This document shows, piece after piece, positions 1-53,876 of a DNA stretch of 53,876 nt. The notes below the pieces were generated by a model. The model saw only the letters and a list, made by a program, of their open reading frames with translations. It was not told where the DNA came from and did no database searches. The translations under genes and the position numbers were made by a program. The stretch covers positions 1-53,876 of the forward strand of contig JAVYKI010000001.1 in assembly GCA_038742305.1 (NCBI GenBank), written 5' to 3'. Numbering within the stretch: the first letter of the stretch is position 1; every line of letters begins with the position of its first letter. The stretch is from Candidatus Aenigmatarchaeota archaeon. GTDB lineage: Archaea > Aenigmatarchaeota > Aenigmatarchaeia > CG10238-14 > SpSt-28.

Positions 1-364
1 CTAAACTTTTAAATTTTAAATATACTCTTCTAATTTCTTTTAACTCTTCAATTATTTTATTTAATAAAGCTTCGTTACTTTCTATTCTTGCATTTATTAC
101 TTCGATTTTTGAATAAAATTCGTTAAATTTCCTCAGTATTTCTTCTGGCTTAAGTTCTTCTGCAATTTTTAAAGTTTTTTCGATAGAAACTTTTAACTCG
201 TTAAGCTCTTTTTCCTTATCAACTAAAGAGCTTCTAATTTCTCCTATTTTTTCATTAAGAAAAGAAATTCTATTGTTTAGCTCTTCTTTTAATTTTATTA
301 ATACATCAACTTTAGCTTTTATTTTTTCAACATCTACCTTTAAATTTTTTAAGTCTTTATCCAT
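1..364 (-). CDS. coiled-coil protein, 3' end cut by window edge
   Basis: ATG at 364-362 (minus) opens a frame that stays open to base 1: MDKDLKNLKVDVEKIKAKVDVLIKLKEELNNRISFLNEKIGEIRSSLVDKEKELNELK... The sequence is K/E/L-rich and heptad-like. It is absent from the ORF track because no stop lies inside the window. Confidence 0.5.
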   Translation of the reverse strand, partial: MDKDLKNLKVDVEKIKAKVDVLIKLKEELNNRISFLNEKIGEIRSSLVDKEKELNELKVSIEKTLKIAEELKPEEILRKFNEFYSKIEVINARIESNEALLNKIIEELKEIRRVYLKFKSL

Positions 365-414
365 AATATTTATTATCAAAGTTTATAATTAATGTTTTTA
401 AAGCTCTATAATTC

Positions 415-609
415 TTATCTTCTTACTTTTAAAAATTCTTCTATTTCTTTTTCTTTTAACTTAAAACGTTTTTGATAAAATTTAATAATTTCATATAAAC
501 TTTCTTTTTCAATTTTTACTTTTACTTTTTCTCCTTCTTTTAAATCTAATTTCTTTAAAGGTTTTAGAACTCCTTTTTTGTATATCGCTTCTATTTCTAT
601 TGCCGTAAT
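415..609 (-). CDS. AF2212/DUF104-like antitoxin-type small protein, no canonical start codon
   Basis: The minus frame reads ITAIEIEAIYKKGVLKPLKKLDLKEGEKVKVKIEKE...KVRR*. This matches the IEAxYxxGVxKPLxxxxLxEGxxVxI signature of that family. The frame opens right after a TAG and offers only ATT/ATA as starts. No PIN-type partner is adjacent. Confidence 0.4.
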   Translation of the reverse strand: MTAIEIEAIYKKGVLKPLKKLDLKEGEKVKVKIEKESLYEIIKFYQKRFKLKEKEIEEFLKVRR

Positions 610-797
610 TAAACTAGCTCTTTTATTCTTTTTATTCTAAAAGCAATTTAATTAATTTAAGCTCTACTCTAATATCCTTTTAACTATTCAGAACAAACAA
701 AATATTATCTTTTCTTTCTTCTAAAAACTTTTTCAAGCATCTTTCTTAGTCTTTCTTTTATGTTCTTCTATTACATTAGCTGAACCTACTATCGCAA

Positions 798-1115
798 TTA
801 AATCAGCTTGTAATCTTTAATAAAATTTAGATAAAAATTTTCTTCATCTTCATAAATTACGTGAAATTCAAATTTTCTATTTCTTATATTTTTCCTTAAT
901 TCTAGCAAAACTTCTATTCTATTAAAATTCTTAGGAATAACAAACAAAATATCTACATCGCTTCCAGCTAAAGCTTCATTTTTTAAATATGAACCAAACA
1001 AATAAACTTTTGCACTATACTTTTTTGCAATCTCTTTTATTTTTTCAAAGTACTTTTCTTTATTTTTTTCAAAATCTTCGTTTTCTCTTTTCAAAATTTC
1101 TAAATATTCAAGCAT
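798..1115 (-). CDS. minimal nucleotidyltransferase (MNT), partner of HEPN
   Basis: NTase motif LFGSYLKNEALAGSDVDILFV. 105 aa. Overlaps the upstream HEPN gene by 16 nt. Confidence 0.75.
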   Translation of the reverse strand: MLEYLEILKRENEDFEKNKEKYFEKIKEIAKKYSAKVYLFGSYLKNEALAGSDVDILFVIPKNFNRIEVLLELRKNIRNRKFEFHVIYEDEENFYLNFIKDYKLI

Positions 1116-1468
1116 TTTATTATTTCTTCTACAAATTCTATAGCTTCTTTTAGCTCTTTTTCTCCATATTCTCTTGGCAAATATCTAGAAGCAATATATG
1201 CATCATTTAAAATTTCTATTATATACCATTTTTCTTCTGCAAGCTTTTTTACTTTTTCATTATCAATTTTTTCAAATAGTATTTTTAAATCATGAATTTT
1301 AGGAAAATCTCCAAAGTTTTTTAGTAAAAAAGCTTTTAAAGCTAGTTGCAAAGCTTGCTCTACATGAAACATTCCAACATCAAACTTTTTATTTTTCAAA
1401 TCTTCTTTAAAAATTTCTAAAAAATATAAACTTCTTTCTTTTAACTTTTCAAAAAAATACTTCTCCAT
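1100..1468 (-). CDS. HEPN domain protein
   Basis: VEQALQLALKAFLL...FPKIHDL...DAYIASRYLP pattern typical of small HEPN proteins. Paired with the MNT gene. Confidence 0.7.
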   Translation of the reverse strand: MEKYFFEKLKERSLYFLEIFKEDLKNKKFDVGMFHVEQALQLALKAFLLKNFGDFPKIHDLKILFEKIDNEKVKKLAEEKWYIIEILNDAYIASRYLPREYGEKELKEAIEFVEEIIKCLNI

Positions 1469-1500
1469 AAAAAATAAATTTAAATCGATAAAATAATACT

Positions 1501-3699
1501 ATGGCAAAATCAATGATAGAAAGGATTAAAGAAATAATGAATGATCCAGAAAGAATTAGAAATGTTGCTACTTCTAGTCATGTGCATCATGGGAAGACTA
1601 CTTTAACTGATAACTTAATGGCTGGTGCTGGAATGCTTGCAGAAGAAATGGCAGGAAAAGTTATGTATACTTGGTTTGATGAGCAAGAAAGAGAGAGACA
1701 ACTAACAATTTATGGGGCAAACGTTTCTATGGTTCATGAATACAAAGGAAAAGATTATTTAATAAATTTGGTTGATACTCCTGGGCATGTAGATTTTGGC
1801 GGAGATGTAACAAGAGCTATGAGAGCTGTAGATGGAACAATAGTTTTAGTTTGTGCAGTAGAAGGCATAATGCCTCAAACTGAAACAGTTTTTAGACAAG
1901 CTTTAAGAGAAAGAGTTAAACCTGTATTATTTATAAATAAAGTAGATAGGCTAATAAAAGAAGTAAAGCTTACTCCTCAACAAATGATGGAAAGGTTTGA
2001 AAGATTAATAAAAGAGGTTAACCTTTTAATTCAAAAATATGCAGAGCCAGAATTTAGAGAAAAATGGTATGTTGCAGTTCAAAATGGAAGCGTTGCTTTT
2101 GGCTCAGCAAAACAAAGATGGGCAATTTCTTTGCCTTATATGCAAGAAACTGGAATATCTTTTAAAGAAATAATTCAGCTTGCCCAAGAAGAAAGATATG
2201 ATGAATTAGCAAAAATTGCTCCTTTGCATAAAGTTGTTTTAGATATGATAGTTAGACATTTACCAAGCCCAAAAGAAGCAATTAAATATAGATTATCAAA
2301 AATTTGGACTGGAGATTTAAACAGTCCTTATGCTAAAGATATGTTAGAAGTTAATCCTAATGGAAGGCTTGCTGCAATTGTTACAAAAGTTGTTCCTGAC
2401 CCACATGTTGGATTTGTTGCAACAGTAAGAATATTTAGCGGAAAGCTTTACAAAGGTAAAGATATTTACATGATTACTAATAATAAAGTTGCTAAAGTTC
2501 AGCAAGTTGCAGTTTATAAAGGAATACAAAGAATTCCGGTAGATGAAATTGTTGCTGGAAATATTGCTGCAGTAGTAGGAATTCCAGAAGCATTTACTGG
2601 AGAAAGCTTATGCGAGCCAAATGAAATAATGGCTCCATTTGTTGAAATAAAGCATATATTTGAGCCTGTAGTAACCAAAGCAATTGAACCAAAAAATCCT
2701 CAAGAATTAACAAAACTTATTGAAGCTTTGCAAAAAATTGCGAAAGAGGATAGTGTATTAAAAGTTAAAATAAATCAAGAAACTGGAGAATATTTAGTTA
2801 GTGGTTTAGGGGAATTACATTTAGAAGCAAAAGTTGAAAGAAAGTTGAAGGAAATGGGATTTGATATAATAATGTCTGCGCCAGTAGTAGTTTATAGAGA
2901 AGTTCCAAAAAGTAAAAGCGAAGTTGTAGAAGCAAAAAGTCCAAACAAGCATAATAGATTTTATATTGTTGTTGAACCATTAGAAGATGGAGTATATGAA
3001 GCTTTTGTTAGAGGAGAGTTAGAAGAGCATATGTATTTAAAAACAAAAAAAGACCCAAAACTAATAGAAAAATTAATTAGTTTGGGAATGGATAGAGAAG
3101 ATGCAAAAAATGTTGTTGCAATTCATGGAAGAAATGTTTTAATAGATTTAACTAAAGGAGTGCAATTTATGAATGAAGTTATTGAAATGGTAATTAGAGG
3201 TTTTGAGGAAGCTATGGAAGACGGTCCTTTAGCTAGAGAGCCTATTGCAAAAGCGAAAGTTAAAATAGTTGATGCAGAATTGCATGAAGATCCAGTTCAC
3301 AGAGGGCCTGCACAAATAATACCTACTGTAAAATTTGGAATATTAAAAGCAATGCTTTTAGCAAATTCAACATTATACGAACCAAAACAAATAATTAGAA
3401 TTGATGTTCCTTATGAATTAGTTGGAGATATAATTAATGAATTGCAAAGAAGAAGGGCTCAAGTTTTAGAAATAAAAGAAGAAAGCGGAGCAGGAATAAT
3501 AATTACAAAAATACCTGTTTCAGAAAGCTTTGGTTTAGATGCTGCTTTAAAAAGTGTTAGTAGCGGAAGAGCATTTTACAGCATTATGGAAATAACTTAT
3601 GAAGAATTGCCAAAAGAACTTTTTGAAACTACAGTTAAAAGTATTAGAAAGAGAAAAGGATTAAAAGAAGAAATTCCAAAGCCAGAAGACTTTATCTAA
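1501..3699 (+). CDS. fusA: translation elongation factor 2 (aEF-2)
   Basis: GTPase motifs HVHHGKTTLTDNL, DTPGHVDF and NKVDR. Diphthamide-loop context ELHEDPVHRGPAQ. 732 aa. Confidence 0.97.
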   Translation: MAKSMIERIKEIMNDPERIRNVATSSHVHHGKTTLTDNLMAGAGMLAEEMAGKVMYTWFDEQERERQLTIYGANVSMVHEYKGKDYLINLVDTPGHVDFGGDVTRAMRAVDGTIVLVCAVEGIMPQTETVFRQALRERVKPVLFINKVDRLIKEVKLTPQQMMERFERLIKEVNLLIQKYAEPEFREKWYVAVQNGSVAFGSAKQRWAISLPYMQETGISFKEIIQLAQEERYDELAKIAPLHKVVLDMIVRHLPSPKEAIKYRLSKIWTGDLNSPYAKDMLEVNPNGRLAAIVTKVVPDPHVGFVATVRIFSGKLYKGKDIYMITNNKVAKVQQVAVYKGIQRIPVDEIVAGNIAAVVGIPEAFTGESLCEPNEIMAPFVEIKHIFEPVVTKAIEPKNPQELTKLIEALQKIAKEDSVLKVKINQETGEYLVSGLGELHLEAKVERKLKEMGFDIIMSAPVVVYREVPKSKSEVVEAKSPNKHNRFYIVVEPLEDGVYEAFVRGELEEHMYLKTKKDPKLIEKLISLGMDREDAKNVVAIHGRNVLIDLTKGVQFMNEVIEMVIRGFEEAMEDGPLAREPIAKAKVKIVDAELHEDPVHRGPAQIIPTVKFGILKAMLLANSTLYEPKQIIRIDVPYELVGDIINELQRRRAQVLEIKEESGAGIIITKIPVSESFGLDAALKSVSSGRAFYSIMEITYEELPKELFETTVKSIRKRKGLKEEIPKPEDFI

Positions 3700-3895
3700 T
3701 TGCAGCTAAAACATCTTCTTTTTTCAATGTTTTCCTTCTTGCAGCTTTTGAAATTTCTATAGCAAGGCTTGCAATTTCTTTACTATAAATTTCTATAAAA
3801 TTTTTTATTTCCTCTATAGCTTCTTTACTAATTCTCATTTTATAAATTTTAGCAATCCTTTTTATAGTATTTGTAGGAAAAGAATTTATGGACAT
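3692..3895 (-). CDS. archaeal histone (histone-fold protein)
   Basis: 67 aa. FPTNTIKRIAK..RISKEAIEEIKNFIEIYSKEIASLAIEISKAARRKTLKKEDVLAAI matches the HMf-type histone-fold pattern. Confidence 0.8.
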   Translation of the reverse strand: MSINSFPTNTIKRIAKIYKMRISKEAIEEIKNFIEIYSKEIASLAIEISKAARRKTLKKEDVLAAIR

Positions 3896-4298
3896 AATAT
3901 CATTTACTTTGAATGCATTAATTGTAATAGGTTTAGCGAGATTAATCGGTTTTGAAAGAGAGTATAGAGGAAAAGTTGCTGGAATAAGAACTCATATGAT
4001 TGTTGCATTAGCTGCTTATTTATTTACTGTAACGGCATTAAGCTATTTTGATAAACAAGATGCAGCAAGAATTATAGCTAACATTTTAGTTGGAATGGGA
4101 TTTATTGGGGCTGGAGTAATAATTAAAGAAGAAAATAGAGTAATTGGAGTAACTACTGCAGCAACTCTTTGGTTTAGTGCAGCAATAGGAGCTGCAATAG
4201 GTTTAGGATTTGTAGAATTTAGCATTATATCTACTTTAATAGTTTTAATTTTATTATTAATTAAATCTTTAGAAAGAAAATTAATCCATGGTAGTTAG
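3888..4298 (+). CDS. MgtC/SapB family membrane protein
   Basis: LARLIGFEREYRGKVAGIRTHMIVALAAYLF plus several TM helices, as in MgtC family N-terminal domains. Confidence 0.8.
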   Translation: MDIISFTLNALIVIGLARLIGFEREYRGKVAGIRTHMIVALAAYLFTVTALSYFDKQDAARIIANILVGMGFIGAGVIIKEENRVIGVTTAATLWFSAAIGAAIGLGFVEFSIISTLIVLILLLIKSLERKLIHGS

Positions 4299-4719
4299 AT
4301 TCAAAAAGAAAAGGAGAAGAGGAGAAAGAACGTATCATGGAAGACATGGTTATCCTAGAGGCGGCGGCTCAAGAGGAGGAAGAGGTAATGCTGGATTACA
4401 TAAGCACAAATGGCTTCATACAATTAAATATATGCCAGACCATTTTGGAAAAGAAGGCTTTAGAAATCCTAACAAGAGAAAAATAAAAGTTATTAGTTTA
4501 AGAGAGCTTGAAGAAAAAATAGAGGAATTTATTAAAAACGGATATGCAATAGAAAAAAACGGAAAAATTGAAGTTTTTTTAAATAAAGCTGGTTATGATA
4601 AATTAATTTCGAGCTCTATAAAACTAAGCAGGAAATATATTATACATATTCCACATGCTTCTGAAAAAACCATTAATAAAATTAAAAGTTTTGGAAGCGA
4701 AATAATAATTGAAAAATGA
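4288..4719 (+). CDS. rpl15: ribosomal protein uL15
   Basis: Basic Gly-rich N-terminus RRRGERTYHGRHGYPRGGGSRGGRGNAGLHKHKW. Sits immediately upstream of secY, as in the conserved archaeal operon. Confidence 0.85.
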   Translation: MVVRFKKKRRRGERTYHGRHGYPRGGGSRGGRGNAGLHKHKWLHTIKYMPDHFGKEGFRNPNKRKIKVISLRELEEKIEEFIKNGYAIEKNGKIEVFLNKAGYDKLISSSIKLSRKYIIHIPHASEKTINKIKSFGSEIIIEK

Positions 4720-6119
4720 TAGAAAAGATTGCAAATTATATTCCTGTTATTGAAAAACCAAAAACAAGTTTAACTTTAAGAGATAAATTTAAGTGGTTTT
4801 TAATAATTGTTGCTCTTTATTCCTTGCTTAGTAATATAGAAACGATTGGAGTTTCCCCACTAGTTTCACAAGATCCAATAACTTATTATTTTTCTTTATT
4901 ATTAGGAGCAAGAATTGGTTCAATTTTTTCTTTAGGTATTGCACCTTTAATTACTGCAGGAATAATTTTACATGTATTAACTTCTTCAAAAATATTAAAT
5001 TTAGATTTGCAGAATCCAGAAGATAGAAAAAAATATGAAAATTATGAAAAGGTTTTGGCTTTGTTTTTTGGTATAGTAGAAGCTTTTATAATTATTTATT
5101 CTGGATATTTGCCTATATTGCCTGGCTTTACTTTCATTGTTTTTCTTCAACTGTTGCTAGGAGTTTTTCTAATATTAATTTTCCATAGCCTTGCAAAAAA
5201 ATATACTTTTGGAGCTGGAATAATTAACATTGCTATTTTTAGCGGAGTGGCAACTCAGCTTATAATATTTTTATTTAGTCCTTATGCACTAACTACTTCA
5301 GGCTTTGTTCTTTGGTTCAAAGAAAATGAAATACCTTCGGGGCATGTTCTTCAATTAATAATTTCCCTTTTAAATAAAGATTTAAATCTTTTTGTTTTAG
5401 CAATAGTCCCTATAATATCTACTTTAGCAATTGTTTTATTAACACTTTATTTGCTAAATTCAAAAATATACGTTGGTTCTTTAGAATTTAAAATGATGAG
5501 AAGCATTAAGCAACCTTTCGAGCTTAATCTTTTATATGTAAGTGTTTTACCAATAATTTTTGCTTCTTCTTTTCTAGTTATCCTCAGCTTTGCAGCTTCA
5601 TCTACTTTAACTATCCAAACCGGAAATTTAAGATGTGGAATTTTTGGATGTGTAGATTTGAACGGAAATCCTGTAAGCGGATTAATTTATTATATTACTC
5701 CTCCCAATCCTATTTATGCTACTCAAGAACCTCTAAAAGAAGTTACAAGAGCTATAATTTACTTTTTGCTTTTAACAGCTTTAACTACTATTTTCGGATT
5801 TATGTGGGTTTATAGTGCAGGAATGGACCCAAAAACTGTTGCTGAAAATTTAGTAAATAGCGGAATGACGATCAGCGGTTTAAGAGATAATCCTTCAATA
5901 TTAGAAAATTTCCTGAAAAATTATATACCATACTTAACATTTTTAAGCTGCTTTTTAATTTCTTTAATAGCAATTTTAGCAGATTTACTTGGAGCATTGG
6001 GAGGAAGAAGCGGAGTAAGCTTGTTCTTATTAGTTTCAGTAATTTATAGCTTCCATATGATACTAAAGAGAGAAAAATCAGAAAACATACCAAAAGCTCT
6101 AGAATATTTTATTAAATGA
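4716..6119 (+). CDS. secY: preprotein translocase subunit SecY
   Basis: 467 aa with about 10 TM segments. Position after uL15. Start overlaps the uL15 stop (ATGA). Confidence 0.9.
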   Translation: MIEKIANYIPVIEKPKTSLTLRDKFKWFLIIVALYSLLSNIETIGVSPLVSQDPITYYFSLLLGARIGSIFSLGIAPLITAGIILHVLTSSKILNLDLQNPEDRKKYENYEKVLALFFGIVEAFIIIYSGYLPILPGFTFIVFLQLLLGVFLILIFHSLAKKYTFGAGIINIAIFSGVATQLIIFLFSPYALTTSGFVLWFKENEIPSGHVLQLIISLLNKDLNLFVLAIVPIISTLAIVLLTLYLLNSKIYVGSLEFKMMRSIKQPFELNLLYVSVLPIIFASSFLVILSFAASSTLTIQTGNLRCGIFGCVDLNGNPVSGLIYYITPPNPIYATQEPLKEVTRAIIYFLLLTALTTIFGFMWVYSAGMDPKTVAENLVNSGMTISGLRDNPSILENFLKNYIPYLTFLSCFLISLIAILADLLGALGGRSGVSLFLLVSVIYSFHMILKREKSENIPKALEYFIK

Positions 6120-6469
6120 AGTTTTTTATTCTTTTTTTGATAGCTTTACTTTCTTCTTTAACAGTTTTTCTTTTCAATTATTTTTTACAAAAAAATAAGA
6201 GAATAACTAAGTTAAGAGAAGAGCTAGAAAAATTAAAAATTAAAAGAAGTAATCAAGCATTAAATTTACTAAAAGAATATGTAAAACTTTTGTCGCTTTA
6301 CTCTATTATTCTTATAGCTTTTAATACTGTAATCTTTTTTCTTGCTTGGCTTTATCTTGAGAATTTAAAAATAATCTTACCTAAGTTTTTTGAAATTTCT
6401 TGGCAATACTTTTATGTTTTTGCTTCTTTTACAATTTTAAAAATATTTAATGAAATAATAAAAATATAA
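6116..6469 (+). CDS. small 3-TM membrane protein, possibly a miniaturised DUF106/YidC-like insertase
   Basis: Architecture is TM1, then a charged coiled segment (KLREELEKLKIKRSNQALNLLKEY), then TM2 and TM3. It occupies the slot after secY where archaea such as M. jannaschii encode the DUF106 protein (after adk). The functional call rests on architecture and synteny only. Confidence 0.35.
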   Translation: MKFFILFLIALLSSLTVFLFNYFLQKNKRITKLREELEKLKIKRSNQALNLLKEYVKLLSLYSIILIAFNTVIFFLAWLYLENLKIILPKFFEISWQYFYVFASFTILKIFNEIIKI

Positions 6470-6672
6470 TGAGAAAGAAAAAGCTATACAATTATCCAAA
6501 GTGTGCAGTATGCAAAAAAGTACTTCATGGAATTCCTAGAGCAAATAAGCTTAGAAGGCTTAATAAAAGCCAAAAAAGGGTTTCAAGAATTTTTGGTGGA
6601 TATCTTTGCTCAAAATGTTCTAGAGAAGTTATAAAAGAAAGAGCTAGGAAATTAGCGTCCAAACTCCTTTAA
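6469..6672 (+). CDS. rpl34e: ribosomal protein eL34
   Basis: PKCAVCKKVLHGIP...KRVSRIFGGYLCSKCSREVI matches the L34e zinc-ribbon-like signature. Confidence 0.85.
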   Translation: MRKKKLYNYPKCAVCKKVLHGIPRANKLRRLNKSQKRVSRIFGGYLCSKCSREVIKERARKLASKLL

Positions 6673-6779
6673 AAAGAATAAGTAATCCTATTATTATAAA
6701 TAAAAATTCTTTTGGAGCAAAAATTAAAATTATTATTCCTGCCAAAATATCTAAAATTCCTAAAAAAAGTAAAAATAAG

Positions 6780-8051
6780 TTACTCATTTTTCTTTTTACT
6801 TAAATATTTCTTCAAAGCATAGCTCAAAGGATTTCTTATTAGCCTACAAAATTCATCTGGCATGCAAACTCCATAATCTTTATAAAAAACTGGATGGTCA
6901 CAATTAGGAGGTAAAAGTTCTCTATTTTGTCTTAAATGCCATCTAAATTGAGTTCTTATTATTCCTTCTCTTAAAGGTGGTTTATTTCTTTTATTCCATT
7001 CTTCCAAAATTTTTTCAATTTCTTCCATAGTATAGCCAACGTTCCTTAAAAAAGTTATTAAAACAAAAATGCTCCTGTTTCTACCATCTTGCAATCCAGT
7101 CAAAATATTTTTTATGCAAGGAGGAAAATATTCTTCGGGAATTTTAGCAATTTTTCTTTTTCTAATTTCTTCTTTCATTTCCTTTATTTCAACTTCTATT
7201 CCTTTTCTCTCTATCCAATCAATTGCTTGATAAACTAAAATTTCTGCATCATTTTTAAACTTTTTAATCTTAATAACTTCTTTTACTTCATTAGGATTAG
7301 CAAAAGATTTTTTAAAGTTTAAAATTTCTTTATCATCTATTGGCAAACTTACTAAATAAGTTTTTTCGTTTAAAGAATATGGCATTCTAAATAAGTGTCT
7401 TAATCCAAAAACATCTATGTTAACAACTTTAAACGGGTCCAATTTATTTTCTGAATAAATTTCTGAAATTTGCTTTTTTACTCTTTCTGCAATTTCTTTA
7501 GGATTTCCAATAATTTCTATTAAATTTTTTCTTAGCTCTTCTTCTGTTTCATGTTTTATATATTCTATTAAACTTCTAGAAATTTCTAAATATTGTTTTG
7601 CAACATTTCTATTTCCAATTTTTTCTGGAAAACTCTCGAAAAAAATTATTATGTGAAAGCTATCTCCACCAGTAAATTTAACTAAATAACTTTTTACTCC
7701 ATAGTTTTTTATTGTTTGAATTAAGCATTTTGTTGCAATTTTAGCAATTTCAAAGTCTTTAACATCAACATCTATAACTAAATCCCACCCGATTCTCAGA
7801 TTATCAAATTCTTCTTTAAGCATTCCAGCACTTAATAACATAGGATTTTCAAATCTTTCTGCTGTGCAATGAAAAGCTATCGCACCTTCTTCAACTTTAG
7901 AAATTACATCAGCGCTACTCAATAATACATCTGGCCTTTCTCCATATTTTCCGTCTTTGTATACACTTACAACTTCTCTGTTTTTACCGAATTCTACTAA
8001 AAATTCTTGAATTTCTTTTCTAGAATAATATTCTTTTACTATGTTTAACAT
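6780..8051 (-). CDS. DNA primase, PriS catalytic domain fused to a PriL-type Fe-S C-terminal domain
   Basis: The N-terminal part has DLVIDVDV (catalytic DxD) and FTGGDSFHIIIF. The C-terminal ~120 aa has PPCIKNIL...PPNCDHP...YGVCMPDEFC, the four-Cys pattern of the PriL C-terminal domain. Confidence 0.85.
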   Translation of the reverse strand: MLNIVKEYYSRKEIQEFLVEFGKNREVVSVYKDGKYGERPDVLLSSADVISKVEEGAIAFHCTAERFENPMLLSAGMLKEEFDNLRIGWDLVIDVDVKDFEIAKIATKCLIQTIKNYGVKSYLVKFTGGDSFHIIIFFESFPEKIGNRNVAKQYLEISRSLIEYIKHETEEELRKNLIEIIGNPKEIAERVKKQISEIYSENKLDPFKVVNIDVFGLRHLFRMPYSLNEKTYLVSLPIDDKEILNFKKSFANPNEVKEVIKIKKFKNDAEILVYQAIDWIERKGIEVEIKEMKEEIRKRKIAKIPEEYFPPCIKNILTGLQDGRNRSIFVLITFLRNVGYTMEEIEKILEEWNKRNKPPLREGIIRTQFRWHLRQNRELLPPNCDHPVFYKDYGVCMPDEFCRLIRNPLSYALKKYLSKKKNE

Positions 8052-8084
8052 ATAAAAAGCTTAAAAAGAATTAATTTATATAAA

Positions 8085-9587
8085 TTGTATATGAAAATAT
8101 TAGAAGAAGTACTTTACTTTGACTTCCAAATATTGCCTGAAAACGCTGAAAAATTTGTATATGCATCTGCCCTAATTACTAGAAAAGATGAGAGTTTAAA
8201 AGAACTAATAGAAAAAATAATTGATGAAAAAAGTATTGAAAATTTTATTAAGACATCCATAGAGGCTGGTCATGCCAGCGTTTCTACACATCCTATAGCT
8301 TGTGGAGAATTTTATGGAAGTAGAGTTTTAGATTACTATTTATCTTCTTCAACATGGGGTTCTAGTTATTTAATCTATTCACAAAGAGTAATAAGGCCTA
8401 GTAAAGAAGATATTTTAATACCAACTAAAATTGTTAATTCAGGTTATGAAAAAGAATTCTTAAAAACTTCTATTAATCAATTTGAAACTTATGAAAATTT
8501 GTTAGAAAGAGATAAGAGTTTTAGAAATTTAGAAAAGGCTAGAAGAGTTATAGGTTTTCAATTTCCAAGTAGAGGAAGTTTTGTACTAACTCTACAGGCT
8601 TTAGCCAATATAGTTAACGGAATAGATTATAAAGATAAATTTGTTCCTAATGAATTGAAAGTTTTGAAAAATAAAGTTATTGAAAAAAGCAAAAATAATA
8701 GATTGCTTTCTGCTATTTTGAACTCTCCAGGTAGTTTAAGAATAACAAGAGAAATTTTTTATAATCCTGAATACTCTTTTGTTTCTAAAATTGCTGAAAG
8801 AGAAAATTTTCCTGAATATATGATTTTAGAAGAAAAACTTCTCGATGAAAATTTATTATCTACTATTCTTGAAGATTTAGGAAAAAAGGAAGAAAAATAT
8901 AGAGATAAAATAATTAAAGAAATTGAAATTGGAAACTTTGAAAACGCAAAGAAATATTATAACGATTTTTCTCGAAAACTTGCATATGATATTCCGTTTT
9001 ATAATTTATATAGTGTTACAGTTTTGATAAAAATGAGCTTAGCAATGTTTAACGAATTTAAAAGACACAGAACAATAAAAATGATTCCAGAATCTATTTA
9101 TAATGCAGTCAAAAGAAGAGAGTTTTACGTACCTAAAGCTTATAAAGGTAAAGAAGAACTTGAAGACTATTACATAAACAGTTTAAATAATTCAGTAGAT
9201 TCTTATGAAAAACTTGTTGAAGATGGAGCTGAAATATCTGAAGCGATATATTTAGTTCCACAAGGTTTGCAAATTTATGTAATTGCTGATTTTGATTTAT
9301 CTCATCTCTTGTTACCATTCAATTTTTACAAAATAAGAAATTGTTTCACTGCAGAAGAAGAAATACAAAACTTTGCAAGAAAATTGCCAACAATTTTGAG
9401 AAGTAGCAAGTATAAAGTTATTAGCAAAGATTTAGTAGAAAAGCATATGATGTATAATGATGAAGTTAAATCAAAATGCCAATTAGGAATATGCCCAGAA
9501 AAAAATTATTGTGAAATAGTTTTTAAATTCAACAAAAAATATAACAAAGAAATTCATGAAAGATTGAGAAGAATTTATTTAATATAG
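8085..9587 (+). CDS. ThyX-like flavin-dependent thymidylate synthase family protein, double length
   Basis: IEAGHASVSTHP resembles the ThyX GHxSV block. FKRHRTIKMIPES fits the RHR-x7-S ThyX motif exactly. 500 aa versus about 220-250 aa for canonical ThyX. The likely true start is the ATG at 8091. Confidence 0.55.
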   Translation: MYMKILEEVLYFDFQILPENAEKFVYASALITRKDESLKELIEKIIDEKSIENFIKTSIEAGHASVSTHPIACGEFYGSRVLDYYLSSSTWGSSYLIYSQRVIRPSKEDILIPTKIVNSGYEKEFLKTSINQFETYENLLERDKSFRNLEKARRVIGFQFPSRGSFVLTLQALANIVNGIDYKDKFVPNELKVLKNKVIEKSKNNRLLSAILNSPGSLRITREIFYNPEYSFVSKIAERENFPEYMILEEKLLDENLLSTILEDLGKKEEKYRDKIIKEIEIGNFENAKKYYNDFSRKLAYDIPFYNLYSVTVLIKMSLAMFNEFKRHRTIKMIPESIYNAVKRREFYVPKAYKGKEELEDYYINSLNNSVDSYEKLVEDGAEISEAIYLVPQGLQIYVIADFDLSHLLLPFNFYKIRNCFTAEEEIQNFARKLPTILRSSKYKVISKDLVEKHMMYNDEVKSKCQLGICPEKNYCEIVFKFNKKYNKEIHERLRRIYLI

Positions 9588-9660
9588 TTTTTTATTTAAG
9601 TAATATTAATTATTTATAATTTACTAAATAAATTAAAAATTAAATAAATAAATAATAGTT

Positions 9661-10044
9661 ATGAGAGCTTTAACAACTTTAGAAATAGTAATAATACTAG
9701 TTATACTAATAGTAACTGCTCTTTTCATTTTGAGTTGGCTAGGAATAGGAACTAATCCTTTAGACTGGTTTAAGAAGGAGTCTATAAGGAATACTTTTTG
9801 TGGAGAAGTACTTTCTAGGGCTAATTGTCAAGTCCAAACTTATAAGTTTGATGAGTATCCTTTAAAAAGTGATGATACTTCAACAAGAATAAAATGTAAA
9901 GATATAGCAGGAAAATGTGTAGGTAAAAGTTCTGAAGATCAAGCAACTTTTGAAGAAATTTGCAACTATTTAGGATATACAGGTACAGGTTATAACTTTT
10001 TTAAAACGTGTCTAGAAAAGGCTTGTGGATGTAAATTTACTTAA
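9661..10044 (+). CDS. prepilin-like secreted Cys-rich protein
   Basis: The N-terminus MRA|LTTLEIVIILVILIV has a basic residue at -2, Ala at -1 and Glu at +5, followed by a hydrophobic helix (class III/type IV prepilin-like). Eight Cys lie in the remaining ~90 aa. Confidence 0.55.
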   Translation: MRALTTLEIVIILVILIVTALFILSWLGIGTNPLDWFKKESIRNTFCGEVLSRANCQVQTYKFDEYPLKSDDTSTRIKCKDIAGKCVGKSSEDQATFEEICNYLGYTGTGYNFFKTCLEKACGCKFT

Positions 10045-11204
10045 CATATATTAACATCTATACTCCTTTTATATTCTTCACTTTTTTCAAACTCTATTTC
10101 TATCAAAATTTTTAAAGTATTAAGCTTTTCAGAATAGTTTTTACAAATTTCTAATTCATTATAAATGCTACATAAGCTATAAGCTCTACTAGTTAATTCT
10201 TTAGAACATTCTGATTCATTCATATCTTTACAAATTCTGCTTATTAAGTTTCGAATTTCTTCACTTTTATTCAATTCTTGAATTTTATCCCTTTCTATTA
10301 CTTTTATATTTACTGGATTAAAAGAACAATATTTATCAAACCTTTTAGAATAAACTTTGCCGTTTACTAAAATATTTAAATCTAAATTACATTCTTGAGA
10401 CTCTATTTCTTCTCTTCTTTCTCCGAAAAAGCTTGAAACTATTAGCGTATAATTTAGAATTTTTGCTCTAAGACTTTTTATTTTTACATTTTCTCCTCTA
10501 AATTCAAAAGAAAGTTCTAAAGGTAATAAATTGTTATAGGGTGTCGGATTTATATATACATAAGTTTCGAAAGGAGCCGAAACACTTAACTTTTTTACAC
10601 TCTCTTTTTCTCCAATTTCTACTTCCAATATATCTTTAACTTTAGAAGAATAGGTAATTTTATTTTCTATTACTGGAGAATATACACAATAAAGATTTCT
10701 TTCTCTTCCATCAACTTTTATACTTTTTTTATCCAAATAATAACATCTGCAATCTTCTAAGCATACTCCATTAGAGCATGCTTTGTTTTTGGAGCATTCT
10801 AAAGGTTGAAAAATATTTTCTTCTTTTTCGCAAAAATTTAAACCAGAAATTTTAGAATTATCAAAAATATTATTGAAAGTTATATCATAGGATTTTGCTT
10901 TTTGGGGTTCTATACTATCTAAAGCTTTATAATTGGCTATTTCTATTTTTCCAATTTTCAAAACAGAAAATAAATCTATATTTACATTTTCCCCAAAATT
11001 ATTAGTAATTTCTGCTCTAAAAACATAGTTATCATTTTGTGCATCTAAAGTATAGTATCTAAAATATACATCTAAGGTTTGATATCTAAAAATTTTTGGA
11101 ATATTAATTATTTCGCTTACTTCAACTTTAGTAATTTCTTTAATTACTAGAAAAGCTATTACAGCTATTACAATCAAAATTATTAGTATAAGTAAAGCAT
11201 TCAT
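10041..11204 (-). CDS. N-terminally anchored Cys-rich extracellular protein, unknown family
   Basis: N-terminal helix MNALLILIILIVIAVIAFLVI. Cys clusters NFCEKEE..LECSKNKACSNGVCLEDCRCYY and a C-terminal Cys-rich region. Last gene of the coupled operon. Confidence 0.6.
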   Translation of the reverse strand: MNALLILIILIVIAVIAFLVIKEITKVEVSEIINIPKIFRYQTLDVYFRYYTLDAQNDNYVFRAEITNNFGENVNIDLFSVLKIGKIEIANYKALDSIEPQKAKSYDITFNNIFDNSKISGLNFCEKEENIFQPLECSKNKACSNGVCLEDCRCYYLDKKSIKVDGRERNLYCVYSPVIENKITYSSKVKDILEVEIGEKESVKKLSVSAPFETYVYINPTPYNNLLPLELSFEFRGENVKIKSLRAKILNYTLIVSSFFGERREEIESQECNLDLNILVNGKVYSKRFDKYCSFNPVNIKVIERDKIQELNKSEEIRNLISRICKDMNESECSKELTSRAYSLCSIYNELEICKNYSEKLNTLKILIEIEFEKSEEYKRSIDVNIC

Positions 11205-11548
11205 AATTTAACTTTATCAACTAAATGAAGTATTAAATCTATTCCAAAAATTTTTTCTATTGGCTCAGCAATTATTTCATATTCTATTTCGCTATTTTCT
11301 ATTTTTAGTATGTTAACTTTAAAATTTAAGTATTGGCCTTTTAATATAAAGCTTTGCTTTTCTGCTTTAACTTTTTCTTTAATTATATTTTTATAAATTT
11401 CTGCTTCGTTAATAATTCTTAAAACTTTAGAAGATAAATCGGATATTTCATGCTCTTTACTTAATAAAGATGCTGTTAAATAAAAAGCTGCTATAAAAAG
11501 TATAAAAGGTAAAAATATTAGAATTAAATTGGCTACTATCCCTTTCAT
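11201..11548 (-). CDS. prepilin-like small protein
   Basis: MKG|IVANLILIFLPFILFIAAF is a short class III-like leader. 115 aa. 4-nt overlaps with both neighbours. Confidence 0.5.
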   Translation of the reverse strand: MKGIVANLILIFLPFILFIAAFYLTASLLSKEHEISDLSSKVLRIINEAEIYKNIIKEKVKAEKQSFILKGQYLNFKVNILKIENSEIEYEIIAEPIEKIFGIDLILHLVDKVKL

Positions 11549-11919
11549 GTCTTAACTAAAAAGCTATATTCTTTAGAATTTATTAAAACTTTGCATTCAT
11601 AAACTTCTTCAAAACTTTTACCAAAAGAAATTTTATATTTTGGAAAAATTATTTCAAAATTATTAAAAAATCTTTTAAGTTCTTGCTCTATATCTTTTGC
11701 ACAATTTAAATTATTTTCATATATTTGCTCTATACAATTTTTGTGTTTGCTGATTAGTATTTGACAAAGAGAAATTGTATTAGAAGGTTTATATATTGGT
11801 TTAAAAGCAATTTCTATTTTTGCTTTTGGCAGGTTATCTAGAATGAAAAACAAAATTGAAAAAGCTATTATAAAAAAGATTATGTTAATAAATGCTGTTA
11901 TTATTTTTGGAACTAGCAT
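11545..11919 (-). CDS. small N-terminal-helix protein (pseudopilin-like architecture)
   Basis: MLVPKIITAFINIIFFIIAFSILFFIL followed by a ~95-aa soluble part. Translationally coupled. Confidence 0.45.
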   Translation of the reverse strand: MLVPKIITAFINIIFFIIAFSILFFILDNLPKAKIEIAFKPIYKPSNTISLCQILISKHKNCIEQIYENNLNCAKDIEQELKRFFNNFEIIFPKYKISFGKSFEEVYECKVLINSKEYSFLVKT

Positions 11920-12293
11920 ACCAAAAGCTTAGATGTTATTAGTTCATTCCCTTTTTTAACTAAAACAGCATAAGAATAAATACTTTTTCTACATCCAAAA
12001 TCTATTATTTCTTTTTCTATTATAAAAGAAAAACTCCTCTTTTTTTCTATACAAAATCTATTTTCTTTAATTTTTTGATAGTCAAAAATTCCTTTAGTAT
12101 TTTCTGCTAAAATGCATTTATCTCCTTTTAAAACTTCTGCAAAGTTTACTATTTCTCTTTCACTTTCATTAGAAATTATAGTAACTTTAAATTCTGAGTA
12201 AAGTATCCATATTCCGAAAACAAAAGAAATAACTATTATTAAAGTCAAAACATCTACCATAAATTCTGGAATTATTGAAATCTGTAACTTCAT
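11913..12293 (-). CDS. small N-terminal-helix protein (pseudopilin-like architecture)
   Basis: MKLQISIIPEFMVDVLTLIIVISFVFGIWIL followed by a ~95-aa soluble part. 7-nt and 4-nt overlaps with neighbours. Confidence 0.45.
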   Translation of the reverse strand: MKLQISIIPEFMVDVLTLIIVISFVFGIWILYSEFKVTIISNESEREIVNFAEVLKGDKCILAENTKGIFDYQKIKENRFCIEKKRSFSFIIEKEIIDFGCRKSIYSYAVLVKKGNELITSKLLVC

Positions 12294-12691
12294 GTTATAC
12301 TAATTTCATCGTTAACTTTACTAATAAAAATGTTGCAGATTAAATTTTCTATACATTCTAAACTAGTTTCTTTTAGTTTAATATAAGAAGGTTTAAAAAG
12401 TTTTGAAGCATAAAAATTTTTTTCTAGGCTAACTGTAACGTTTTCAGAATAAATGTTTATTTTCAAATTTTTTGGTGGCAACTTAATAATAAGCGAAACG
12501 TTATAGCTAGAAGAAAATATATTATTTAAAATTGAAGCTATTGTTTCTGCTGCAAGCTTAGATTCAAACCAACTCCTTTTTAAAAAGAAAAACAAAATTA
12601 TTTGGAAACCATAAATTAAAATTATTGATATAAACAACATTGAGAAAAAAAGAATTAAGTAAGTAATAAATGCTGAAGCTTTTAGGACCAT
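12290..12691 (-). CDS. prepilin-like small protein
   Basis: MVLKA|SAFITYLILFFSMLFISIILIY is a class III-like leader with Lys at -2 and Ala at -1. 133 aa. Confidence 0.5.
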   Translation of the reverse strand: MVLKASAFITYLILFFSMLFISIILIYGFQIILFFFLKRSWFESKLAAETIASILNNIFSSSYNVSLIIKLPPKNLKINIYSENVTVSLEKNFYASKLFKPSYIKLKETSLECIENLICNIFISKVNDEISIT

Positions 12692-15381
12692 TTCGCTAAT
12701 TCTGGCAAGTTTTTATAAACATATGGCCAAGACATTACCCCCTCTCTAAAAGTTAACATTCCTATTCCGAATAAATCAGCTATTAGTTCGCAATGGTCAA
12801 TCGCTGGACCTGCAGAACCTAATAAGCAAGCTTTTATTGCGCCTGCCGTTCCAGTACCTAGAGTTAAAACTGCGCAAACAGAAGCGATAATACATCTTCC
12901 AATAGTTTCTGAAGATTCTGAAGCAATATATGCATTAACATAATTTTCATAAGCATAGCAATAATTTGGATTTTTATTTTTATCTAGCAAAACTTCTACA
13001 AAAATTTTATTATCTTCTATGTATATTTGAGCTTTTCCGTAGCATGGACTAACTAAATAAAATCTAGGATCTTTAGCTACCCAACTATCTCTTTTTAATC
13101 TAACTTCTTCTATTCCAATTTCTTGACAACTTTTTGGCAATTCAAATTGTCTAACGCATGCACCTAACTGAGAGCAAATTTTTCCTTCTTCACATTCGGT
13201 TTGACAACCATATGGCATTTTTTGACCTTCATAGCCATAGTAAGAAAGTAGTTTATCCCAATAACTTGCACCTATAGGAGTATTTAAATCCAAATATCTA
13301 AAAATTGAATAACCAATTGCTCCTCTTCTAAAGAAAACTTGTAAATCTTCTTTTATTCTCAATTGTTTTCCATTAAGCAGGTTTACAAACATTTCAATTT
13401 CTTTTTTATCTTCTTGCTTAAAAATTTCAAAGAAATATTCTCTCAAAGCATCTTTAACTTCTTTTGGATTTGCTTTTGGGCCGAGCTTATCCAAAATATT
13501 TGCAAGCTTAGTATCTTTTTCTACAACTATTCCAAAGCTATGGGACATTTTATCTTTTAAGTTATTAAGTTTATTAATTATTTGATCTAAACTCATTCCG
13601 CTATACTTTTCGATTTTAGCAATAAGCTCTAGGTCTGTATTTTTTTTCTTGATTAATTCGTTAATAACTTCATCTGCGAAATCTTTAACAACTGTATTTG
13701 GAATTATCTTATTGTGCAAAAATGCTTTTTCTTCTAAAAGTGCTAAGTATTTCTTTATAGGTTCGGAAAAAGTTTGTTTTAATATTTTTGAAAAAGATTC
13801 TTCTGGATCGTAAATTACTTTTACAAGATTTCCATCAGCATCATATTCAAGCCTAAAATTTCCTAACCTTTCCAAAAGTTTATTAGTTTTTTGCTTGTAA
13901 TATTCTGCATAATTTTTGAAATCTTCAAAATATTCGTTTCCCTCATCTATATAAAGATTTCCGTTTTCAACAACTTTAAATCCTTTATTTATTAGAGCTG
14001 CTTCGCTTGGCTTATCTGCAATTTCTTCTGGCAACTTATCCAATACTCCTTTAACTTCTTCTAATTCAACTATTCCTTCAGAAAGTAATTCTAAAAATTC
14101 GTTCTCATTTAGCTTTTTTGTTATATAATTTATTTCAGAAGAAATCAAATCTAGCTCCGTATTAACAAAAAATGCCCTTATTCTATACTCTTCTTCATCC
14201 GGTAAATTTTTCAATAAATCTTTTATTTCGCCTACTTTTTTATTAATTTCTTCTAATTTTTCTTTTGCTTTTTGCCATTCTTTATTCTCTATAGCACTTC
14301 TATATTCATCCAAAAGATTATTAGCACTGTCTAATTTTTCAGTAACTTCTTGCTCTATATCACTTATATCTTTACTAAAAAGTTTTTCTTTAAAATACTT
14401 TAGTCTTAAGCTTATAGTATCTTTGGCATTTAAGAAAAATTCTTTAATTTCTCCTTTTACTTGATAATAGAGTTTATCTAATTTTCTTTTAAAATATGGC
14501 CACACCATTTCTTTAGAAATTATTTTAGTAACGTCAAGAAGTACTGCAGAAGATATAGATAAAGTTAAACATTGTTCTAAAGTCATATTTTGAGTAAATA
14601 AGCACACTAAGGTTAAAAATCCGGCTGCTTTACTAATCCAAATTACTTCTTCTTTTCCAGACTCAATATATTTTATTGTTATTTTTATTTTTTCTCCAAC
14701 TTTTGCTGCATAAATTTCTATTTTTTCCAGCTTTTTAACCAAAGTTTCAACTCCTTGCATTATTTCGTTTAATTCTTTTAAGTGTGGCTTTAGTTTATCT
14801 AATATCTCCTCTTTAATTCTTGTTGATAATTCCTGCCTAAACTTGAAAAATCCTTTTTCTAATAAGTTTCTCATATTTTTAGCACCTATTAAATCAAAAT
14901 TTAAGAAAAATGTATAAGTAGCTAAGGAAAATAGTAAATTAGAGCTCCAAGGCAGATCTTCTTGCCAAGGAATAAATACTGCAGCTAAAGTTCCTGCTAA
15001 GCCGGAAATTCCTTGCTCTGTAACATCTAAAATATCATACGGCGGCTCTGGAGGAAAAAATTCCCAATAAAACTTATAATAAGGGTCTCCAAAAATTTGA
15101 AGTGGAAGTTTTTCCTCTTCTAATTTTATCATTCTTTTAAATTCATCAAAAACGTTTGCAAAAGTTTTTTGGGGCAATTCTATATAAACTTCTTCAGGAT
15201 AATCTTTACTAGCTTTTCTATTACATGCAACATCTAAAGCACTATAAAATTTATTAAAGCTTCTTTCAACTATTCTATCGCTTTCATTATGTATTACAAA
15301 CCACCAAAAAAGAAAGCCAATTAATGCTGCAATTCCTACTCCAATAAAAAATCTTATACCAACTTCACTCAAATTTTTCAT
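12682..15381 (-). CDS. large membrane / coiled-coil / Cys-rich protein, unknown family
   Basis: 899 aa. N-terminal TM, further hydrophobic segments near residues 120-170 and 250-290, a long K/E-rich helical middle, a Cys-rich block (PYGCQTECEEGKICSQLGACV...) and a C-terminal hydrophobic Gly/Ala/Cys segment. First gene of the operon. Confidence 0.6.
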   Translation of the reverse strand: MKNLSEVGIRFFIGVGIAALIGFLFWWFVIHNESDRIVERSFNKFYSALDVACNRKASKDYPEEVYIELPQKTFANVFDEFKRMIKLEEEKLPLQIFGDPYYKFYWEFFPPEPPYDILDVTEQGISGLAGTLAAVFIPWQEDLPWSSNLLFSLATYTFFLNFDLIGAKNMRNLLEKGFFKFRQELSTRIKEEILDKLKPHLKELNEIMQGVETLVKKLEKIEIYAAKVGEKIKITIKYIESGKEEVIWISKAAGFLTLVCLFTQNMTLEQCLTLSISSAVLLDVTKIISKEMVWPYFKRKLDKLYYQVKGEIKEFFLNAKDTISLRLKYFKEKLFSKDISDIEQEVTEKLDSANNLLDEYRSAIENKEWQKAKEKLEEINKKVGEIKDLLKNLPDEEEYRIRAFFVNTELDLISSEINYITKKLNENEFLELLSEGIVELEEVKGVLDKLPEEIADKPSEAALINKGFKVVENGNLYIDEGNEYFEDFKNYAEYYKQKTNKLLERLGNFRLEYDADGNLVKVIYDPEESFSKILKQTFSEPIKKYLALLEEKAFLHNKIIPNTVVKDFADEVINELIKKKNTDLELIAKIEKYSGMSLDQIINKLNNLKDKMSHSFGIVVEKDTKLANILDKLGPKANPKEVKDALREYFFEIFKQEDKKEIEMFVNLLNGKQLRIKEDLQVFFRRGAIGYSIFRYLDLNTPIGASYWDKLLSYYGYEGQKMPYGCQTECEEGKICSQLGACVRQFELPKSCQEIGIEEVRLKRDSWVAKDPRFYLVSPCYGKAQIYIEDNKIFVEVLLDKNKNPNYCYAYENYVNAYIASESSETIGRCIIASVCAVLTLGTGTAGAIKACLLGSAGPAIDHCELIADLFGIGMLTFREGVMSWPYVYKNLPELAKWS

Positions 15382-15508
15382 AATTAATGATTATCAATAA
15401 ATATTAATAAAGAAAGCCAATTAATGCTGCAATTCCTACTCCAATAAAAAATCTTATACCAACTTCACTCAAATTTTTCATAATTAATGATTATCAATAA
15501 ATATTAAT
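15309..15508. repeat. perfect 100-bp tandem duplication (2 copies)
   Basis: 15309-15408 and 15409-15508 are identical base for base. Each unit holds the first 72 nt of the 899-aa gene, its ATG, and the 27 bp up to the FlaJ-like start codon. Confidence 0.95.
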
Positions 15509-17500
15509 ATGGATGTTAATAAAATTATTGAAGAATATGAAAAATCAAAAAAATTAAACTTTTATGAAAAGTTTTGCAACTTTTCTTATAACATTTTAAA
15601 GTTTAAACTTTCTCAAGAAGAATTGGAAAAATTTGAAGAAGTAAATAAATTTTGTAGGTTAAAAATTTATCCAGCTTCAAATTTTTCTGCTTCTATTCTT
15701 TTCTTTTTAATTTCCTTTTTCTTTTTAGTTTTCTTATCTTTCTTTATCCCATTTTCAATCCTTTTCTTTTTATTTACTCTTTTTACTTTTATTAGTTTTT
15801 TAATTTACTACTATCCTTTCTTACTAGCTAGAATAATAAGAAGCGTTTCTAGCTCAGAAATAATGCATGCAATAATTTACATGTCAATTTCTTTAAAACA
15901 AGTTCCAAACTTAGAAAGAGCAATAATTTTTACAGCTTCAAACTTGCATGGTTATGTTGGATTAGATTTTAAAGAATTAGCTTCAAAAATAGTATTTGGT
16001 CAAGAAAGTGCTAAAAGCGGATTAATGAAAATAATTGATAAATGGCAAAAAGAAGCTAAAGAGTTTGGAGAAGCTTTAAAAATTTTAATTTCTTATTCTG
16101 AAAATCCTTATTCAGATAAAATGTTAGAAGAAGCTGTAAGAATTGTTCATGAAGACACTTTTTCAAAATTAGAAAAATATTCTAGAAGCTTAAAGCTGCC
16201 TTCAACAATAATTTTAGGATTGGGAATTATTTTGCCTCTGCTTTCTTTAACAATTTTACCTTTATTCTCTATTTTCTTTCCTAGTATTCTTTCTTTTAAC
16301 GTTTTAATTATAATTTTTAATATTTTAATTCCAATACTTTTATTTTCTTTTATTTTAACTATTACTTCTTCTAGGCCATTAACTAGTTCTTATTTATTAA
16401 TAGAAGACCCATTTAAAATTAAAATTGGAAATTATAATTTAAATTTAATTTTAGTTTTATCTTTTATTTCTTTATTGCTTTTTCTTCCTCTCTTTTTAGA
16501 TTTTCTTAACTCTTCGAAAAATTATGAACTTTGTGCAGTATGGTTTTCTACAAAATTTTCAGAATTAAGAAAGCCTCAAGAATTAAATTTAAATAGAGAA
16601 GAATGTTTAGAAATATTGCAAAATACAAATTTCTTATCTTCTGCTTTTCCTTTAATACTTTTAATTTTGCCTTTTTCACTTTTAATTTTTAAAATAAGGA
16701 AAATTTTGTTTATAAGAGAAAGGACAGAAAAAATAGAAAAAGAGTTTAGTTCTGTTATATTCCAAATAGGTTACTATTTGAAATCTGGGAATACTTTAGA
16801 AACCGCAATATTTAAAGGAATTGAGAAATTCGAAAAGTTTGAAATTAGAAAGTTTTTTGAAAAAATTTTATCAAACTTGAGAGTTTACGGAAATTTAAAA
16901 GAAGCTATTTTTGGAGAAAAAGGAGCTATAAAAGATTATCCTTCAACTTTAATTAAAAGCTTTTTTGAAGTAATTGTAGAAACTTATAAAAGAGGTTATT
17001 ATTTTGCTGGAGAAGCCATGTTAAAACTTTCAAGCTTTTTGAATAGTTTGTATAAGCTACAAGATAAAATTGAAGAATTAATAAGTGATGTAGTAAGCAA
17101 TTTAAAATTTATTTCAGTTTTTTTAGTTCCAATAATTACTGGAGCTGGAATTTCATTAGCAATAATTCTTGTTTCAATACTAAATTCCATAGCATTAAAA
17201 TATTTAGAAATTCCTATTTCAAATGAAACAACAATTCCAATTTCTTTACCATTTATTTCTTTTTCTAATGTTGTTCCAATTTATTCTGGCTCTTTAGTTT
17301 TTTCTTTAGGACTTTTTGTGATAGAAATTGTATTAATTTCTAGTTTCTTAATAGTTAGTTTGGAAAAAGGTTTTGAAAAGTATTACTTTATTTCTTCTTC
17401 TATAAAAAACGTTTTAATTGCAATAATATTTTACTTATTAACAATACTTTTCTCTTCTTTCCTAATTCAACCTTTAGTTTCTACTATAACTCAATTTTAG
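15509..17500 (+). CDS. FlaJ/TadC/PilC-like type IV filament platform membrane protein
   Basis: 663 aa. Two helical cytoplasmic blocks with the T2SS-F domain pattern (SEIMHAIIYMSISLKQVPNLERAIIFTASNL... and EFSSVIFQIGYYLKSGNTLETAIFKGIEK...LRVYGNLKEAIF), each followed by TM clusters. Confidence 0.65.
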   Translation: MDVNKIIEEYEKSKKLNFYEKFCNFSYNILKFKLSQEELEKFEEVNKFCRLKIYPASNFSASILFFLISFFFLVFLSFFIPFSILFFLFTLFTFISFLIYYYPFLLARIIRSVSSSEIMHAIIYMSISLKQVPNLERAIIFTASNLHGYVGLDFKELASKIVFGQESAKSGLMKIIDKWQKEAKEFGEALKILISYSENPYSDKMLEEAVRIVHEDTFSKLEKYSRSLKLPSTIILGLGIILPLLSLTILPLFSIFFPSILSFNVLIIIFNILIPILLFSFILTITSSRPLTSSYLLIEDPFKIKIGNYNLNLILVLSFISLLLFLPLFLDFLNSSKNYELCAVWFSTKFSELRKPQELNLNREECLEILQNTNFLSSAFPLILLILPFSLLIFKIRKILFIRERTEKIEKEFSSVIFQIGYYLKSGNTLETAIFKGIEKFEKFEIRKFFEKILSNLRVYGNLKEAIFGEKGAIKDYPSTLIKSFFEVIVETYKRGYYFAGEAMLKLSSFLNSLYKLQDKIEELISDVVSNLKFISVFLVPIITGAGISLAIILVSILNSIALKYLEIPISNETTIPISLPFISFSNVVPIYSGSLVFSLGLFVIEIVLISSFLIVSLEKGFEKYYFISSSIKNVLIAIIFYLLTILFSSFLIQPLVSTITQF

Positions 17501-17616
17501 CTAAAAATTTTTATTAATTCGCTTGCAAAATCTTTCAAATATAAAGCAAAAAATATTGCAAAAGCTATTAAAATTATTAAAACTATTATTGCAATTATTA
17601 GCTTAACTTTTTCCAC
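17497..17616 (-). CDS. micro-protein 7 of array, single TM (GTG start)
   Basis: (M)EKVKLIIAIIVLIILIAFAIFFALYLKDFASELIKIFS*, 39 aa. Overlaps the stop of the preceding micro-ORF. The GTG start makes it the least certain member. Confidence 0.4.
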   Translation of the reverse strand: MEKVKLIIAIIVLIILIAFAIFFALYLKDFASELIKIFS

Positions 17617-17749
17617 TCCAAGGCTTAGGTATTTTTATATTTTTTATTATCTCCCAAACTTTTCCTGAAGAAAAAACTAAGTAAACAACTATTATAATTA
17701 TTATCAAAAGAATTATTCCGAAAACTAGCCAAAGTTCGTCTTCTATCAT
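17603..17749 (-). CDS. micro-protein 6 of array, single TM
   Basis: MIEDELWLVFGIILLIIIIIVVYLVFSSGKVWEIIKNIKIPKPWSGKS*, 48 aa. ATGA overlap with the upstream micro-ORF. Confidence 0.55.
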   Translation of the reverse strand: MIEDELWLVFGIILLIIIIIVVYLVFSSGKVWEIIKNIKIPKPWSGKS

Positions 17750-17907
17750 TTTTTAATTCCAATTATTTCTAAAAACTTTGATAAATTGAAAATATCGCCT
17801 ATACTTCTTATTCCTTGCTCTTTGCTCAAGTTTATTATTACTAAAATTATTATAAAGACTAATACTGCAATTATTATTACAATAATTAGCCAAATTGTTT
17901 GCTCCAT
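17746..17907 (-). CDS. micro-protein 5 of array, single TM
   Basis: MEQTIWLIIVIIIAVLVFIIILVIINLSKEQGIRSIGDIFNLSKFLEIIGIKK*, 53 aa. Confidence 0.55.
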   Translation of the reverse strand: MEQTIWLIIVIIIAVLVFIIILVIINLSKEQGIRSIGDIFNLSKFLEIIGIKK

Positions 17908-17913
17908 AATATA

Positions 17914-18093
17914 TTAAACTGAAATAAAAACATTACAAAATATTCCTAACGGTCCAAAAATTAAGTTGCAAATTTCTGCTAGTGCTTTTCCAGTTTCTGG
18001 ATTTAAAATTGAAAAAATTATTAAAACAAAAAACATTAAGCCTATTAGCACTAAAATTATAACTATAAAGTTTCTTATAGAAAACTCTATCAT
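17914..18093 (-). CDS. micro-protein 4 of array, single TM
   Basis: MIEFSIRNFIVIILVLIGLMFFVLIIFSILNPETGKALAEICNLIFGPLGIFCNVFISV*. The track ORF 17914..18111 uses a TTG start. The internal ATG at 18093 gives an ATGA overlap with the upstream micro-ORF. Confidence 0.6.
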   Translation of the reverse strand: MIEFSIRNFIVIILVLIGLMFFVLIIFSILNPETGKALAEICNLIFGPLGIFCNVFISV

Positions 18094-18269
18094 ATCATAA
18101 AAACTTCGCAAACTTTTGGATTAGCAAGTATTTTTGCTACAGTTAAAAGGCATATTTCTTTTGCTACTATTGCAAACCTTTCTGGAAAAATTAAACCTAG
18201 GAAAACTATTAAAATAGTTGAAAAAATTAATATTGTAAGAATTATAATTACCAAAAGCTTTACTTCCAT
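18090..18269 (-). CDS. micro-protein 3 of array, single TM
   Basis: MEVKLLVIIILTILIFSTILIVFLGLIFPERFAIVAKEICLLTVAKILANPKVCEVFMI*, 59 aa. Confidence 0.55.
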   Translation of the reverse strand: MEVKLLVIIILTILIFSTILIVFLGLIFPERFAIVAKEICLLTVAKILANPKVCEVFMI

Positions 18270-18412
18270 TATTTAAAAATTTTTTCTATAAAGTTTGCAA
18301 TATATTCTGGAAGTTTTGAAAAATCGAAAGAACTAAAAAGTAAAATAACAATTACTGCTACTATGATTATAAAAAATATTATTACGTAAACTAATTCAAA
18401 CGGCAATTCCAT
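18269..18412 (-). CDS. micro-protein 2 of array, single TM
   Basis: MELPFELVYVIIFFIIIVAVIVILLFSSFDFSKLPEYIANFIEKIFK*, 47 aa. Its stop shares one base with the next ATG. Confidence 0.55.
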   Translation of the reverse strand: MELPFELVYVIIFFIIIVAVIVILLFSSFDFSKLPEYIANFIEKIFK

Positions 18413-18529
18413 TTAACTAATATGCAAAGATAAAATTTTAAAATAGTAAATAGCTATTAGGATTAAGATTATTAGGATTAAGATTCCTAAGCCAATGAAA
18501 ATTGCATTTTTAATTGTGCTTTGCTCCAT
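18413..18529 (-). CDS. micro-protein 1 of array, single TM
   Basis: MEQSTIKNAIFIGLGILILIILILIAIYYFKILSLHIS*, 38 aa. Its stop directly abuts the next ATG. Confidence 0.5.
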   Translation of the reverse strand: MEQSTIKNAIFIGLGILILIILILIAIYYFKILSLHIS

Positions 18530-18551
18530 AATAATATTTATGAATTATTAA

Positions 18552-18647
18552 GGGGCCGTAGTCTAGCTAGGCAGGACGGCGGGCTCCAGAGCGAGCTCTG
18601 AAAAATGAAGAAACCCGCTAACCTGGGTTCAAATCCCAGCGGCCCCA
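18552..18647 (+). tRNA. trnW: tRNA-Trp (anticodon CCA) with a 23-nt intron at the canonical 37/38 position
   Basis: Acceptor GGGGCCG/CGGCCCC plus discriminator A. D arm GTCT-AGCTAGGCA-GGAC. Anticodon stem GCGGG/CCCGC with loop CT-CCA-G[intron]A. T arm CTGGG-TTCAAAT-CCCAG. No encoded CCA. Confidence 0.9.
18590..18612 (+). other. tRNA-Trp intron
   Basis: agcgagctctgaaaaatgaagaa lies between position 37 (G18589) and A38 (18613); the boundary is ambiguous by one A. Intron CUCUG (18596-18600) can pair with CAGAG, which spans the anticodon and the 5' splice site. Confidence 0.75.
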
Positions 18648-18721
18648 AAAATTAAGGTTTTTTTCTTTAATCTGATAACAAATCTAGAAAAACCTCTTCC
18701 TCACCACTTAAAACTCTTTTC

Positions 18722-19288
18722 TTAATTTACATAAGTATAATATTTTTTAATTAGTCTTTTTACATAATTACTTACCGGTTTAATATTAAGATAAAGAGAA
18801 AAAATTATTATTTCGATTATTAATATTCCAAATATTATTAAACCTGCAGAAACATTTAAAAGTATTTTGGCTTTATTAGTTTGTTGAGTGTCTCTACCAA
18901 TAAGAAGAGCAATAAAGTATAATATAAAGCTTACTACTATTATTAAAAATGCTAAAGCTGGTAATCTTCCTAGAAAGCTTATAAGATTAAAACTAAAAGG
19001 GATTAATGTAAATACCGCTACTCCAATAAAAATTAGAGTTATACCGAGTTGTATATTTTTGTAGAAAAAGTAATAAAACCCCAAAATAATAAGAATTGAA
19101 GCAACAATGCCAGCAATAATAAAAATTATCAATTGTGCGTTTTGGTTTAAAAAGTTTATAACTGCCTGTTGAGAAGATTCATCAGAAACTTCCTCAAAGG
19201 TAACTCCAAAAGTTATAGAAACCAAAAATATTAAACTAATAAGAAAATAAACACCAAATAATTTTATTTTATTAGTACTTTTAACCAT
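18722..19288 (-). CDS. multi-pass membrane protein, unknown function
   Basis: 188 aa. N-terminal signal/anchor followed by about 4 hydrophobic segments. No recognisable motif. Confidence 0.55.
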   Translation of the reverse strand: MVKSTNKIKLFGVYFLISLIFLVSITFGVTFEEVSDESSQQAVINFLNQNAQLIIFIIAGIVASILIILGFYYFFYKNIQLGITLIFIGVAVFTLIPFSFNLISFLGRLPALAFLIIVVSFILYFIALLIGRDTQQTNKAKILLNVSAGLIIFGILIIEIIIFSLYLNIKPVSNYVKRLIKKYYTYVN

Positions 19289-19352
19289 AATTTTTATTTA
19301 CCGTTAATATATAATAAATATTTTCCGATAGTAAAAATTATAAAAAAAGAGG

Positions 19353-19646
19353 TTATTTTGCGAGAACTATTTCTATTGTTGATACATATGTTTTCTTTCC
19401 TTGCTGGTTTACTTTTTCTTCGCTTGCTATGTTTATATTCTTTATTTTTGCATCTTGCACAAACCTTCTCATTACTATGTTTGCAACATCAACAGCTCTA
19501 CTTATTGCCCTTCCTCTTGCTTTTATTCTCACTTGCTTATTTCCTGCTCCAAACTGAGTTATTACTGCTAGTACATAGCTCATTAGTGGTTTCTTTCCTA
19601 TGTATATTGCATCTTCTTCTTTTTGAGCTGCTTTTTCTTCTGCCAT
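19353..19646 (-). CDS. albA: DNA/RNA-binding protein Alba
   Basis: IYIGKKPLMSYVLAVITQF..NKQVRIKARGRAISRAVDVANIVMRRF is the Alba signature. 97 aa. Confidence 0.9.
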   Translation of the reverse strand: MAEEKAAQKEEDAIYIGKKPLMSYVLAVITQFGAGNKQVRIKARGRAISRAVDVANIVMRRFVQDAKIKNINIASEEKVNQQGKKTYVSTIEIVLAK

Positions 19647-19688
19647 GCCTCTATACTTTAATAATTATTAGAAAAGTATTTAAGTATT

Positions 19689-19982
19689 ATGCAAAACTTA
19701 CTTTTCGAATTTATTGCTCCGCTAATACTTTTAACTTTAATAGTTTATGCTTTGCTTAGAAAAATAAAATTTTCAGATAATGATAGAATAAACTTAGCAA
19801 TTGCTTTTACACTATCTTTTATTGGAACTTATTCTCTTTATAATTTGCAGCTTTCCCAATTTTTAATTTCTTCGGCAGGAATTACAATAGCAATAATATT
19901 TATTTCTTTAGTAATAATAGCTTCTGCGAGAAAAGGTTATAAAAAAGTTGAAGAGCAATTTAAGAAAGAAGAGAAAAAATGA
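19689..19982 (+). CDS. small membrane protein
   Basis: 97 aa with about 3 hydrophobic segments and a basic C-terminal tail. Confidence 0.5.
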   Translation: MQNLLFEFIAPLILLTLIVYALLRKIKFSDNDRINLAIAFTLSFIGTYSLYNLQLSQFLISSAGITIAIIFISLVIIASARKGYKKVEEQFKKEEKK

Positions 19983-20218
19983 ATGATCTAATTTTAATAG
20001 CTTTCTTCTTTTTGTCTTTACTTATTTTTTACGAACTGATCAAAAAGCTAAAGGTTTTTGATAAAAAAATAAACTTTGTAATTTCGATTTCCCTTGCATT
20101 TTTAGTAATTTATTTTTTAAGTTTGGGAAATTTAAATATTTATAATTTAGGTTATTTTTTTCTCGGATTTTTAATTTTAATATTTGGTATTATAATATAT
20201 TTTGCTTTAAAGCAATAA
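19979..20218 (+). CDS. small membrane protein
   Basis: 79 aa with 3 hydrophobic segments. ATGA overlap with the preceding gene. Confidence 0.5.
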   Translation: MNDLILIAFFFLSLLIFYELIKKLKVFDKKINFVISISLAFLVIYFLSLGNLNIYNLGYFFLGFLILIFGIIIYFALKQ

Positions 20219-20224
20219 ATTATT

Positions 20225-20659
20225 ATGTACAAGCATTTAATCTGCTTAAAGTACGAAGATTAGCTTGAAACTATACGACAGCTTTTACACAATCCAGAAA
20301 TAAAAGAAGTATGTATAACAAGCGGAAATCTTGTAGTAAGAAATAGAGACGGAAGAAAAGAAGTATACTATGCTTCTCATCTTTCAAAAAATATACTAGA
20401 AACTTTATTTAGAGAAGAAATTTCAGAATTGTGTAGTGCCTACGGTTTAATTTCATGCAACGAAATTAAAAACTCGGGAATAAGCTTAGAAACTTTAGCA
20501 AAAATCATAAGCGAGCTCTCCATAAAAGTTCAATTGAGAAATTTTGAAGATCCTAGAAAAGGTAGATATATTATAAACTCTAACGATTTGGATGAATATC
20601 TTTGGAGAAAGTTATCCGAAGGAAATCTATCAAGAGCTGTTAGGGAGTTGCTAAGGTAA
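20225..20659 (+). pseudogene. unknown-function ORF interrupted by one in-frame TAG (20261-20263)
   Basis: The ATG at 20225 gives MYKHLICLKYED, then TAG. The same frame continues as LETIRQLLHNPEIKEVCITSGNLVVRNRDGRKEVYYASHL... to the TAA at 20657-20659. The track ORF 20429..20659 is only the tail, from an internal TTG. Confidence 0.45.
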
Positions 20660-21487
20660 TTACACTATTCCTATCTTTATTTTCTCTTTTTCATAATTTC
20701 CGATTAACTTCTCCACATACCCTAAAATTTGTCCTTTATAAAATTTTCTTATTTCAGATTGTTTTAATTCTTTCAATTTTTTCTTTTGTAAAAACTTTAA
20801 AACAAAGTTATATAAATTATAATCTTCTAGAAATCTTTTCATACCTTCAGAAGGAAATGGCCATTTTTCAGCTAAATACTCAAAACTACCGAATAAAATT
20901 CCTTCATAAAAGGTTTCTTTCCCAACTTCTTTTTGATATGAATCTATAATTAATAAAGAAAGTTTTCTTTGAAATTTCACATCCTTCTGAAAATCGTTTA
21001 ATTCTAAAGCCTTTTTTACTTCTTTTAAGTCAGAAGAAACTTTTTCTTTAAAACTTCCAAAACCCTTTTCCCCAAATAAATAATCGTAGAATAATCTTAC
21101 ATAGTAGACATTTTGAGTTAGAGAATCTATTACAAATAATATTTGGTATGCAAAAGTAATAAATTTCGGCAAATAATCAGAATGTTCAGAATCTAAAACT
21201 CTGAACTTTTGAGTAATAAGTTCGTAAACATCTGACCAAGAATCAAAGCTTTTCATAATTGCAAATAAACCGCTTTCCTGCAAATTTCTATTTATAGAAA
21301 AGAGAATGGAATCTTGGCTTTCTGGATTAAGATATTTAATTAATTCCTCTAAATCTTCCATTCTTTTTTTCCTTGTAAATCTATTTACTAACCAAGCTAG
21401 CCAAGTATTCTTGGAATTCAATTCATCAAATAGAGAGTTTAAAGTGCTAAACACTATTTCTCTAGCCAGCTGTGTAACTCTTTCCAT
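20660..21487 (-). CDS. hypothetical protein, no recognisable family
   Basis: 275-aa clean ORF, predicted soluble and helical. Convergent with and abutting the TAG-interrupted ORF. Confidence 0.55.
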   Translation of the reverse strand: MERVTQLAREIVFSTLNSLFDELNSKNTWLAWLVNRFTRKKRMEDLEELIKYLNPESQDSILFSINRNLQESGLFAIMKSFDSWSDVYELITQKFRVLDSEHSDYLPKFITFAYQILFVIDSLTQNVYYVRLFYDYLFGEKGFGSFKEKVSSDLKEVKKALELNDFQKDVKFQRKLSLLIIDSYQKEVGKETFYEGILFGSFEYLAEKWPFPSEGMKRFLEDYNLYNFVLKFLQKKKLKELKQSEIRKFYKGQILGYVEKLIGNYEKEKIKIGIV

Positions 21488-22397
21488 TTATTATATAACT
21501 ATGTTATAAATCTATAAAAGCCTTTTCCTTATGCTAAACTGCTCCATCTGGGTAAACAGATTTATAAAATAAACTAAAACAACCTACTTTTCGAACAGAT
21601 TTATTCCTTATTCTATTGGCTTAATAGCTTATTGTTTATTATTTACTTTTAAATGAATACTTTTCTGTAAATCTCTCACTCTCAGTTCTTTTCTTAAAAC
21701 CTACCACTGGCCTAGTAAGCCAGTAGTCATTTTTAAGACTTGGACTAAGGAATTGAACCAAAGCTAATTTGCATAATTTTAAGGTTTTAGCATCCTTAGT
21801 AAATACTATAAGTATTGCCGTTAAAATGTATTCACCTCTTTTAAGTAATATCTAATATGAAAAATATATAAAAGAATATATAAATTTTTTATTTTATGCT
21901 TTTGAGCCTTTTATATGAATTTTTTTCAGTTTCAAAAAGAATACTAAAGAGTAATAAAATTGTTAAGTAATTCTTATTTTCAAGTAATAAACACAAATCT
22001 AAATTAAAAAAGTGAGAGTTAATATGATCTGTAATTACTTATAATTAGTTAAAAAATCTTAATTAGAAATTAATAAGCGTTTGACTAGCAGATATTAAGT
22101 GAGATATACAAGTTTTTCTTTCTACTTTTTGTTCAAAACTTTACTTTCTTAACATACTTAGATTGTGAGAATTTAGATTAGTAGATTTACTACTGCAGAA
22201 GAGTATTTAACATTAGAATTAAAAATGGTGTGTGAACAAAAAACTTCTTAAAAAAGTTACAAAGCTTTATATTCTTCATGATATTAATTCATTTTAATTC
22301 TTGTAATTGGAAAATTAATACGATAGTGTGGGTAGGGGAAAAGCGAAATTTCACTCCCAAAAAATAATTGCAAGTATTTATTAAAGTAAGAAAACTA

Positions 22398-22607
22398 TAT
22401 CTGTTTAAGCGCTTAAGCGGATATTTTTATCTGCTTGAACTGCTTAAGCAGTTGCTTGAAGCGCTTAAACAGATATTAATAATTTTTTGCTTGCGCTTAT
22501 AAGCGCTTAAGCGGATATTAAGAAGAAAATTTAGTTTTTTTCTCGAAATATAACGATTTGTTTATCCGCTTATAAGCGCTTAAGCGGTTAAGCGGTTCAA
22601 GCAGATA
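22398..22607. repeat. array of CTTAAG-centred palindromes / inverted repeats bounded by TATCYG...CRGATA
   Basis: Perfect palindromes: AACTGCTTAAGCAGTT (22438-22453), GCGCTTATAAGCGC (22493-22506) and CGCTTATAAGCG (22567-22578). An imperfect 26-bp palindrome TATCTGTTTAAGCGCTTAAGCGGATA lies at 22398-22423. GCGCTTAAGCGGATAT occurs twice. The array is visibly GC-richer than its flanks. Confidence 0.85.
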
Positions 22608-22776
22608 ACTATAGCATTTAATTATACACCAAACTTTTGAATAAAACTTCAATAATCCACACATAAAAGTGCTCCATGTGGTACATTTAAAAATTAAAAA
22701 ATAAAAATTTCAAACCTGTCATCGTGCTTAATCTTTATAGAAAAATATTTTTCTATTCTTGCCTTATTTTTATTCT

Positions 22777-23292
22777 TTACTTATTAGTAGCTTCGTTAAA
22801 ACTTTTTTCCTCACCCTTATAGATTAAATAACCTCGCTTTCCCTTAATAGTTTTTTCAACATCGGGAACTTCATTTATACTTAATATATACCTTAAGTAA
22901 GAAGTAGAAATGTTCAATTCTTTGGCCAATTCTTCATAGCTAACTTCTTTCTTATTTTTGACAATTTCCCTAATTTTATCTATCATTTCGCCTTTTATTT
23001 TTCCTATTTTTACGCTAATCTTTTCATTTATATCTGCCAATTTTTCCAAGAGTTTATTTATATCATCTTTAGTTGAAAGGTTTAACAATAGCCATTCTTT
23101 TGTTGCCATGTTTGCCTCTATTCTAGCTAAAGAATCTTCAATATTCCTAATTGACTTTAAAATATAGCCTAAAGCCATTTGCTGACTATCATATGGCAAA
23201 GCAGGTTTAATTTCTTCGGATTTTTGCTCTTCCTTAATTTCCTCTGTTTTAGTTCTAGAAAAGAATTTTTTTAATTTATCTAATATGCTCAT
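22777..23292 (-). CDS. coiled-coil protein with C-terminal helix-turn-helix
   Basis: VSYEELAKELNISTSYLRYIL is an HTH-like segment near the C-terminus. 171 aa. Confidence 0.55.
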   Translation of the reverse strand: MSILDKLKKFFSRTKTEEIKEEQKSEEIKPALPYDSQQMALGYILKSIRNIEDSLARIEANMATKEWLLLNLSTKDDINKLLEKLADINEKISVKIGKIKGEMIDKIREIVKNKKEVSYEELAKELNISTSYLRYILSINEVPDVEKTIKGKRGYLIYKGEEKSFNEATNK

Positions 23293-23294
23293 AA

Positions 23295-23558
23295 TTAAAT
23301 AATTTCTTGCAACTTTTTAATTTTCCAATAATTCATGAACTTTTTAAAATCTATATCTTCCCTTAATTTAACTAATTTTAATCTAAAAGGTAATTGCTGT
23401 ATTTCTACAAAAGGTAAAAAATATTTAGATAAAAGCCTTGAAACTGTTTTATGGTTTAAATTAGCTCTTCTTGCAATTTCCCTAATCCAAATCCAACCTC
23501 TTGCTTCTTTTAAAACTTTAAAAATTTTGGCAACATTTAATGCTTCGTCTTTTCTCAT
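23295..23558 (-). CDS. small winged-HTH DNA-binding protein
   Basis: WIWIREIARRANLNHKTVSRLLSKY is HTH-like. 87 aa. Confidence 0.55.
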   Translation of the reverse strand: MRKDEALNVAKIFKVLKEARGWIWIREIARRANLNHKTVSRLLSKYFLPFVEIQQLPFRLKLVKLREDIDFKKFMNYWKIKKLQEII

Positions 23559-23698
23559 GAAAAGAGTTTTTCAATAGCTAGAATAAAACAATTACTTCCT
23601 TCTTCACAAATTTTTAATTTTGAAGTTAGTGAATCTAAAAGTAAAACTATTGCTAAACCAAGAACTATTATTAGCATTATTATACTCAAATAGTCCAT
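23555..23698 (-). CDS. micro-protein, single TM, coupled to the HTH genes
   Basis: MDYLSIIMLIIVLGLAIVLLLDSLTSKLKICEEGSNCFILAIEKLFS*, 47 aa. ATGA overlap with the 87-aa wHTH gene. Confidence 0.4.
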   Translation of the reverse strand: MDYLSIIMLIIVLGLAIVLLLDSLTSKLKICEEGSNCFILAIEKLFS

Positions 23699-23705
23699 AA
23701 ATATT

Positions 23706-24167
23706 ATGTTTGAAGTGCTTATTAAATCTTTTTCTTATTTAGGATTCTTTTTAGTCGGACTAATAAGTAGTTCCACAATAATTTTTCCCCTTCCAATTTA
23801 TGCATTAGTTAGTGTTGCTCCTTTATTTGGCTACAATCCTTTTTTAGTTGCATTTTTTACTTCATTAGGAATGACTTTAGGAGAATTAACTGGATATTTT
23901 GTTGGATACGGTAGTTATAAGCTTTTGGAAAAGAAAATAAGAAAAGTTAAAGAGTATAAAAAGTATAAAAAGTATGTAGAAAAATATGGTGATGTTGTAA
24001 TTTTTCTTTTTTCTCTTTTGCCTTTACCATTTGATATAGTAGGAATTATTTGCGGAAGTGTTAAGTATGATATAAAGAGGTTTTTATTTTTTACCTTTTT
24101 AGGAAAGTTTTTGAAAATTTTGGCTATTATTTATGGAATATATAGCATACAGCATGTATTCTTCTGA
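23706..24167 (+). CDS. DedA/VTT (SNARE-associated) family membrane protein
   Basis: LGELTGYFVGYG...LLPLPFDIVGIICGSVKYDIKRFLFFTFLGKFLK pattern. 153 aa. Confidence 0.7.
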   Translation: MFEVLIKSFSYLGFFLVGLISSSTIIFPLPIYALVSVAPLFGYNPFLVAFFTSLGMTLGELTGYFVGYGSYKLLEKKIRKVKEYKKYKKYVEKYGDVVIFLFSLLPLPFDIVGIICGSVKYDIKRFLFFTFLGKFLKILAIIYGIYSIQHVFF

Positions 24168-24507
24168 AATTAAGCAAGTTATTGTAATAAGGACTGATTT
24201 AAAAATGGGTAAAGGTAAATTAGTTGCTCAGGCTTGTCATGCAAGCTTAGAAGCTTATAAATTAGCTAAAAAAGAAATTATTGAAGAATGGGAAAAACAA
24301 GGCAGTAAAAAAGTTGTTCTAAAAGTTTCTTCTCTTGAAGAACTTTTAAAAATTTATGAAAATGCTAAAAAAGAGAATTTACCGGTTGCTTTAATAAGGG
24401 ATGCGGGAAAAACTCAATTAGAAGAAGGAACGATAACTTGCCTAGCAATTGGACCAGAATATTCAGAAAAAATAGATAAAATTACTGGAAATCTAAAACT
24501 TCTTTAA
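24133..24507 (+). CDS. pth2: peptidyl-tRNA hydrolase, archaeal type (Pth2)
   Basis: KQVIVIRTDLKMGKGKLVAQACHASLEAY is the Pth2 signature. The true start is probably the ATG at 24154. Confidence 0.85.
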   Translation: MEYIAYSMYSSEIKQVIVIRTDLKMGKGKLVAQACHASLEAYKLAKKEIIEEWEKQGSKKVVLKVSSLEELLKIYENAKKENLPVALIRDAGKTQLEEGTITCLAIGPEYSEKIDKITGNLKLL

Positions 24508-24530
24508 ATAGTTTTAAGTATTTTAGTTTT

Positions 24531-24716
24531 ATGGAAGAACTAGAAGAAATCTCAGCAATAATAAATCCAGTGTTTTTCTTAAAGTTGAAGCTAGAAGGGG
24601 AAAAAATATATGACAAAATATACAAGAATTTAGATGCAGTTTTGAGTGAAATACAAGAAATAGGATATATAGATGAATTAGAAGCTTTAAAAATTTTAGG
24701 TCAAATAAGTTTATGA
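24531..24716 (+). CDS. hypothetical small acidic protein
   Basis: 61 aa. Its stop overlaps the uS14 start (ATGA). Confidence 0.4.
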
Positions 24717-24889
24717 AGCCAGAATTAAGAGTACCATTTCAGCCAAAAAAAGAAAGGCCTACTGGAAAAGAAAATGCTAAGTGTAGAAAATGCGGAAGCT
24801 ATAAAGGAGTAATAAGAAAGTATGGACTTTATTACTGCAGAAAATGCTTTAGAGAAATTGCAAAAGAGCTAGGGTTTGAAAAAAGATAG
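24713..24889 (+). CDS. rps14: ribosomal protein uS14 (zinc-binding short form)
   Basis: Hand-translated 58 aa, below the track cutoff: [58 protein letters not shown]. CxxC...CxxC plus the IRKYGLxxCRxCFRE signature. Confidence 0.85.
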
Positions 24890-25495
24890 AGCTGCAAGAA
24901 TTTCCTCAAAATCTTTTTTTATATCATTATGAATTAACTTTACTTCAACAAATTTTTCTGGAACTTTTTCTTTCAAATATTGCAAACTTGGCAAAGTTTC
25001 TTTTTCAAACTCTTCAAACCTAATTTTTATTTTTTCCTCTTTATCTTCTTCTCTTTGTTCTAGCTTTACATTGCAATAATCACAAATTAAATCAATTTTT
25101 GGTTTTTGAGTTAAAAGGTTGTATACTCTAAAACATTTTGGACAAAAATATCTGTTTTTTAATCTTTCTATAATTACTTCCTTATCAACATCTAAATAAA
25201 GTATTAAATCGAATTGTATTTCTTTTAACAAAAATTCACTTTCTTCAATTTTTCTAGGAAAACCTTCTAAAACAAAAGATTTTTTATCCTTTAAAGCTTC
25301 TTTTACAATTTTGTTAACTGTTTCTGCATCAACTAATTTTCCACTTTCAATTATTTCTCTTAACTTTTCATCTTCTTTAGCTTTTTCCCTTAAAAGATTT
25401 CCAGTAGAAATAAAATCTATTTTAAAATGTTCTGAAAGCATTTTACCAAAAGTTGTTTTTCCGCTTCCTGGAGGTCCAACAATAATTATTCGCAT
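24869..25495 (-). CDS. adk: adenylate kinase (long form with zinc-ribbon lid)
   Basis: [16 protein letters not shown]-loop. Lid CPKCFRVYN...CDYC. 208 aa. Confidence 0.9.
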
Positions 25496-25743
25496 ATTTC
25501 AACTTCTTTCATTAAAGCTTCTCCACTTAACCCTTTCCTAAACCTTACTAAAACTTTCCCTTTATTTCCAAAAGGCTTTACTATTTTTCCAATTTTTGTT
25601 TTGCTTCCAATTTTTAAAATAACTTTTTTTCCTATTAACTTTGCTGCTTCTTTTTTGTTTTCTATTCCTTCTACTTTTACAATTACTTGATTCCAGTTTT
25701 TGTTATGATTGCTAAGCCTAAAGTTTAATATTACTCCTTTCAT
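25486..25743 (-). CDS. rpl35ae: ribosomal protein eL33 (L35Ae)
   Basis: KGVILNFRLS...EAAKLIGKKV...GKIVKPFGNKGKVLVRFRKGLSGEAL matches archaeal L35Ae. Confidence 0.8.
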   Translation of the reverse strand: MKGVILNFRLSNHNKNWNQVIVKVEGIENKKEAAKLIGKKVILKIGSKTKIGKIVKPFGNKGKVLVRFRKGLSGEALMKEVEICE

Positions 25744-25748
25744 ATATT

Positions 25749-26963
25749 CTATTCTTTTTTCAAATTCTTTAATACTTTTGCTACATCCCTTATTAAAAAT
25801 CTTACATTTTCCCTTAATTCATAAACTTCTTTGAAATCAATTTTTTCAAGCTTTCCAGTTTTTAATAAAGTATATAGCTCGTTTACTCTGTTAAGAACGT
25901 TCAAATAATCTTTTGGAATTAAGTTTTTATCAATAAACTCTTTTTTAAACTTTTCAAAAAATGTAGATTCATCAAATTGTACATTTAGCTCTTTTAATGC
26001 CCTTTTCATTAGTTCATCAGAAACTTCTTTAGTTTTAGAAATTATTCCAGCAACTTTCTTAATTTCTAGCACACTTAATAAAGCAATCATTTTTCTAACA
26101 AACTTTTCAGCTCTTTCTATCCACAAATCAACTGTATTTCCATCTATTTCTCTAATTTCTTGATGCTCAATCTTTTTTCTCAATTCTACTATTTCATTGA
26201 TCCATTGAGCATACTCTTCTTCAACTATTCCAGTATCTACTAATGCCTTTTTAAATTCTTGATATAAAACTGAAGGTGCTGGTGGATGCTTTCCTAAAAA
26301 CATTAAAACTGCTTGAGCAGAATTAACTATTGCATAAAAGCAATCTTCTGCAATTTGAAGAAGTTTTACGCTTTTTGCTCTTATAATTTTTTTAGGAGCT
26401 TCTTCTAAGTATTTTTCTATTGCTTCTCTTGTTGTTGGAATTTTTCCTAGTAACCATAATTTTTGCAAAGGTTTAAAAAAGCCTATATCGTAAACTGCTA
26501 GTCCATCCTTTATAAAATTGTAAACTATTGGATGGCCTTGTCTTACATAATCCCAAAATTCTGTTAAAAGATATGCTGGTTGCAAAGAAATTAAATTTAC
26601 AATTTTTTCTATTCCATCTTCTTTTATTTTAATTTTTGCTTCATCAATTTCTTTTGCAATTTTTTCAAACTCTTCATCAAGCTTTTCTATATATTCTTCT
26701 GGAACTGGTTCTAATTTTGTATTACATTTTGGACAATTAGAATATGCATTTTCAACATCTACTATTAATTCTTTACAATTTGGACACCATTTCATTGAAG
26801 TATCATCTATTATTATTAAAATATCTATATCGCTCCTTTCTTTTATTTCTCCTCTAACAGTTGAACCAAAAACTACAACAGATTTAACAATATTTCCAAA
26901 TTTTTCTATTAGCTTCCTTGCAAATTTTCTAGCTATTTCAATTCTTTGTTCTCTAGTTAACAT
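25749..26963 (-). CDS. nucleotidyltransferase fused to a helical HEPN/KNTase-C-like domain, with a zinc-ribbon insert
   Basis: VVVFGSTVRGEIKERSDIDILIIID NTase motif. Insert CPNCKEL...CPKCNTK directly after it. Paralogous to the upstream 267-aa gene, with an extra C-terminal extension. Confidence 0.65.
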   Translation of the reverse strand: MLTREQRIEIARKFARKLIEKFGNIVKSVVVFGSTVRGEIKERSDIDILIIIDDTSMKWCPNCKELIVDVENAYSNCPKCNTKLEPVPEEYIEKLDEEFEKIAKEIDEAKIKIKEDGIEKIVNLISLQPAYLLTEFWDYVRQGHPIVYNFIKDGLAVYDIGFFKPLQKLWLLGKIPTTREAIEKYLEEAPKKIIRAKSVKLLQIAEDCFYAIVNSAQAVLMFLGKHPPAPSVLYQEFKKALVDTGIVEEEYAQWINEIVELRKKIEHQEIREIDGNTVDLWIERAEKFVRKMIALLSVLEIKKVAGIISKTKEVSDELMKRALKELNVQFDESTFFEKFKKEFIDKNLIPKDYLNVLNRVNELYTLLKTGKLEKIDFKEVYELRENVRFLIRDVAKVLKNLKKE

Positions 26964-27756
26964 TTTTCATTCTTTCAATTATTTCTTTTGCAAGATTATA
27001 AGCTTTATTTAAATGCTCTAAGCTAACATCTTTAATAATTTCATGCTCAATATCTTTCCATAGCTTATCCAATTCTACATATTTGTTTACATACTCTTCT
27101 TCAAGCTTTCCATCTTGAACCAATTTCTTTAAATATTCTGGAATAGATTTTGGGTCTGGAATATATTTGTAAACTTTCATTATAACGCTTTGGCATGCAT
27201 CTGTAGCTGCATATCTTAACTCAAAAATCATAGACTTTATATCTTCAATAAATTTTTTAATTTTTAGGCTTGCAGATTTTTCTTTAAGTTCTATAGCTTC
27301 TTCGCTTGGAGGAATTAATCCAAACCTTAACATTCTTTGCGTAGGCTTTAAAAAGCCGCTATCGTAAATTATTAAGCCATACCTTAAATAATTTACTAGC
27401 TCTGGAGAACCAAACCTTATTAAGCTCCAAAATTCTGTAATAAAGCTTACTTGAACGTGCAAACCAAAAGATGCTCCTAAAATTCTTATATTATCTCTCA
27501 AAGCTTCTACATCTTTAGAAAATTTAGGGCTAGTATCATCAATTATTACCCACACATCTATATCACTTTTTTCTTTCATTTTTCCTCTAGCTGCAGAACC
27601 AAAAACGCTTACAGCCTTAATTATATCTCCATAGTTATTAAGTATTTCTTGAGTAAACTTTACAACTTTAGGAATTACTTTCTCTTTTACAACTTCTTTT
27701 TCCTCTTTTTTTAGCTCTAATTCTTCCAATTCTTTTTCAAGCTCTTCGATGCTCAT
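26953..27756 (-). CDS. nucleotidyltransferase fused to a helical HEPN/KNTase-C-like domain
   Basis: VSVFGSAARGKMKEKSDIDVWVIIDD NTase motif. The C-terminal helical region aligns by eye with that of the 404-aa neighbour (GFLKPTQRML.. versus GFFKPLQKLW..). Confidence 0.65.
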   Translation of the reverse strand: MSIEELEKELEELELKKEEKEVVKEKVIPKVVKFTQEILNNYGDIIKAVSVFGSAARGKMKEKSDIDVWVIIDDTSPKFSKDVEALRDNIRILGASFGLHVQVSFITEFWSLIRFGSPELVNYLRYGLIIYDSGFLKPTQRMLRFGLIPPSEEAIELKEKSASLKIKKFIEDIKSMIFELRYAATDACQSVIMKVYKYIPDPKSIPEYLKKLVQDGKLEEEYVNKYVELDKLWKDIEHEIIKDVSLEHLNKAYNLAKEIIERMKNVN

Positions 27757-27921
27757 AAAGAATTATTATTTCTGCTTTTTATATGAAGAAGAAAGAACTA
27801 AAACTGTTAAAACTAAATTATAAGAACTCATTATTTCTTTTACTATTTTTGAATCAATTTTATAGTTTGATTTTGAATTTTCTAGATAAATATCTTTGCA
27901 AAGCTGTTAAGTCACACATAA

Positions 27922-29124
27922 TTATAAGTTCAAAAACATTAATAAGTAAGGATAAGTTTTTGAATAAATTAAAAGTGTTGAAAAGGTTAAAGAGCCTATT
28001 AAGTAGCTTCTTTTAACTTCTAATAAAATTGTTAGTAAAGCTAAAGAAGTTGAAATAAAAAGAATTAGTAAGCCTTCTAAGCCAGAAAAAATTAAAACTA
28101 TTAGAACTATTATTGAAAAAATTAAGGTGTTTAAAAATCTGTAGTTTAAATTTTTAACTAAATTAAAAATTTTTGAAAATACAAAAATGGAAAAAATTAT
28201 TCCAAAAGAAGAAGCTAATAAAATTGAAACTAAAGAAATTATAAAATCTTCATATTCAAACTTTCCAAATTTTTGAGTTAAATAAACTGCTAATCCGCTT
28301 CTTGGATTTTCAATAGTATAAGAATTTGTTAAAGAAAAAATTTCGTTTGAAAAGAACATACTGCTACTAGCTAAAATAAAAACTTTATCATTCAAAAAAC
28401 TTTGGAAAGTTAGCAAAATTTGAGATGGACCTAAAGATGGAAGCAATCCGCTTATTATTCCTCCAAAAATTCCCAAAGAAATTCCCTTAAATATATCAAA
28501 TTTATCCATTTCTATTTCAACTTCTTCTTGTTTTTTCAAAATTTCTGAAGGAAACAAAATATTAATTATTATATTTGGCATTGCAAAAAAGCCAGAAAAC
28601 ATTGCTAGTATTGCTTTATTAAATTCTAAAAAGTTAAAAGCAAAAATTCCAAAAATTCCGCTTATAAAGAAAATTATTAAAGATAAAAGTTTCTTTTCTT
28701 CTTGATAAAAAATTAAGGATAAAAAGTAAAGCAATAGAGGTGCAATAAAAATTTCTAAATATTGATAAAATTTGGCTAAAAAATTTGAAAATAAAAAAGC
28801 AATTAAAACAGAAATTGGAATTGAAAAAACTGAAAGCAAGCTTATTTTATATGCTTCGAAAAGTCTATTCTTTTTTGCAAGCCTTTGAGAAGGTAATAAA
28901 GATAGTGAAATTTCTTCTGGGGGAGAGGAAAATAATAAAGAAGAAATAAAGTTTCCAAAGTTTTGAGCTATTGCTAGAGAAATTAGAAATGAAAATGCCA
29001 AATGTTTATCGATAAAAAGAGTAATTAATAGAGGAATTATTAAATTTTGGTGCAAAGAAGGGATTAAACCGCTTAAAAAACCTAATAAGCTACCTAAAAA
29101 GCAAAATATCAATATTTCTAGCAT
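27922..29124 (-). CDS. polytopic membrane protein, TctA/DUF112-like
   Basis: 400 aa with about 10 or more TM segments. Repeated SGLIPSLH / SGLLPSLGPSQ loops resemble the TctA family. Family call is tentative. Confidence 0.45.
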   Translation of the reverse strand: MLEILIFCFLGSLLGFLSGLIPSLHQNLIIPLLITLFIDKHLAFSFLISLAIAQNFGNFISSLLFSSPPEEISLSLLPSQRLAKKNRLFEAYKISLLSVFSIPISVLIAFLFSNFLAKFYQYLEIFIAPLLLYFLSLIFYQEEKKLLSLIIFFISGIFGIFAFNFLEFNKAILAMFSGFFAMPNIIINILFPSEILKKQEEVEIEMDKFDIFKGISLGIFGGIISGLLPSLGPSQILLTFQSFLNDKVFILASSSMFFSNEIFSLTNSYTIENPRSGLAVYLTQKFGKFEYEDFIISLVSILLASSFGIIFSIFVFSKIFNLVKNLNYRFLNTLIFSIIVLIVLIFSGLEGLLILFISTSLALLTILLEVKRSYLIGSLTFSTLLIYSKTYPYLLMFLNL

Positions 29125-29133
29125 AAGTTAATT

Positions 29134-29502
29134 ATGGAAAAATTTATTCAAAAATTAAAGCAAAGAGCCAAAAGTTTTTATGATATTGCTTTGGAAAGAT
29201 TAAAAAATGAAGACTATGATTTGGCAATGTTTAATTTCGAACAAAGCATACAATTACTTTTAAAATCAAAAATACTAGAATTTGGCATAGAATTTCCAAA
29301 AACTCATGAAATTTCTATTCTTTTAGATTTTTTATCTGATAAAATTGAAAAAATTAAAGAACTAAAAGAAAAATATAAAAACGAAATTGAAAACTTAGAA
29401 GAAGCTTATATTTCTTCTAGATACTTACCATTAAGCTTTTCAAAAGAAGAATGTTTAAAAGCAAAGAAGTTTGCTGAAGAATTATGGAAGCTTTTAAGTT
29501 AG
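29134..29502 (+). CDS. HEPN domain protein
   Basis: FEQSIQLLLKSKILEFGIEFPKTHEI...EEAYISSRYLP. Close paralog of 1100..1468. Confidence 0.7.
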   Translation: MEKFIQKLKQRAKSFYDIALERLKNEDYDLAMFNFEQSIQLLLKSKILEFGIEFPKTHEISILLDFLSDKIEKIKELKEKYKNEIENLEEAYISSRYLPLSFSKEECLKAKKFAEELWKLLS

Positions 29503-29834
29503 CAAAAAAGTTTATTGAATTGAGAGAAAAAGCTGTTGAAAATGCTGAAAAAAACATAAAGAAAATTTCTGAAAACGCAAAAAAGATTTTAAAAGATGCG
29601 AAAGTTTATGTTTTTGGAAGTTATGTAAAAGGAAATTTTAAACCTTATTGGAGTGATATAGATATTTTAATTGTAAGCGATGAAGTAAAAAACAAAACTG
29701 CTGGAGAAAGAGTTAAAATAAAGAGAAAAATAAAAGAAGGAATAAATTATTCTTTTATTTTTCAAATTCACTTAGTTTCTTATGAAGAATTCGAATATTA
29801 TAAAAAATTTATTGATGTAATGAAAGAAGTTTAA
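29484..29834 (+). CDS. minimal nucleotidyltransferase (MNT)
   Basis: VYVFGSYVKGNFKPYWSDIDILIV. 19-nt overlap with the HEPN gene. Confidence 0.75.
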   Translation: MEAFKLAKKFIELREKAVENAEKNIKKISENAKKILKDAKVYVFGSYVKGNFKPYWSDIDILIVSDEVKNKTAGERVKIKRKIKEGINYSFIFQIHLVSYEEFEYYKKFIDVMKEV

Positions 29835-29842
29835 ATTATTTA

Positions 29843-31615
29843 ATGAAAGTATTAATTCTTGCAGAAAAACCTAGTGCAATGAGAAAAATAGCATATTCTT
29901 TGTTTGAAAGGCCAAAAAAAGTTTTTGTTAATAAAGTCCCTTATTTTGTTGCATTTCAAAACGGAAATATTTATTATGTTGCTTCTGCTTTAGGACACTT
30001 ATTTACTTTAGAAGCTATTGAAAAAGAATTTAAATATCCTGTTTTTGAAGTAAAATGGGTTTTAAAAGATGAAAGTACTTACAAAAAATTTGCAAGAGTA
30101 ATTGAACAATTAGCAAAAGATGTAAATTTTGTAATAATTGCAACAGATTATGATATTGAAGGAGCAGTAATAGGGAAAAATATTGTAGATTTTCTTTGCA
30201 AAAAGCCTGCTAAAAGAATGAAGTTTAGCACTTTAACTTCTAGTGAATTAAAAAAAGCATTCTATAATTTGCAAGAGGTTGATTATTTGCAAGCTGAAGC
30301 TGGAATTGCTAGGCATATAATAGATTGGTTATGGGGTATTAACCTTTCTAGAGCATTAATGATAAGCTTAAGAAAAGTTAGCAATGAAAGAAAAATTTTA
30401 TCTATAGGAAGAGTTCAAGGGCCAGCATTATATTTAGTTTATTTGAGAGAAAAAGAAATTGAAAATTTTGTTCCCGAAATTTATTATAAAATAAAAGTTT
30501 TAATTGAAAAAAATGGAAAAGTTTTTGAGTTTTGGTATGAAAAAGAGAAAATAAAAAATTTTGAAGAAGCACAAAGAATTGCAAAAATAGTTTTAAACAA
30601 TTATTTAAAAGTTGAAAAAATTTATGAAGATTATTTTAAAGTTTTTCCACTATTTCCTTTTGATACTACTAGCTTGCAAGTTGAAGCTTATTCTATTTTC
30701 GGATTTAAGCCAGAATATACTTTAAAAATTGCAGAAAGTTTATATTTAAAAGGTTATATTTCTTATCCTAGATCTTCTAGTCAAAAATTAAAAAATGTTA
30801 ATCCAATTCCAATTTTAAAAGCTTTAGAAAAAATTCCTTTTTACAAAAATTTTGTTTCCGAAATTTTATCTAAAGAATTAACTGTTTATGAAGGAGAAAA
30901 AGATGATCCTGCGCATCCAGCAATAATTCCTACTGAAGAAATTCCAGATTTTTCAAAATTAAGTAAGCATGAAATAATGATTTACGATTTAATTGCAAGA
31001 AGATTTCTAGTTTGCTTATCAAAGCCAGCAATTAGAAAAAAATTAAGTATTACTCTTAGCATTTTTAATTTAAAATTTTCGAACACTTTTTATAAAACAA
31101 TTCAAGAAAATTGGTTTTCAATTTATAAAAAGTTTTTAGATATAAAAGAAGATGAATTTCCAGAGCTAAAAATTAATGAATTAGTTAAAGTAAAAGAAGT
31201 TAAAATATTAAAAGAAAAAACAAAAGCTCCAGCTAGATATACAAGAGCTTCTTTAATTAAAGAACTTGAAAATTTAAACTTAGGAACAAAAGCTACTAGA
31301 GCTGAAATAGTTAAAACTTTATTCGATAGAAAGTATGTTGAAGGCGAAAAAATGAGAATAACAGAATTAGGAAAAGCTGTTATTGAAATAATGCAAAAAT
31401 TTGCTCCCCAAATAATTAGTGTTGAATTAACTAGAAGTTTGGAAAAAAAGCTTGATGAAATAATGGAAGGAAAAATTAGAAAAGAACAAGTAATTGAAGA
31501 AGCTAAAAAAGTATTAATAGAAATTCTTGAAAATATAAAAGCGAAAGAAAATGAAATAGGAAAAGAACTTTATGAAAAACTAAGCTTGCTTAATTCTAAA
31601 GAGAATAAAAAGTAA
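29843..31615 (+). CDS. topA: type IA DNA topoisomerase
   Basis: Toprim start VLILAEKPSAMRKIA with DYDIEG. Active-site Tyr context GYISYPRSSSQ. 590 aa with no C-terminal zinc fingers. Confidence 0.85.
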   Translation: MKVLILAEKPSAMRKIAYSLFERPKKVFVNKVPYFVAFQNGNIYYVASALGHLFTLEAIEKEFKYPVFEVKWVLKDESTYKKFARVIEQLAKDVNFVIIATDYDIEGAVIGKNIVDFLCKKPAKRMKFSTLTSSELKKAFYNLQEVDYLQAEAGIARHIIDWLWGINLSRALMISLRKVSNERKILSIGRVQGPALYLVYLREKEIENFVPEIYYKIKVLIEKNGKVFEFWYEKEKIKNFEEAQRIAKIVLNNYLKVEKIYEDYFKVFPLFPFDTTSLQVEAYSIFGFKPEYTLKIAESLYLKGYISYPRSSSQKLKNVNPIPILKALEKIPFYKNFVSEILSKELTVYEGEKDDPAHPAIIPTEEIPDFSKLSKHEIMIYDLIARRFLVCLSKPAIRKKLSITLSIFNLKFSNTFYKTIQENWFSIYKKFLDIKEDEFPELKINELVKVKEVKILKEKTKAPARYTRASLIKELENLNLGTKATRAEIVKTLFDRKYVEGEKMRITELGKAVIEIMQKFAPQIISVELTRSLEKKLDEIMEGKIRKEQVIEEAKKVLIEILENIKAKENEIGKELYEKLSLLNSKENKK

Positions 31616-31769
31616 TTCTAAAATTTTTGAGCATGACCAAAAATTCATATAATTATATCAGTAAGGCTTACTAAACCGAAAGTTAAAATAATTAAATTGC
31701 TTTTCTCAAAGCTAATTAAATTTAATAAATAAAAATTAAATTTAATAAATAAATTAGATTAGTTTATAT

Positions 31770-34700
31770 ATGGAGCTAAAGTTAAGAGTCGGAGAATTAA
31801 CTGCTAAAGAAGAAGCTTTTAGAGGATTAGTAAGAATAGATTTAAATAATTTAGTAAAAATTGGAGTAAGAGAGGGGGAAATTGTTGAAATTGAAGGAAA
31901 AAGGAAAACTGCTGCAATTGCATTAAAAGCTTATCCTGCAGATATCGGCTTAGATATAATAAGAATGGATGGAATTACTAGAAGAAATGCAGGAGTTGCT
32001 GTTGGAGAATTTGTTACAGTAAGAAAAGCTGAAGTAAAAGAAGCAAAAAAAGTTGTATTAGCTCCTGCTGAAGCAAAAATAATTACTGCTCATCCTCATT
32101 ATTTAAAGCAAAGTTTATTAAGAAGGCCTTTAGTTAAAGGAGATATAATTGTTCCTAATCCTGTTTCTAGAAGAGATGAATTTTTAGAAGCACTTTTTGG
32201 TTTTGATATTGAAGATTTCTTCTTTTCACCTTTTCCTCAAGTAAGGCTTTATGTTGTTAATACAGAGCCAAGCGGAATAGTTGTTGTTACAGAAAATACT
32301 GTTATAGAATTATTAAGAGAAAGACCAAAAGCATTGGAAATTGAAGAAAGAGGAATTCCAAGAGTTACTTGGGAAGATATTGGCGATTTACAAGAAGTTA
32401 AACAAAAACTTAGGGAAATGATAGAATTACCAATAAGACATCCAGAAGTTTTTGAAAGATTGGGAATTGATCCTCCAAAAGGAGTTTTGCTTTACGGTCC
32501 TCCAGGAACAGGAAAAACATTATTAGCAAAAGCTGTTGCAAATGAAAGTGGAGCATATTTTATATCTATTAGCGGTCCTGAAGTTACAAGTAAATGGTTT
32601 GGGGAAAGCGAAAAGAAATTAAGAGATATATTTGAAGAAGCTTCTAAAAATGCTCCTTCAATAATTTTTATTGATGAAATTGATGCAATTGCTCCGAAAA
32701 GAGAAGAAGTTGTTGGAGAAGTAGAAAAAAGAATTGTTGCTCAGCTTCTGGCTTTAATGGATGGGTTAAAAGAAAGAGGAAGAGTAATAGTTATTGGAGC
32801 AACTAATAGACCGAATGCTTTAGACCCAGCATTAAGAAGGCCTGGAAGGTTTGATAGAGAAATTGAAGTTCCTCCACCAGATGTTAATGGAAGGTATGAA
32901 ATATTAGTAATTCATACTAGAAACATGCCAATTAATCCTTTTGTAAAGCACTATGTAATTGAAGAATTAAAAGAAATGAATAGAGAAGATTTAATTAAAA
33001 AAGTTGAAGAATTAAAAGATGAAAATGAAATAAGAATGTTTATTTATAAAGAGCTTGAAAAAGAAGCTCCTCAAATTGAAAAGAAATTAAGAGAGAAAAT
33101 GTTAAGATGGTTAGCTGAAATTACTCATGGCTATGTTGGTGCTGATTTAGCTGCTTTAGCTAGAGAAGCTGCAATGCATGCATTAAGAAGAGCATTACCA
33201 GAAATTCAAAAGTTTAAAGAAGAAGAGGAAATTCCAAAAGAAGTTCTTGAAAAGCTTTTTGTTACTAAAGAAGATTTTGAATATGCATTAAAAATTGTTC
33301 AACCAAGCGCAATGAGAGAGGTTTTTGTTGAAGTTCCAAAAGTTAGATGGCAAGATATTGGTGGATTAGAAGAAGTTAAGCAAGCATTAAGAGAAGCTGT
33401 TGAATGGCCATTAAAATATAGAAAGTATTATGAAGCTCTCGGAATTAAGCCGCCAAGAGGAATTTTGCTTTATGGTCCTCCTGGAACAGGAAAAACATTA
33501 TTAGCAAAAGCTGTTGCGACAGAAAGTGGTGCTAACTTTATTGCAATTAAAGGCCCAGAAATATTTTGTTTAGATGGTAATGTACCAATAATTTCAAGTT
33601 TATGCGGATTAGAAAAAATAAGTAAATTCTATGAAAAAGTAAAAGAATTTTCAGAAGTTATAAAAGATAAAAACCTAGAAATTTTAGTTCCTAAAAAAGA
33701 AATTTTAGTTCCTTCCTTGAATAATAAAACTAGAGTAAAAAAAGTTTATAAACTTTTTGTTGAAAATGTTATAAAACTCAAAATAGAAAAGAATTCTCAA
33801 GAAATAATAGTATCTGCAAATCAGCCATTTTTAGCATATAAAAATAATGAAATAAAATGGATAAGAGCTGGTGAATTGGAAGAAGGAGATTATATTGCCT
33901 ATCCAGTTAAGATACCGAGCTTTAATCTAGAAATTAATCTAGAAGTTCCGAAGTACAAACACTTAAGAATAGTTAAAGAAGATGAAGACTATTATTATGT
34001 TAAAATATTTTCTTCAAAATCTATTACTAGATTACCAAAAAAGTTGAATGAAGATGTTGCAGAATTCTTAGGATGGTTTGCAGCAGAAGGTAGTATTAGC
34101 AAAGAAAAGAAAACTGTTTATATTTGTAATGGAAATGAAGAAAATATTAAAAGAATTGTTGAACTTTTCTCCATTTTTGTAGATAAAGAAAGAATAAAAG
34201 TTGATAGAAAAGGAAAAAGAGTAATTGTACATTCCATGCCGCTAATAGTTTTTCTAGAAAAAATTTTTGAGCAAAACTTAGAAAGAAAAGCTAGAAAAGT
34301 TAAAGTTCCTTCTATAATTTTTAAGGCTAATGAAAAAATAATTTCTGCTTTCTTAAAAGGATTATACAGAGGAGATGGCCATATCAGAAAAACAAAAATA
34401 GAACTTGGAACTATGAGTAAAAACCTTGCTAGAGGAGTATCTTATTTATTAACAATATTAGGAATTAGGCATAGAGTTTGGAAAAGCAATGCATATTTTG
34501 TAAGTATTTATGGAGAAGAGGATATAAAAGAATTTTTAGAAAAAGTTTTTGGAGAAAAAAGAAGTTTTAGAAAAAGAAAATATTATAATGCGAGATTAAT
34601 AGTTCCAGATGTCTCTTCAATATTAAGGGAATTAAAAAACAAGTATAATTTAAGGTATGAAAAAGAATTACCAGAAGGTTTGTTTGAAGCAGTAATTTCT

Positions 34701-35552
34701 AAAAGGACAAAAGCAAGACTAAAAAGATTAAGAAATATGATAAAAGTTCTAGAGAAGTTTGTTAAAGAGAATGATTTAAAAGTCTTAAAGTTTATAGTAG
34801 AAAGTCCTATACTTTGGACAAGAATAGTTAAAAAAGAAAAGGCTGAGCCAAGATTTATGTATGATTTGGAAACTGAAGACGGAATTTTCGTTGGGGGATA
34901 TTATCCATTGTTACTACATAACAGTAAATTTGTTGGCGAATCTGAGCGAATGATAAGAGAAATATTTAGAAAAGCTAGGGAAGTTGCTCCTTGCGTAATA
35001 TTTATTGATGAAATTGATGCAATTGCTCCAATGAGAGGATTAGAAGTTGGAACAAGAGTAACTGAAAACGTTGTTGCACAATTGTTAACTGAAATGAGCG
35101 GAATTCAAGAATTAAAAGATGTTGTTGTAATTGCTGCGACAAATAGGCCAGATATTTTGGACCCAGCAATATTAAGGCCTGGAAGGTTTGATAGATTAAT
35201 ATATGTTCCTCCTCCAGATGAAAAAGCTAGATTAGAAATTCTAAAAATTCATACTAGAAACGTTCCTTTAGCAAAAGATGTTGATTTAAAAGAAATAGCA
35301 AGAAAGACTGAAAATTATAGTGGAGCAGATTTGGAAGCATTAGTAAGAGAGGCTGCAATTCTTGCATTAAGAGAAGCTATAGAGAAAAACAAAGATCCAA
35401 AAGAAGTTAGAATGAAGCATTTTGAAATTGCATTAGAAAAAGTTAAACCATCTATTTCAAAAGAAATGATTGAATTTTATAAGAGATTTGAAGAAAGGAT
35501 GAAAAAAAGATTAATTGAAGAAAAAGAAAGAAAAGAAAAATATATTGGATAA
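31770..35552 (+). CDS. cdc48: CDC48/VCP-type AAA+ ATPase (two AAA domains) interrupted by an intein
   Basis: N-domain plus D1 ([26 protein letters not shown]) and D2 ([17 protein letters not shown]...VIFIDEIDA). The D2 sequence is split between GPEIF and SKFVGESE by 452 aa. Confidence 0.95.
33567..34922 (+). mobile_element. intein with LAGLIDADG homing-endonuclease domain in CDC48 D2
   Basis: Starts with Cys (CLDGNVPI) and ends LLLHN, followed by Ser+1. LAGLIDADG blocks [10 protein letters not shown] and [12 protein letters not shown]. Block F/G-like [19 protein letters not shown]. 1356 nt, in frame. Confidence 0.9.
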
Positions 35553-35834
35553 TTATGGCAAAAAAGAAGAAAAAAGATGAAATAGAAGAATTTGCTGAAA
35601 AGCTTTTAAGAAAATACATTAGAATAATGAAAAGGAATGAAAGAAAGCTTAAGTATATAGGCTAATTATAAATTTGTTTTCTTCATAAAAGTTTTTACCA
35701 AAATTTAAGTGCACCTTAATTTTGGTCTAACCTTTTTTAAAGTGAATTGAAATTTATTAGTTATAGGAAGTCTAACCTTTTTTTAAGTTTTTACAAATAA
35801 CTCTATTGAAAAAGTTTAAAATTAAAAATTAATT

Positions 35835-36251
35835 GTGAAAAGGGATTTAAAATTTTTTGTAAAAATTGAAAAACTAAAAAAAGCTAGAAGAAAGAAGAAA
35901 ATAGAAGAAAGCGAGTTAAGAAAAATATTGGAAGAAATAATTAAAGAGCATAAAGTTATTAAAAGTCAAGGCCTTTTAATTAAAGAAATTAAAAAAAGAA
36001 CTGATAAAGCCTTGCCCAATATTAAAAAAATTAGAAGAATTTTGATAAAGCTTGGAGCAAAAGTTTTTTATGTTACTAGAAAAGATGATTTTCAAGAAAA
36101 TTGTCCTGTTTGTGGAAATCCTTTTTCTGAAAAATATTCTTTAAATTTAAAGGGAGAAAAAATAATTGAATATTATTATTGCAAGCTTTGTGGATTTAAA
36201 ACTAAAGATAGAAAAGATTTACCAATTAAATTTAAATTCGTTTTTTATTAA
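35835..36251 (+). CDS. basic protein with C-terminal zinc ribbon, unknown function
   Basis: CPVCGNPF...CKLCGF. 138 aa, K/R-rich N-terminal half. GTG/TTG-type start. Confidence 0.4.
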   Translation: MKRDLKFFVKIEKLKKARRKKKIEESELRKILEEIIKEHKVIKSQGLLIKEIKKRTDKALPNIKKIRRILIKLGAKVFYVTRKDDFQENCPVCGNPFSEKYSLNLKGEKIIEYYYCKLCGFKTKDRKDLPIKFKFVFY

Positions 36252-36621
36252 ATTCTTTAAAAGAAAAAGAAATTAAAAATAGTGAAAAAATATAAATTAA
36301 AGTTGGGTTAATAAAAATTGATAAATCATCTGCTGCCAATAATATTGATAAAGCTAAAGAAAGAATAAAATAAGATTTTCCAAAAGATAATAATAAAAGT
36401 GAAAGAAATAAAGTAAAAATTAATCCTCCAAAAAGTATTAAAATAGAAAAGTTTTCATTGCATTTAACTATTGTGTAAGTATTTATTTTTTCTTCAAAAA
36501 TTATTGAAGTTGCTTTACATTTGTTTAAAGTTGCAAAAAATGCATGTCCTAATTCATGAAAAGTTGAAAAGCTAAGCAAAAGAATTAAAGTTAATACTGA
36601 AAACTGAAGTAAAGATTTCAT
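36232..36621 (-). CDS. small membrane protein with HExxH motif
   Basis: FHELGHAFFA lies after the first TM, followed by about 3 further TM segments. 129 aa. A metalloprotease-like motif only. Confidence 0.4.
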   Translation of the reverse strand: MKSLLQFSVLTLILLLSFSTFHELGHAFFATLNKCKATSIIFEEKINTYTIVKCNENFSILILFGGLIFTLFLSLLLLSFGKSYFILSLALSILLAADDLSIFINPTLIYIFSLFLISFSFKEFNKKRI

Positions 36622-36680
36622 AAGATGAGTTTTATGTTTTGAAAGAAATAGAAATAAATGATAAATATTTATAGTAATTT

Positions 36681-37496
36681 ATGAACCCGCACAGAATCTT
36701 AAATTTGTTTTCCTCTGTCTTGGAAGAAATAAAATTGCTTAAATACGAAACTTCTATCTTTGATGTATTTAAGTTTATTTTAATGCATTTTAATAGAAAA
36801 AGAAAGTTTAAGATAAAAAGTGATTTATTGAATTTTTATGAGATAATTAATTTTATAATAGATGAAATAAGCCCAAAATTGTTATTAAAAGGTAAAATAG
36901 CAACAGTTTGTTTAGATTACACTAAAATGATTTCTACTAATGAATTAAAAAATAAAGTAATTGTAGATGTGGGTTCATGGAAAGGAGATTCTATTTTATT
37001 ATTTCACAACTTTGGAGCCAAAAAAATTATAGCATATGAGCCGATAATCGAGAATGTTAAATCCGCTAAGAGAATAATAGATAAGTTTAAAATTAATTGT
37101 GAAATTTATCCTTATGCTGTTTGTAGTAAAGATGGAAATCTAACTTTCTTTGTAGAAGAGGAAAAAATAGGTGGTGGAGATTTATCTCTTTTAGAAAACA
37201 AAAGAGAAAATTTAAAAAAGATTAAAGTTAAGTGTATTAGTTTTGAAAAAGTTATCAGAAAAGCTGTAAAAGAAAATTGCTATTTAATGAAAGTTGATTG
37301 TGAAGGTTGTGAAAAATTCTTATTAGATATTGATGATAAATTAATTAAAAAAATTCCAAGATGGATTATAGAATCTCATTCTTTTGAAATTTCGAAAAAA
37401 CTATGTAAAAATTTTATAAAGAATGGTTTTTATTTAAAAAAGATTTACTATTATAATCCTCCAGAACTTCTTATTTTTTCGTTTTCAAGAAAATAG
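36681..37496 (+). CDS. FkbM-family methyltransferase
   Basis: VDVGSWKGDS SAM-binding loop, AYEP, and the MKVDCEGCE block typical of FkbM-type methyltransferases. Confidence 0.65.
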   Translation: MNPHRILNLFSSVLEEIKLLKYETSIFDVFKFILMHFNRKRKFKIKSDLLNFYEIINFIIDEISPKLLLKGKIATVCLDYTKMISTNELKNKVIVDVGSWKGDSILLFHNFGAKKIIAYEPIIENVKSAKRIIDKFKINCEIYPYAVCSKDGNLTFFVEEEKIGGGDLSLLENKRENLKKIKVKCISFEKVIRKAVKENCYLMKVDCEGCEKFLLDIDDKLIKKIPRWIIESHSFEISKKLCKNFIKNGFYLKKIYYYNPPELLIFSFSRK

Positions 37497-38762
37497 TTCA
37501 TTTAGTTCTGCTTCAGCAACTTTTTTCCAGCTAGAATGTAATTCTAAAAAATTATTAATACTCATATGTTCTTCTAAATATTTTCCATCATCTTGGTTTA
37601 ATATATTTAATAATTCGCTCACCATTTGTTCAATATTACCTTCTCTTACTATTTTAACTGGCTTTAAATTCCTATAAACCGAAATTATTGCTGGTATATT
37701 ATAAGCAACTACCGAAGTTCCTAAAGCTAATGTTTCTAAAACTACTAAAGAAAATGAATCTTGATGAGAAGGGTAAATTAACGCTTTTGCCTTTGAAACA
37801 TATTTGTATAGTGTTTTTTCGTCAAAACCTTTTAATTCTATAATATCATCAACCTTATTCTTTTCTACCAATTTGTAAAAGTTTTTTTCTATTTCTTTAT
37901 TTGGGAAATTTCCAAATATAAGAATTTTTTCTTTAAATCCTACTTCTTTTAATTTTCTTGCTACTATTGGAATTTCGTAAATTCCTTTTTCCGGAACCAA
38001 TCTAGCAAAAAATACTAAATAATTTTCTTTTTTAAATTTTCTATATTTTAATAGCTTTTTATCAAAAGCATTTGCAGGAGTTAATACTTTAGTATTTTGG
38101 AATTTAAAACCAGAAAGTATCTTTGGTGCAAGAGAAACTAAAATTATTTTATTTATTCTATTTTCTTTAATCATTTTACTAAGAATTTCTTTTGATTTCC
38201 TACCTAAAAAATAAGAAATTAAAGTATTGACTTTTCTAAATTTAAATAATCTATAAAAGTGAGATATTCTAAAGAATGGCTCTGCCTGAAAGAGAAAAGA
38301 ACATTTAAGATTTAGCTTTTTTGAAAATAAATAAGTTGTATATATAAATTCAAAAGTTTCATGAGGAGTATATATAAATTCAAATTTTTCCTCCTCAATT
38401 TTATGTTTTTCTAGATAAACTTTTTCAAAATAATCTAAGTTAATTAAGTAAGTAAATAAGTCAAATTTATTTTGCAAGAATTTGTTAAAGAAAAATTCTA
38501 CTAACCTTTCATTTTCTAAATATTCAAATGTTTGAGGAAAAAATTCAACACCTTTCTTTTCTAGATATTTAAGATTTTTTAAAGTGATAGGTAAAATTTT
38601 TGAATTTTTTCTTGATAGTAAATAAACTTCTAAAATAGCTCTAAAAGGAACAAAAACTTTTACGTCTATCTTCTTAATAAATTCTTTTAGAACATAAAAA
38701 GCTCTCTTAGAACCCCCACCTAGAACACTTCCAAAAGGATAAGAAATTATTAATAAACTCAT
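37485..38762 (-). CDS. glycosyltransferase, GT-B (GT4-like)
   Basis: The C-terminal region SHQDSFSLVVLETLALGTSVVAYN resembles the E-x7-E region of GT4 enzymes. Confidence 0.65.
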   Translation of the reverse strand: MSLLIISYPFGSVLGGGSKRAFYVLKEFIKKIDVKVFVPFRAILEVYLLSRKNSKILPITLKNLKYLEKKGVEFFPQTFEYLENERLVEFFFNKFLQNKFDLFTYLINLDYFEKVYLEKHKIEEEKFEFIYTPHETFEFIYTTYLFSKKLNLKCSFLFQAEPFFRISHFYRLFKFRKVNTLISYFLGRKSKEILSKMIKENRINKIILVSLAPKILSGFKFQNTKVLTPANAFDKKLLKYRKFKKENYLVFFARLVPEKGIYEIPIVARKLKEVGFKEKILIFGNFPNKEIEKNFYKLVEKNKVDDIIELKGFDEKTLYKYVSKAKALIYPSHQDSFSLVVLETLALGTSVVAYNIPAIISVYRNLKPVKIVREGNIEQMVSELLNILNQDDGKYLEEHMSINNFLELHSSWKKVAEAELNELFS

Positions 38763-38771
38763 ATAAGAAAA

Positions 38772-39803
38772 TTAAATTTGTTCTAAATATATATCCAAAT
38801 ATTTTTTAGCACTTTTATCCCAATCAAATTTTTTAGAATATTTCATCCCTTCTCTTCTTATTTTTTCATATTCTTCCTTATTTTCAATCAAATGCATTAT
38901 CTTTTTAGCCATATCATTAACATCTTTACATTTTATGGCTTTTTCGATTACTTCTTTAGGGATTCTTGCCCATTCAAAAACTAAAGTAGGAATTCCGCAA
39001 GCTTGAGCTTCTAAAATTGGAATTCCAAAGCCTTCTGAAATACTTGGAAATAAATAGAAATCGAAAGAATTATATAAATCGACAATTTTTTCTTCTGGAA
39101 CATATCCAACAATTTCAACATCTTTTAATCCTTTCGTTAATTCATAAACATTAAACTGCCTTTGATATAGAGTTTGAAGCTCTCCCCCAGCAATTATTAA
39201 CTTTACATCATACTTTTTCTTAACAATTTTAAAAACTTCTATTGCTTTATCTAATCCTTTTCTATAGCTAAAATTTGCAAAAAATCCCAAAGTTATTTTT
39301 TCTTTTTTTACTTTTTTAGGCTTGAACTTTTTATCTACTCCAGGAGGAATTATATAATCAACTTTCCTTTTAAAAACCTTTTCAACTTCTTGAGCAGTTT
39401 GAGAAGATTGAGCAACAACAATATTTGATTTAGTAGCATTTTTCCACATGAAAGTAGTGTAAAGTTTAATAAACTCTTGAAACCTAAATTTAAGCTTTAC
39501 AGCATCTTTTAAAGGAATTAAGTCATGGAAAGTTACAATAGTTTTTTTACTTCTAAGCTTAGAAATATAGCCCAAAAAAGCACCGCTTTCTGGAACTGTA
39601 GAATGAATAACTTTAGCCTTACTTAATAATTGCTTTAAAGGAACTTTGCTTAAATTTGCTAAATAATCTTTTTTTGGTTCATAAACTTGATAAACCTCAA
39701 CATCAATTTTATTCTTTATTCTTTTATAAAGCTCTAAAGAATATCTCGCTAATCCTTTAAACTTTTCAACATTAAAGCTTGGAACTACTAGAAGTAAGTC
39801 CAT
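38772..39803 (-). CDS. glycosyltransferase family 4 (group 1)
   Basis: FPSISEGFGIPILEAQACGIPTLV is the classic GT4 motif. Confidence 0.85.
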   Translation of the reverse strand: MDLLLVVPSFNVEKFKGLARYSLELYKRIKNKIDVEVYQVYEPKKDYLANLSKVPLKQLLSKAKVIHSTVPESGAFLGYISKLRSKKTIVTFHDLIPLKDAVKLKFRFQEFIKLYTTFMWKNATKSNIVVAQSSQTAQEVEKVFKRKVDYIIPPGVDKKFKPKKVKKEKITLGFFANFSYRKGLDKAIEVFKIVKKKYDVKLIIAGGELQTLYQRQFNVYELTKGLKDVEIVGYVPEEKIVDLYNSFDFYLFPSISEGFGIPILEAQACGIPTLVFEWARIPKEVIEKAIKCKDVNDMAKKIMHLIENKEEYEKIRREGMKYSKKFDWDKSAKKYLDIYLEQI

Positions 39804-40737
39804 ATTTCAGTTTATATTCCAAAAGTTTTAAAAAGTTTTCTAAACCGTTGTTTCCAAATTTTAACTTTTTAGCATTTTTCAACAGCTTATACTTAGAATC
39901 TAGATCCAAGAATTTATACACTCCGTACTTATACATTAGCTTTGAAGCTAATATATATTTAGCTGGATTCGATAAATAATACCTTAAAATAGCAAAAGGA
40001 TAGAGGCTATAAACAGGACTTCTACTGAATGATATTAAAGTGAAGAAAAGAAACAAATTATAAAAAACTACTGAAATTGAAAGCGGAAAAAGTTTCAATA
40101 CTTTTCTAACTTTTTTAAGCATAGAATCATAAAGTTTTGATAAAGTATTTTTTGGCTCTTCCAGCTTTTCTTTTTCTATTTTCTCAAACATCAAAATTTT
40201 TAAAGGATTTTGAATTGCATCAATTAAGACATGTTTTAAATACACTCTTTTAAATTCTTCTAAGCTTCTCTTTCTTTCAGAAATTATTTTATAGCTATCA
40301 TCTAAGTTTTTAACCTTACCTTTAGCCATCATAACCCAATGAATTATTCCAGTAGGATATGCACTCTCTTTTTTAAAGAACCTTATAAGATAATTCCCTC
40401 TGTTTATTCTATAAGCATCATATATTCCCTTAGTCAGCTTTTTCAAACTTTTCAAAAGCTTTTTATTTGGAGTATCGTCAGAATCCAATAAAAGAATCCA
40501 TTTTCCTTTACATTCTTTTATTCCAATGTAATAGAAAAAATCAGCCATTCCTAATGGAGGAAGCCAAACAACTCTAACCTTTTTATTTTCCAATCTTTTC
40601 ATTAGTTTTTTCTGGAGTTTATCAGTAGAAGAATCAATTATTACTATTTCATCGAAATAGGGATAAAGCAAATTTATTTTTTGCCTAATTAGCTCATACT
40701 CATTTATTGAAAAAATTAGGCAAGAAATTTTTACCAT
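39772..40737 (-). CDS. glycosyltransferase family 2 with C-terminal membrane segments
   Basis: VIIDSSTD and LLLDSDD (DxD) in the N-terminal domain. Hydrophobic C-terminal part. Confidence 0.7.
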   Translation of the reverse strand: MVKISCLIFSINEYELIRQKINLLYPYFDEIVIIDSSTDKLQKKLMKRLENKKVRVVWLPPLGMADFFYYIGIKECKGKWILLLDSDDTPNKKLLKSLKKLTKGIYDAYRINRGNYLIRFFKKESAYPTGIIHWVMMAKGKVKNLDDSYKIISERKRSLEEFKRVYLKHVLIDAIQNPLKILMFEKIEKEKLEEPKNTLSKLYDSMLKKVRKVLKLFPLSISVVFYNLFLFFTLISFSRSPVYSLYPFAILRYYLSNPAKYILASKLMYKYGVYKFLDLDSKYKLLKNAKKLKFGNNGLENFLKLLEYKLKYGLTSSSSKL

Positions 40738-40741
40738 AAAA

Positions 40742-40963
40742 TTACCCCTTAATAACTTCTAAATAACTTATACCTTTTTTATCTAAATCTTTTTGACAAA
40801 GTTTACAAATTACTTTTAAATGTGCTTTACCTTTCAATTTTACAAAAGTTCCCAACAATTTATTTTCAACTATTTCAACTTTACCATCTTCAATTTTAAA
40901 TTTTCCAACTTCCTTTCCGCAAACAGCACATTTATTTTCAACTTTTTTATACTTTCTAACCAT
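40742..40963 (-). CDS. small zinc-ribbon-like protein
   Basis: CAVCGKEV...CKLCQKD. 73 aa. Confidence 0.4.
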   Translation of the reverse strand: MVRKYKKVENKCAVCGKEVGKFKIEDGKVEIVENKLLGTFVKLKGKAHLKVICKLCQKDLDKKGISYLEVIKG

Positions 40964-40969
40964 AAAATT

Positions 40970-41769
40970 ATGATAGAATATTTAGTTGAAGCTCATAACT
41001 ATCTAACAAAAATTAAATCTTCAGCCGACTTTAAATTTTTATTACTAAAAGGGCTTGTAAAATATGGAATAAATTTTCTAAAAGGTAAAAGCATTGGAAA
41101 AAGTGTTGGATTATACATTGACTCTAAAAAACCTTTTATAATAAAAACTTGGGATAATTTTTATTTTTTCATTAGACCTAAAACTAGCGACATAACTTTA
41201 TCCTTATTAATTGGAGAAAAATATGAACTAGAAAATTGGTTTTATCCGAATATTAAAGGAATTTTGTAGATGTAGGAGCTAATGTTGGAGGTTATTCTAT
41301 TAGAGCATCAAAATTTTGCAAAAAAGTAATTGCTATAGAACCATTAAAATATTGCACAGAAATTTTAAAAATAAATTCTAGGCTTAATAATTGTAATAAC
41401 ATAAAAATAATTGAAAAAGCTGTAGGAAATAAAAACGGCTTCCAAAAAATAAAAATTGAAGAAAAAGATTATGGAAGGGCATCATTTTTATCAGAAAATT
41501 ATACAGAAAAAATAAAAGTTAAAGTTGAAAAATTGGATAAAATAATTAAAGATGAAAAAATTGAAAAAATCAATTTTTTGAAAATAGATATTGAAGGTTA
41601 TGAAAAAGTTGCAATTGAAGGGATGAAGAAAAGCTTAAAAATAACAGATTATTTAATGATAGAAATTAAAGAGAAAAGTGTTCTTAAAAAATTGAAAAAT
41701 TTTAAATTAATAGATAAAAGAGGGGAAAATTATTTTTTCAAAAATTTAAGAATGAACAATTTCTCTTAA
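40970..41769 (+). pseudogene. FkbM-family methyltransferase disrupted by a 1-nt frameshift near 41257-41269
   Basis: Frame 1 (ATG 40970) ends ...YPNIKGIL* at 41267-41269. The frame starting at 41257 continues (F)VDVGANVGGYSIRAS...AIEP...FLKIDIEGYE to 41769. Together they form one FkbM-like protein paralogous to 36681..37496. The shift lies in the T-run 41262-41265. Confidence 0.7.
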
Positions 41770-42465
41770 AGCTTTTAATAATTCTATTGCTTCTTCATCT
41801 TCCCTTTCCCAAACATTTCTACCAACTGCAATTCCAGAAGCTCCAGCATCTATTGCTTCTTTAACAGCTTTTAAAAATTCATCTTCTTCAACTTTTGGAC
41901 CTCCAGCAATTACTATAGGCTTAAAGCATTTCTTAACAATTTTTTCAAAACTTTCTTTAGAGCCAGTATAATAAGTTTTTATTATATCTGCATCTAGTTC
42001 ACAACCTAATCTTGCTGAATAGCTTATTGCTTCGTAGCTATATTTATCAAATTTTTTTGTTCGAGGATAAAAAAATCCAGTAACTAATAATTTTCTTTTT
42101 CTTGCTTCCATTCTTAATTTTGCAAAATTTTCAAGCATCAAATATTCATATTTGTGCCCAACGTAAACTGTTGCAGCAATTCCTACAATATTTTTACTTT
42201 TTAATTCATCAACAAAAGTTATCACTGATTGAATTTGATTTTCTTCTTCAGCCAATTCAGTTTTTCCTGTAACTTTAATTATTGTTTTTATTTTAGGCTT
42301 TGAATAATTAAAACTTCCCAAAGGAATTATTAAAGCATCCGCTTTCCCTTTTTCAGCAATTCTAGCTATTCTTTTAGGATTTAAATCTATTTCATACTTA
42401 TATGCTCCATGCTCTATACAATGGTCAAAAACTAAAAACAAATATTTTCCATCTTTAGTCAGCAT
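41746..42465 (-). CDS. class I aldolase of the DeoC/FbaB (DhnA) family
   Basis: LVFDHCIEHG, IIKVTGKT and VIAGGPKV...AGASGIAVGRNV follow the TIM-barrel pattern of archaeal class I aldolases. Substrate not assignable. Confidence 0.6.
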   Translation of the reverse strand: MLTKDGKYLFLVFDHCIEHGAYKYEIDLNPKRIARIAEKGKADALIIPLGSFNYSKPKIKTIIKVTGKTELAEEENQIQSVITFVDELKSKNIVGIAATVYVGHKYEYLMLENFAKLRMEARKRKLLVTGFFYPRTKKFDKYSYEAISYSARLGCELDADIIKTYYTGSKESFEKIVKKCFKPIVIAGGPKVEEDEFLKAVKEAIDAGASGIAVGRNVWEREDEEAIELLKALREIVHS

Positions 42466-42475
42466 AATTAAATAA

Positions 42476-43750
42476 TTAAATCTTTAATAACCATTTCCAT
42501 AAAGGTATGAATTTAATTGTTTTATTGTTAATTTTTATTTCATCTTCATAATCCCAAGTAATTATTAATAAATCTTTGCATTTTAATAATTCACTTGCTT
42601 TTAATAATGACCTTATTTCTCTTTTATCTATTTCATCTTTATTCGAAGCATAAGTAACTTGAATAAGTTGCTTTATGCTTAATCCTTCTTTAATAACAAA
42701 GTCTACTTCTCTTTGCTGATAGTCTTTGAAATAATAAATTTCCATTAAAGGTTTTTCATTAGTTTTTCTTAGTAATTCTAAAAATACAATGTTTTCCATC
42801 CTTTTACCAATATCTTTAGAAAATTTGAGAACATTAGTCAAACCAACATCAGATATATAAACTTTTCTTCCTAATGCTCTTTCATATACTTTACTTTCAA
42901 ATTTCTTTATAAAAAATACGTTGAGACTTTCTGGAAGTTTTTCAAGGTAATCATATACTATATTTTTTACATCTTTTTTCAACTGAGAAGAAACGAAGTT
43001 AGCAATTTTATTAAAACTGATTTCTTTTGAAAAATTTTGGAAAACAAATTCAAAAACTAACTTAGCAACATACACATTAACTTTTTTTAATCTTTCAATA
43101 AAATCTTTTTGTAATATTGTATCAAAATACTCTTTTAAAATTTTTTCTTTTTTGTTCCATTCAATTAAAATTTCTGGATATGCACCCCATTCTACAAACT
43201 TTTTAAGCAGCCTAAATATCTTTATTTTTTCAGAAATAGAAAAATGTTTCGTTATTTTAAATCCATTAAAATAAATATACTCTCTAAAACTTAATGGTAA
43301 TAATAAATAACTTAGACCCCTTCCTCTTAATTGAGTAGCAATTTCTTTACTTGAAAGTTTAGATGTTGAACCAGAAATTAAAACATAGTATCCGCTATCT
43401 AACAAGCTTCTTACTACTCTTTCCCACTCTGCTATATTTTGAACCTCATCTAAAATAACTTTTCTTATTTTTTTTCTAAAATATTCACTAAATAAAGCTA
43501 TTATTTCAAAAAGGTCTTTATGTTCAATTTTTTGAAATGCTGAATGCTCTAAATCCATGTAAATACAATCATTGTTCTTTCTAAACATATTTAACAAATA
43601 GTAAGTTTTACCGGCTCTTCTAGGTCCAATTAATGATACTACTTTATTTTTAACGAATGAAATATTAAGTTCTCTTTCAAATATTTTTTCCTTTTCAATT
43701 CTTTCTTTCAATACATTAAAATACTCCAATACAAATTCTTTATCAAACAT
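42476..43750 (-). CDS. AAA ATPase with DUF4143-type C-terminal domain
   Basis: Walker A GPRRAGKTY, Walker B VILDEVQ, and a C-terminal region typical of the archaeal ATPase (AAA_14 + DUF4143) family. Confidence 0.75.
   Translation of the reverse strand: MFDKEFVLEYFNVLKERIEKEKIFERELNISFVKNKVVSLIGPRRAGKTYYLLNMFRKNNDCIYMDLEHSAFQKIEHKDLFEIIALFSEYFRKKIRKVILDEVQNIAEWERVVRSLLDSGYYVLISGSTSKLSSKEIATQLRGRGLSYLLLPLSFREYIYFNGFKITKHFSISEKIKIFRLLKKFVEWGAYPEILIEWNKKEKILKEYFDTILQKDFIERLKKVNVYVAKLVFEFVFQNFSKEISFNKIANFVSSQLKKDVKNIVYDYLEKLPESLNVFFIKKFESKVYERALGRKVYISDVGLTNVLKFSKDIGKRMENIVFLELLRKTNEKPLMEIYYFKDYQQREVDFVIKEGLSIKQLIQVTYASNKDEIDKREIRSLLKASELLKCKDLLIITWDYEDEIKINNKTIKFIPLWKWLLKI
42482..42521. repeat. 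about 40-bp repeat, copy A (3' end of the ATPase gene)
   Basis: CTTTAATAACCATTTCCATAAAGGTATGAATTTAATTGTT. Encodes ..TIKFIPLWKWLLKI* on the minus strand. Confidence 0.85.
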
Positions 43751-43800
43751 AATAATAAATTTAGGAAAAATTATTTAAAAAGTTTCCTAATTTTATGACA

Positions 43801-43841
43801 CTTTTAATAACCATTTCTATAAAAGGATGAATTTAATTGTT
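43801..43841. repeat. about 40-bp repeat, copy B (intergenic, just upstream of the ATPase gene)
   Basis: CTTTTAATAACCATTTCTATAAAAGGATGAATTTAATTGTT. Near-identical to copy A, but the reading frame is broken. Confidence 0.85.
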
Positions 43842-43927
43842 ATATAGCTAGAAATATATTAAATTAATTATTTTATAAATGTTCTTATAGTTGGGACATT
43901 TTCTGGAAAAATGTCTTTTTCATTTTA

Positions 43928-43965
43928 CCGATAGCCATTTCCATAAAAGTATGAATTTAATTATT
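43928..43965. repeat. about 38-bp repeat, copy C (intergenic)
   Basis: CCGATAGCCATTTCCATAAAAGTATGAATTTAATTATT. A more diverged copy. Confidence 0.75.
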
Positions 43966-44013
43966 ATCTAGAAAAATTTTGAATTATAACTATATAAAAA
44001 CCGTCTTATAAAC

Positions 44014-44493
44014 TTATTTGAAGTTTTTTAAACTTTTCAAATAATAAACTGAAAAAATTGTTTTCAAATCATTAGTAATTTCCAAAACTTTATCTATTTC
44101 AAAAGTTTTCACTTCCTTTATTTCTTTTCTGTTAAAATCTTCAATCTTTTTAAGCTTTGTTGCTAAGAAAAAATAAAAAATTTCATTAGATACTCCAGGA
44201 CTAACTAAAAACTTTCCTATAAATTTAAGTTTTCCTTTATATCCTGTTTCTTCTAGAAGTTCTCTTTTTGCTGCAGTTATCGGCTTTTCTTTCTTTTCAA
44301 TTTTTCCTGCAGGAACTTCCCAAACATATCTTCTAAAAGGTATTCTATATTGCTTTACTAGCAAAATTTTGTTTTCAATTACTGGAATTATAACTGCTAC
44401 AGAAGGATATTCAACTAAATCATAAATTTTTTTATTTATTTTTAAAATTTTAAAAACTACATTTTTACCTTTTAACTCCTTTAAAATTTTCAT
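44014..44493 (-). CDS. NUDIX hydrolase
   Basis: The Nudix box GKIEKKEKPITAAKRELLEETGY fits G-x5-E-x7-REUxEExGU. Confidence 0.85.
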   Translation of the reverse strand: MKILKELKGKNVVFKILKINKKIYDLVEYPSVAVIIPVIENKILLVKQYRIPFRRYVWEVPAGKIEKKEKPITAAKRELLEETGYKGKLKFIGKFLVSPGVSNEIFYFFLATKLKKIEDFNRKEIKEVKTFEIDKVLEITNDLKTIFSVYYLKSLKNFK

Positions 44494-44732
44494 TAAACAA
44501 AACCTTTTGCTTTTAATAAAGCTTCTAATCTGTCTAGTTTTGAATTTATCATTTCCAAATATATTTTCAAATTTTCTATTTTAGACTCTAAAATTTCAAT
44601 CCTTTTATCTATCGGTATTTGAATTTGCTCAGAAGGAATTTTTTGCTCCTTTAAAGCAATAGGTTCACTTAAAAGTTCTTTTTGCTCTTTAAACTGAAGA
44701 TTTTCTTCCTTCTTTTTAAAAATTCCAAACAT
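44493..44732 (-). CDS. small coiled-coil protein
   Basis: 79 aa, E/K/L-rich. 1-nt overlap with the NUDIX gene. Confidence 0.4.
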   Translation of the reverse strand: MFGIFKKKEENLQFKEQKELLSEPIALKEQKIPSEQIQIPIDKRIEILESKIENLKIYLEMINSKLDRLEALLKAKGFV

Positions 44733-44758
44733 AATAATTATTGTCTTTTACTTTATAT

Positions 44759-45697
44759 CTACTCTATAAAGTTTTTAATTATTTTTTCTTTATCGAAAAC
44801 CTCTAAATCTTCATAAGATTGGCCTTTACCTAAAAAAGCGATTGGAACTTTAAATTCGTAAGCAATCGACAAAATATTACCTCCTTTTTCGTTAACATCT
44901 GCTTTAGTAAAAATAACATAATCTATTGGAGCTATTTCATTAAAGAATTTAAACTGGTTAATTACATCGCTTCCAGTTAAAGAATCCATTACAAGTATTT
45001 TTATATCTGGATTGTTTACTCTAACAATTTTTTTAAGCTCTTCCATTAAATTCTTGTTTGTATGACTTCTTCCAGCAGTATCTGCAAGTATTATATCATA
45101 TTTGTTTTCTGCAATTTTTTTAGCTTCATATATTACTGCAGCTGGATCAATTCCATATCCTTTTTCAAAAACATCTACTTTTAATTTTTCTGCATGCTGC
45201 TTTAATTGCTCAATAGAACCTGCTCTAAAAGTATCTGCAGCAACTAGCAAAACTTTATATTTTTTCTTCAAAATATTTGCAAGCTTTGCTATAGTAGTTG
45301 TTTTTCCGCTTCCATTAAATCCAAAGAATAAAATTAAAACCGGTTTTTTAGATTTTTCAATTTTTTCGAAAAAATCTATTTTAAAATTAAGAATTTCTTC
45401 AAGGCTTTTTCTTATAGTTTCTTTTATAATTTTTTCTACTTCCTTCTTTTTTACTTCTTTACCTAATAATTCTTTCTTTAAATCTTCTATTATCTTTTGG
45501 CTTGTAGAATAGCTACAATCGGCTTCTATTAAAGAAGTTTCTAATTCAGATAATATTTCGTTTAAATCTTCTTCCTTTATTTTTGTATACTCTATTTTCT
45601 TTTTTACTTTTTTTACTTCTTCTTTAATTTTTTTACTAATTTTTTCCTTTACATTTTTAAAAAATTCTTTTATCTTTTTCTTAAAAAAAGAAAACAT
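44759..45697 (-). CDS. ftsY: signal recognition particle receptor FtsY
   Basis: GFNGSGKTTTIAKLA, DTAGR and TKADV are the SRP-GTPase motifs. 312 aa. Confidence 0.92.
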   Translation of the reverse strand: MFSFFKKKIKEFFKNVKEKISKKIKEEVKKVKKKIEYTKIKEEDLNEILSELETSLIEADCSYSTSQKIIEDLKKELLGKEVKKKEVEKIIKETIRKSLEEILNFKIDFFEKIEKSKKPVLILFFGFNGSGKTTTIAKLANILKKKYKVLLVAADTFRAGSIEQLKQHAEKLKVDVFEKGYGIDPAAVIYEAKKIAENKYDIILADTAGRSHTNKNLMEELKKIVRVNNPDIKILVMDSLTGSDVINQFKFFNEIAPIDYVIFTKADVNEKGGNILSIAYEFKVPIAFLGKGQSYEDLEVFDKEKIIKNFIE

Positions 45698-46506
45698 TAA
45701 GCAGGCTTAGAATAATTTTTCCAGATTAAATCAAATACTGGCTTTATTAAATTTTGAGTTACTCTATTGCTTCTTGTCCATAAAGCTACATAACTACTTT
45801 CATGAATTTGTGGCTGAGTCAAATTTATTATTAAATTGTTTTCATCTATTATTGCAAAATCTCCTTCTATTGGAGCATAACTTTTATCTATTATTCTAAC
45901 TTCTCCAAAAGCTTTAAGCATTTCTATTAATTCTTTATCATTTTCATCTCTCAAAACAAACTTCATTTGAACGTTTCTTTCTTTTGCTTTAACAAACAAA
46001 TCTGCAAACCTTTCATAAATTTCTCTTAATACTTCACTTCCAGCAAGTACTTCTAAACTTCTATTAGCAGTTTTAAGCAAAGAAGCAAAATGATTTAAAT
46101 ATGAGAATTTTCCTCTAAGTGTTCCAGTTAAATCTTCTGGACTTACCATTTCCATTCCTTGTTTATAAAGCTTTTTTAGTTCTTCTAATACTGGGCTTGC
46201 CTTTATTTCATCTATTCTTTGCTGCATTTCTCTAATTTTTTCTTCAAACCTTCTCTTCCATCTTTCTAGTGCTTCTTCTGGCTCAACAGCAATAAATCTT
46301 ACTGGCCTACCTTGCTGAATTATAACAAAGCCTTTATCTGCTAAGCTTTCTAAAGTATCATATGTTCTAGACCTAGGAACTTTTGCCAAATCAGCAAGTT
46401 CTCCAGCTGTAGCGGAACCTTTCATTAAAAGAGCTACATAAAGGTTTCTTTCATAAAGGTTTAGTCCTATTGATTTCAAAGCATCTAAAACTTTCTGACT
46501 TACCAT
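45697..46506 (-). CDS. TrmB-family transcriptional regulator
   Basis: LNLYERNLYVALLMKGSATAGELADLAKVPRSRTYDTLESLADKGFV is a TrmB-type wHTH, followed by a C-terminal sensor-like domain. Confidence 0.8.
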   Translation of the reverse strand: MVSQKVLDALKSIGLNLYERNLYVALLMKGSATAGELADLAKVPRSRTYDTLESLADKGFVIIQQGRPVRFIAVEPEEALERWKRRFEEKIREMQQRIDEIKASPVLEELKKLYKQGMEMVSPEDLTGTLRGKFSYLNHFASLLKTANRSLEVLAGSEVLREIYERFADLFVKAKERNVQMKFVLRDENDKELIEMLKAFGEVRIIDKSYAPIEGDFAIIDENNLIINLTQPQIHESSYVALWTRSNRVTQNLIKPVFDLIWKNYSKPA

Positions 46507-46526
46507 ATAAATCCTAATAATTTAAA

Positions 46527-46898
46527 TTATTTATTCTTTATTTCAGTTTCCAATTTTTTCAAATAATCGTATAATATTTGAATATTTTCATTAGTTTCTT
46601 GAATTTCCTTTTCTACATCTTGCTTTCTTTTATTAAGTATTTCTAAAGCTTCTTCTAAACTTTTTTCTAAAAATATTCCAGCTCCTATATTTACTAAAAA
46701 CTTTTTTTCTTGTAAATTAATTCTTGCAAAAATGTTGTTGCCCAAATCTACATAGAAATCATTAGTTTGCTTGCAAAGTTCTAAACTTTCTATTGTATTA
46801 ATTATTTCTTCGTAATATTTTTTCAAAGTTTCTAAATATTCTAATAAATTTCTAAGCTGCTGATGAAAATACTGATATTCTAATACTTTTTTGTCCAT
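46527..46898 (-). CDS. pfdA: prefoldin alpha subunit
   Basis: Coiled coil, beta-hairpin region (FLVNIGAGIFLEKSLEEA), coiled coil. Lies upstream of ftsY, as in many archaea. Confidence 0.6.
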   Translation of the reverse strand: MDKKVLEYQYFHQQLRNLLEYLETLKKYYEEIINTIESLELCKQTNDFYVDLGNNIFARINLQEKKFLVNIGAGIFLEKSLEEALEILNKRKQDVEKEIQETNENIQILYDYLKKLETEIKNK

Positions 46899-46923
46899 TA
46901 ATTAATATTTAGTTAATTAATAA

Positions 46924-48126
46924 ATGGAGGAAGAAAAAATAAAGCTGAAAAAAATAATTAAGGAATTGGAAAATGTTAGGGGCAGAAGGACTGAGCTTAT
47001 TTCTTATTATTTACCTCCAAACTATGATATAAATGCTGCTATTAATCAAATTGCTGCAGAAATTTCTACTGCTAAAAATATTAAATCTGACCAAACAAGA
47101 AATAATGTTTTAGATGCATTAGATAAAATAGCTAATGCATTAAAAAATATTAGGAAAATTGGACCAAACGGTTTAGCAATATTTTGCGGAAATGTTAGCC
47201 AGCAAGAAGGAAGAACTGATATAAGAATTTGGATAATAGAGCCTCCAGAGCCTTTAAATGTAAAGCTTTATCATTGCGACCAAGAATTTGTTCTTGAACC
47301 TTTAAAAGAGCTTTTAAAAGAAAAAGATGTTTATGGATTAATTGTACTAGATGCAAAAGAAGCAACTATAGGAATTCTTAGAGGAAAAAATATTATTCCT
47401 GTTTTTAATAAAGAATCTGATGTTCCAAGCAAAACAAGCAAAGGTGGCTGGAGCCAGCAAAGGTATAAAAGAATAAGAGAGCAAGCTTTAGATGAATGGT
47501 TAAAGAAAATTGGAGAAAAAGCTTCTCAAATATTTTTGCAAGAAAATGTTAAAGGAATAATAATTGGTGGTCCAGGTCCAACAAAAGAAGAATTTGTAAA
47601 CGGAGATTATTTAGATTATAGGTTAAAAAATAAAGTAATTGCTGTAAAGGATGTTGGATATACAGATGAGTATGGCTTAGAAGAACTAGTTAAAAGAAGT
47701 CAAGATGTTTTGCAAGAAGCTTCTATTACAAAAGAAAAAAATATTTTAAACGATTTTTTTGCAAAAATTGCTAAAAATGAAAATGTTGTTTATGGTTATT
47801 CAAATACAATTAAATATTTAGAAAGTGGAGCATTAGAAAAGCTTTTAATTTCTGAAGATTTTGATTTTGGAAAAATAAAGCTTAAATGTAATAATTGTGG
47901 ATATGAAAAAGAAGTTGAAGGTTATTTAAGCAGAATAGATAAAACTTGCGATAATTGTAAAGCGCAAATGGAAGTTATAAGTTTTGAAAATTACGATGAA
48001 AAAATAGTTGAATCTGCAAATTCTTTCGGAACTGAAGTAATTTTTATTTCTACTTCTACTCCTGAAGGAAAACAATTTTATAATTTAGGAGCTATTGGAG
48101 GGTTTGCAAGGTTTAGATTAGATTAA
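46924..48126 (+). CDS. prf1: peptide chain release factor aRF1 family, GGQ motif reads GGW
   Basis: NIKS (TAKNIKS), YxCxxxF (YHCDQEF), and VPSKTSKGGWSQQRYKRIRE at the GGQ position. Trp codon TGG at 47449-47451. CxxC...CxxC insert in the C-domain. Confidence 0.85.
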   Translation: MEEEKIKLKKIIKELENVRGRRTELISYYLPPNYDINAAINQIAAEISTAKNIKSDQTRNNVLDALDKIANALKNIRKIGPNGLAIFCGNVSQQEGRTDIRIWIIEPPEPLNVKLYHCDQEFVLEPLKELLKEKDVYGLIVLDAKEATIGILRGKNIIPVFNKESDVPSKTSKGGWSQQRYKRIREQALDEWLKKIGEKASQIFLQENVKGIIIGGPGPTKEEFVNGDYLDYRLKNKVIAVKDVGYTDEYGLEELVKRSQDVLQEASITKEKNILNDFFAKIAKNENVVYGYSNTIKYLESGALEKLLISEDFDFGKIKLKCNNCGYEKEVEGYLSRIDKTCDNCKAQMEVISFENYDEKIVESANSFGTEVIFISTSTPEGKQFYNLGAIGGFARFRLD

Positions 48127-48877
48127 AAAACTTTAAAGTATTTTCATCTATAATACTTTCTACTTTTTCAAAACTTAAATTTTTTAGTTTTGAAATTTCT
48201 TCTATTACAATTTTAACGTTAATCGGCTCATTAAATTCAGAATTTATAGCGCACCAAGGCGAATCTGTTTCGCTTAATAAAAATTCAAGAGGAATTTCTT
48301 TTGCAACAGCCTTTATTGCATTATTTTTTGCAATATAACTATTTATTCCAATAAAATAGCCTTCTTTTATTATTTCCTTTGCAAGTTTAACTTTTCCATC
48401 GTAATAATGAAAAACAGCATTTTTTATATCATTATCAATAATTATTTTTAAAACTTCTTTTATTGCATTTCTAGCATGCAAAACTATTGGCAACTTTAGC
48501 TCTTTTGCAAAGTTTAGCATTTCTACAAAAACTTCTTTTGATTTTTCAATTTTATTATTTTCTTTTATCCAATAAAAATCCAAACCAATTTCTCCAATAG
48601 CAATTATTTTATCCCTATTTTCTTTAATTTTTTCCATGTAATTTTCTAATTCTTTTTCTTTTACTTCTAAACTATCTATTGGATGTAAGCCAGCAGAAAT
48701 GTAAACAAAATCTGGATATTTTTCTTTTAAGCTTATTGCTCTTTCAAAATCTTCAATGCTAGCAACAGAATCTATTATTAACTTTAAATGTTTTCTATAT
48801 TCCTCTATTCTATTCCTTAAAGGATTTTCTTTTCCTTTAAATTCCTTTACGCTTAAATGGCAATGATAATCTATCAT
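48113..48877 (-). CDS. TatD-family metal-dependent hydrolase
   Basis: MIDYHCHL start, IGEIGLD, VLHARNA, FHYYDG and ETDSPW motifs. Start moved from the track's GTG at 48907 to the ATG at 48877. Confidence 0.8.
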   Translation of the reverse strand: MIDYHCHLSVKEFKGKENPLRNRIEEYRKHLKLIIDSVASIEDFERAISLKEKYPDFVYISAGLHPIDSLEVKEKELENYMEKIKENRDKIIAIGEIGLDFYWIKENNKIEKSKEVFVEMLNFAKELKLPIVLHARNAIKEVLKIIIDNDIKNAVFHYYDGKVKLAKEIIKEGYFIGINSYIAKNNAIKAVAKEIPLEFLLSETDSPWCAINSEFNEPINVKIVIEEISKLKNLSFEKVESIIDENTLKFFNLI

Positions 48878-48901
48878 AAAATAAAAAATAAATTTATTAT
48901 T

Positions 48902-48968
48902 GCCCACCTCGTGCTTCTGGCTTCAAAGCTCGCTTGACTCATAGCTAGCCAGAGGCTGGCGAGTGGGC
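48902..48968. other. isolated GC-rich extended hairpin, candidate structured RNA or REP-like element
   Basis: GCCCAC(C)TCG...CGAGTGGGC closes the element. Inside, CTTCTGGCT pairs with AGCCAGAGG (one G-T pair on the plus strand). Composition contrasts sharply with the AT-rich flanks. No tRNA T-loop and no C/D or ACA boxes. Confidence 0.35.
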
Positions 48969-48972
48969 ATAA

Positions 48973-49368
48973 CTATAATTTTAATTTTTTTAGGACAAAT
49001 TCTTTTACTTTTTCTGCAATTTCTATTGCTTCTTTTGCTTCCTGCTCTGAAATAACTTCGCTAAACTTAGCATCATATCTAGCTAAAACTGCATAACTAG
49101 AAATTTTATCTATTTCTTTTAAACCTTCTAAACTTTCGAAATCTTTATCCAATTTTTTACATTCTTTAATTAAGAATCTTAAATTATGTGTTTTATGTTT
49201 TTTAGGATTAAAGACATTCTTTTCTGTTAAAAAGGCTTTAAGAAATAATTCTATAGCTTGCTGAGCCAAAAAACAAGAAATTCTATTTACACCTATTTCT
49301 AAAACCTTTTTTGCAGAAACTAAATTATCTTCAGCTAACTTTATAATCTCTTCTGTATCTTTCTTCAT
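48973..49368 (-). CDS. HEPN domain protein
   Basis: AQQAIELFLKAFL...HKTHNL...LARYDAKF. Lies directly downstream of the MNT gene. Confidence 0.7.
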   Translation of the reverse strand: MKKDTEEIIKLAEDNLVSAKKVLEIGVNRISCFLAQQAIELFLKAFLTEKNVFNPKKHKTHNLRFLIKECKKLDKDFESLEGLKEIDKISSYAVLARYDAKFSEVISEQEAKEAIEIAEKVKEFVLKKLKL

Positions 49369-49695
49369 TTAAATTATTATTCCCTCCTTATTTGCCCAAA
49401 AATATATAAAGCCTTTATATTTTTTTCTTTTTTCAAACTCATTTTTATCTATTACTAAAATTTCAATCGGAGCCTCTATTTTTTCAGTTAAATTTTTTGA
49501 TAAATTAGAATAAAAATCCCAATATTTTTCCTTTTCTAATTTTTCTTTTGTAATAATTAATAAATCGTAATCTGAATCTTCTCTGTAATCACCTCTTGCT
49601 CTTGAACCAAATAGTATTATTTTATATATTTCAATATTCATTTCTTTTGCTATGTTTAGAATTATTTCTTTTATTTTTCGCAAATTCTCATCCAT
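49369..49695 (-). CDS. minimal nucleotidyltransferase (MNT)
   Basis: IILFGSRARGDYREDSDYDLLIIT. 108 aa. Confidence 0.75.
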   Translation of the reverse strand: MDENLRKIKEIILNIAKEMNIEIYKIILFGSRARGDYREDSDYDLLIITKEKLEKEKYWDFYSNLSKNLTEKIEAPIEILVIDKNEFEKRKKYKGFIYFWANKEGIII

Positions 49696-49907
49696 AAAAT
49701 ATTTAGAGAAACTTAATTTTAAACGTTTTAACTATTCAAATAAATTTTATTTTGAATAAAAATTGTTAAAAATTAATAGAACTTTCGTTGTTATTTGTGA
49801 TATGAGTTTTATAAATTTTTTACTTATTAGTTAAAGGTATAATATCTTTCGAATAATTAAAAAATTTATAAACTTTTTATGTTTGATGTTAATACTATTT
49901 TAAATCT

Positions 49908-50945
49908 CTAACAATTACTTATAGTTATATTTATTCTCTGAGTTTGAAAAATTTCTTCGCTTCCTAATGTATAAGTTGGTTCTGGAGAAGTGTATTTTCT
50001 AACTAAAACCCAATCTATATATCTACTACTACCAGCCCATTCACCAAGATAAATATGAGAAAAAGAATTAAAAGTAGTATCACTTGCTGAAAGTTTTAAA
50101 ATACCATCCCTATAAGCATAAAGATTGCTTCCTATCCAAACAAATTCCAACAAATGATATACATTATTTGAATCAGAATCTGAAATAGATGCTAAGTACG
50201 TTTGAGCCCCATTTACCCATTTCCTTATTCTTGAAGTACCACCTCCCCATCCCCACCATGTTACATCATAACCATTATAAGGATGACCATCTGCTAATGT
50301 ATTACCATCAGAAAAACCTATTAATAATGCTTCATCCCAATCATCTGCAAATTCATACAACCTTATTGCATATCCGCTATTATTTGTAGAAACTGGATGA
50401 ACAACTGCAGTTGCTGAATCAGTTGAAGAGAGGTGTAAATGTTTTCTTCCATTTACTAGCCTAACTTTTGCTTCTCCTGTTCCTCCTACTCTTTTTGTTA
50501 TCCAACCACCTTGATTATTTATATCGCTTCCGTCTGCATAGCTTTCAAAATCATCAAAAAAATCAAAAACTAAATCTCCGTTGCTCAAACTATTTGCACT
50601 TGGATTTCCATAATACAAATAAATAGTTTTTGTTCCAGAAGCAGGAATATTAGGAATTTTAATCCAAATTCTTGTATTAGCTGAATTGCATCCACTTTCA
50701 ATCCAATAATTTAATAAAGTTGTTCCATCTGAATCAGTAAATCTAATATCTCCACAATCGCTTTTCATTTTTCCAGCAGAAATTAAACTTGCAGTATCTA
50801 AAGTAATCAATACTTGGTAATCTGTTAAATTTTTCCCACTATTTTCTTTAATTGTTATTGGAATTCTATATTGCCAGCCAGATAGCCAAGATTGAGAAAA
50901 AGTTAAAGAAAACAATAAAAGAATAATTATTAAAACTTTTTTCAT
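49908..50945 (-). CDS. secreted DUF2341 / LamG-like (concanavalin-fold) protein
   Basis: Sec-type signal MKKVLIIILLLFSLTFSQS. WQYRIPITI...LTDYQVLITLD...DIRFTDSDG..LNYWIE..TRIWIKIP..IYLYYGN is the DUF2341 pattern. Confidence 0.6.
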   Translation of the reverse strand: MKKVLIIILLLFSLTFSQSWLSGWQYRIPITIKENSGKNLTDYQVLITLDTASLISAGKMKSDCGDIRFTDSDGTTLLNYWIESGCNSANTRIWIKIPNIPASGTKTIYLYYGNPSANSLSNGDLVFDFFDDFESYADGSDINNQGGWITKRVGGTGEAKVRLVNGRKHLHLSSTDSATAVVHPVSTNNSGYAIRLYEFADDWDEALLIGFSDGNTLADGHPYNGYDVTWWGWGGGTSRIRKWVNGAQTYLASISDSDSNNVYHLLEFVWIGSNLYAYRDGILKLSASDTTFNSFSHIYLGEWAGSSRYIDWVLVRKYTSPEPTYTLGSEEIFQTQRINITISNC

Positions 50946-52087
50946 AATTTAATTAAATTTTTCAAAAAAGGTAAGTATTCGGTTTTTATTTTTTTGGTTG
51001 AGCAATGTAATTTTTCGGCGAGTTCTTTATATTTTGTTTTTTCTTCTTCTCTTTGTTGTTTAGTTTGAGCTAACAATTTTAAAACTGTTGGTGGCTTATA
51101 TTTAGTAAATTTTCTATACATTTCATATTTAGCCAAAGCAACTCCAATTGTCATTAAATCATTCATATAAACTAAAAATCTCCAATTCATTCTACTCATA
51201 ATTCTTTTTCTAAAAATATCCGCTTTACTTAAAGCATCATATGCTTTTGCAACTTCTTCAATTTTTTCATATTCATTAGCTATATTTTCTTCAATCCAAT
51301 AAAATATTTCTTCAGGGTCCATATCTAAATTAACTATGCTCATTTTTGCAGCCATAGGACTTTTTGTTTTAAAAATTATTTTTAATGCATCAAAAATTTG
51401 CTGCTCTCTATCTCTATAACCCAAAATTTCTAAATCTTCTCTTTTTATTTCTTTTTTTCCTCTACAAATAATTTCTAAATCATTAATTGCTCCTCTCAAA
51501 TCGCCATTATTTCTATTTGCAATTTCTCTTACTATAGTTCTATCATATTTTATTCCTTCTTTTTCCAAAATTTCTATTAACTTCTTTTCTATATCAAAAA
51601 CATTTAATCTTTTGAATTCTATCATTTCACAATAATTTCTGAGCTCTTTAAGCTTTGGTTCATAAGGGTCGTTAGCTGTTAAAACAATAGGAAATTTCGA
51701 TTCTTGTATTATTCTTATTAATTCTTTTACTCCTCCAACATCTTCTCTTCCAGCAATTCCATCAACTTCATCGATTAAAAATATTTTTCCTTTTTTAAAA
51801 ATGCTTAAAGTTTTTGAAGCATTGCCTAAAATATTTCTAATTGCTTCATAATTTCTTTTATCACTTGCATTTAATTGAATTAATTCTAAATTATTATCTT
51901 TTGCAAAAGCTTCTACAAAGCAAGTTTTTCCAATTCCTGGAGGACCATAAAGTAATGCAGCTTTTCCGGGCTTCCAGTTTTTATACCATTCAAAAAATTT
52001 TTTCTTTGCTTCTTCTTGATTAATAAACTCTTTCAAACTTTTTGGTCTATACTTTATTATCCACATAATTTTTAATAAATAAAGCAA
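50942..52087 (-). CDS. rfcL: replication factor C large subunit
   Basis: WIIKYRPKSLKEFINQEEAKKKFFEWYKNW, LLYGPPGIGKT, LIDEVDG. The true start is probably the Met at 52066. Confidence 0.85.
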   Translation of the reverse strand: MLYLLKIMWIIKYRPKSLKEFINQEEAKKKFFEWYKNWKPGKAALLYGPPGIGKTCFVEAFAKDNNLELIQLNASDKRNYEAIRNILGNASKTLSIFKKGKIFLIDEVDGIAGREDVGGVKELIRIIQESKFPIVLTANDPYEPKLKELRNYCEMIEFKRLNVFDIEKKLIEILEKEGIKYDRTIVREIANRNNGDLRGAINDLEIICRGKKEIKREDLEILGYRDREQQIFDALKIIFKTKSPMAAKMSIVNLDMDPEEIFYWIEENIANEYEKIEEVAKAYDALSKADIFRKRIMSRMNWRFLVYMNDLMTIGVALAKYEMYRKFTKYKPPTVLKLLAQTKQQREEEKTKYKELAEKLHCSTKKIKTEYLPFLKNLIKL

Positions 52088-53369
52088 AAATTGGTATTAT
52101 TTCTATTCTTCCTAAAAGCATTAAAATAATAAACAAAATTTTTTCTTGTACAGAAATTTCTATGTTTATTATTCCGCTAGAAAAACCTGCTGTTGCTAAA
52201 GAAGATGCAACTTCAAAAATAGATTTTGAAGAGCTATAGTTTAAACTGAAAAATAAAGAGAAAAAGAAGAGAAAAATAAAATAGAGAATAAAATAAACTA
52301 TTGAAAAATTTTCAAGTTTTTCTTCCTTTGCTAATATATAAGCTTTAATTTTTTTAATCAAAAATTTAAAAGTGTTTATTACTCTAATCAATTTAATACC
52401 TCCGCTTGTAGAAATTGCCATTCCTCCAAAAAGCATTATTATCGAGCAATAAAGCAATACAAAATCATTAGCTTTTGAAAAATCTATATAAGAATAGCCA
52501 GTAGTAGATGTTAAAGAAACTGCATGAAAAAAAGAATCGAAAAAATCTAAATTGAGAAAATAATTTAAAACAAATGTAGTAGATAGAATTAAAATAATGT
52601 ACAGAACTATTTCTTTTTTAAGTTTGCTAAGAATAAAAATGCTTATTGAACCTAAAACCATAGAAGTTATAATTATAACTTTTTCTTCGAAAGTTAAAAG
52701 CTGTAAATTATAATGAGAAAAACCTCCAGTAGAGATTCCGCTAATTACTAAGGAAAAAGATTTTAGCAAATCTTTGTTAAAATAAAACATGAGTAAAGAA
52801 AGAATTAGAGCCGATAAAGAGAAATAAATTAAAATTTCTAGAATATTCTTTTTTATTTCTGAATTTACTTTAAAACCTATAATTCTATTGAAAACTCTAC
52901 TAATTTTTTGAGAAGAATAGAGAAAAGTTAAAAAAAGATAAACAATTCCTATCCCACCAATAAATTGAGAAAAAGACCTATAAAGTATTAAAGATTTTGG
53001 TAATTCAGAATTTATAAAGCTGAAGCCTGTAGTTGTATAACCAGAAAAACTTTCAAACAAAGAATTTACTATTTTTTCTTCTAAAGGGTAATCTTTAAAT
53101 ATATCTAAATATAAGTAAGGAATAGAACCTATTAGACCTAAAAATAAAAAAGTTAGTAAAAAAAGAATTAAAGAATCTCTAAAATTTATTTCTTTTCTTT
53201 CGCTTAGTGCATTTAAAGGAAAACCAATTAATATAAAAATTGAAGATGTTAGAAAAAATGCTATTGCTTCTTTTATTTCATTTAAATAAATTGCAATAAA
53301 TGCATTCAACAAAATTAAAATTCCTGAAAATTGTAAAATAAAACCTAAATTTGCTAAAAGATTTTTCAT
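52047..53369 (-). CDS. trkH: TrkH/KtrB-family potassium transporter membrane subunit
   Basis: Four pore-loop-like repeats: SGYTTTGFS, GISTGGFS, TSTTGYS and LATAGFS. 440 aa, polytopic. Confidence 0.8.
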   Translation of the reverse strand: MKNLLANLGFILQFSGILILLNAFIAIYLNEIKEAIAFFLTSSIFILIGFPLNALSERKEINFRDSLILFLLTFLFLGLIGSIPYLYLDIFKDYPLEEKIVNSLFESFSGYTTTGFSFINSELPKSLILYRSFSQFIGGIGIVYLFLTFLYSSQKISRVFNRIIGFKVNSEIKKNILEILIYFSLSALILSLLMFYFNKDLLKSFSLVISGISTGGFSHYNLQLLTFEEKVIIITSMVLGSISIFILSKLKKEIVLYIILILSTTFVLNYFLNLDFFDSFFHAVSLTSTTGYSYIDFSKANDFVLLYCSIIMLFGGMAISTSGGIKLIRVINTFKFLIKKIKAYILAKEEKLENFSIVYFILYFIFLFFFSLFFSLNYSSSKSIFEVASSLATAGFSSGIINIEISVQEKILFIILMLLGRIEIIPIFALFIKNYVDNKV

Positions 53370-53876
53370 TACTTTTTCTTTCCTATTAATGCTATTTGAG
53401 CTAGTAAAGCTGTTAACTGTATTAAAGCATCTCCTCCTTCACTTATTCTAAATTCGTATTCTCCAATTTTTTCTATTAATTCTATTTTTTTATCTTCTGG
53501 AATATTTAATTTTAATGCTTGCCTATAAATTTCTTTAATTAAATCTTCTCCAGCTAATCCTTCAACTATTAATTTTTTATGCAAAATTTCTCTAGCTTTT
53601 TGAAAGCTTTGAACATCACCTTTTAAAGCTAAATTTAACATTTCTTCAACTTCTCTTGGCTTAGCTCTTGAAGCAACATCATAAACTATATCAGCAGTTA
53701 TTTTCTTCGAAATTGCGGCAGCTGCTTGTAATAAATTTGCAACCTTTCTTAAGTCGCCTTCTGCAATATTGATTATTGCTTGTATTGCTTCTTCATCAAT
53801 ATCCAATTTTTCGCCTTTTACTATTCTATTTATAAATTCTCTTTGAGCACTTTCCGGCAAAGCTTTAAATCTAAAT
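53369..53876 (-). CDS. rfcS: replication factor C small subunit, C-terminal part (5' end outside window)
   Basis: The frame is open to the window edge (..LKALPESAQREFINRIV...). AEGDLRKVANLLQAAA is the RFC small-subunit signature. Confidence 0.85.
   Translation of the reverse strand, partial: FRFKALPESAQREFINRIVKGEKLDIDEEAIQAIINIAEGDLRKVANLLQAAAAISKKITADIVYDVASRAKPREVEEMLNLALKGDVQSFQKAREILHKKLIVEGLAGEDLIKEIYRQALKLNIPEDKKIELIEKIGEYEFRISEGGDALIQLTALLAQIALIGKKK

Follow-up and report, generated by a model that had tools for sequence, protein, structure and literature searches.

Archaeal type IV pilus loci were reportedly classified by Makarova et al. in 2016, in a scheme that includes a 'System 2' type. 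The System 2 class is represented by, for example, PilB3-PilC3 of Haloferax volcanii with its PilA pilins, and Epd/Tad systems have two separate TadB/TadC-like platform genes and a dedicated peptidase encoded within the cluster (10.64898/2026.04.22.720090). Divergent pilus islands of 'dark-matter' pilins are already known in DPANN archaea in general terms: type IV pilus islands of unassignable pilins have been reported (PMC6393860), as have FlaI/FlaJ-like genes and type IV pili in MAGs of thermal Aenigmarchaeota (PMC8407114). Here, we analysed a 53.9-kb stretch of an Aenigmatarchaeota contig (the window); by the names of the nearest relatives of its proteins, the organism is an Aenigmatarchaeota-type DPANN archaeon. 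An earlier note had read part of it as a type IV filament-like surface locus. The family of the platform protein, the conservation of the gene block, and the ATPase linkage and class III signals of orthologs support this reading. Positions 9661-18529 probably encode the platform and subunits of a type IV filament (TFF, type IV pilus-like) system that is specific to Aenigmatarchaeota.

Gene organization of the locus

An ORF listing of the window contained all eight ORFs that the earlier note had described, with the same coordinates, strands and lengths. The polytopic protein w663 (663 aa) is encoded on the plus strand at 15509..17500. Divergent to it, a six-gene operon occupies the minus strand between 15381 and 10041 and encodes w899 (12682..15381, 899 aa), w133 (12290..12691, 133 aa), w126 (11913..12293, 126 aa), w124 (11545..11919, 124 aa), w115 (11201..11548, 115 aa) and w387 (10041..11204, 387 aa). 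Counted from w387, the internal overlaps are 4, 4, 7, 4 and 10 nt. The convergent plus-strand gene w127 (9661..10044, 127 aa) overlaps w387 by 4 nt. According to the translations, every product begins with a hydrophobic helix, and the short leaders of w115 (MKGIVANL), w133 (MVLKASAFI) and w127 (MRALTTLE) read as noted earlier. The reported Cys-richness also held: Cys makes up 6.3% of w127, 3.6% of w387 and 1.6% of w899, against a background of 0.72% in 41 other window ORFs. The seven proteins that could not be placed earlier have no family in Pfam or NCBIfam, the sole exception being a sub-threshold T2SSF match on w663. The small families had no significant match to any pilin family in Pfam, NCBIfam or the PDB.

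The 127-bp divergent spacer between w899 and w663 holds a 100-bp tandem duplication (15306..15505, no strand assigned), whose copies, at 15306-15405 and 15406-15505, are 99% identical and comprise the first 24 codons of w899 and a 27-bp divergent spacer. It is either a strain variant or an assembly artefact; L005 and L006, assembled independently from near-identical strains, have a spacer of 27 bp and no duplication.

Positions 17497-18529, which lie within the range of the earlier note but were not described there, hold seven tightly packed mini-ORFs on the minus strand.

These mini-ORFs belong to the filament system. The first gene of the array, m38 (18413..18529, 38 aa, dN/dS 0.08-0.12), encodes a single helix, and its orthologs directly follow the platform gene in collinear loci (see below). 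Next is m47 (18269..18412, 47 aa, dN/dS 0.04-0.27), which is leaderless here, with its initiator Met at the predicted +1 position; collinear-layout orthologs begin with MKG followed by ISL. The product of m59a (18090..18269, 59 aa, dN/dS 0.05-0.49) has two Cys residues that are invariant in the alignment, C40 and C54, and an MKG/MKS leader in collinear-layout orthologs that is absent in this lineage. Its paralog, m59b (17914..18093, 59 aa), starts at a conserved ATG at 18093, in agreement with gene calls on L005, and this codon overlaps the stop of m59a as ATGA; the ORF program had begun m59b at a TTG further upstream, giving 65 aa. The remaining genes are m53 (17746..17907, 53 aa, MEQTIW..., dN/dS 0.05-0.27), which is 68% identical in L002; m48 (17603..17749, 48 aa, dN/dS 0.12-0.20), whose N-terminus (MIEDELW) is acidic and whose C-terminal KIPKPW motif is conserved; and m39 (17497..17616, 39 aa, GTG start, dN/dS ~0.5). 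Of the seven, m39 is the most doubtful gene and occurred in window-type loci alone.

The platform protein and its genomic context

The earlier note had described w663 as T2SS-F-like with two helical blocks, and family matches, an internal repeat and a structural model bear this out. Against Pfam T2SSF, w663 itself scored below the cut-off (E = 0.0044; 17.4 bits, cut-off 25.2), with residues 123-248 aligned to profile positions 3-123 of 125; in its family, 16 of 22 members matched the profile (PF00482), the best with an E-value of 3e-9. Residues ~108-222 and ~403-533 are homologous to each other (hhalign E = 2.4e-5), and the topology comprises this pair of cytoplasmic helical domains together with some 9-10 TM helices. 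An AF2 model (pLDDT 83.4, pTM 0.79) matched the EpsF cytoplasmic domain in Foldseek with a TM-score of 0.72-0.78 and a probability of 0.97-0.98; the E-values of these matches were poor (2.2-2.7) because only ~18% of the w663 query aligns. Overall, w663 is a divergent T2SS-F/FlaJ/PilC-type platform protein, of the superfamily that also includes TadC.

Conservation of the gene block is strong, the same genes occurring in the same order in relatives of both layouts. The window-type layout, which is rearranged and ATPase-less, was found in six complete and two partial loci; the platform proteins of the six complete loci are only 46-68% identical to w663. At least eight further loci have a collinear 16-gene layout directly after a T2SS-E ATPase gene. 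Their order, as read in L001, L012-L015, L019 and L031, is ATPase, platform, m38, m47, m59, m53, m48, the x83 pilin, w899, w133, w126, w124, w115 and w127, followed by a convergent w387-like gene. The locus genes are conserved one-for-one in relatives, the seven mini-genes included, m39 in window-type loci alone. The small genes are under purifying selection (dN/dS 0.04-0.38, apart from the higher values of m59a and m39 above), and the platform gene is the best-conserved gene of the locus (dN/dS 0.16-0.21 in window-layout pairs).

No T2SS-E/FlaI ATPase and no A24 peptidase is encoded in the window itself, an absence noted earlier and confirmed here by Pfam, tblastn and a motif scan. Pfam searches detected neither in 40 of the 55 window ORFs of at least 90 aa, a set that includes all window ORFs of at least 150 aa except one frame-overlapping ORF. 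In tblastn searches of the window with the ATPase and peptidase sequences of relatives, the best E-value was only 0.057, and a GxGD-type motif occurs in no polytopic protein of the window. Similarly, none of the eight loci with the window-type layout contains an ATPase or A24 peptidase. By contrast, w663 orthologs lie directly downstream of a T2SS-E ATPase (720-760 aa) in ~55 of 80 related loci, counted among ATPase loci from Aenigmatarchaeota species genomes, and L003, the locus of a distant platform homolog, has both a prepilin peptidase and an ATPase within 10 kb. The best PDB matches of the relatives' ATPase were AfGspE2 (1.4e-25), CpaF (4e-21) and FlaI (1.4e-17). Against the NCBIfam FlaI model it scored 120 bits, where the equivalog cut-off is 550, and the TadA model scored higher. 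As judged from these matches, the ATPase is of the archaeal/Tad secretion-ATPase type. The machine is conserved across Aenigmatarchaeota, and its ATPase usually adjoins the platform but is separated from it in this lineage, so the locus is a form, particular to this lineage, of a machine of known type. Other Aenigmatarchaeota also have ATPase genes that lie apart from any platform gene, so separate encoding need not mean loss.

Class III signals and the surface proteins

Canonical class III signals, that is, MKG followed by a hydrophobic helix, begin the collinear-locus orthologs of w133 (MKGS), w126 (MKGQ), w115 (MKGI), w387 and two minis, m47 (MKGI) and m59 (MKG/MKS); for the w387-like proteins, the start is MKGD and was found in one of seven collinear-layout orthologs. 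The same type of start occurs in distant relatives of w899 and in other members of the w127/x83 family, many of which begin MKGL or MKGI. As most of the collinear orthologs carry canonical class III signals, these proteins are read as pilins or pilin-like subunits. The leader has been lost from several subunits of the window lineage: KGQ has become KLQ, and minis begin at the predicted +1.

The minor-pilin-like w133 is conserved in both layouts (dN/dS 0.12-0.31). It begins with MVLKA before S in the window, versus MKG before S, T or M in 9/9 orthologs outside the window-type layout; in the four window-layout loci the residues at -2/-1 are KA, KL, KS and KL. The pilin-like w126 starts with MKL before Q in this lineage, versus MKG before Q....PE in collinear-layout orthologs. 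KLQ was present in 4/4 window-layout loci, and KGQ in seven of nine other sequences, namely all six with the full collinear layout and L061. This accessory family is the one most widely found beside ATPase-platform pairs, and relatives occur in numerous distant loci, where they are often 240-310 aa long and start K-G. The small bitopic protein w124, a pilin-like or assembly subunit, has an N-terminal hydrophobic helix and is conserved in both layouts (dN/dS 0.04-0.30); its alignment contains a class III motif in no lineage. The minor-pilin-like w115, also conserved in both layouts (dN/dS 0.15-0.38), keeps the motif, MKG before I. In its alignment, M1 and K2 are invariant and position 3 is G in 7/7 collinear-layout members shown; the four window-layout members have G (the window), G (L008), A (L007) and S (L002).

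The Cys-rich w127 contains eight Cys residues, a C-terminal C..CxC motif and a class III-like signal, MRA before LTTLE, with Glu at +5. Its L002 ortholog begins MRG before LTTIE. The residues at -2/-1 are RA or RG in the window and L002, and they are KG in L007 and KL in L008. The w127/x83 family consists of small Cys-rich proteins, many starting MKG or MRG before a hydrophobic helix, and the w127 gene holds a conserved position at the cluster end in both layouts. The best natural PDB matches of w127 were weak (E 0.02-0.7) and were to pilins and archaeal filament subunits over the N-terminal helix only. Overall, w127 belongs to a Cys-rich small-pilin family and is a candidate filament subunit. 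The large pilin-like surface protein w387, a candidate adhesin or tip subunit, has an N-terminal helix and 14 Cys residues. It is homologous (hhalign probability 97.3%, E = 2.2e-11) to the 335-aa protein whose gene converges on the pilin gene in collinear loci, and some of its orthologs begin MKG, MSKG or MMRG before a helix. The large component w899 starts with a hydrophobic helix, continues in a long helical middle part and ends in a conserved Cys-rich module, with 11 of its 14 Cys in the last 175 residues. In a profile search, 28 representative clusters matched at E<1e-30, and a broader group of w899-like proteins (~840-880 aa) shares N- and C-terminal motifs and the MKG-then-helix start. 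The AF2 model of w899 was poor (pLDDT 59.8), with no Foldseek match below E = 0.2; w899 is a candidate large pilin-like, adhesin or tip component. Neither w387 nor w899 has a Pfam family.

Proposed function and comparison with described systems

In the proposed mechanism, w663 would be the polytopic inner-membrane platform and would dock a hexameric T2SS-E-type ATPase, assumed to be encoded elsewhere in the genome. ATP hydrolysis would drive extraction of helix-anchored subunits from the membrane and their stacking into a surface filament. We infer that such a filament is assembled with the Cys-rich small pilin w127, the head-less mini-proteins, or both, as its main components; a minor, priming role would fall to the pilin-like subunits w133, w126, w124 and w115, and w899 and w387 would be tip or adhesin components. 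The ATPase and a prepilin peptidase would act in trans, and the filament may serve adhesion or cell-cell (host) contact, the latter as the earlier note suggested for a probable episymbiont. Weighing against this reading are the absence of an ATPase and an A24 peptidase from the window and from all eight window-type loci, the K-L of w126 and the +1 starts of minis in place of a cleavable class III motif, the lack of pilin-family matches for the small proteins, the poor w899 model and the poor E-values of the EpsF matches.

In a rival reading, most subunits in the window lineage would be made either without a class III leader, with Met at +1, or with an uncleavable K-L. They could belong to a TFF that has partly dispensed with maturation, the subunits entering a filament or a membrane-anchored pseudopilus unprocessed and independently of a peptidase. 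We consider this unlikely, if worth keeping in view: the leader changes coincide with ATPase unlinking, and they comprise, besides those of w126 and w133, the starts of m47 and m59, at or after the predicted +1 in 4/4 window-layout loci versus MKG/MKS in 7/7 collinear orthologs. However, w115 keeps MKG in the window and L008, and w127 has RA/RG in the window and L002, with KG in L007, so a peptidase substrate apparently still exists. Moreover, m38, m53 and m48 carry no KG leader in either layout, which raises the possibility that some minis never were pilins. The same erosion of class III motifs in w126, w133, m47 and m59 could mark a degenerating relic that has lost its ATPase, or the linkage to it, and forms no filament, its products being membrane-anchored surface proteins or in the course of loss. 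The lack of an ATPase or peptidase near any window-layout locus is in keeping with decay, as is dN/dS, which is a little higher among window-layout pairs (0.2-0.5) than among collinear ones (0.04-0.19). We nevertheless judge decay improbable: dN/dS remains well below 1, six lineages with platform proteins at 46-68% identity retain every one of the 15 genes, intact and in synteny, and a platform would be pointless without an ATPase, yet its gene is the best conserved. The unlinked ATPase genes of other Aenigmatarchaeota also weigh against it.

That the locus specifies an archaellum for motility, with w663 as FlaJ and the small proteins as FlaF/FlaG/archaellin-like components, is highly improbable. 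In size and topology w663 is FlaJ-like, it is paired in relatives with a FlaI-related ATPase that matches the NCBIfam FlaI model, and a published Aenigmarchaeota MAG annotation lists FlaI, FlaJ and FlaG (PMC8407114). Such survey annotations of FlaI/FlaJ are probably these genes. However, the ATPase scores well short of the FlaI equivalog cut-off, and its PDB matches to AfGspE2 and CpaF rank above that to FlaI. Neither the window nor 77 accessory proteins yielded a family match to archaellin, whose absence had been noted earlier, or to FlaH, FlaF/G or FlaCDE/X, and the subunits, at 38-133 aa and Cys-rich, are unlike archaellins.

As a type IV filament system, the locus resembles System 2 in its single fused two-domain platform gene, the long N-terminal extension of the ATPase (a protein of 720-760 aa in the window's relatives), its many pilins, some of them pilin-like without class III motifs, and its extra small membrane and large adhesin-like proteins. 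It differs in that its pilins and accessory proteins have no detectable similarity to any described family, in its phylum, which is DPANN rather than Euryarchaeota, and in the unlinked ATPase and several lost leaders of the window lineage. The Methanococcus Epd and bacterial Tad (Flp) pili share very short, head-less pilins (the minis are 38-59 aa, and Flp/EpdE-type pilins are similarly small) and an ATPase that, in the window's relatives, comes almost as near to CpaF as to AfGspE2 and has its highest score against the TadA model. Unlike those systems, this locus has one fused platform gene, no peptidase nearby and, in this lineage, minis without a leader. The bacterial T4aP minor-pilin/PilY1 priming complex and the T2SS GspH-I-J-K pseudopilus tip have no sequence or profile similarity to the locus, whose four small families have no detectable homology to one another. 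The likeness is an analogy of operon logic only: a large, non-pilin-sized surface protein, w899, followed by four small pilin-like proteins, w133-w126-w124-w115.

Organization of the locus and its platform protein

The locus (9661–18529) opens with the gene of a 127-aa protein (w127; 9661–10044, + strand). This gene is convergent with a string of six genes on the − strand, encoding proteins of 387, 115, 124, 126, 133 and 899 aa (15381 down to 10041; proteins are named below by length, as w387 and so on). The gene of a 663-aa protein (w663; 15509–17500, + strand) is divergent from the string. An ORF listing reproduced these eight ORFs with the positions, strands and lengths of the earlier note, and the junctions of the string, described there as overlapping, measured 4–10 nt of overlap. 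The N-termini that it quoted were correct, a hydrophobic helix opening every product. Its observation of Cys-rich proteins was also borne out: Cys accounts for 6.3%, 3.6% and 1.6% of the 127-, 387- and 899-aa proteins, respectively, versus a background of 0.72% in the 41 other ORFs of the window.

Absent from the earlier note are seven back-to-back mini-ORFs (39, 48, 53, 59, 59, 47 and 38 aa) on the − strand, between the end of the w663 gene and 18529. Each encodes approximately a single hydrophobic helix plus short tails, and the mini-ORFs are kept one-for-one among relatives. In moderately diverged pairs, dN/dS was 0.04–0.16 for the minis and 0.07–0.10 for the platform gene. The minis are under purifying selection with the exception of the 39-aa ORF, whose dN/dS was ∼0.5 and whose status as a gene is doubtful. 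On the other strand, 22 bp away from the first mini-gene, begins a 96-nt tRNA gene (18552–18647, + strand; Rfam, 54.4 bits). It is probably intron-bearing because ARAGORN called no normal anticodon. The promoters of the tRNA gene and the first mini-gene must overlap coding sequence.

Two copies of a 100-bp segment, 99% identical to each other, stand in tandem at 15306–15505; this duplication takes in the spacer and codons 1–24 of the 899-aa gene. The divergent spacer, which holds this duplication, is 127 bp in the window; in two independent assemblies of near-identical strains, a 27-bp spacer lacks it (AATTAATGATTATCAATAAATATTAAT). The duplication reflects either strain variation or an artefact of assembly.

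The earlier note had likened w663 to T2SS-F proteins. According to Pfam, w663 alone matched PF00482 (T2SSF) below threshold (17.4 bits, E = 0.0044; gathering score, 25.2), with positions 3–123 of the 125 in the profile aligned. Yet 16 of the 22 detectable homologs that make up the w663 family matched T2SSF at E < 0.1, the best at 3e-9, and two homologs carried precomputed PF00482 annotation. Further, when the family alignment was divided, its N-terminal half matched its C-terminal half over 111 columns (hhalign probability 76%, E = 2.4e-5). The halves are therefore homologous, as in the two-domain plan that platform proteins have. An AF2 model built on the family alignment (pLDDT 83.4, pTM 0.79) was all-helical with ∼9–10 TM segments. 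In Foldseek searches, the sole specific PDB matches of this model were structures of the Vibrio EpsF cytoplasmic domain (2vmb, 2vma and 3c1q; probability 0.97–0.98, target-normalised TM 0.72–0.78, rmsd 2.6–2.9 Å over 113–119 columns), with E-values of merely 2.2–2.7 because the match is local. The protein has an EpsF/GspF-like cytoplasmic fold and a pair of homologous helical domains in the cytoplasm, with TM helices after each. Searching PDB sequences with the platform-family profile returned nothing beyond GspF at E = 1.7. Overall, the family matches, the homologous halves and the model bear out the assignment: w663 is a T2SS-F/FlaJ/PilC-type platform protein.

Linkage to a secretion ATPase in relatives

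The window (G+C ∼26%) is of archaeal origin: it encodes aEF-2, SecY, ThyX, Alba, eRF1, FtsY and RFC, and the closest relatives of its proteins are from Candidatus Aenigmatarchaeota MAGs, many of them from hot springs. A 423-aa protein (6780–8051, − strand) carries primase small- and large-subunit domains as a fused PriS-PriL; the two are separate genes in the relative L007. The ThyX (Thy1) protein (8085–9587, + strand), at 500 aa, is approximately double the normal size and was matched in two stretches; it may be duplicated internally or extended at its N-terminus. An intein that carries a LAGLIDADG homing-endonuclease domain splits a 1260-aa CDC48/VCP-type AAA ATPase (31770–35552, + strand). 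Two neighbouring nucleotidyltransferase genes (NTP_transf_2/Pol-beta-like; 404 and 267 aa) lie at 25749–27756 (− strand). A gene for an FkbM-type methyltransferase is clustered with three glycosyltransferase genes (GT4, GT4 and GT2) at 36681–40737; this cluster may act in glycosylating pilins or the surface. Surface-type proteins with a DUF2341 domain are encoded at 49908–50945 (− strand) and, in the relative L002, at 17246–17885, where the pilus locus lies a few kb away.

No T2SS-E-family ATPase gene lies beside w663 in the window. The window as a whole yielded neither a PilB/FlaI-type ATPase nor an A24 prepilin peptidase (PibD/FlaK/EppA), as the earlier note had stated. To locate the ATPase gene of the window's own genome, the contig was extended by exact-protein look-ups, which added ∼3.3 kb at one end and nothing at the other. 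A metagenome scan was run with an alignment of 12 closer sequences. In one metagenomic relative (L001; 39% identity), the w663 ortholog overlaps the end of the gene of a 721-aa T2SS-E ATPase. The platform gene is followed, on the same strand, by orthologs of five minis, an 83-aa Cys-rich protein (x83) and orthologs of the 899-, 133-, 126-, 124-, 115- and 127-aa proteins. The cluster ends with a convergent gene for a 335-aa protein homologous to the 387-aa protein of the window (hhalign probability 97.3%). This collinear layout recurs in L012–L015, L019, L020 and L031 and, in part, in L011, L016, L017, L022, L028 and L061. A genome-wide scan returned 539 relatives of the ATPase. The best 80 of the 539 were nearly all from Aenigmatarchaeota, and in about 55 of these 80 loci the platform gene is immediately downstream of the ATPase gene.

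The layout of the window recurs in L002, L007, L008, L104 and L105 and, in part, in L009 and L010. In this layout, the string of six genes converges on the pilin gene and diverges from the platform gene, and the minis are inverted. Platform proteins of window-layout loci share 46–68% identity with w663. The ATPase gene was not found in the available flanks of the seven other window-layout loci. It is kept beside the platform gene by collinear relatives and missing near the window-layout loci, so the gap results from rearrangement in one clade. The gene block, whose conservation next to flaJ-like genes had been posed as a question, is thus strongly conserved, in two layouts. These data show that the orphan-looking locus of the window is the subunit half of a conserved Aenigmatarchaeota machine.

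In other Aenigmatarchaeota, ATPase genes occur with a four-gene upstream module but without a platform gene nearby; split encoding is therefore not unique to the window-type clade. The genomes of these ATPase-only loci are not close relatives of the window (37–41% identity in SecY and 46–47% in FtsZ). The four-gene module is divergent from the pilus ATPase gene (L001, 5690–7835; also L048, L063, L066, L072, L077 and L078) and is conserved in linked and unlinked ATPase loci. It encodes two ∼180-aa proteins with 5 TM segments and the motif FLLPFxL..Y.LLRKSKIFG, a third protein of 207–238 aa (GFSEpEIIDILRKEGYSP) and a ∼131-aa coiled-coil protein. Pfam recognised none of the four, which are probably additional components of the machine. 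In the window, two small membrane proteins encoded beside Alba (19689–19982 and 19979–20218, + strand) weakly resemble the ATPase-linked 5-TM family (tblastn E 3e-6 to 7e-5).

The identity of the ATPase also bears on whether the locus could encode an archaellum. The best PDB matches of the relatives' ATPase were Archaeoglobus GspE2 (1.4e-25), CpaF (4e-21) and FlaI (1.4e-17). In NCBIfam it scored 126 bits against TadA and 120 bits against FlaI, whose cut-off is 550; it is therefore no FlaI equivalog. Consistent with the earlier note, which saw no archaellin in the window, neither Pfam nor NCBIfam matched an archaellin, FlaH, FlaF or FlaG in the window or among 77 accessory proteins of relatives. 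We therefore rejected the archaellum reading.

Pilin-like accessory proteins and loss of their leaders

The earlier note had called the proteins of the locus unassignable, and for the accessory families this holds, as none had a significant Pfam, NCBIfam or PDB-sequence match. In Pfam, the 77 accessory proteins of relatives yielded singleton, chance-level matches alone, and the minis matched nothing. Profiles of the small-protein families had no significant match among PDB sequences; the best natural PDB matches of the pilin-family profile were pilin and flagellin N-termini, which are weak and driven by the N-terminal helix (E 0.02–0.7). A homolog search with w126 returned two proteins. With a 15-sequence alignment as input, AF2 modelled w899 poorly (pLDDT 59.8, pTM 0.39), and the model matched generic helical bundles alone in the PDB (Foldseek, E > 0.2).

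We next considered N-termini, taking as a class III signal a short charged leader with G/A at −1 followed by ∼20 hydrophobic residues. In the window, class III-type leaders are present in w127 (MRA↓L), w115 (MKG↓I) and w133 (..KA↓S), where the arrow marks the end of the leader. The motif is absent from w126 (KL↓Q), w124, w387, w899 and the minis. In the collinear loci, the canonical archaeal class III signal, M-K-G then ∼20 hydrophobic residues, begins the orthologs of w133 (MKGS), w126 (MKGQ....PE) and w115 (MKGI). In these loci it also opens the orthologs of the 47-aa mini (m47; MKGISL) and of the 59-aa minis (m59; MKG or MKS) and one w387-like ortholog (L013; MKGD). Few of these proteins pass a strict FlaFind-type regex, which is uninformative here because it is too stringent for AT-rich, divergent leaders.

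The 127- and 83-aa proteins constitute one small Cys-rich family with the pattern C...C...CxC. Many members start with MKGL/MKGI or MRGL, and distant loci carry two to four tandem copies. The MRA↓LTTLE of w127 corresponds to MRG↓LTTIE in the L002 ortholog, each with G/A at −1 and Glu at +5. When the 899-aa family profile was compared with 1.84 billion representatives, 28 clusters were found at E < 1e-30. The search also returned a wider set of ∼840–880-aa proteins, which share the N- and C-terminal motifs of w899 and start with MKG then a helix. Judged from these sequences, the accessory proteins appear to be pilin-like. That the small proteins are paralogous minor pilins was unsupported: in profile–profile comparison, their families share nothing beyond the MKG start.

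Leaders differ between the two layouts: several subunits of the window-type clade have lost theirs. At the leader position, w126 has K-L-Q in 4/4 window-layout loci versus K-G-Q in 7/9 other sequences. Similarly, w133 has KA, KL, KS and KL in the window-layout loci, whereas KG occurs in 9/9 others. In m47 and both m59 paralogs, the initiator Met aligns at or after the predicted +1 of the collinear-layout proteins. Among the window-layout loci, w115 has MKG in two of four and MKA or MKS in the other two, and w127 has RA, RG and KG in three of four; these two proteins plausibly keep a cleavage site. Leader loss goes together with the unlinking of the ATPase. The subunits may have become partly independent of processing by the prepilin peptidase; alternatively, they may now remain membrane-anchored. 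In the most far-reaching reading, the genes encode the mature form, with Met at +1, or an uncleavable K-L, and most of the filament is assembled without peptidase processing, the platform's ATPase acting in trans. We consider this unlikely. If true, it would amount to streamlined TFF maturation in an organism with a reduced genome. That one lineage has systematically lost class III leaders provides a natural experiment, which asks if pilins can do without processing.

A proposed filament machine and its relation to known systems

We consider it likely that the locus encodes a type IV filament (TFF) system. The data presented here demonstrate the platform family, the conserved link, in relatives, between every component and a secretion ATPase, the class III signals on orthologs and purifying selection. 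Based on established TFF knowledge, an ATPase encoded elsewhere would drive the platform, such that helix-anchored subunits are pulled from the membrane and polymerised. The shaft would consist of the Cys-rich pilin and/or the head-less minis, the four ∼125-aa proteins would be minor or priming subunits, and the two large Cys-rich proteins would be tip or adhesin components.

DPANN archaea seem to rely for the most part on direct physical contact with their hosts; to our knowledge, this holds for all cultivated ones, and hardly any of the molecules that make the contact are known. For a DPANN archaeon, it is plausible that the machine would serve contact with hosts or surfaces. The conserved gene set is now defined as an ATPase, a platform, five to seven minis, Cys-rich small pilins, four minor pilin-like proteins and two large surface proteins. 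Standard annotation labels it ‘hypothetical’, and it appears to be largely confined to Aenigmatarchaeota-type DPANN MAGs. It provides concrete filament, tip and adhesin candidates for hot-spring Aenigmatarchaeota. We know of no earlier description of the component families, of the 16-gene architecture and its conservation, of the split layout or of the loss of leaders; the type of machine is a familiar one.

Divergent type IV pilus islands, with unrecognisable pilins beside FlaI/TadC-like genes, have been described in DPANN genomes (PMC6393860), and FlaI/FlaJ-like genes and type IV pili are listed for thermal Aenigmarchaeota MAGs (PMC8407114). The named archaeal TFF subsystems, which are arCOG-based, are Systems 1, 2 and 4A–4I. 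Archaeal TFF systems were classified in a 2026 preprint, in which the Flp/Epd pilins are a precedent for head-less subunits (10.64898/2026.04.22.720090). By its described architecture, ‘System 2’ of that classification is the closest to the machine proposed here: it has an ATPase with a long N-terminus, a single platform gene, many pilins and large adhesin-like proteins (10.64898/2026.04.22.720090). The two systems are also alike in that some of their pilins lack class III motifs.

Follow-up and report, generated by a model that had tools for sequence, protein, structure and literature searches.

A 210-bp array of short palindromic boxes at positions 22397-22607 of the chromosomal fragment analysed here (53,876 nucleotides, below called the window) appears, on comparison of sequences, to be a single-copy, evolutionarily maintained cis-acting DNA element, and most likely serves as a DNA landing pad on which a dimeric, sequence-specific protein can dock at several sites. 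The host is an A+T-rich DPANN archaeon (Aenigmatarchaeota), and the sequencing runs bearing the locus are mostly hot-spring metagenomes. The array is real, it is present in a single copy, and a second species keeps it beside the same small DNA-binding-protein genes; thus, of the functions considered, docking of a protein is the most likely one.

The window encodes EF-2, SecY, a fused PriS-PriL primase, ThyX, Alba, Pth2, ribosomal proteins, and a topoisomerase, as well as an intein-containing Cdc48, eRF1, FtsY, and the RFC large subunit. The array resides in the longest ORF-free gap of the window (1289 bp, positions 21488..22776), between two transcription units that are both on the minus strand. 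GC content equals 34% in the array, 24% in the rest of the gap, 60% in the tRNA encoded in the window, and about 26% in the window as a whole. When 210-bp segments are scored for inverted 8-mers, self-complementarity within the 53.9 kb is highest at positions 22397-22607: the mean for the whole window is 7.1 (sd 6.5), whereas segments covering the array reach 80-86, and the 15 best segments all overlap it. The same concentration is seen for individual motifs, as four out of four copies of GCTTAAGC in the window, and likewise four out of four copies of AAGCGCTT, fall inside the array. A dyad weight matrix derived from the half-sites yields five array sites with scores of 22.9-35.2, the best site elsewhere in the window scoring 11.3. 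The duplex-stability profile and GC skew were also tried as markers of the array, and neither singles it out.

The repeating unit, GCTTAAGC, is a palindrome of 8 bp, and its copies follow one another head-to-tail every 8-9 bp; the box variants are GTTTAAGC, GCTTAAAC, GCTTGAAC, and GGTTAAGC, and the 10-bp GCTTATAAGC. The boxes are mostly paired as a 16-20-bp dyad, CYGYTTAAGC·GCTTAARCRG (the dot marks the dyad centre), capped by TATCYG/CRGATA; in total, five strong dyads and extra boxes form two inverted-repeat modules. Dyads centred on AAGC·GCTT are found at 22410/11, 22462/63, 22504/05, and 22577/78. A preceding inspection of this DNA, made without database searches (below, the sequence-only reading), had listed many of these elements, and on rechecking all of them exist where it had placed them: three perfect palindromes of 12-16 bp, namely, AACTGCTTAAGCAGTT (22438-22453, 16 bp), GCGCTTATAAGCGC (22493-22506), and CGCTTATAAGCG (22567-22578), a 26-bp imperfect palindrome (22398-22423), the duplicated GCGCTTAAGCGGATAT (22409-22424 and 22503-22518), and a weak upstream half-copy, AGCAGATATTAAG (22087-22099). 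It had also given the distance from the array to the 3' end of the adjacent operon as about 170 bp, and the array indeed lies 170 bp downstream of the stop codon (22777) of the gene encoding a 171-aa protein. Of its seven end motifs in alternating orientation, all seven positions stand (TATCYG caps at 22398, 22428, and 22563; CRGATA caps at 22418, 22470, 22512, and 22602), but the alternation is not strict, since 22470 and 22512 share orientation. One more perfect palindrome, TTAAGCGCTTAA, occupies positions 22405-22416.

Elements E4 and E3 make up module A (22397-22476), a compound palindrome of 80 bp (DNA fold z -10.4) whose inverted arms, at 22397-22414 and 22459-22476, match perfectly over 18 nt. 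E4 (22397..22424) is a 28-bp imperfect palindrome, ATATCTG-TTTAAGC·GCTTAAG-CGGATAT, that consists of two contiguous 8-bp palindromic boxes (GTTTAAGC-GCTTAAGC, 22403-22418) and the caps TATCTG and CGGATA; its dyad, CTGTTTAAGC·GCTTAAGCGG at 22401-22420, has a score of 35.2. E3 (22428..22476), a 49-bp compound element extending from TATCTG to CAGATAT, holds the palindrome AACTGCTTAAGCAGTT and the dyad TGCTTGAAGC·GCTTAAACAG at 22453-22472, and shows a period-21 repeat (TRF). In module B, the left arm E2 (GCTTGCGCTTATAAGCGCTTAAGCGGATAT, 22487..22518), with the dyad GCTTATAAGC·GCTTAAGCGG at 22495-22514, and the right arm E1 (TATCCGCTTATAAGCGCTTAAGCGGTTAAGCGGTTCAAGCAGATA, 22563..22607) are inverted relative to each other and bracket an A+T-rich spacer of 44 bp (22519..22562, about 20% GC). 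E1 contains a tandem run, TAAGCGGT, with a period of 8 and 3.6 copies (22573-22602, TRF), and two dyads, at 22568-22587 and 22576-22595. The array is identical in near-identical strains, two assemblies breaking within it; a variant seen in one strain, G22587C, turns GGTTAAGC into an additional perfect GCTTAAGC.

No other copy of the array was observed in the 54-kb window or, at ≥80% identity, in four whole metagenome assemblies (170-500 Mb), each of which contains one locus. The sequence-only reading had raised the possibility of a dispersed, MITE-like repeat; such a repeat was searched for in the window and in the four assemblies and not found, and, because there is no second copy at ≥80% identity in the four assemblies, the array is not a MITE. 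A pattern scan with two copies of the motif produced no match in the viral collection or in the GTDB genomes, the GCTTAAGCGCTTAAGC pattern had no match in the viral collection, BLAST of the array against plasmids retrieved no match, and a literature search for the array motif returned primers only. Scanning metagenomes for three GCTTAAGC boxes identified at least 120 loci, which represent an unrelated family with TCTCGCTTAAGCTAGA every ~20 bp in ORF-free DNA; the AAGCGCTTAAGC signature is absent among the at least 120 three-box loci listed.

Several features nevertheless recall a relic of a mobile element, MITE-like and with terminal inverted repeats, or recombinase sites around an invertible spacer: the outer arms (22422-22447 and 22588-22613) are 88% complementary, the 7-bp AACTATA is present on both flanks (22394-22400 and 22607-22613), and assemblies often break within the array. 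This explanation is contradicted by the copy number (one in 54 kb and, at ≥80% identity, one per assembly in four), by the presence of the array at the corresponding, orthologous place in a species whose proteins are 61-82% identical, and by the results of several searches, as no transposase, integrase, or invertase gene was found nearby, no alternative joints were seen among contigs, and no viral, phage, or plasmid relatives were found in the collections searched. We consider it highly improbable and already largely refuted.

The array lies downstream of a three-gene operon that encodes a 47-aa membrane peptide, an 87-aa winged-helix protein, and a 171-aa coiled-coil HTH protein. The first gene (23555..23698, minus strand) encodes a single-pass membrane peptide, conserved among relatives. 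The product of the second gene (23295..23558, minus strand) is a compact winged-helix protein with the H-H-H-beta-beta-H order of elements (pLDDT 90). Its identity across five lineages is 75-82%, that of the flanking VTT gene being 58-70%, and its invariant segment LNHKTVSRLL spans the third helix, which is presumably the DNA-reading one. In a Foldseek search with the model of this protein, only generic winged helices were retrieved (MarR family, AF1382, ST1889, AspA, and the Cdt1 C-terminal domain; E from ~3e-3 to 2e-2); the best TM-scores, 0.68-0.70, belong to Cdt1 C-terminal winged-helix domains, and AspA of pNOB8 is among the structural neighbours at ranks 23, 27, and 35 (E ~1e-2). The family comprises 28 clusters at E ≤1e-3 among 1.84 billion representatives; none of its members convincingly passes a curated Pfam cut-off, and only weak generic HTH matches were seen.

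In the 171-aa protein (22777..23292, minus strand), an N-terminus of low complexity precedes two long helices; the HTH at its C-terminal end (approximately residues 115-148) is recognised by weak HTH_11 and HTH_3 matches, and the model is of low confidence (pLDDT 64). It is a near-orphan with a single homolog (61% identity) in 5.8 billion proteins, and its HTH segment, SYEELAKEL.IS.SYLRYILSI, hardly differs between the two species. A perfect 20-bp palindrome, ATAGAAAAATATTTTTCTAT (22737..22756), lies 20 nt past the stop of this gene and is followed by T-runs on the minus strand, and this region probably represents the termination zone of the operon. The next gene downstream of the ORF-free gap encodes a 275-aa orphan protein (20660..21487, minus strand). 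No matches were obtained when the 171-aa and 275-aa proteins were compared with plasmids, and the 87-aa protein with phages, by BLAST, or when alignments of the 87-aa and 171-aa proteins were used to scan the viral collection; searches of PDB sequences, PHROGs, and NCBIfam gave nothing informative on the neighbouring proteins, and in the GTDB genomes the VTT neighbour has no close relative. Homologs of this VTT protein bear the name Candidatus Aenigmatarchaeota.

A partial orthologous array is available from a second species, where the comparison relies on one 1.4-kb contig (L005) that ends inside the array. The sequence-only reading had suggested looking for the array beside homologs of the genes at 22777-23558 elsewhere, and here the same layout is indeed found downstream of the same operon. 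The contig carries the same membrane-peptide tail, the 87-aa gene (82% identical), and a 177-aa gene for the 61% identical HTH protein, followed, in the same order as in the window, by the conserved block described below, two box clusters separated by a spacer, and a second compound palindrome, within which the contig stops. GCTTAAGC is unchanged in L005, and GCTTAAGCGCTTAAGC is perfect there twice, whereas the spacer sequence, spacer length, and number of boxes have changed: the spacer is about 75 bp long, compared to 44 bp in the window, and the two sequences are unrelated. The distance from the conserved block to the array also differs between the species (74 vs. 89 nt). The two-module fold is seen in both (z -7.8 in L005 and -8.0 in the window), and the arms keep the same sequence with no co-variation, as would be predicted by sequence-specific recognition and not by mere maintenance of a hairpin. 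Judging by this comparison, the array appears to be under selection for the box sequence and the dyad layout. Helical phasing of the dyad centres (52, 42, and 73 bp) was considered as well and dropped, as the second species, with 98 bp, does not share it.

Three further lineages have orthologs of the 87-aa protein, with 75-77% identity and LNHKTVSRLL invariant, beside the VTT-Pth2-S14 genes; the contigs of these lineages stop 25-58 nt past the 88-aa ortholog and have no adjacent 171-aa gene. The cluster of the 88-aa ortholog also includes proteins encoded on contigs of 16, 8, and 7.5 kb, and a family member with 40% identity is located on a 253-kb MAG contig at NCBI. In more distant Aenigmatarchaeota (VTT 52-54% identical), neither the operon nor the array was found. 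A distant homolog of the 87-aa protein (45-47% identical, helix HQTVSRLI) was placed on another contig, where ORF-poor DNA adjoins its gene and four copies of a 16-bp palindrome, TGTTAnACGTnTAACA, occur beside it, 0.01 copies being expected. The geometry of TGTTAnACGTnTAACA is 5+6+5, the same as in GCTTA-AGCGCT-TAAGC, and in this one case the copies are near the starts of neighbouring genes.

The strong folding of the array could also indicate a structured non-coding RNA or a transcript leader, the modules forming long hairpins of a plus-strand (operon-antisense) or a minus-strand transcript. In line with this, both strands fold strongly (z -7.3 and -8.3), the two-module hairpin layout is retained in the second species, T-runs follow module A on the plus strand, and the promoter-like block faces the array on the minus strand. 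Moreover, the fold of the plus strand (-85.6 kcal/mol, 12 G·U pairs) is 9 kcal/mol more stable and richer in G·U pairs than that of the minus strand (-76.7 kcal/mol, two G·U pairs), and the second species shows a weaker difference in the same direction. The sequence-only reading had preferred protein-binding DNA sites on the ground that the mismatches are not consistently G-U compatible on one strand, which is doubtful given the 12 G·U pairs of the plus-strand fold, where most mismatches are in fact compatible with G·U pairing; as this argument fails in the form in which it was made, the RNA explanation is weakened by other arguments only. The Rfam scan of the window at the gathering score detects tRNA only, and for the array it gives no hit at this score and, at E ≤10, only generic miRNA-hairpin models (E 0.3-8). 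The array has 34% GC vs. 60% for tRNA of the same hot-spring organism, its helices are loopless perfect palindromes, typical of dimer-binding DNA, the arm sequence is the same in the two species compared, with no compensatory change, and the number and spacing of boxes vary. An RNA function seems improbable to us. Reads of this organism, even from Alba, tRNA, and EF-2, are absent from three raw-read metatranscriptomes and one RNA-contig set of the same studies, so these runs are uninformative on transcription of the array. The preference for protein-binding sites thus loses its G-U argument and gains support from the conserved boxes and layout and from the HTH helices.

Between the T-rich end of the operon and the array there is a conserved block, GTACCACATGGAGCACTTTTATGTGTGGATTATTG (22650..22684, minus strand), carrying CCACATGGAGCA at 22681-22670; its stretch GTACCACATGGAGCACTTTTATGTGTGGATTA (minus strand, 22684-22653) is nearly identical in the second species, the block measuring 30 nt in the comparison with L005. 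The block is followed by a TATA-like TTTTATTC at 22646-22639. A second copy of the block in the same orientation (21520..21555, minus strand) carries CCAGATGGAGCA at 21551-21540, and the core of the block, CCAnnTGGAGCA, occurs in the window only twice, both times within the gap and on the minus strand. The second copy of CCAnnTGGAGCA precedes the start codon (ATG) of the 275-aa gene by 53-64 nt, and GGAAAAGGC-TTTTATAG are then found at -32 to -25 of this gene, that is, at the BRE/TATA position for a leaderless mRNA. TATA-like T-rich octamers are present at the matching offset in the first copy of the block and in L005. From this sequence context, the first block may be a promoter or an upstream element facing the array, a suggestion that is weak in DNA of 24% GC. 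The CCAnnTGGAGCA block has what we take to be a loose likeness to the ORB dyad, which we treat as a lead only.

If the array is a landing pad, dimers of a sequence-specific DNA-binding protein would fill the boxes cooperatively, as MetJ does on met boxes, so as to assemble one large nucleoprotein complex at the locus. Two proteins encoded immediately upstream are the candidates: the 87-aa winged-helix protein would be the most likely binder, and the 171-aa coiled-coil HTH protein may act with it. This proposal is favoured by the DNA-reading helices of both HTH proteins, invariant or nearly so between the two species, and by the distant winged-helix homolog, which also lies beside repeated 16-bp palindromes. 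Most likely, such a complex would regulate transcription through the gap that separates the HTH operon from the 275-aa gene: it would stand directly before the promoter-like block (CCAnnTGGAGCA and the TATA-like element), which points into the array, and thus could occlude or roadblock this promoter. Against such gating, dyads are absent from the promoters of both the operon and the 275-aa gene, no ORF follows for 1.1 kb past the putative promoter, five dyads per 210 bp are heavy for a simple operator, and the block and the array are not equally far apart in the two species. Taken as a whole, the chain in which the array is a landing pad for the neighbouring winged-helix/HTH proteins and gates the promoter-like block is tentative, and we would give it somewhat less than an even chance.

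The setting of the array also suggests a replication origin, where a lineage-specific winged-helix protein or a distant Orc1/Cdc6 would act as the initiator, binding the box clusters, inverted on either side of a spacer that would unwind; the replicator-initiator pair could have been captured from an extrachromosomal element. WhiP serves oriC3 of Sulfolobus; ORBs are longer than the array boxes and asymmetric, and, judged by eye, the short perfect tandem palindromes of the array differ from them and count against an origin. ORB sequences and their initiators are diverse, and one origin uses WhiP (PMC4010727). Consistent with an origin, the array is a single locus in the longest ORF-free gap of the window (1289 bp), inverted clusters flank an A+T-rich spacer in both species, and the genes next to the array are orphans, as captured DNA would be expected to carry. 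Furthermore, a tract within the gap about 500 bp from the array (21837-21897, 10% GC) ranks among the top three 60-bp tracts of the window for ease of melting, and the top TM-scores of the 87-aa model are those of Cdt1 C-terminal winged-helix domains. On the other hand, no Orc1/Cdc6 was detected in the window or in the 4 kb beyond its right end (Pfam/NCBIfam, flanking genes and large ORFs), cumulative GC skew follows the gene strand and does not turn at 22.4 kb, and the spacer, with about 20% GC, is not more A+T-rich than the gap at 24%. In addition, the Foldseek matches are to generic winged helices with E ~1e-2, and collections of plasmids, phages, and viruses yielded no relatives. The contig depths are flat. 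Taking these observations together, we regard an origin as unlikely. More specifically, by analogy with WhiP and Cdt1, one might imagine an Orc1/Cdc6-independent replicator-initiator module of DPANN, with the boxes around an unwinding spacer, the clade-specific 87-aa protein in the role of WhiP/Cdt1, and possibly tethering by the membrane peptide; this version is decidedly doubtful.

The same small proteins may be viewed as parts of a centromere-like or chromosome-organising site, at which the array would nucleate a small-protein complex for segregation or membrane tethering. Iterated short dyads beside an operon of small DNA-binding proteins resemble plasmid centromeres, AspA, the centromere-binding protein of pNOB8, is among the structural neighbours of the 87-aa model, there is a single locus per genome fragment, and the membrane peptide is co-transcribed and conserved. 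However, no NTPase of the ParA, SegA, ParM, or TubZ type is present in or near the operon, and the match to AspA is no better than many matches to MarR-type proteins. Besides, the array is downstream of the operon and thus cannot double as the operon operator, unlike what is seen in type Ib and II systems. A role of this kind seems rather improbable.

To our knowledge, almost nothing is known about cis-acting elements, transcription factors, and replication origins of DPANN archaea, which are uncultivated and have tiny genomes, and we know of no element of this kind studied in the host lineage. In such a host, the locus is well suited to an inexpensive test, since a short DNA fragment shows an evident motif grammar and the two candidate binders are small, soluble, and conserved in their putative DNA-reading helices. 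If this pair binds, a new winged-helix family of about 28 clusters would acquire a known operator, and there would be a handle on the role of the longest non-coding gap in the genome fragment. If the array were an origin or a centromere, it would be, as far as we know, the first such element described in DPANN; if it is an ordinary operator cluster, the result amounts to routine annotation.

Comparison with known systems shows partial similarities to several of them. In archaeal oriC, ORB/mini-ORB repeats stand on both sides of an AT-rich element that unwinds, with orc1/cdc6 or whiP close by (PMC4010727), and the array, too, is a single locus in a long intergenic region with inverted dyads around an A+T-rich spacer. 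Unlike in oriC, its boxes are short perfect tandem palindromes, its neighbours are an 87-aa winged-helix and a 171-aa HTH protein of no known family and no Orc1/Cdc6 gene, the A+T content of the spacer is close to the background, and a skew signal is lacking. With the AspA site of pNOB8, ParR-parC, and the omega heptads, the array shares short iterated sites beside genes of small dimeric proteins, but, in contrast to these partition centromeres, the locus is chromosomal, is situated downstream of the operon, and has neither a partition NTPase nor plasmid or virus relatives. Iterons of theta-plasmids were rejected as a model, since these are 17-22-bp direct repeats accompanied by a rep gene, whereas the units here are 8-bp palindromes in a mixed arrangement, and no Rep-like protein or plasmid relatives were found. 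The repressors of the MarR and PadR type are similar in that the fold of the 87-aa protein matches theirs and the array dyad has the typical operator size (16-20-bp palindromes); the differences are that the 87-aa protein has no MarR dimerisation helices and belongs to no Pfam family, and that the array contains five dyads in 210 bp vs. one or two at a promoter.

The organisation of the boxes is best compared with that of the MetJ met boxes, tandem 8-bp palindromes AGACGTCT bound cooperatively by ribbon-helix-helix dimers. The MetJ system differs in the box sequence, and the array belongs to an archaeal host, is arranged in inverted modules with TATCYG caps, and has its boxes not at an annotated promoter; no ribbon-helix-helix family was detected in the neighbouring proteins, where the candidates are winged-helix/HTH proteins. 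The array is not a member of the MetJ system. At the same time, both have an 8-bp palindrome placed head-to-tail in two to four repeats with degenerate copies, which implies a dimer per box and cooperativity, and, by this analogy, the grammar of the array would work like that of the met boxes.

The palindrome array (22397-22607) is bounded on either side by the 7-bp sequence AACTATA, at 22394-22400 and 22607-22613, an arrangement resembling a target-site duplication; in contrast to this appearance, the array is single-copy and an orthologous array is present in the second species. Between 22410 and 22578, the centres of the AAGC-GCTT dyads are separated by 52, 42, and 73 bp, that is, by 4.95, 4.0, and 6.95 helical turns. 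This near-integral spacing may be a coincidence, since the phasing is not retained in the second-species contig (L005), where the interval is 98 bp. We also observed a G/C-rich patch, GTGTGGGTAGGGGAAAAGCGAAATTTCACTCCC, at 22325-22357, 40 nt from the compound palindrome of module A and set in a spacer of otherwise 24% GC; strain variants G22338A and G22374A fall in and near this patch.

A perfect 20-bp palindrome, ATAGAAAAATATTTTTCTAT, lies at 22737-22756, 20 nt past the stop codon of the gene encoding the 171-aa HTH protein, and is followed by T-runs on the minus strand; it may represent either a termination zone or a further binding site. On contig L142, the palindrome TGTTAnACGTnTAACA occurs four times (3522-3537, 4532-4547, 4719-4734, and 4819-4834; 0.01 expected) adjoining the gene of a protein distantly homologous to the 87-aa winged-helix protein, the copies being situated in ORF-poor DNA, close to the starts of neighbouring genes.

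Elsewhere in the window, a 100-bp tandem duplication (15309-15509; 2.0 copies, 100% identity), either genuine or an assembly artefact, spans the upstream region and the first ~24 codons of an 899-aa gene (12682-15381, minus strand) and directly adjoins the start of a 663-aa T2SSF-like gene. A 1051-bp stretch without ORFs (17501-18551) precedes a 96-nt tRNA gene (18552-18647; Rfam, 54 bits), for which ARAGORN reported "ccag" with the anticodon not assignable; this gene probably contains an intron. Convergent with the 275-aa gene is a 76-aa ORF (20429-20659) that yielded no match in profile searches, and the C-terminal half of its product (RYIINSNDLDEYLWRKLSEGNLSRAVRELLR) looks ribbon-helix-helix-like by eye. 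An intein that carries a homing endonuclease domain of the LAGLIDADG type splits the gene of the Cdc48 AAA ATPase (31770-35552). In a related lineage, positions 1690-2700 of contig L137, after the S14 gene, hold the beginning of a G+C-rich 23S rRNA-like segment, which seems to be interrupted by a 149-aa LAGLIDADG-type ORF.

Arrays of GCTTAAGC in JGI metagenome contigs (L008, L035, L062, L069, and many more among the matches listed) constitute a separate family, unrelated to the array of the window. In this family, the unit TCTCGCTTAAGCTAGA is repeated 6-10 times with a period of ~19.6 bp, and degenerate CTCGCTCAAGC repeats are found ~250 bp from the TCTCGCTTAAGCTAGA run. As no ORF of at least 90 aa is present over the 5.5 kb of L069, this contig is probably eukaryotic non-coding repeat DNA.

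What the first reader, a model, noticed from the sequence alone, without database searches (positions are those of the whole stretch)
46924..48126. aRF1 retains stop-codon recognition motifs, but its catalytic GGQ is GGW
Codons 47443-47451 (ggt ggc tgg) give G-G-W, where class I release factors of all domains carry GGQ. The context VPSKTSKGGWSQQRYKRIRE aligns without gaps to the usual archaeal VPxKHxxGGQSxxRFxRLxE. This is therefore a Gln-to-Trp replacement, which needs at least two base changes from CAA/CAG. It is not a frameshift.

NIKS (TAKNIKS) and YxCxxxF (YHCDQEF) are intact, so this is an aRF1 rather than a Pelota. The GGQ glutamine sits in the peptidyl-transferase centre during peptidyl-tRNA hydrolysis and is the target of dedicated methyltransferases. 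A bulky Trp there is unexpected. If this is the only aRF1 in the genome, termination chemistry in this organism is unusual. If it is a paralog, it may be a non-hydrolysing stop-codon binder. The C-domain also has a CxxC...CxxC insert (CNNCGYEKEV...CDNCKAQ).
Basis: partly seen in the sequence, partly recalled or inferred. Interest (0 to 1): 0.75.

Follow-up and report, generated by a model that had tools for sequence, protein, structure and literature searches.

The report
Archaeal release factor with GGW loop
The protein that ends translation in this archaeon, and in a large group of its Aenigmatarchaeota relatives, carries GG-Trp/Met/Phe/Tyr-Ser-Gln where release factors are described as universally having Gly-Gly-Gln, which makes it a natural test of what that glutamine does.

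Summary
Codons 47443-47451 read GGT GGC TGG in an intact 400-aa ORF. That ORF scores as a full three-domain aRF1 (TIGR03676, 469 bits against a cut-off of 235). The Trp aligns without gaps to the Gln of GGQ in solved aRF1 and eRF1 structures.

It is not an error. Two independent SRA assemblies carry identical DNA. 116 of the 120 closest database proteins also lack the Gln.

About 147 of the 349 aRF1 sequences sampled form an Aenigmatarchaeota group with GG[M/W/F/Y]. Trp looks ancestral. The group sits next to Aenigmatarchaeota lineages with ordinary GGQ. Both kinds of lineage keep the same aRF1/TatD gene arrangement, so this is the in-place ortholog and not a paralog.

95% of these proteins have Gln two residues downstream (GGxSQ), against 18% of GGQ proteins. 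About nine other archaeal lineages reached GG[W/F/A]SQ independently. GGxSQ is the loop reported for Vms1-like release factors.

Best reading: a working release factor with a remodelled catalytic loop. Not shown here: biochemical activity, absence of a second aRF1 genome-wide, and the status of the Mtq2 methyltransferase. I found no published report of this variant.

The parts
46924..48126 (+). aRF1 gene, 400 aa, with three eRF1 domains
   Evidence: The ORF is. Pfam finds eRF1_1 (residues 9-131), eRF1_2 (137-265) and eRF1_3 (269-399). NCBIfam TIGR03676 scores 469 bits against a cut-off of 234.7. The AF2 model has pLDDT 85, and its best Foldseek matches are 4af1 (aRF1) and 5lzt (eRF1, TM 0.76).
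47068..47088 (+). TAKNIKS, the NIKS stop-codon recognition motif (residues 49-55)
   Evidence: Read directly from the sequence. N, K and the neighbouring T/A are conserved across the variant group: N 142/142 and K 142/142.
47269..47289 (+). YHCDQEF, the YxCxxxF stop-codon recognition motif (residues 116-122)
   Evidence: Read directly from the sequence. Y, C and F are each 146/146 in the variant group.
47422..47481 (+). Catalytic loop and the start of the following helix, VPSKTSKGGWSQQRYKRIRE (residues 167-186)
   Evidence: It aligns without gaps to the GGQ loops of 4af1 and human eRF1. G174, G175, S177, R180 and R185 are invariant in 147/147 members of the group. In the AF2 model the loop 165-177 is unstructured and the helix begins at Q178.
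47443..47451 (+). ggt ggc tgg = G174-G175-W176, at the position of the canonical GGQ
   Evidence: Identical DNA is found in two independent SRA assemblies. Across the group the position is M 69, W 59, F 13, Y 5 and Q 1.
47452..47457 (+). agc cag = S177-Q178. This Gln at +2 completes a GGxSQ loop.
   Evidence: Q at +2 occurs in 139/147 variant proteins against 34/190 GGQ proteins. It also occurs in 11 of 12 isolated non-Q sequences from other lineages. GGxSQ is the loop motif reported for aVLRF-1 and acVLRF-1 (PMC6514570).
47887..47958 (+). Zinc-ribbon insert of the C-domain, CNNC...CDNC (C322-C345). This is an ordinary feature of archaeal aRF1.
   Evidence: It aligns to the corresponding segment of 4af1. 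C322, C342 and C345 are invariant in both GGx and GGQ relatives. There is a weak Zn_ribbon_RPB9 hit.
48113..48907 (-). TatD-family hydrolase gene, convergent with aRF1 and overlapping it by 14 nt. It serves as a synteny marker.
   Evidence: Pfam TatD_DNase, E = 6e-62. The same convergent aRF1/TatD pairing is found in the GGM loci L002, L004, L010 and L055 and in the GGQ loci L020, L021, L028 and L043.
46527..46898 (-). Prefoldin subunit gene, divergent from aRF1 (housekeeping context)
   Evidence: Pfam Prefoldin, E = 5e-19. The same neighbour is present in the two independent assemblies.

Best explanation
This is the organism's own orthologous aRF1. In a large Aenigmatarchaeota lineage its catalytic loop was remodelled from GGQ-S-A to GG-Φ-S-Q. 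Φ was most likely Trp at first and later Met, Phe or Tyr.

Stop-codon recognition is unchanged: NIKS and YxCxxxF are intact. I infer that the protein still triggers peptidyl-tRNA hydrolysis, as follows:
- The two glycines keep the loop conformation.
- The main-chain NH of residue 176 still helps position the water, as proposed for the Gln backbone amide in bacterial release factors.
- The large hydrophobic side chain takes over the packing role against peptidyl-transferase-centre nucleotides that is normally played by the (N5-methyl)glutamine side chain.
- Q178, two residues on, supplies the polar amide, as in the GGxSQ loops of Vms1-like release factors.

The likely evolutionary route is GGQSA to GGQSQ to GGWSQ to GG(M/F/Y)SQ.

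Shown here: the sequence, the group-wide distribution, the coupling with Q at +2, the convergent origins, and orthology by synteny.

Inferred only: catalytic competence, the roles of W176 and Q178, and independence from Mtq2 methylation.
For: (1) It is a true aRF1. TIGR03676 scores 469 bits, all three eRF1 domains are present, NIKS and YxCxxxF are intact, and the fold matches aRF1/eRF1.

(2) The variant is group-wide and constrained. 116 of the top 120 homologues are non-Q. In 147 group members GG, S177, R180 and R185 are 100% conserved, and position 176 holds only M, W, F or Y, with one Q in a fragment. Changes among W (TGG), M (ATG), F (TTY) and Y (TAY) mostly need two base changes. No small, charged, Leu, Cys or Arg intermediates are seen. 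This argues for selection for a large hydrophobic residue and against decay.

(3) Epistasis with +2. Q178 occurs in 95% of the group against 18% of GGQ proteins. About 9 further lineages lost the Gln independently (W x5, F x4, A x2, S x1 sequences), and 11 of these 12 sequences have Q at +2. Each of them is closer to a GGQ protein than to the main group. In three cases the nearest GGQ relative is a GGQSQ protein. In 100 bootstraps they never joined the main group.

(4) Orthology. The convergent aRF1/TatD arrangement is shared by GGM and GGQ Aenigmatarchaeota loci. Each of 16 variant-bearing assemblies gave one aRF1 locus. The window holds no second aRF1 or Pelota.

(5) All three stop codons end genes in the window: TAA 28, TAG 16, TGA 8. 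A tRNA that appears to be a standard, intron-bearing tRNA-Trp(CCA) is present.

(6) Published mechanism.
- The Gln backbone amide is proposed to catalyse hydrolysis (PMC6742477).
- The Gln side chain has a 'packing role', and its methyl group adds van der Waals contacts to U2506, A2451 and A2452 (PMC5799190).
- GGxSQ is the loop of aVLRF-1 and acVLRF-1 (PMC6514570).
Against: No activity data exist.

Eight group members have neither Gln (GGMSA, GGWSA, GGMSS). So Q178 cannot be strictly required, and its catalytic role is an inference.

In the AF2 model Q178 is the first residue of the helix after the loop. It could therefore be a helix cap and not a PTC residue.

Strict monophyly of the group has only 45/100 NJ bootstrap support. 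In about 28% of replicates the GGQ sister lineages nest inside it. One origin is therefore not certain.

Whole genomes could not be searched, so a second, canonical aRF1 elsewhere in the genome is not excluded. The genome scan was cut at 600 rows.

From my own knowledge, not read here: classical mutagenesis reported that Gln substitutions in eRF1 and RF1/RF2 are poorly tolerated in vivo.
Confidence: 0.62

Rival explanations
1. It is a working release factor that uses the backbone only. The glutamine side chain is simply dispensable in this lineage. W/M/F/Y is tolerated or mildly beneficial packing. The Gln at +2 has no catalytic role and is, for example, a helix N-cap.
For: Eight group members lack Gln at both positions (GGMSA, GGWSA, GGMSS). 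The backbone-amide model of catalysis is published (PMC6742477). The AF2 model puts Q178 at the first turn of the helix.
Against: The +2 Gln is present in 95% of the group against 18% of GGQ proteins. It recurs in 11 of 12 sequences from independent non-Q lineages. That is hard to explain without a functional link. A binomial test on about 9 lineages at a background of 0.18 gives roughly 1e-5 (my calculation from the counts).
Confidence: 0.22
2. It is a non-hydrolysing stop-codon or A-site binder: a paralog or a repurposed factor acting as a regulator, a hibernation factor or a rescue factor. Another protein performs peptide release.
For: The canonical Gln is missing. Catalytically dead relatives of the fold exist, namely Pelota and Balon. 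Whole genomes were not searched.
Against: The gene occupies the same locus as the canonical aRF1 of sister lineages. Each of 16 variant assemblies gave a single aRF1 locus, while the same scan found two loci in a Woesearchaeota assembly. GG, S177, R180, R185, NIKS and YxCxxxF are all invariant, unlike the decayed loops of Pelota and baeRF1 families (PMC6514570). The scores for Pelota, Balon-type and acVLRF1 models are all far below their cut-offs.
Confidence: 0.1
3. It is a sequencing or assembly error, or a decaying pseudogene.
For: None beyond the prior expectation that GGQ is invariant.
Against: Two independent SRA assemblies carry identical DNA including TGG. The ORF is intact. Dozens of diverged relatives from ENA, JGI, NCBI and Logan carry the same motif class. 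Conservation elsewhere in the protein is strong.
Confidence: 0.01

Closest known systems
Classical archaeal aRF1 (e.g. Halobacterium salinarum aRF1, PDB 4af1; Aeropyrum pernix aRF1, PDB 3agk/3vmf) and eukaryotic eRF1
   Same: The three-domain architecture is the same, with NIKS, YxCxxxF, the GG pair, the Ser after the motif, the Arg-rich helix and the C-domain zinc ribbon. The match to 4af1 has E = 1e-84 over residues 4-396 with an ungapped loop alignment.
   Different: The third residue of GGQ is Trp (Met, Phe or Tyr in relatives). A187-equivalent is Gln, and F190-equivalent is mostly Tyr. The residue that Mtq2 methylates in Haloferax aRF1 (PMC6144793) does not exist here.
Vms1-like release factor families aVLRF-1 and acVLRF-1 (Burroughs & Aravind 2019, PMC6514570)
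   Same: The catalytic-loop motif GGxSQ is the same, on the same RNase-H-like eRF1 middle-domain fold. The window protein gives a secondary hit to Pfam acVLRF1 (53 bits).
   Different: It is not a member of these families. NF041024 (acVLRF1) scores 40 bits against a cut-off of 125, while eRF1_2 scores 138 bits and TIGR03676 scores 469. The protein has the NIKS N-domain and the eRF1 C-domain, and it sits at the aRF1 locus. The resemblance in the loop is convergent.
Laboratory GGQ mutants of RF1/RF2/eRF1
   Same: The glutamine is replaced while the glycines are kept. The published view is that the glycines are indispensable, whereas the Gln side chain has a packing and water-positioning role and the backbone amide catalyses (PMC5799190; PMC6742477).
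   Different: Those are engineered single substitutions. From my own knowledge, they are generally deleterious in vivo. Here the change is natural, fixed in a whole lineage, restricted to large hydrophobic residues, and coupled to a second-site Gln.
Pelota/Dom34 and Balon-type (baeRF1) A-site factors
   Same: They share the fold family and lack the canonical GGQ glutamine.
   Different: Those families lack NIKS and have decayed, length-variable loops (PMC6514570; PMC13324472). The window protein keeps NIKS, YxCxxxF, GG and the loop length. It scores far below the cut-offs of those families.

Membership tests
aRF1/eRF1 (class I release factor of archaea and eukaryotes, TIGR03676) | Full-length match to the equivalog model, with eRF1 domains 1, 2 and 3 | tested here: met
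   TIGR03676 scores 469.3 bits against a cut-off of 234.7 over residues 4-398. Pfam finds eRF1_1, eRF1_2 and eRF1_3, all above their cut-offs. Foldseek's top hits are aRF1 and eRF1.
aRF1/eRF1 (class I release factor of archaea and eukaryotes, TIGR03676) | Stop-codon recognition motifs NIKS and YxCxxxF in the N domain | tested here: met
   TAKNIKS is at residues 49-55 and YHCDQEF at residues 116-122. Both are conserved across the variant group.
aRF1/eRF1 (class I release factor of archaea and eukaryotes, TIGR03676) | Gly-Gly-Gln tripeptide at the tip of the M-domain loop | tested here: not met
   The tripeptide is GGW (47443-47451), and it aligns without gaps to GGQ of 4af1 and human eRF1. The protein is therefore an aRF1 by descent (ortholog) that fails the family's canonical catalytic-motif criterion. 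I file it as a variant, not as a standard member.
aRF1/eRF1 (class I release factor of archaea and eukaryotes, TIGR03676) | Stop-codon-dependent peptidyl-tRNA hydrolysis on the ribosome | not testable with these tools
   This needs an in vitro release assay or genetics.
aRF1/eRF1 (class I release factor of archaea and eukaryotes, TIGR03676) | It is the single-copy aRF1 of its genome and orthologous to canonical aRF1 | tested here: inconclusive
   Synteny with TatD is shared with GGQ lineages. Each of 16 variant assemblies gave one locus. The window has no second copy.
Pelota/Dom34 | Match to TIGR00111 above its cut-off, with no NIKS and no GGQ | tested here: not met
   TIGR00111 scores 83 bits against a cut-off of 177.65, and only over the M and C domains. 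NIKS is present.
aVLRF-1 / acVLRF-1 (Vms1-like release factors) | GGxSQ catalytic loop | tested here: met
   GGWSQ is at residues 174-178. The motif definition comes from PMC6514570.
aVLRF-1 / acVLRF-1 (Vms1-like release factors) | Family-level sequence membership (NF041024 / PF18859 as the best model) | tested here: not met
   NF041024 scores 40.2 bits against a cut-off of 125. PF18859 scores 52.9 bits, against 137.6 bits for eRF1_2 on the same region.
Balon / baeRF1 ribosome hibernation factors | Match to the hibernation-factor models, with no NIKS and no GGQ, and a distinct lineage | tested here: not met
   NF052288 scores 21.8 bits against a cut-off of 480, and NF052289 scores 20.2 bits against 320. 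Foldseek identity to Balon is 12-14%. NIKS is present.

The most novel reading that the evidence does not exclude
GG-Φ-S-Q (Φ = W/M/F/Y) is a second, naturally evolved catalytic solution for peptide release on the ribosome. It arose convergently in about ten archaeal lineages. It works without the canonical glutamine and without its Mtq2-dependent methylation, with the hydrophobic residue standing in for methyl-glutamine. The lineages carrying it would then have lost Mtq2 or repurposed it. 'Universally conserved GGQ' would need to be restated as 'GG plus a backbone NH, with interchangeable packing and polar side chains'.
Probability: 0.45. Interest if true: 0.88.

Novelty: new variant of a known kind. 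Interest (0 to 1): 0.78.

Why it matters
[quoted passage not shown] Its glutamine is the target of dedicated methyltransferases in bacteria, eukaryotes and archaea (PMC6144793, PMC5799190, PMC6514570).

A whole archaeal lineage, plus several convergent ones, has replaced that glutamine in what appears to be its only aRF1. This offers three things.

1. A natural experiment on a long-standing question: is the Gln side chain catalytic, a water selector, or just packing?
2. A ready set of testable variants: W/M/F/Y at the Gln position, with or without Q at +2.
3. An evolutionary bridge between the GGQ loop of classical release factors and the GGxSQ loop of Vms1-like factors.

It also predicts that Mtq2 is lost or retargeted in these genomes.

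There is a practical consequence. Pipelines that tell aRF1 from Pelota or Balon by the presence of GGQ (as in PMC13324472) would misclassify these proteins.

Tried and rejected
- Frameshift or misalignment: rejected. The ORF is intact and the loop aligns without gaps to solved structures.
- Sequencing error: rejected. Independent assemblies carry identical DNA, and diverged relatives carry the same motif class.
- Pelota, Balon or VLRF1 identity: rejected by model scores.
- Second aRF1 or Pelota in the window: none found with a group-specific HMM on six-frame ORFs.
- Mtq2 in the window or in the 82 fetched loci: no NPPY-type methyltransferase in the window. Three NPPF methyltransferases (my guess: METTL5-like, not checked against any model) turned up in non-Aenigmatarchaeota loci. 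This is uninformative, because whole genomes could not be scanned.
- rRNA of the organism, to look for co-variation in the peptidyl-transferase centre: none in the window.
- Taxonomic names for the isolated variant proteins: cluster look-up gave none. The contig of P0149 shows housekeeping context only.
- Shaw & Green 2007 and Seit-Nebi 2001 (Gln mutagenesis): not held in the library. What I say about them rests on my own knowledge.
- Supplementary alignments of PMC6514570, to see which residue is x in VLRF1 GGxSQ: not held.
- Literature searches for this variant: DPANN or Aenigm(at)archaeota with GGQ, GGxSQ, and inteins in aRF1. No report found.
- Strict single origin of the group: only moderately supported, at 45/100 NJ bootstraps.
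Full report
**1. The observation**

The window is AT-rich (about 26% G+C). At 46924..48126 (+) it carries an uninterrupted 400-aa ORF. Bases 47443-47451 are ggt ggc tgg (G174-G175-W176), followed by agc cag (S177-Q178).

Pfam finds eRF1 domains 1, 2 and 3. The NCBIfam equivalog TIGR03676 (aRF1) scores 469 bits against a cut-off of 235. Pelota (83 against 178), acVLRF1 (40 against 125) and the two Balon-type hibernation-factor models (about 21 against 320-480) all fail.

phmmer against PDB sequences aligns residues 4-396 to Halobacterium aRF1 (4af1, E = 1e-84) and to human eRF1. There is no gap in the loop. W176 lies on the Gln of GGQ, S177 on the Ser and R180 on the Arg. An AlphaFold2 model (pLDDT 85) matches aRF1 and eRF1 structures best. 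TAKNIKS and YHCDQEF are present.

**2. It is not an artefact**

Contigs assembled independently from two SRA runs (SRR34265293 and SRR21619488) are identical to the window over 3.1-3.2 kb, including the TGG codon. In the 5.8-billion-protein search, 116 of the 120 best hits lack the glutamine. They read GGW, GGM, GGF or GGY. Only four read GGQ. The fourteen closest distinct proteins (80-88% identity, from ENA, JGI and Logan) all read GGWSQ.

The window uses TAA, TAG and TGA as stops (28, 16 and 8 genes). It also holds an apparent intron-bearing tRNA-Trp(CCA) (anticodon read by eye). Nothing therefore suggests an unusual reading of TGG or of the stop codons.

**3. Distribution**

I combined three sets: the close hits, the 150 best representatives of a search over 1.84 billion cluster representatives, and aRF1 genes from 80 GTDB species genomes. 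Inteins were excised and everything was aligned to one HMM, giving 349 sequences.

A neighbour-joining tree places 147 sequences in one group. All members that carry a taxon name are Aenigmatarchaeota MAGs. In this group the GGQ position is M (69), W (59), F (13), Y (5) or Q (1, a fragment). The earliest branches are all W, so Trp is the likely ancestral replacement, and M, F and Y are derived. The sister group (27 sequences, ten labelled Aenigmatarchaeota) is GGQ.

With the two motif columns removed, the group is recovered in the reference tree. Strict monophyly is found in 45 of 100 bootstraps. In most other replicates, either two GGQ sequences or the GGQ sister group nest inside it. One origin is likely but not certain. 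Outside this group, 190 of 202 archaeal aRF1 sequences are GGQ.

**4. A coupled second-site change**

Within the group, G174, G175, S177, R180 and R185 are invariant (147/147). The residue at +2 (178) is Gln in 139 of 147. Among GGQ proteins the same position is Ala 123, Gln 34 and Ser 29 of 190.

Twelve further non-Q sequences lie scattered in about nine other places in the tree: GGW x5, GGF x4, GGA x2 and GGS x1. Eleven of the twelve have Gln at +2. Each is more similar to some GGQ protein than to any member of the main group. The margins are clear for P0138, P0232, L071, P0223 and P0238, and marginal for P0216 and P0225 (43.6 against 43.5%, and 50.2 against 49.0%). For P0138, P0157 and P0212 the nearest GGQ relative is itself GGQSQ. 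None of the four isolated lineages tested (P0138/P0272, P0149, P0223, L071) ever joined the main group in 100 bootstraps. The GGQ sister group also contains GGQSQ members (L021, L025).

The pattern is what epistasis predicts. The Gln at the canonical position is lost on a background that already has, or simultaneously gains, a Gln two residues downstream. The replacement is almost always a large hydrophobic or aromatic residue. Taking about nine independent lineages and a background frequency of 0.18, eight or more with Q at +2 has a probability of roughly 1e-5 (my calculation from the counts).

Within the main group, switches among W, M, F and Y mostly need two base changes each. Yet no Leu, Cys, Arg, small or charged residues are seen. 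This points to selection for side-chain size and hydrophobicity.

**5. Ortholog or paralog?**

The window gene is flanked by a prefoldin gene (divergent) and a TatD-family gene (convergent, overlapping by 14 nt). FtsY, a TrmB regulator, RFC subunits, aEF-2, SecY and other housekeeping genes are nearby.

The convergent aRF1/TatD pair is found at GGM loci (L002, L004, L010, L055). It is also found at GGQ Aenigmatarchaeota-type loci (L020, L021, L028, L043). The variant gene therefore sits where the canonical gene sits in sister lineages.

In the genome scan, each of the 16 assemblies with a variant aRF1 gave one locus. One Woesearchaeota assembly gave two, so the scan can detect duplicates. The window contains no second aRF1 or Pelota.

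These points favour 'the organism's own aRF1'. They do not prove it is the only one. The scan was cut at 600 candidate rows, and whole genomes were not readable.

**6. How it most likely works**

Published structural work makes three points:
- The two glycines adopt conformations only glycine can reach.
- The Gln side chain has a 'packing role'. [quoted passage not shown]
- The Gln backbone amide is proposed to catalyse hydrolysis (PMC6742477).

Burroughs & Aravind note that the archaeal and actinobacterial Vms1-like release factors carry GGxSQ where classical factors carry GGQ (PMC6514570).

I therefore read GG-Φ-S-Q as a remodelled but active loop. GG and the residue-176 backbone are retained. 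A hydrophobic side chain fills the pocket normally filled by (methyl)glutamine. Q178 provides the amide.

This is inference. Three caveats apply:
- Eight group members have no Gln at either position (GGMSA, GGWSA, GGMSS). Q178 can therefore be dispensed with, which keeps a 'backbone-only' variant of the explanation alive.
- In the AF2 model Q178 is the first residue of the helix after a low-confidence loop.
- Q178 has Ser at -1 and Lys (Asp in GGM forms) at +4, whereas human HEMK2 strongly prefers Gly at -1 and Arg at +4 (PMC10804810). I therefore predict that the variant is not an Mtq2 substrate. In Haloferax, aRF1 is methylated on the GGQ Gln by Mtq2, and Mtq2 was reported in all archaea (PMC6144793). 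Whether the variant genomes keep Mtq2 could not be tested here.

**7. Comparison with what is known**

By descent the protein is an aRF1. By the textbook motif criterion it fails, which is why I call it a new variant of a known kind.

It works like, but is not a member of, the VLRF-1 families (GGxSQ). It is not Pelota and not a Balon-type factor.

Full-text searches of the held literature found no description of a classical aRF1/eRF1 lacking the GGQ glutamine or carrying GGxSQ. Subscription-only papers were not searchable, so prior notice cannot be excluded.

**8. Side observations**

- Many archaeal aRF1 genes carry an intein exactly between the third motif residue and the Ser (GGQ|C...HN|S). 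This holds for 69 of the 272 database proteins collected (before the 80 genome loci were added), with inteins of 134-577 aa, in both GGQ and GGM/GGW/GGF proteins. Four carry one inside YxCxxxF. The window's gene has none.
- The window's CDC48 gene does carry an intein.
- The C-domain CxxC...CxxC element is the ordinary aRF1 zinc ribbon.

**9. Verdict**

Confidence that this is a functional release factor with a remodelled loop, taking both mechanistic variants together, is about 0.85. Confidence in the specific GGΦSQ division of labour is about 0.6.

Noticed in passing
Relatives of the window gene (e.g. P0037, P0070, P0121-P0134; site equivalent to window 47451/47452): 69 of the 272 database aRF1 proteins collected (before the 80 genome loci were added) carry an intein inserted exactly between the third residue of the GGQ/GGx motif and the following Ser (GGQ|C...HN|S). 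Mini-inteins are about 135-160 aa and large ones about 400-580 aa. They occur in GGQ, GGM, GGW and GGF proteins alike. I found no paper describing aRF1 inteins.
   Followed up: partly
Relatives P0215, P0236, P0253, P0261 (site equivalent to window ~47274/47275): There is a second intein insertion site inside the YxCxxxF stop-codon recognition motif (Y-x|C...HN|CDDHF). P0261 carries inteins at both sites, and P0227 probably does too (not caught by the pattern).
   Followed up: partly
window 31770-35552 (+): The CDC48/VCP-type AAA ATPase (1260 aa) is interrupted by an intein with a LAGLIDADG endonuclease domain (Pfam Intein_splicing 623-1037, LAGLIDADG_3 858-926).
   Followed up: no
window 18552-18647 (+): A 96-nt tRNA that ARAGORN reports with a four-base anticodon 'ccag'. 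Rfam tRNA scores 54 bits. Read by eye, it looks like an archaeal tRNA-Trp(CCA) with an intron of about 24 nt just after the anticodon.
   Followed up: partly
window 48973-49695 (-): A HEPN-domain protein (48973-49368) and a minimal nucleotidyltransferase (49369-49695) form an adjacent pair, the usual HEPN/MNT toxin-antitoxin-like module, directly downstream of TatD.
   Followed up: no
window 6780-8051 (-): A single 423-aa ORF matches both the small (PriS) and large (PriL) DNA primase subunits, which indicates a fused primase.
   Followed up: no
window 10041-11204 (-), 12682-15381 (-), 15509-17500 (+): Three large ORFs (387, 899 and 663 aa) have no Pfam match at E <= 1e-5.
   Followed up: no
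L071 (JBKHKA010000028.1, labelled Aenigmatarchaeota) 5896-7194, and L035/L060 (JAHWHN01, Woesearchaeota): L071 carries a GGFSQ aRF1 whose nearest relative is a Thermoplasmata-type GGQ protein (58% against 44% to the main group). This suggests a separate origin, mis-binning or transfer. One Woesearchaeota assembly has two GGQ aRF1 loci, which could be a paralog or bin contamination.
   Followed up: no
Loop column 181 of the aRF1 alignment (window 47464-47466, Y181): The aromatic residue after the conserved Arg is Tyr in 126/147 variant proteins but Phe in 146/190 GGQ proteins. K173 and T171 are also enriched. These are further positions that co-vary with the loss of the Gln.
   Followed up: partly
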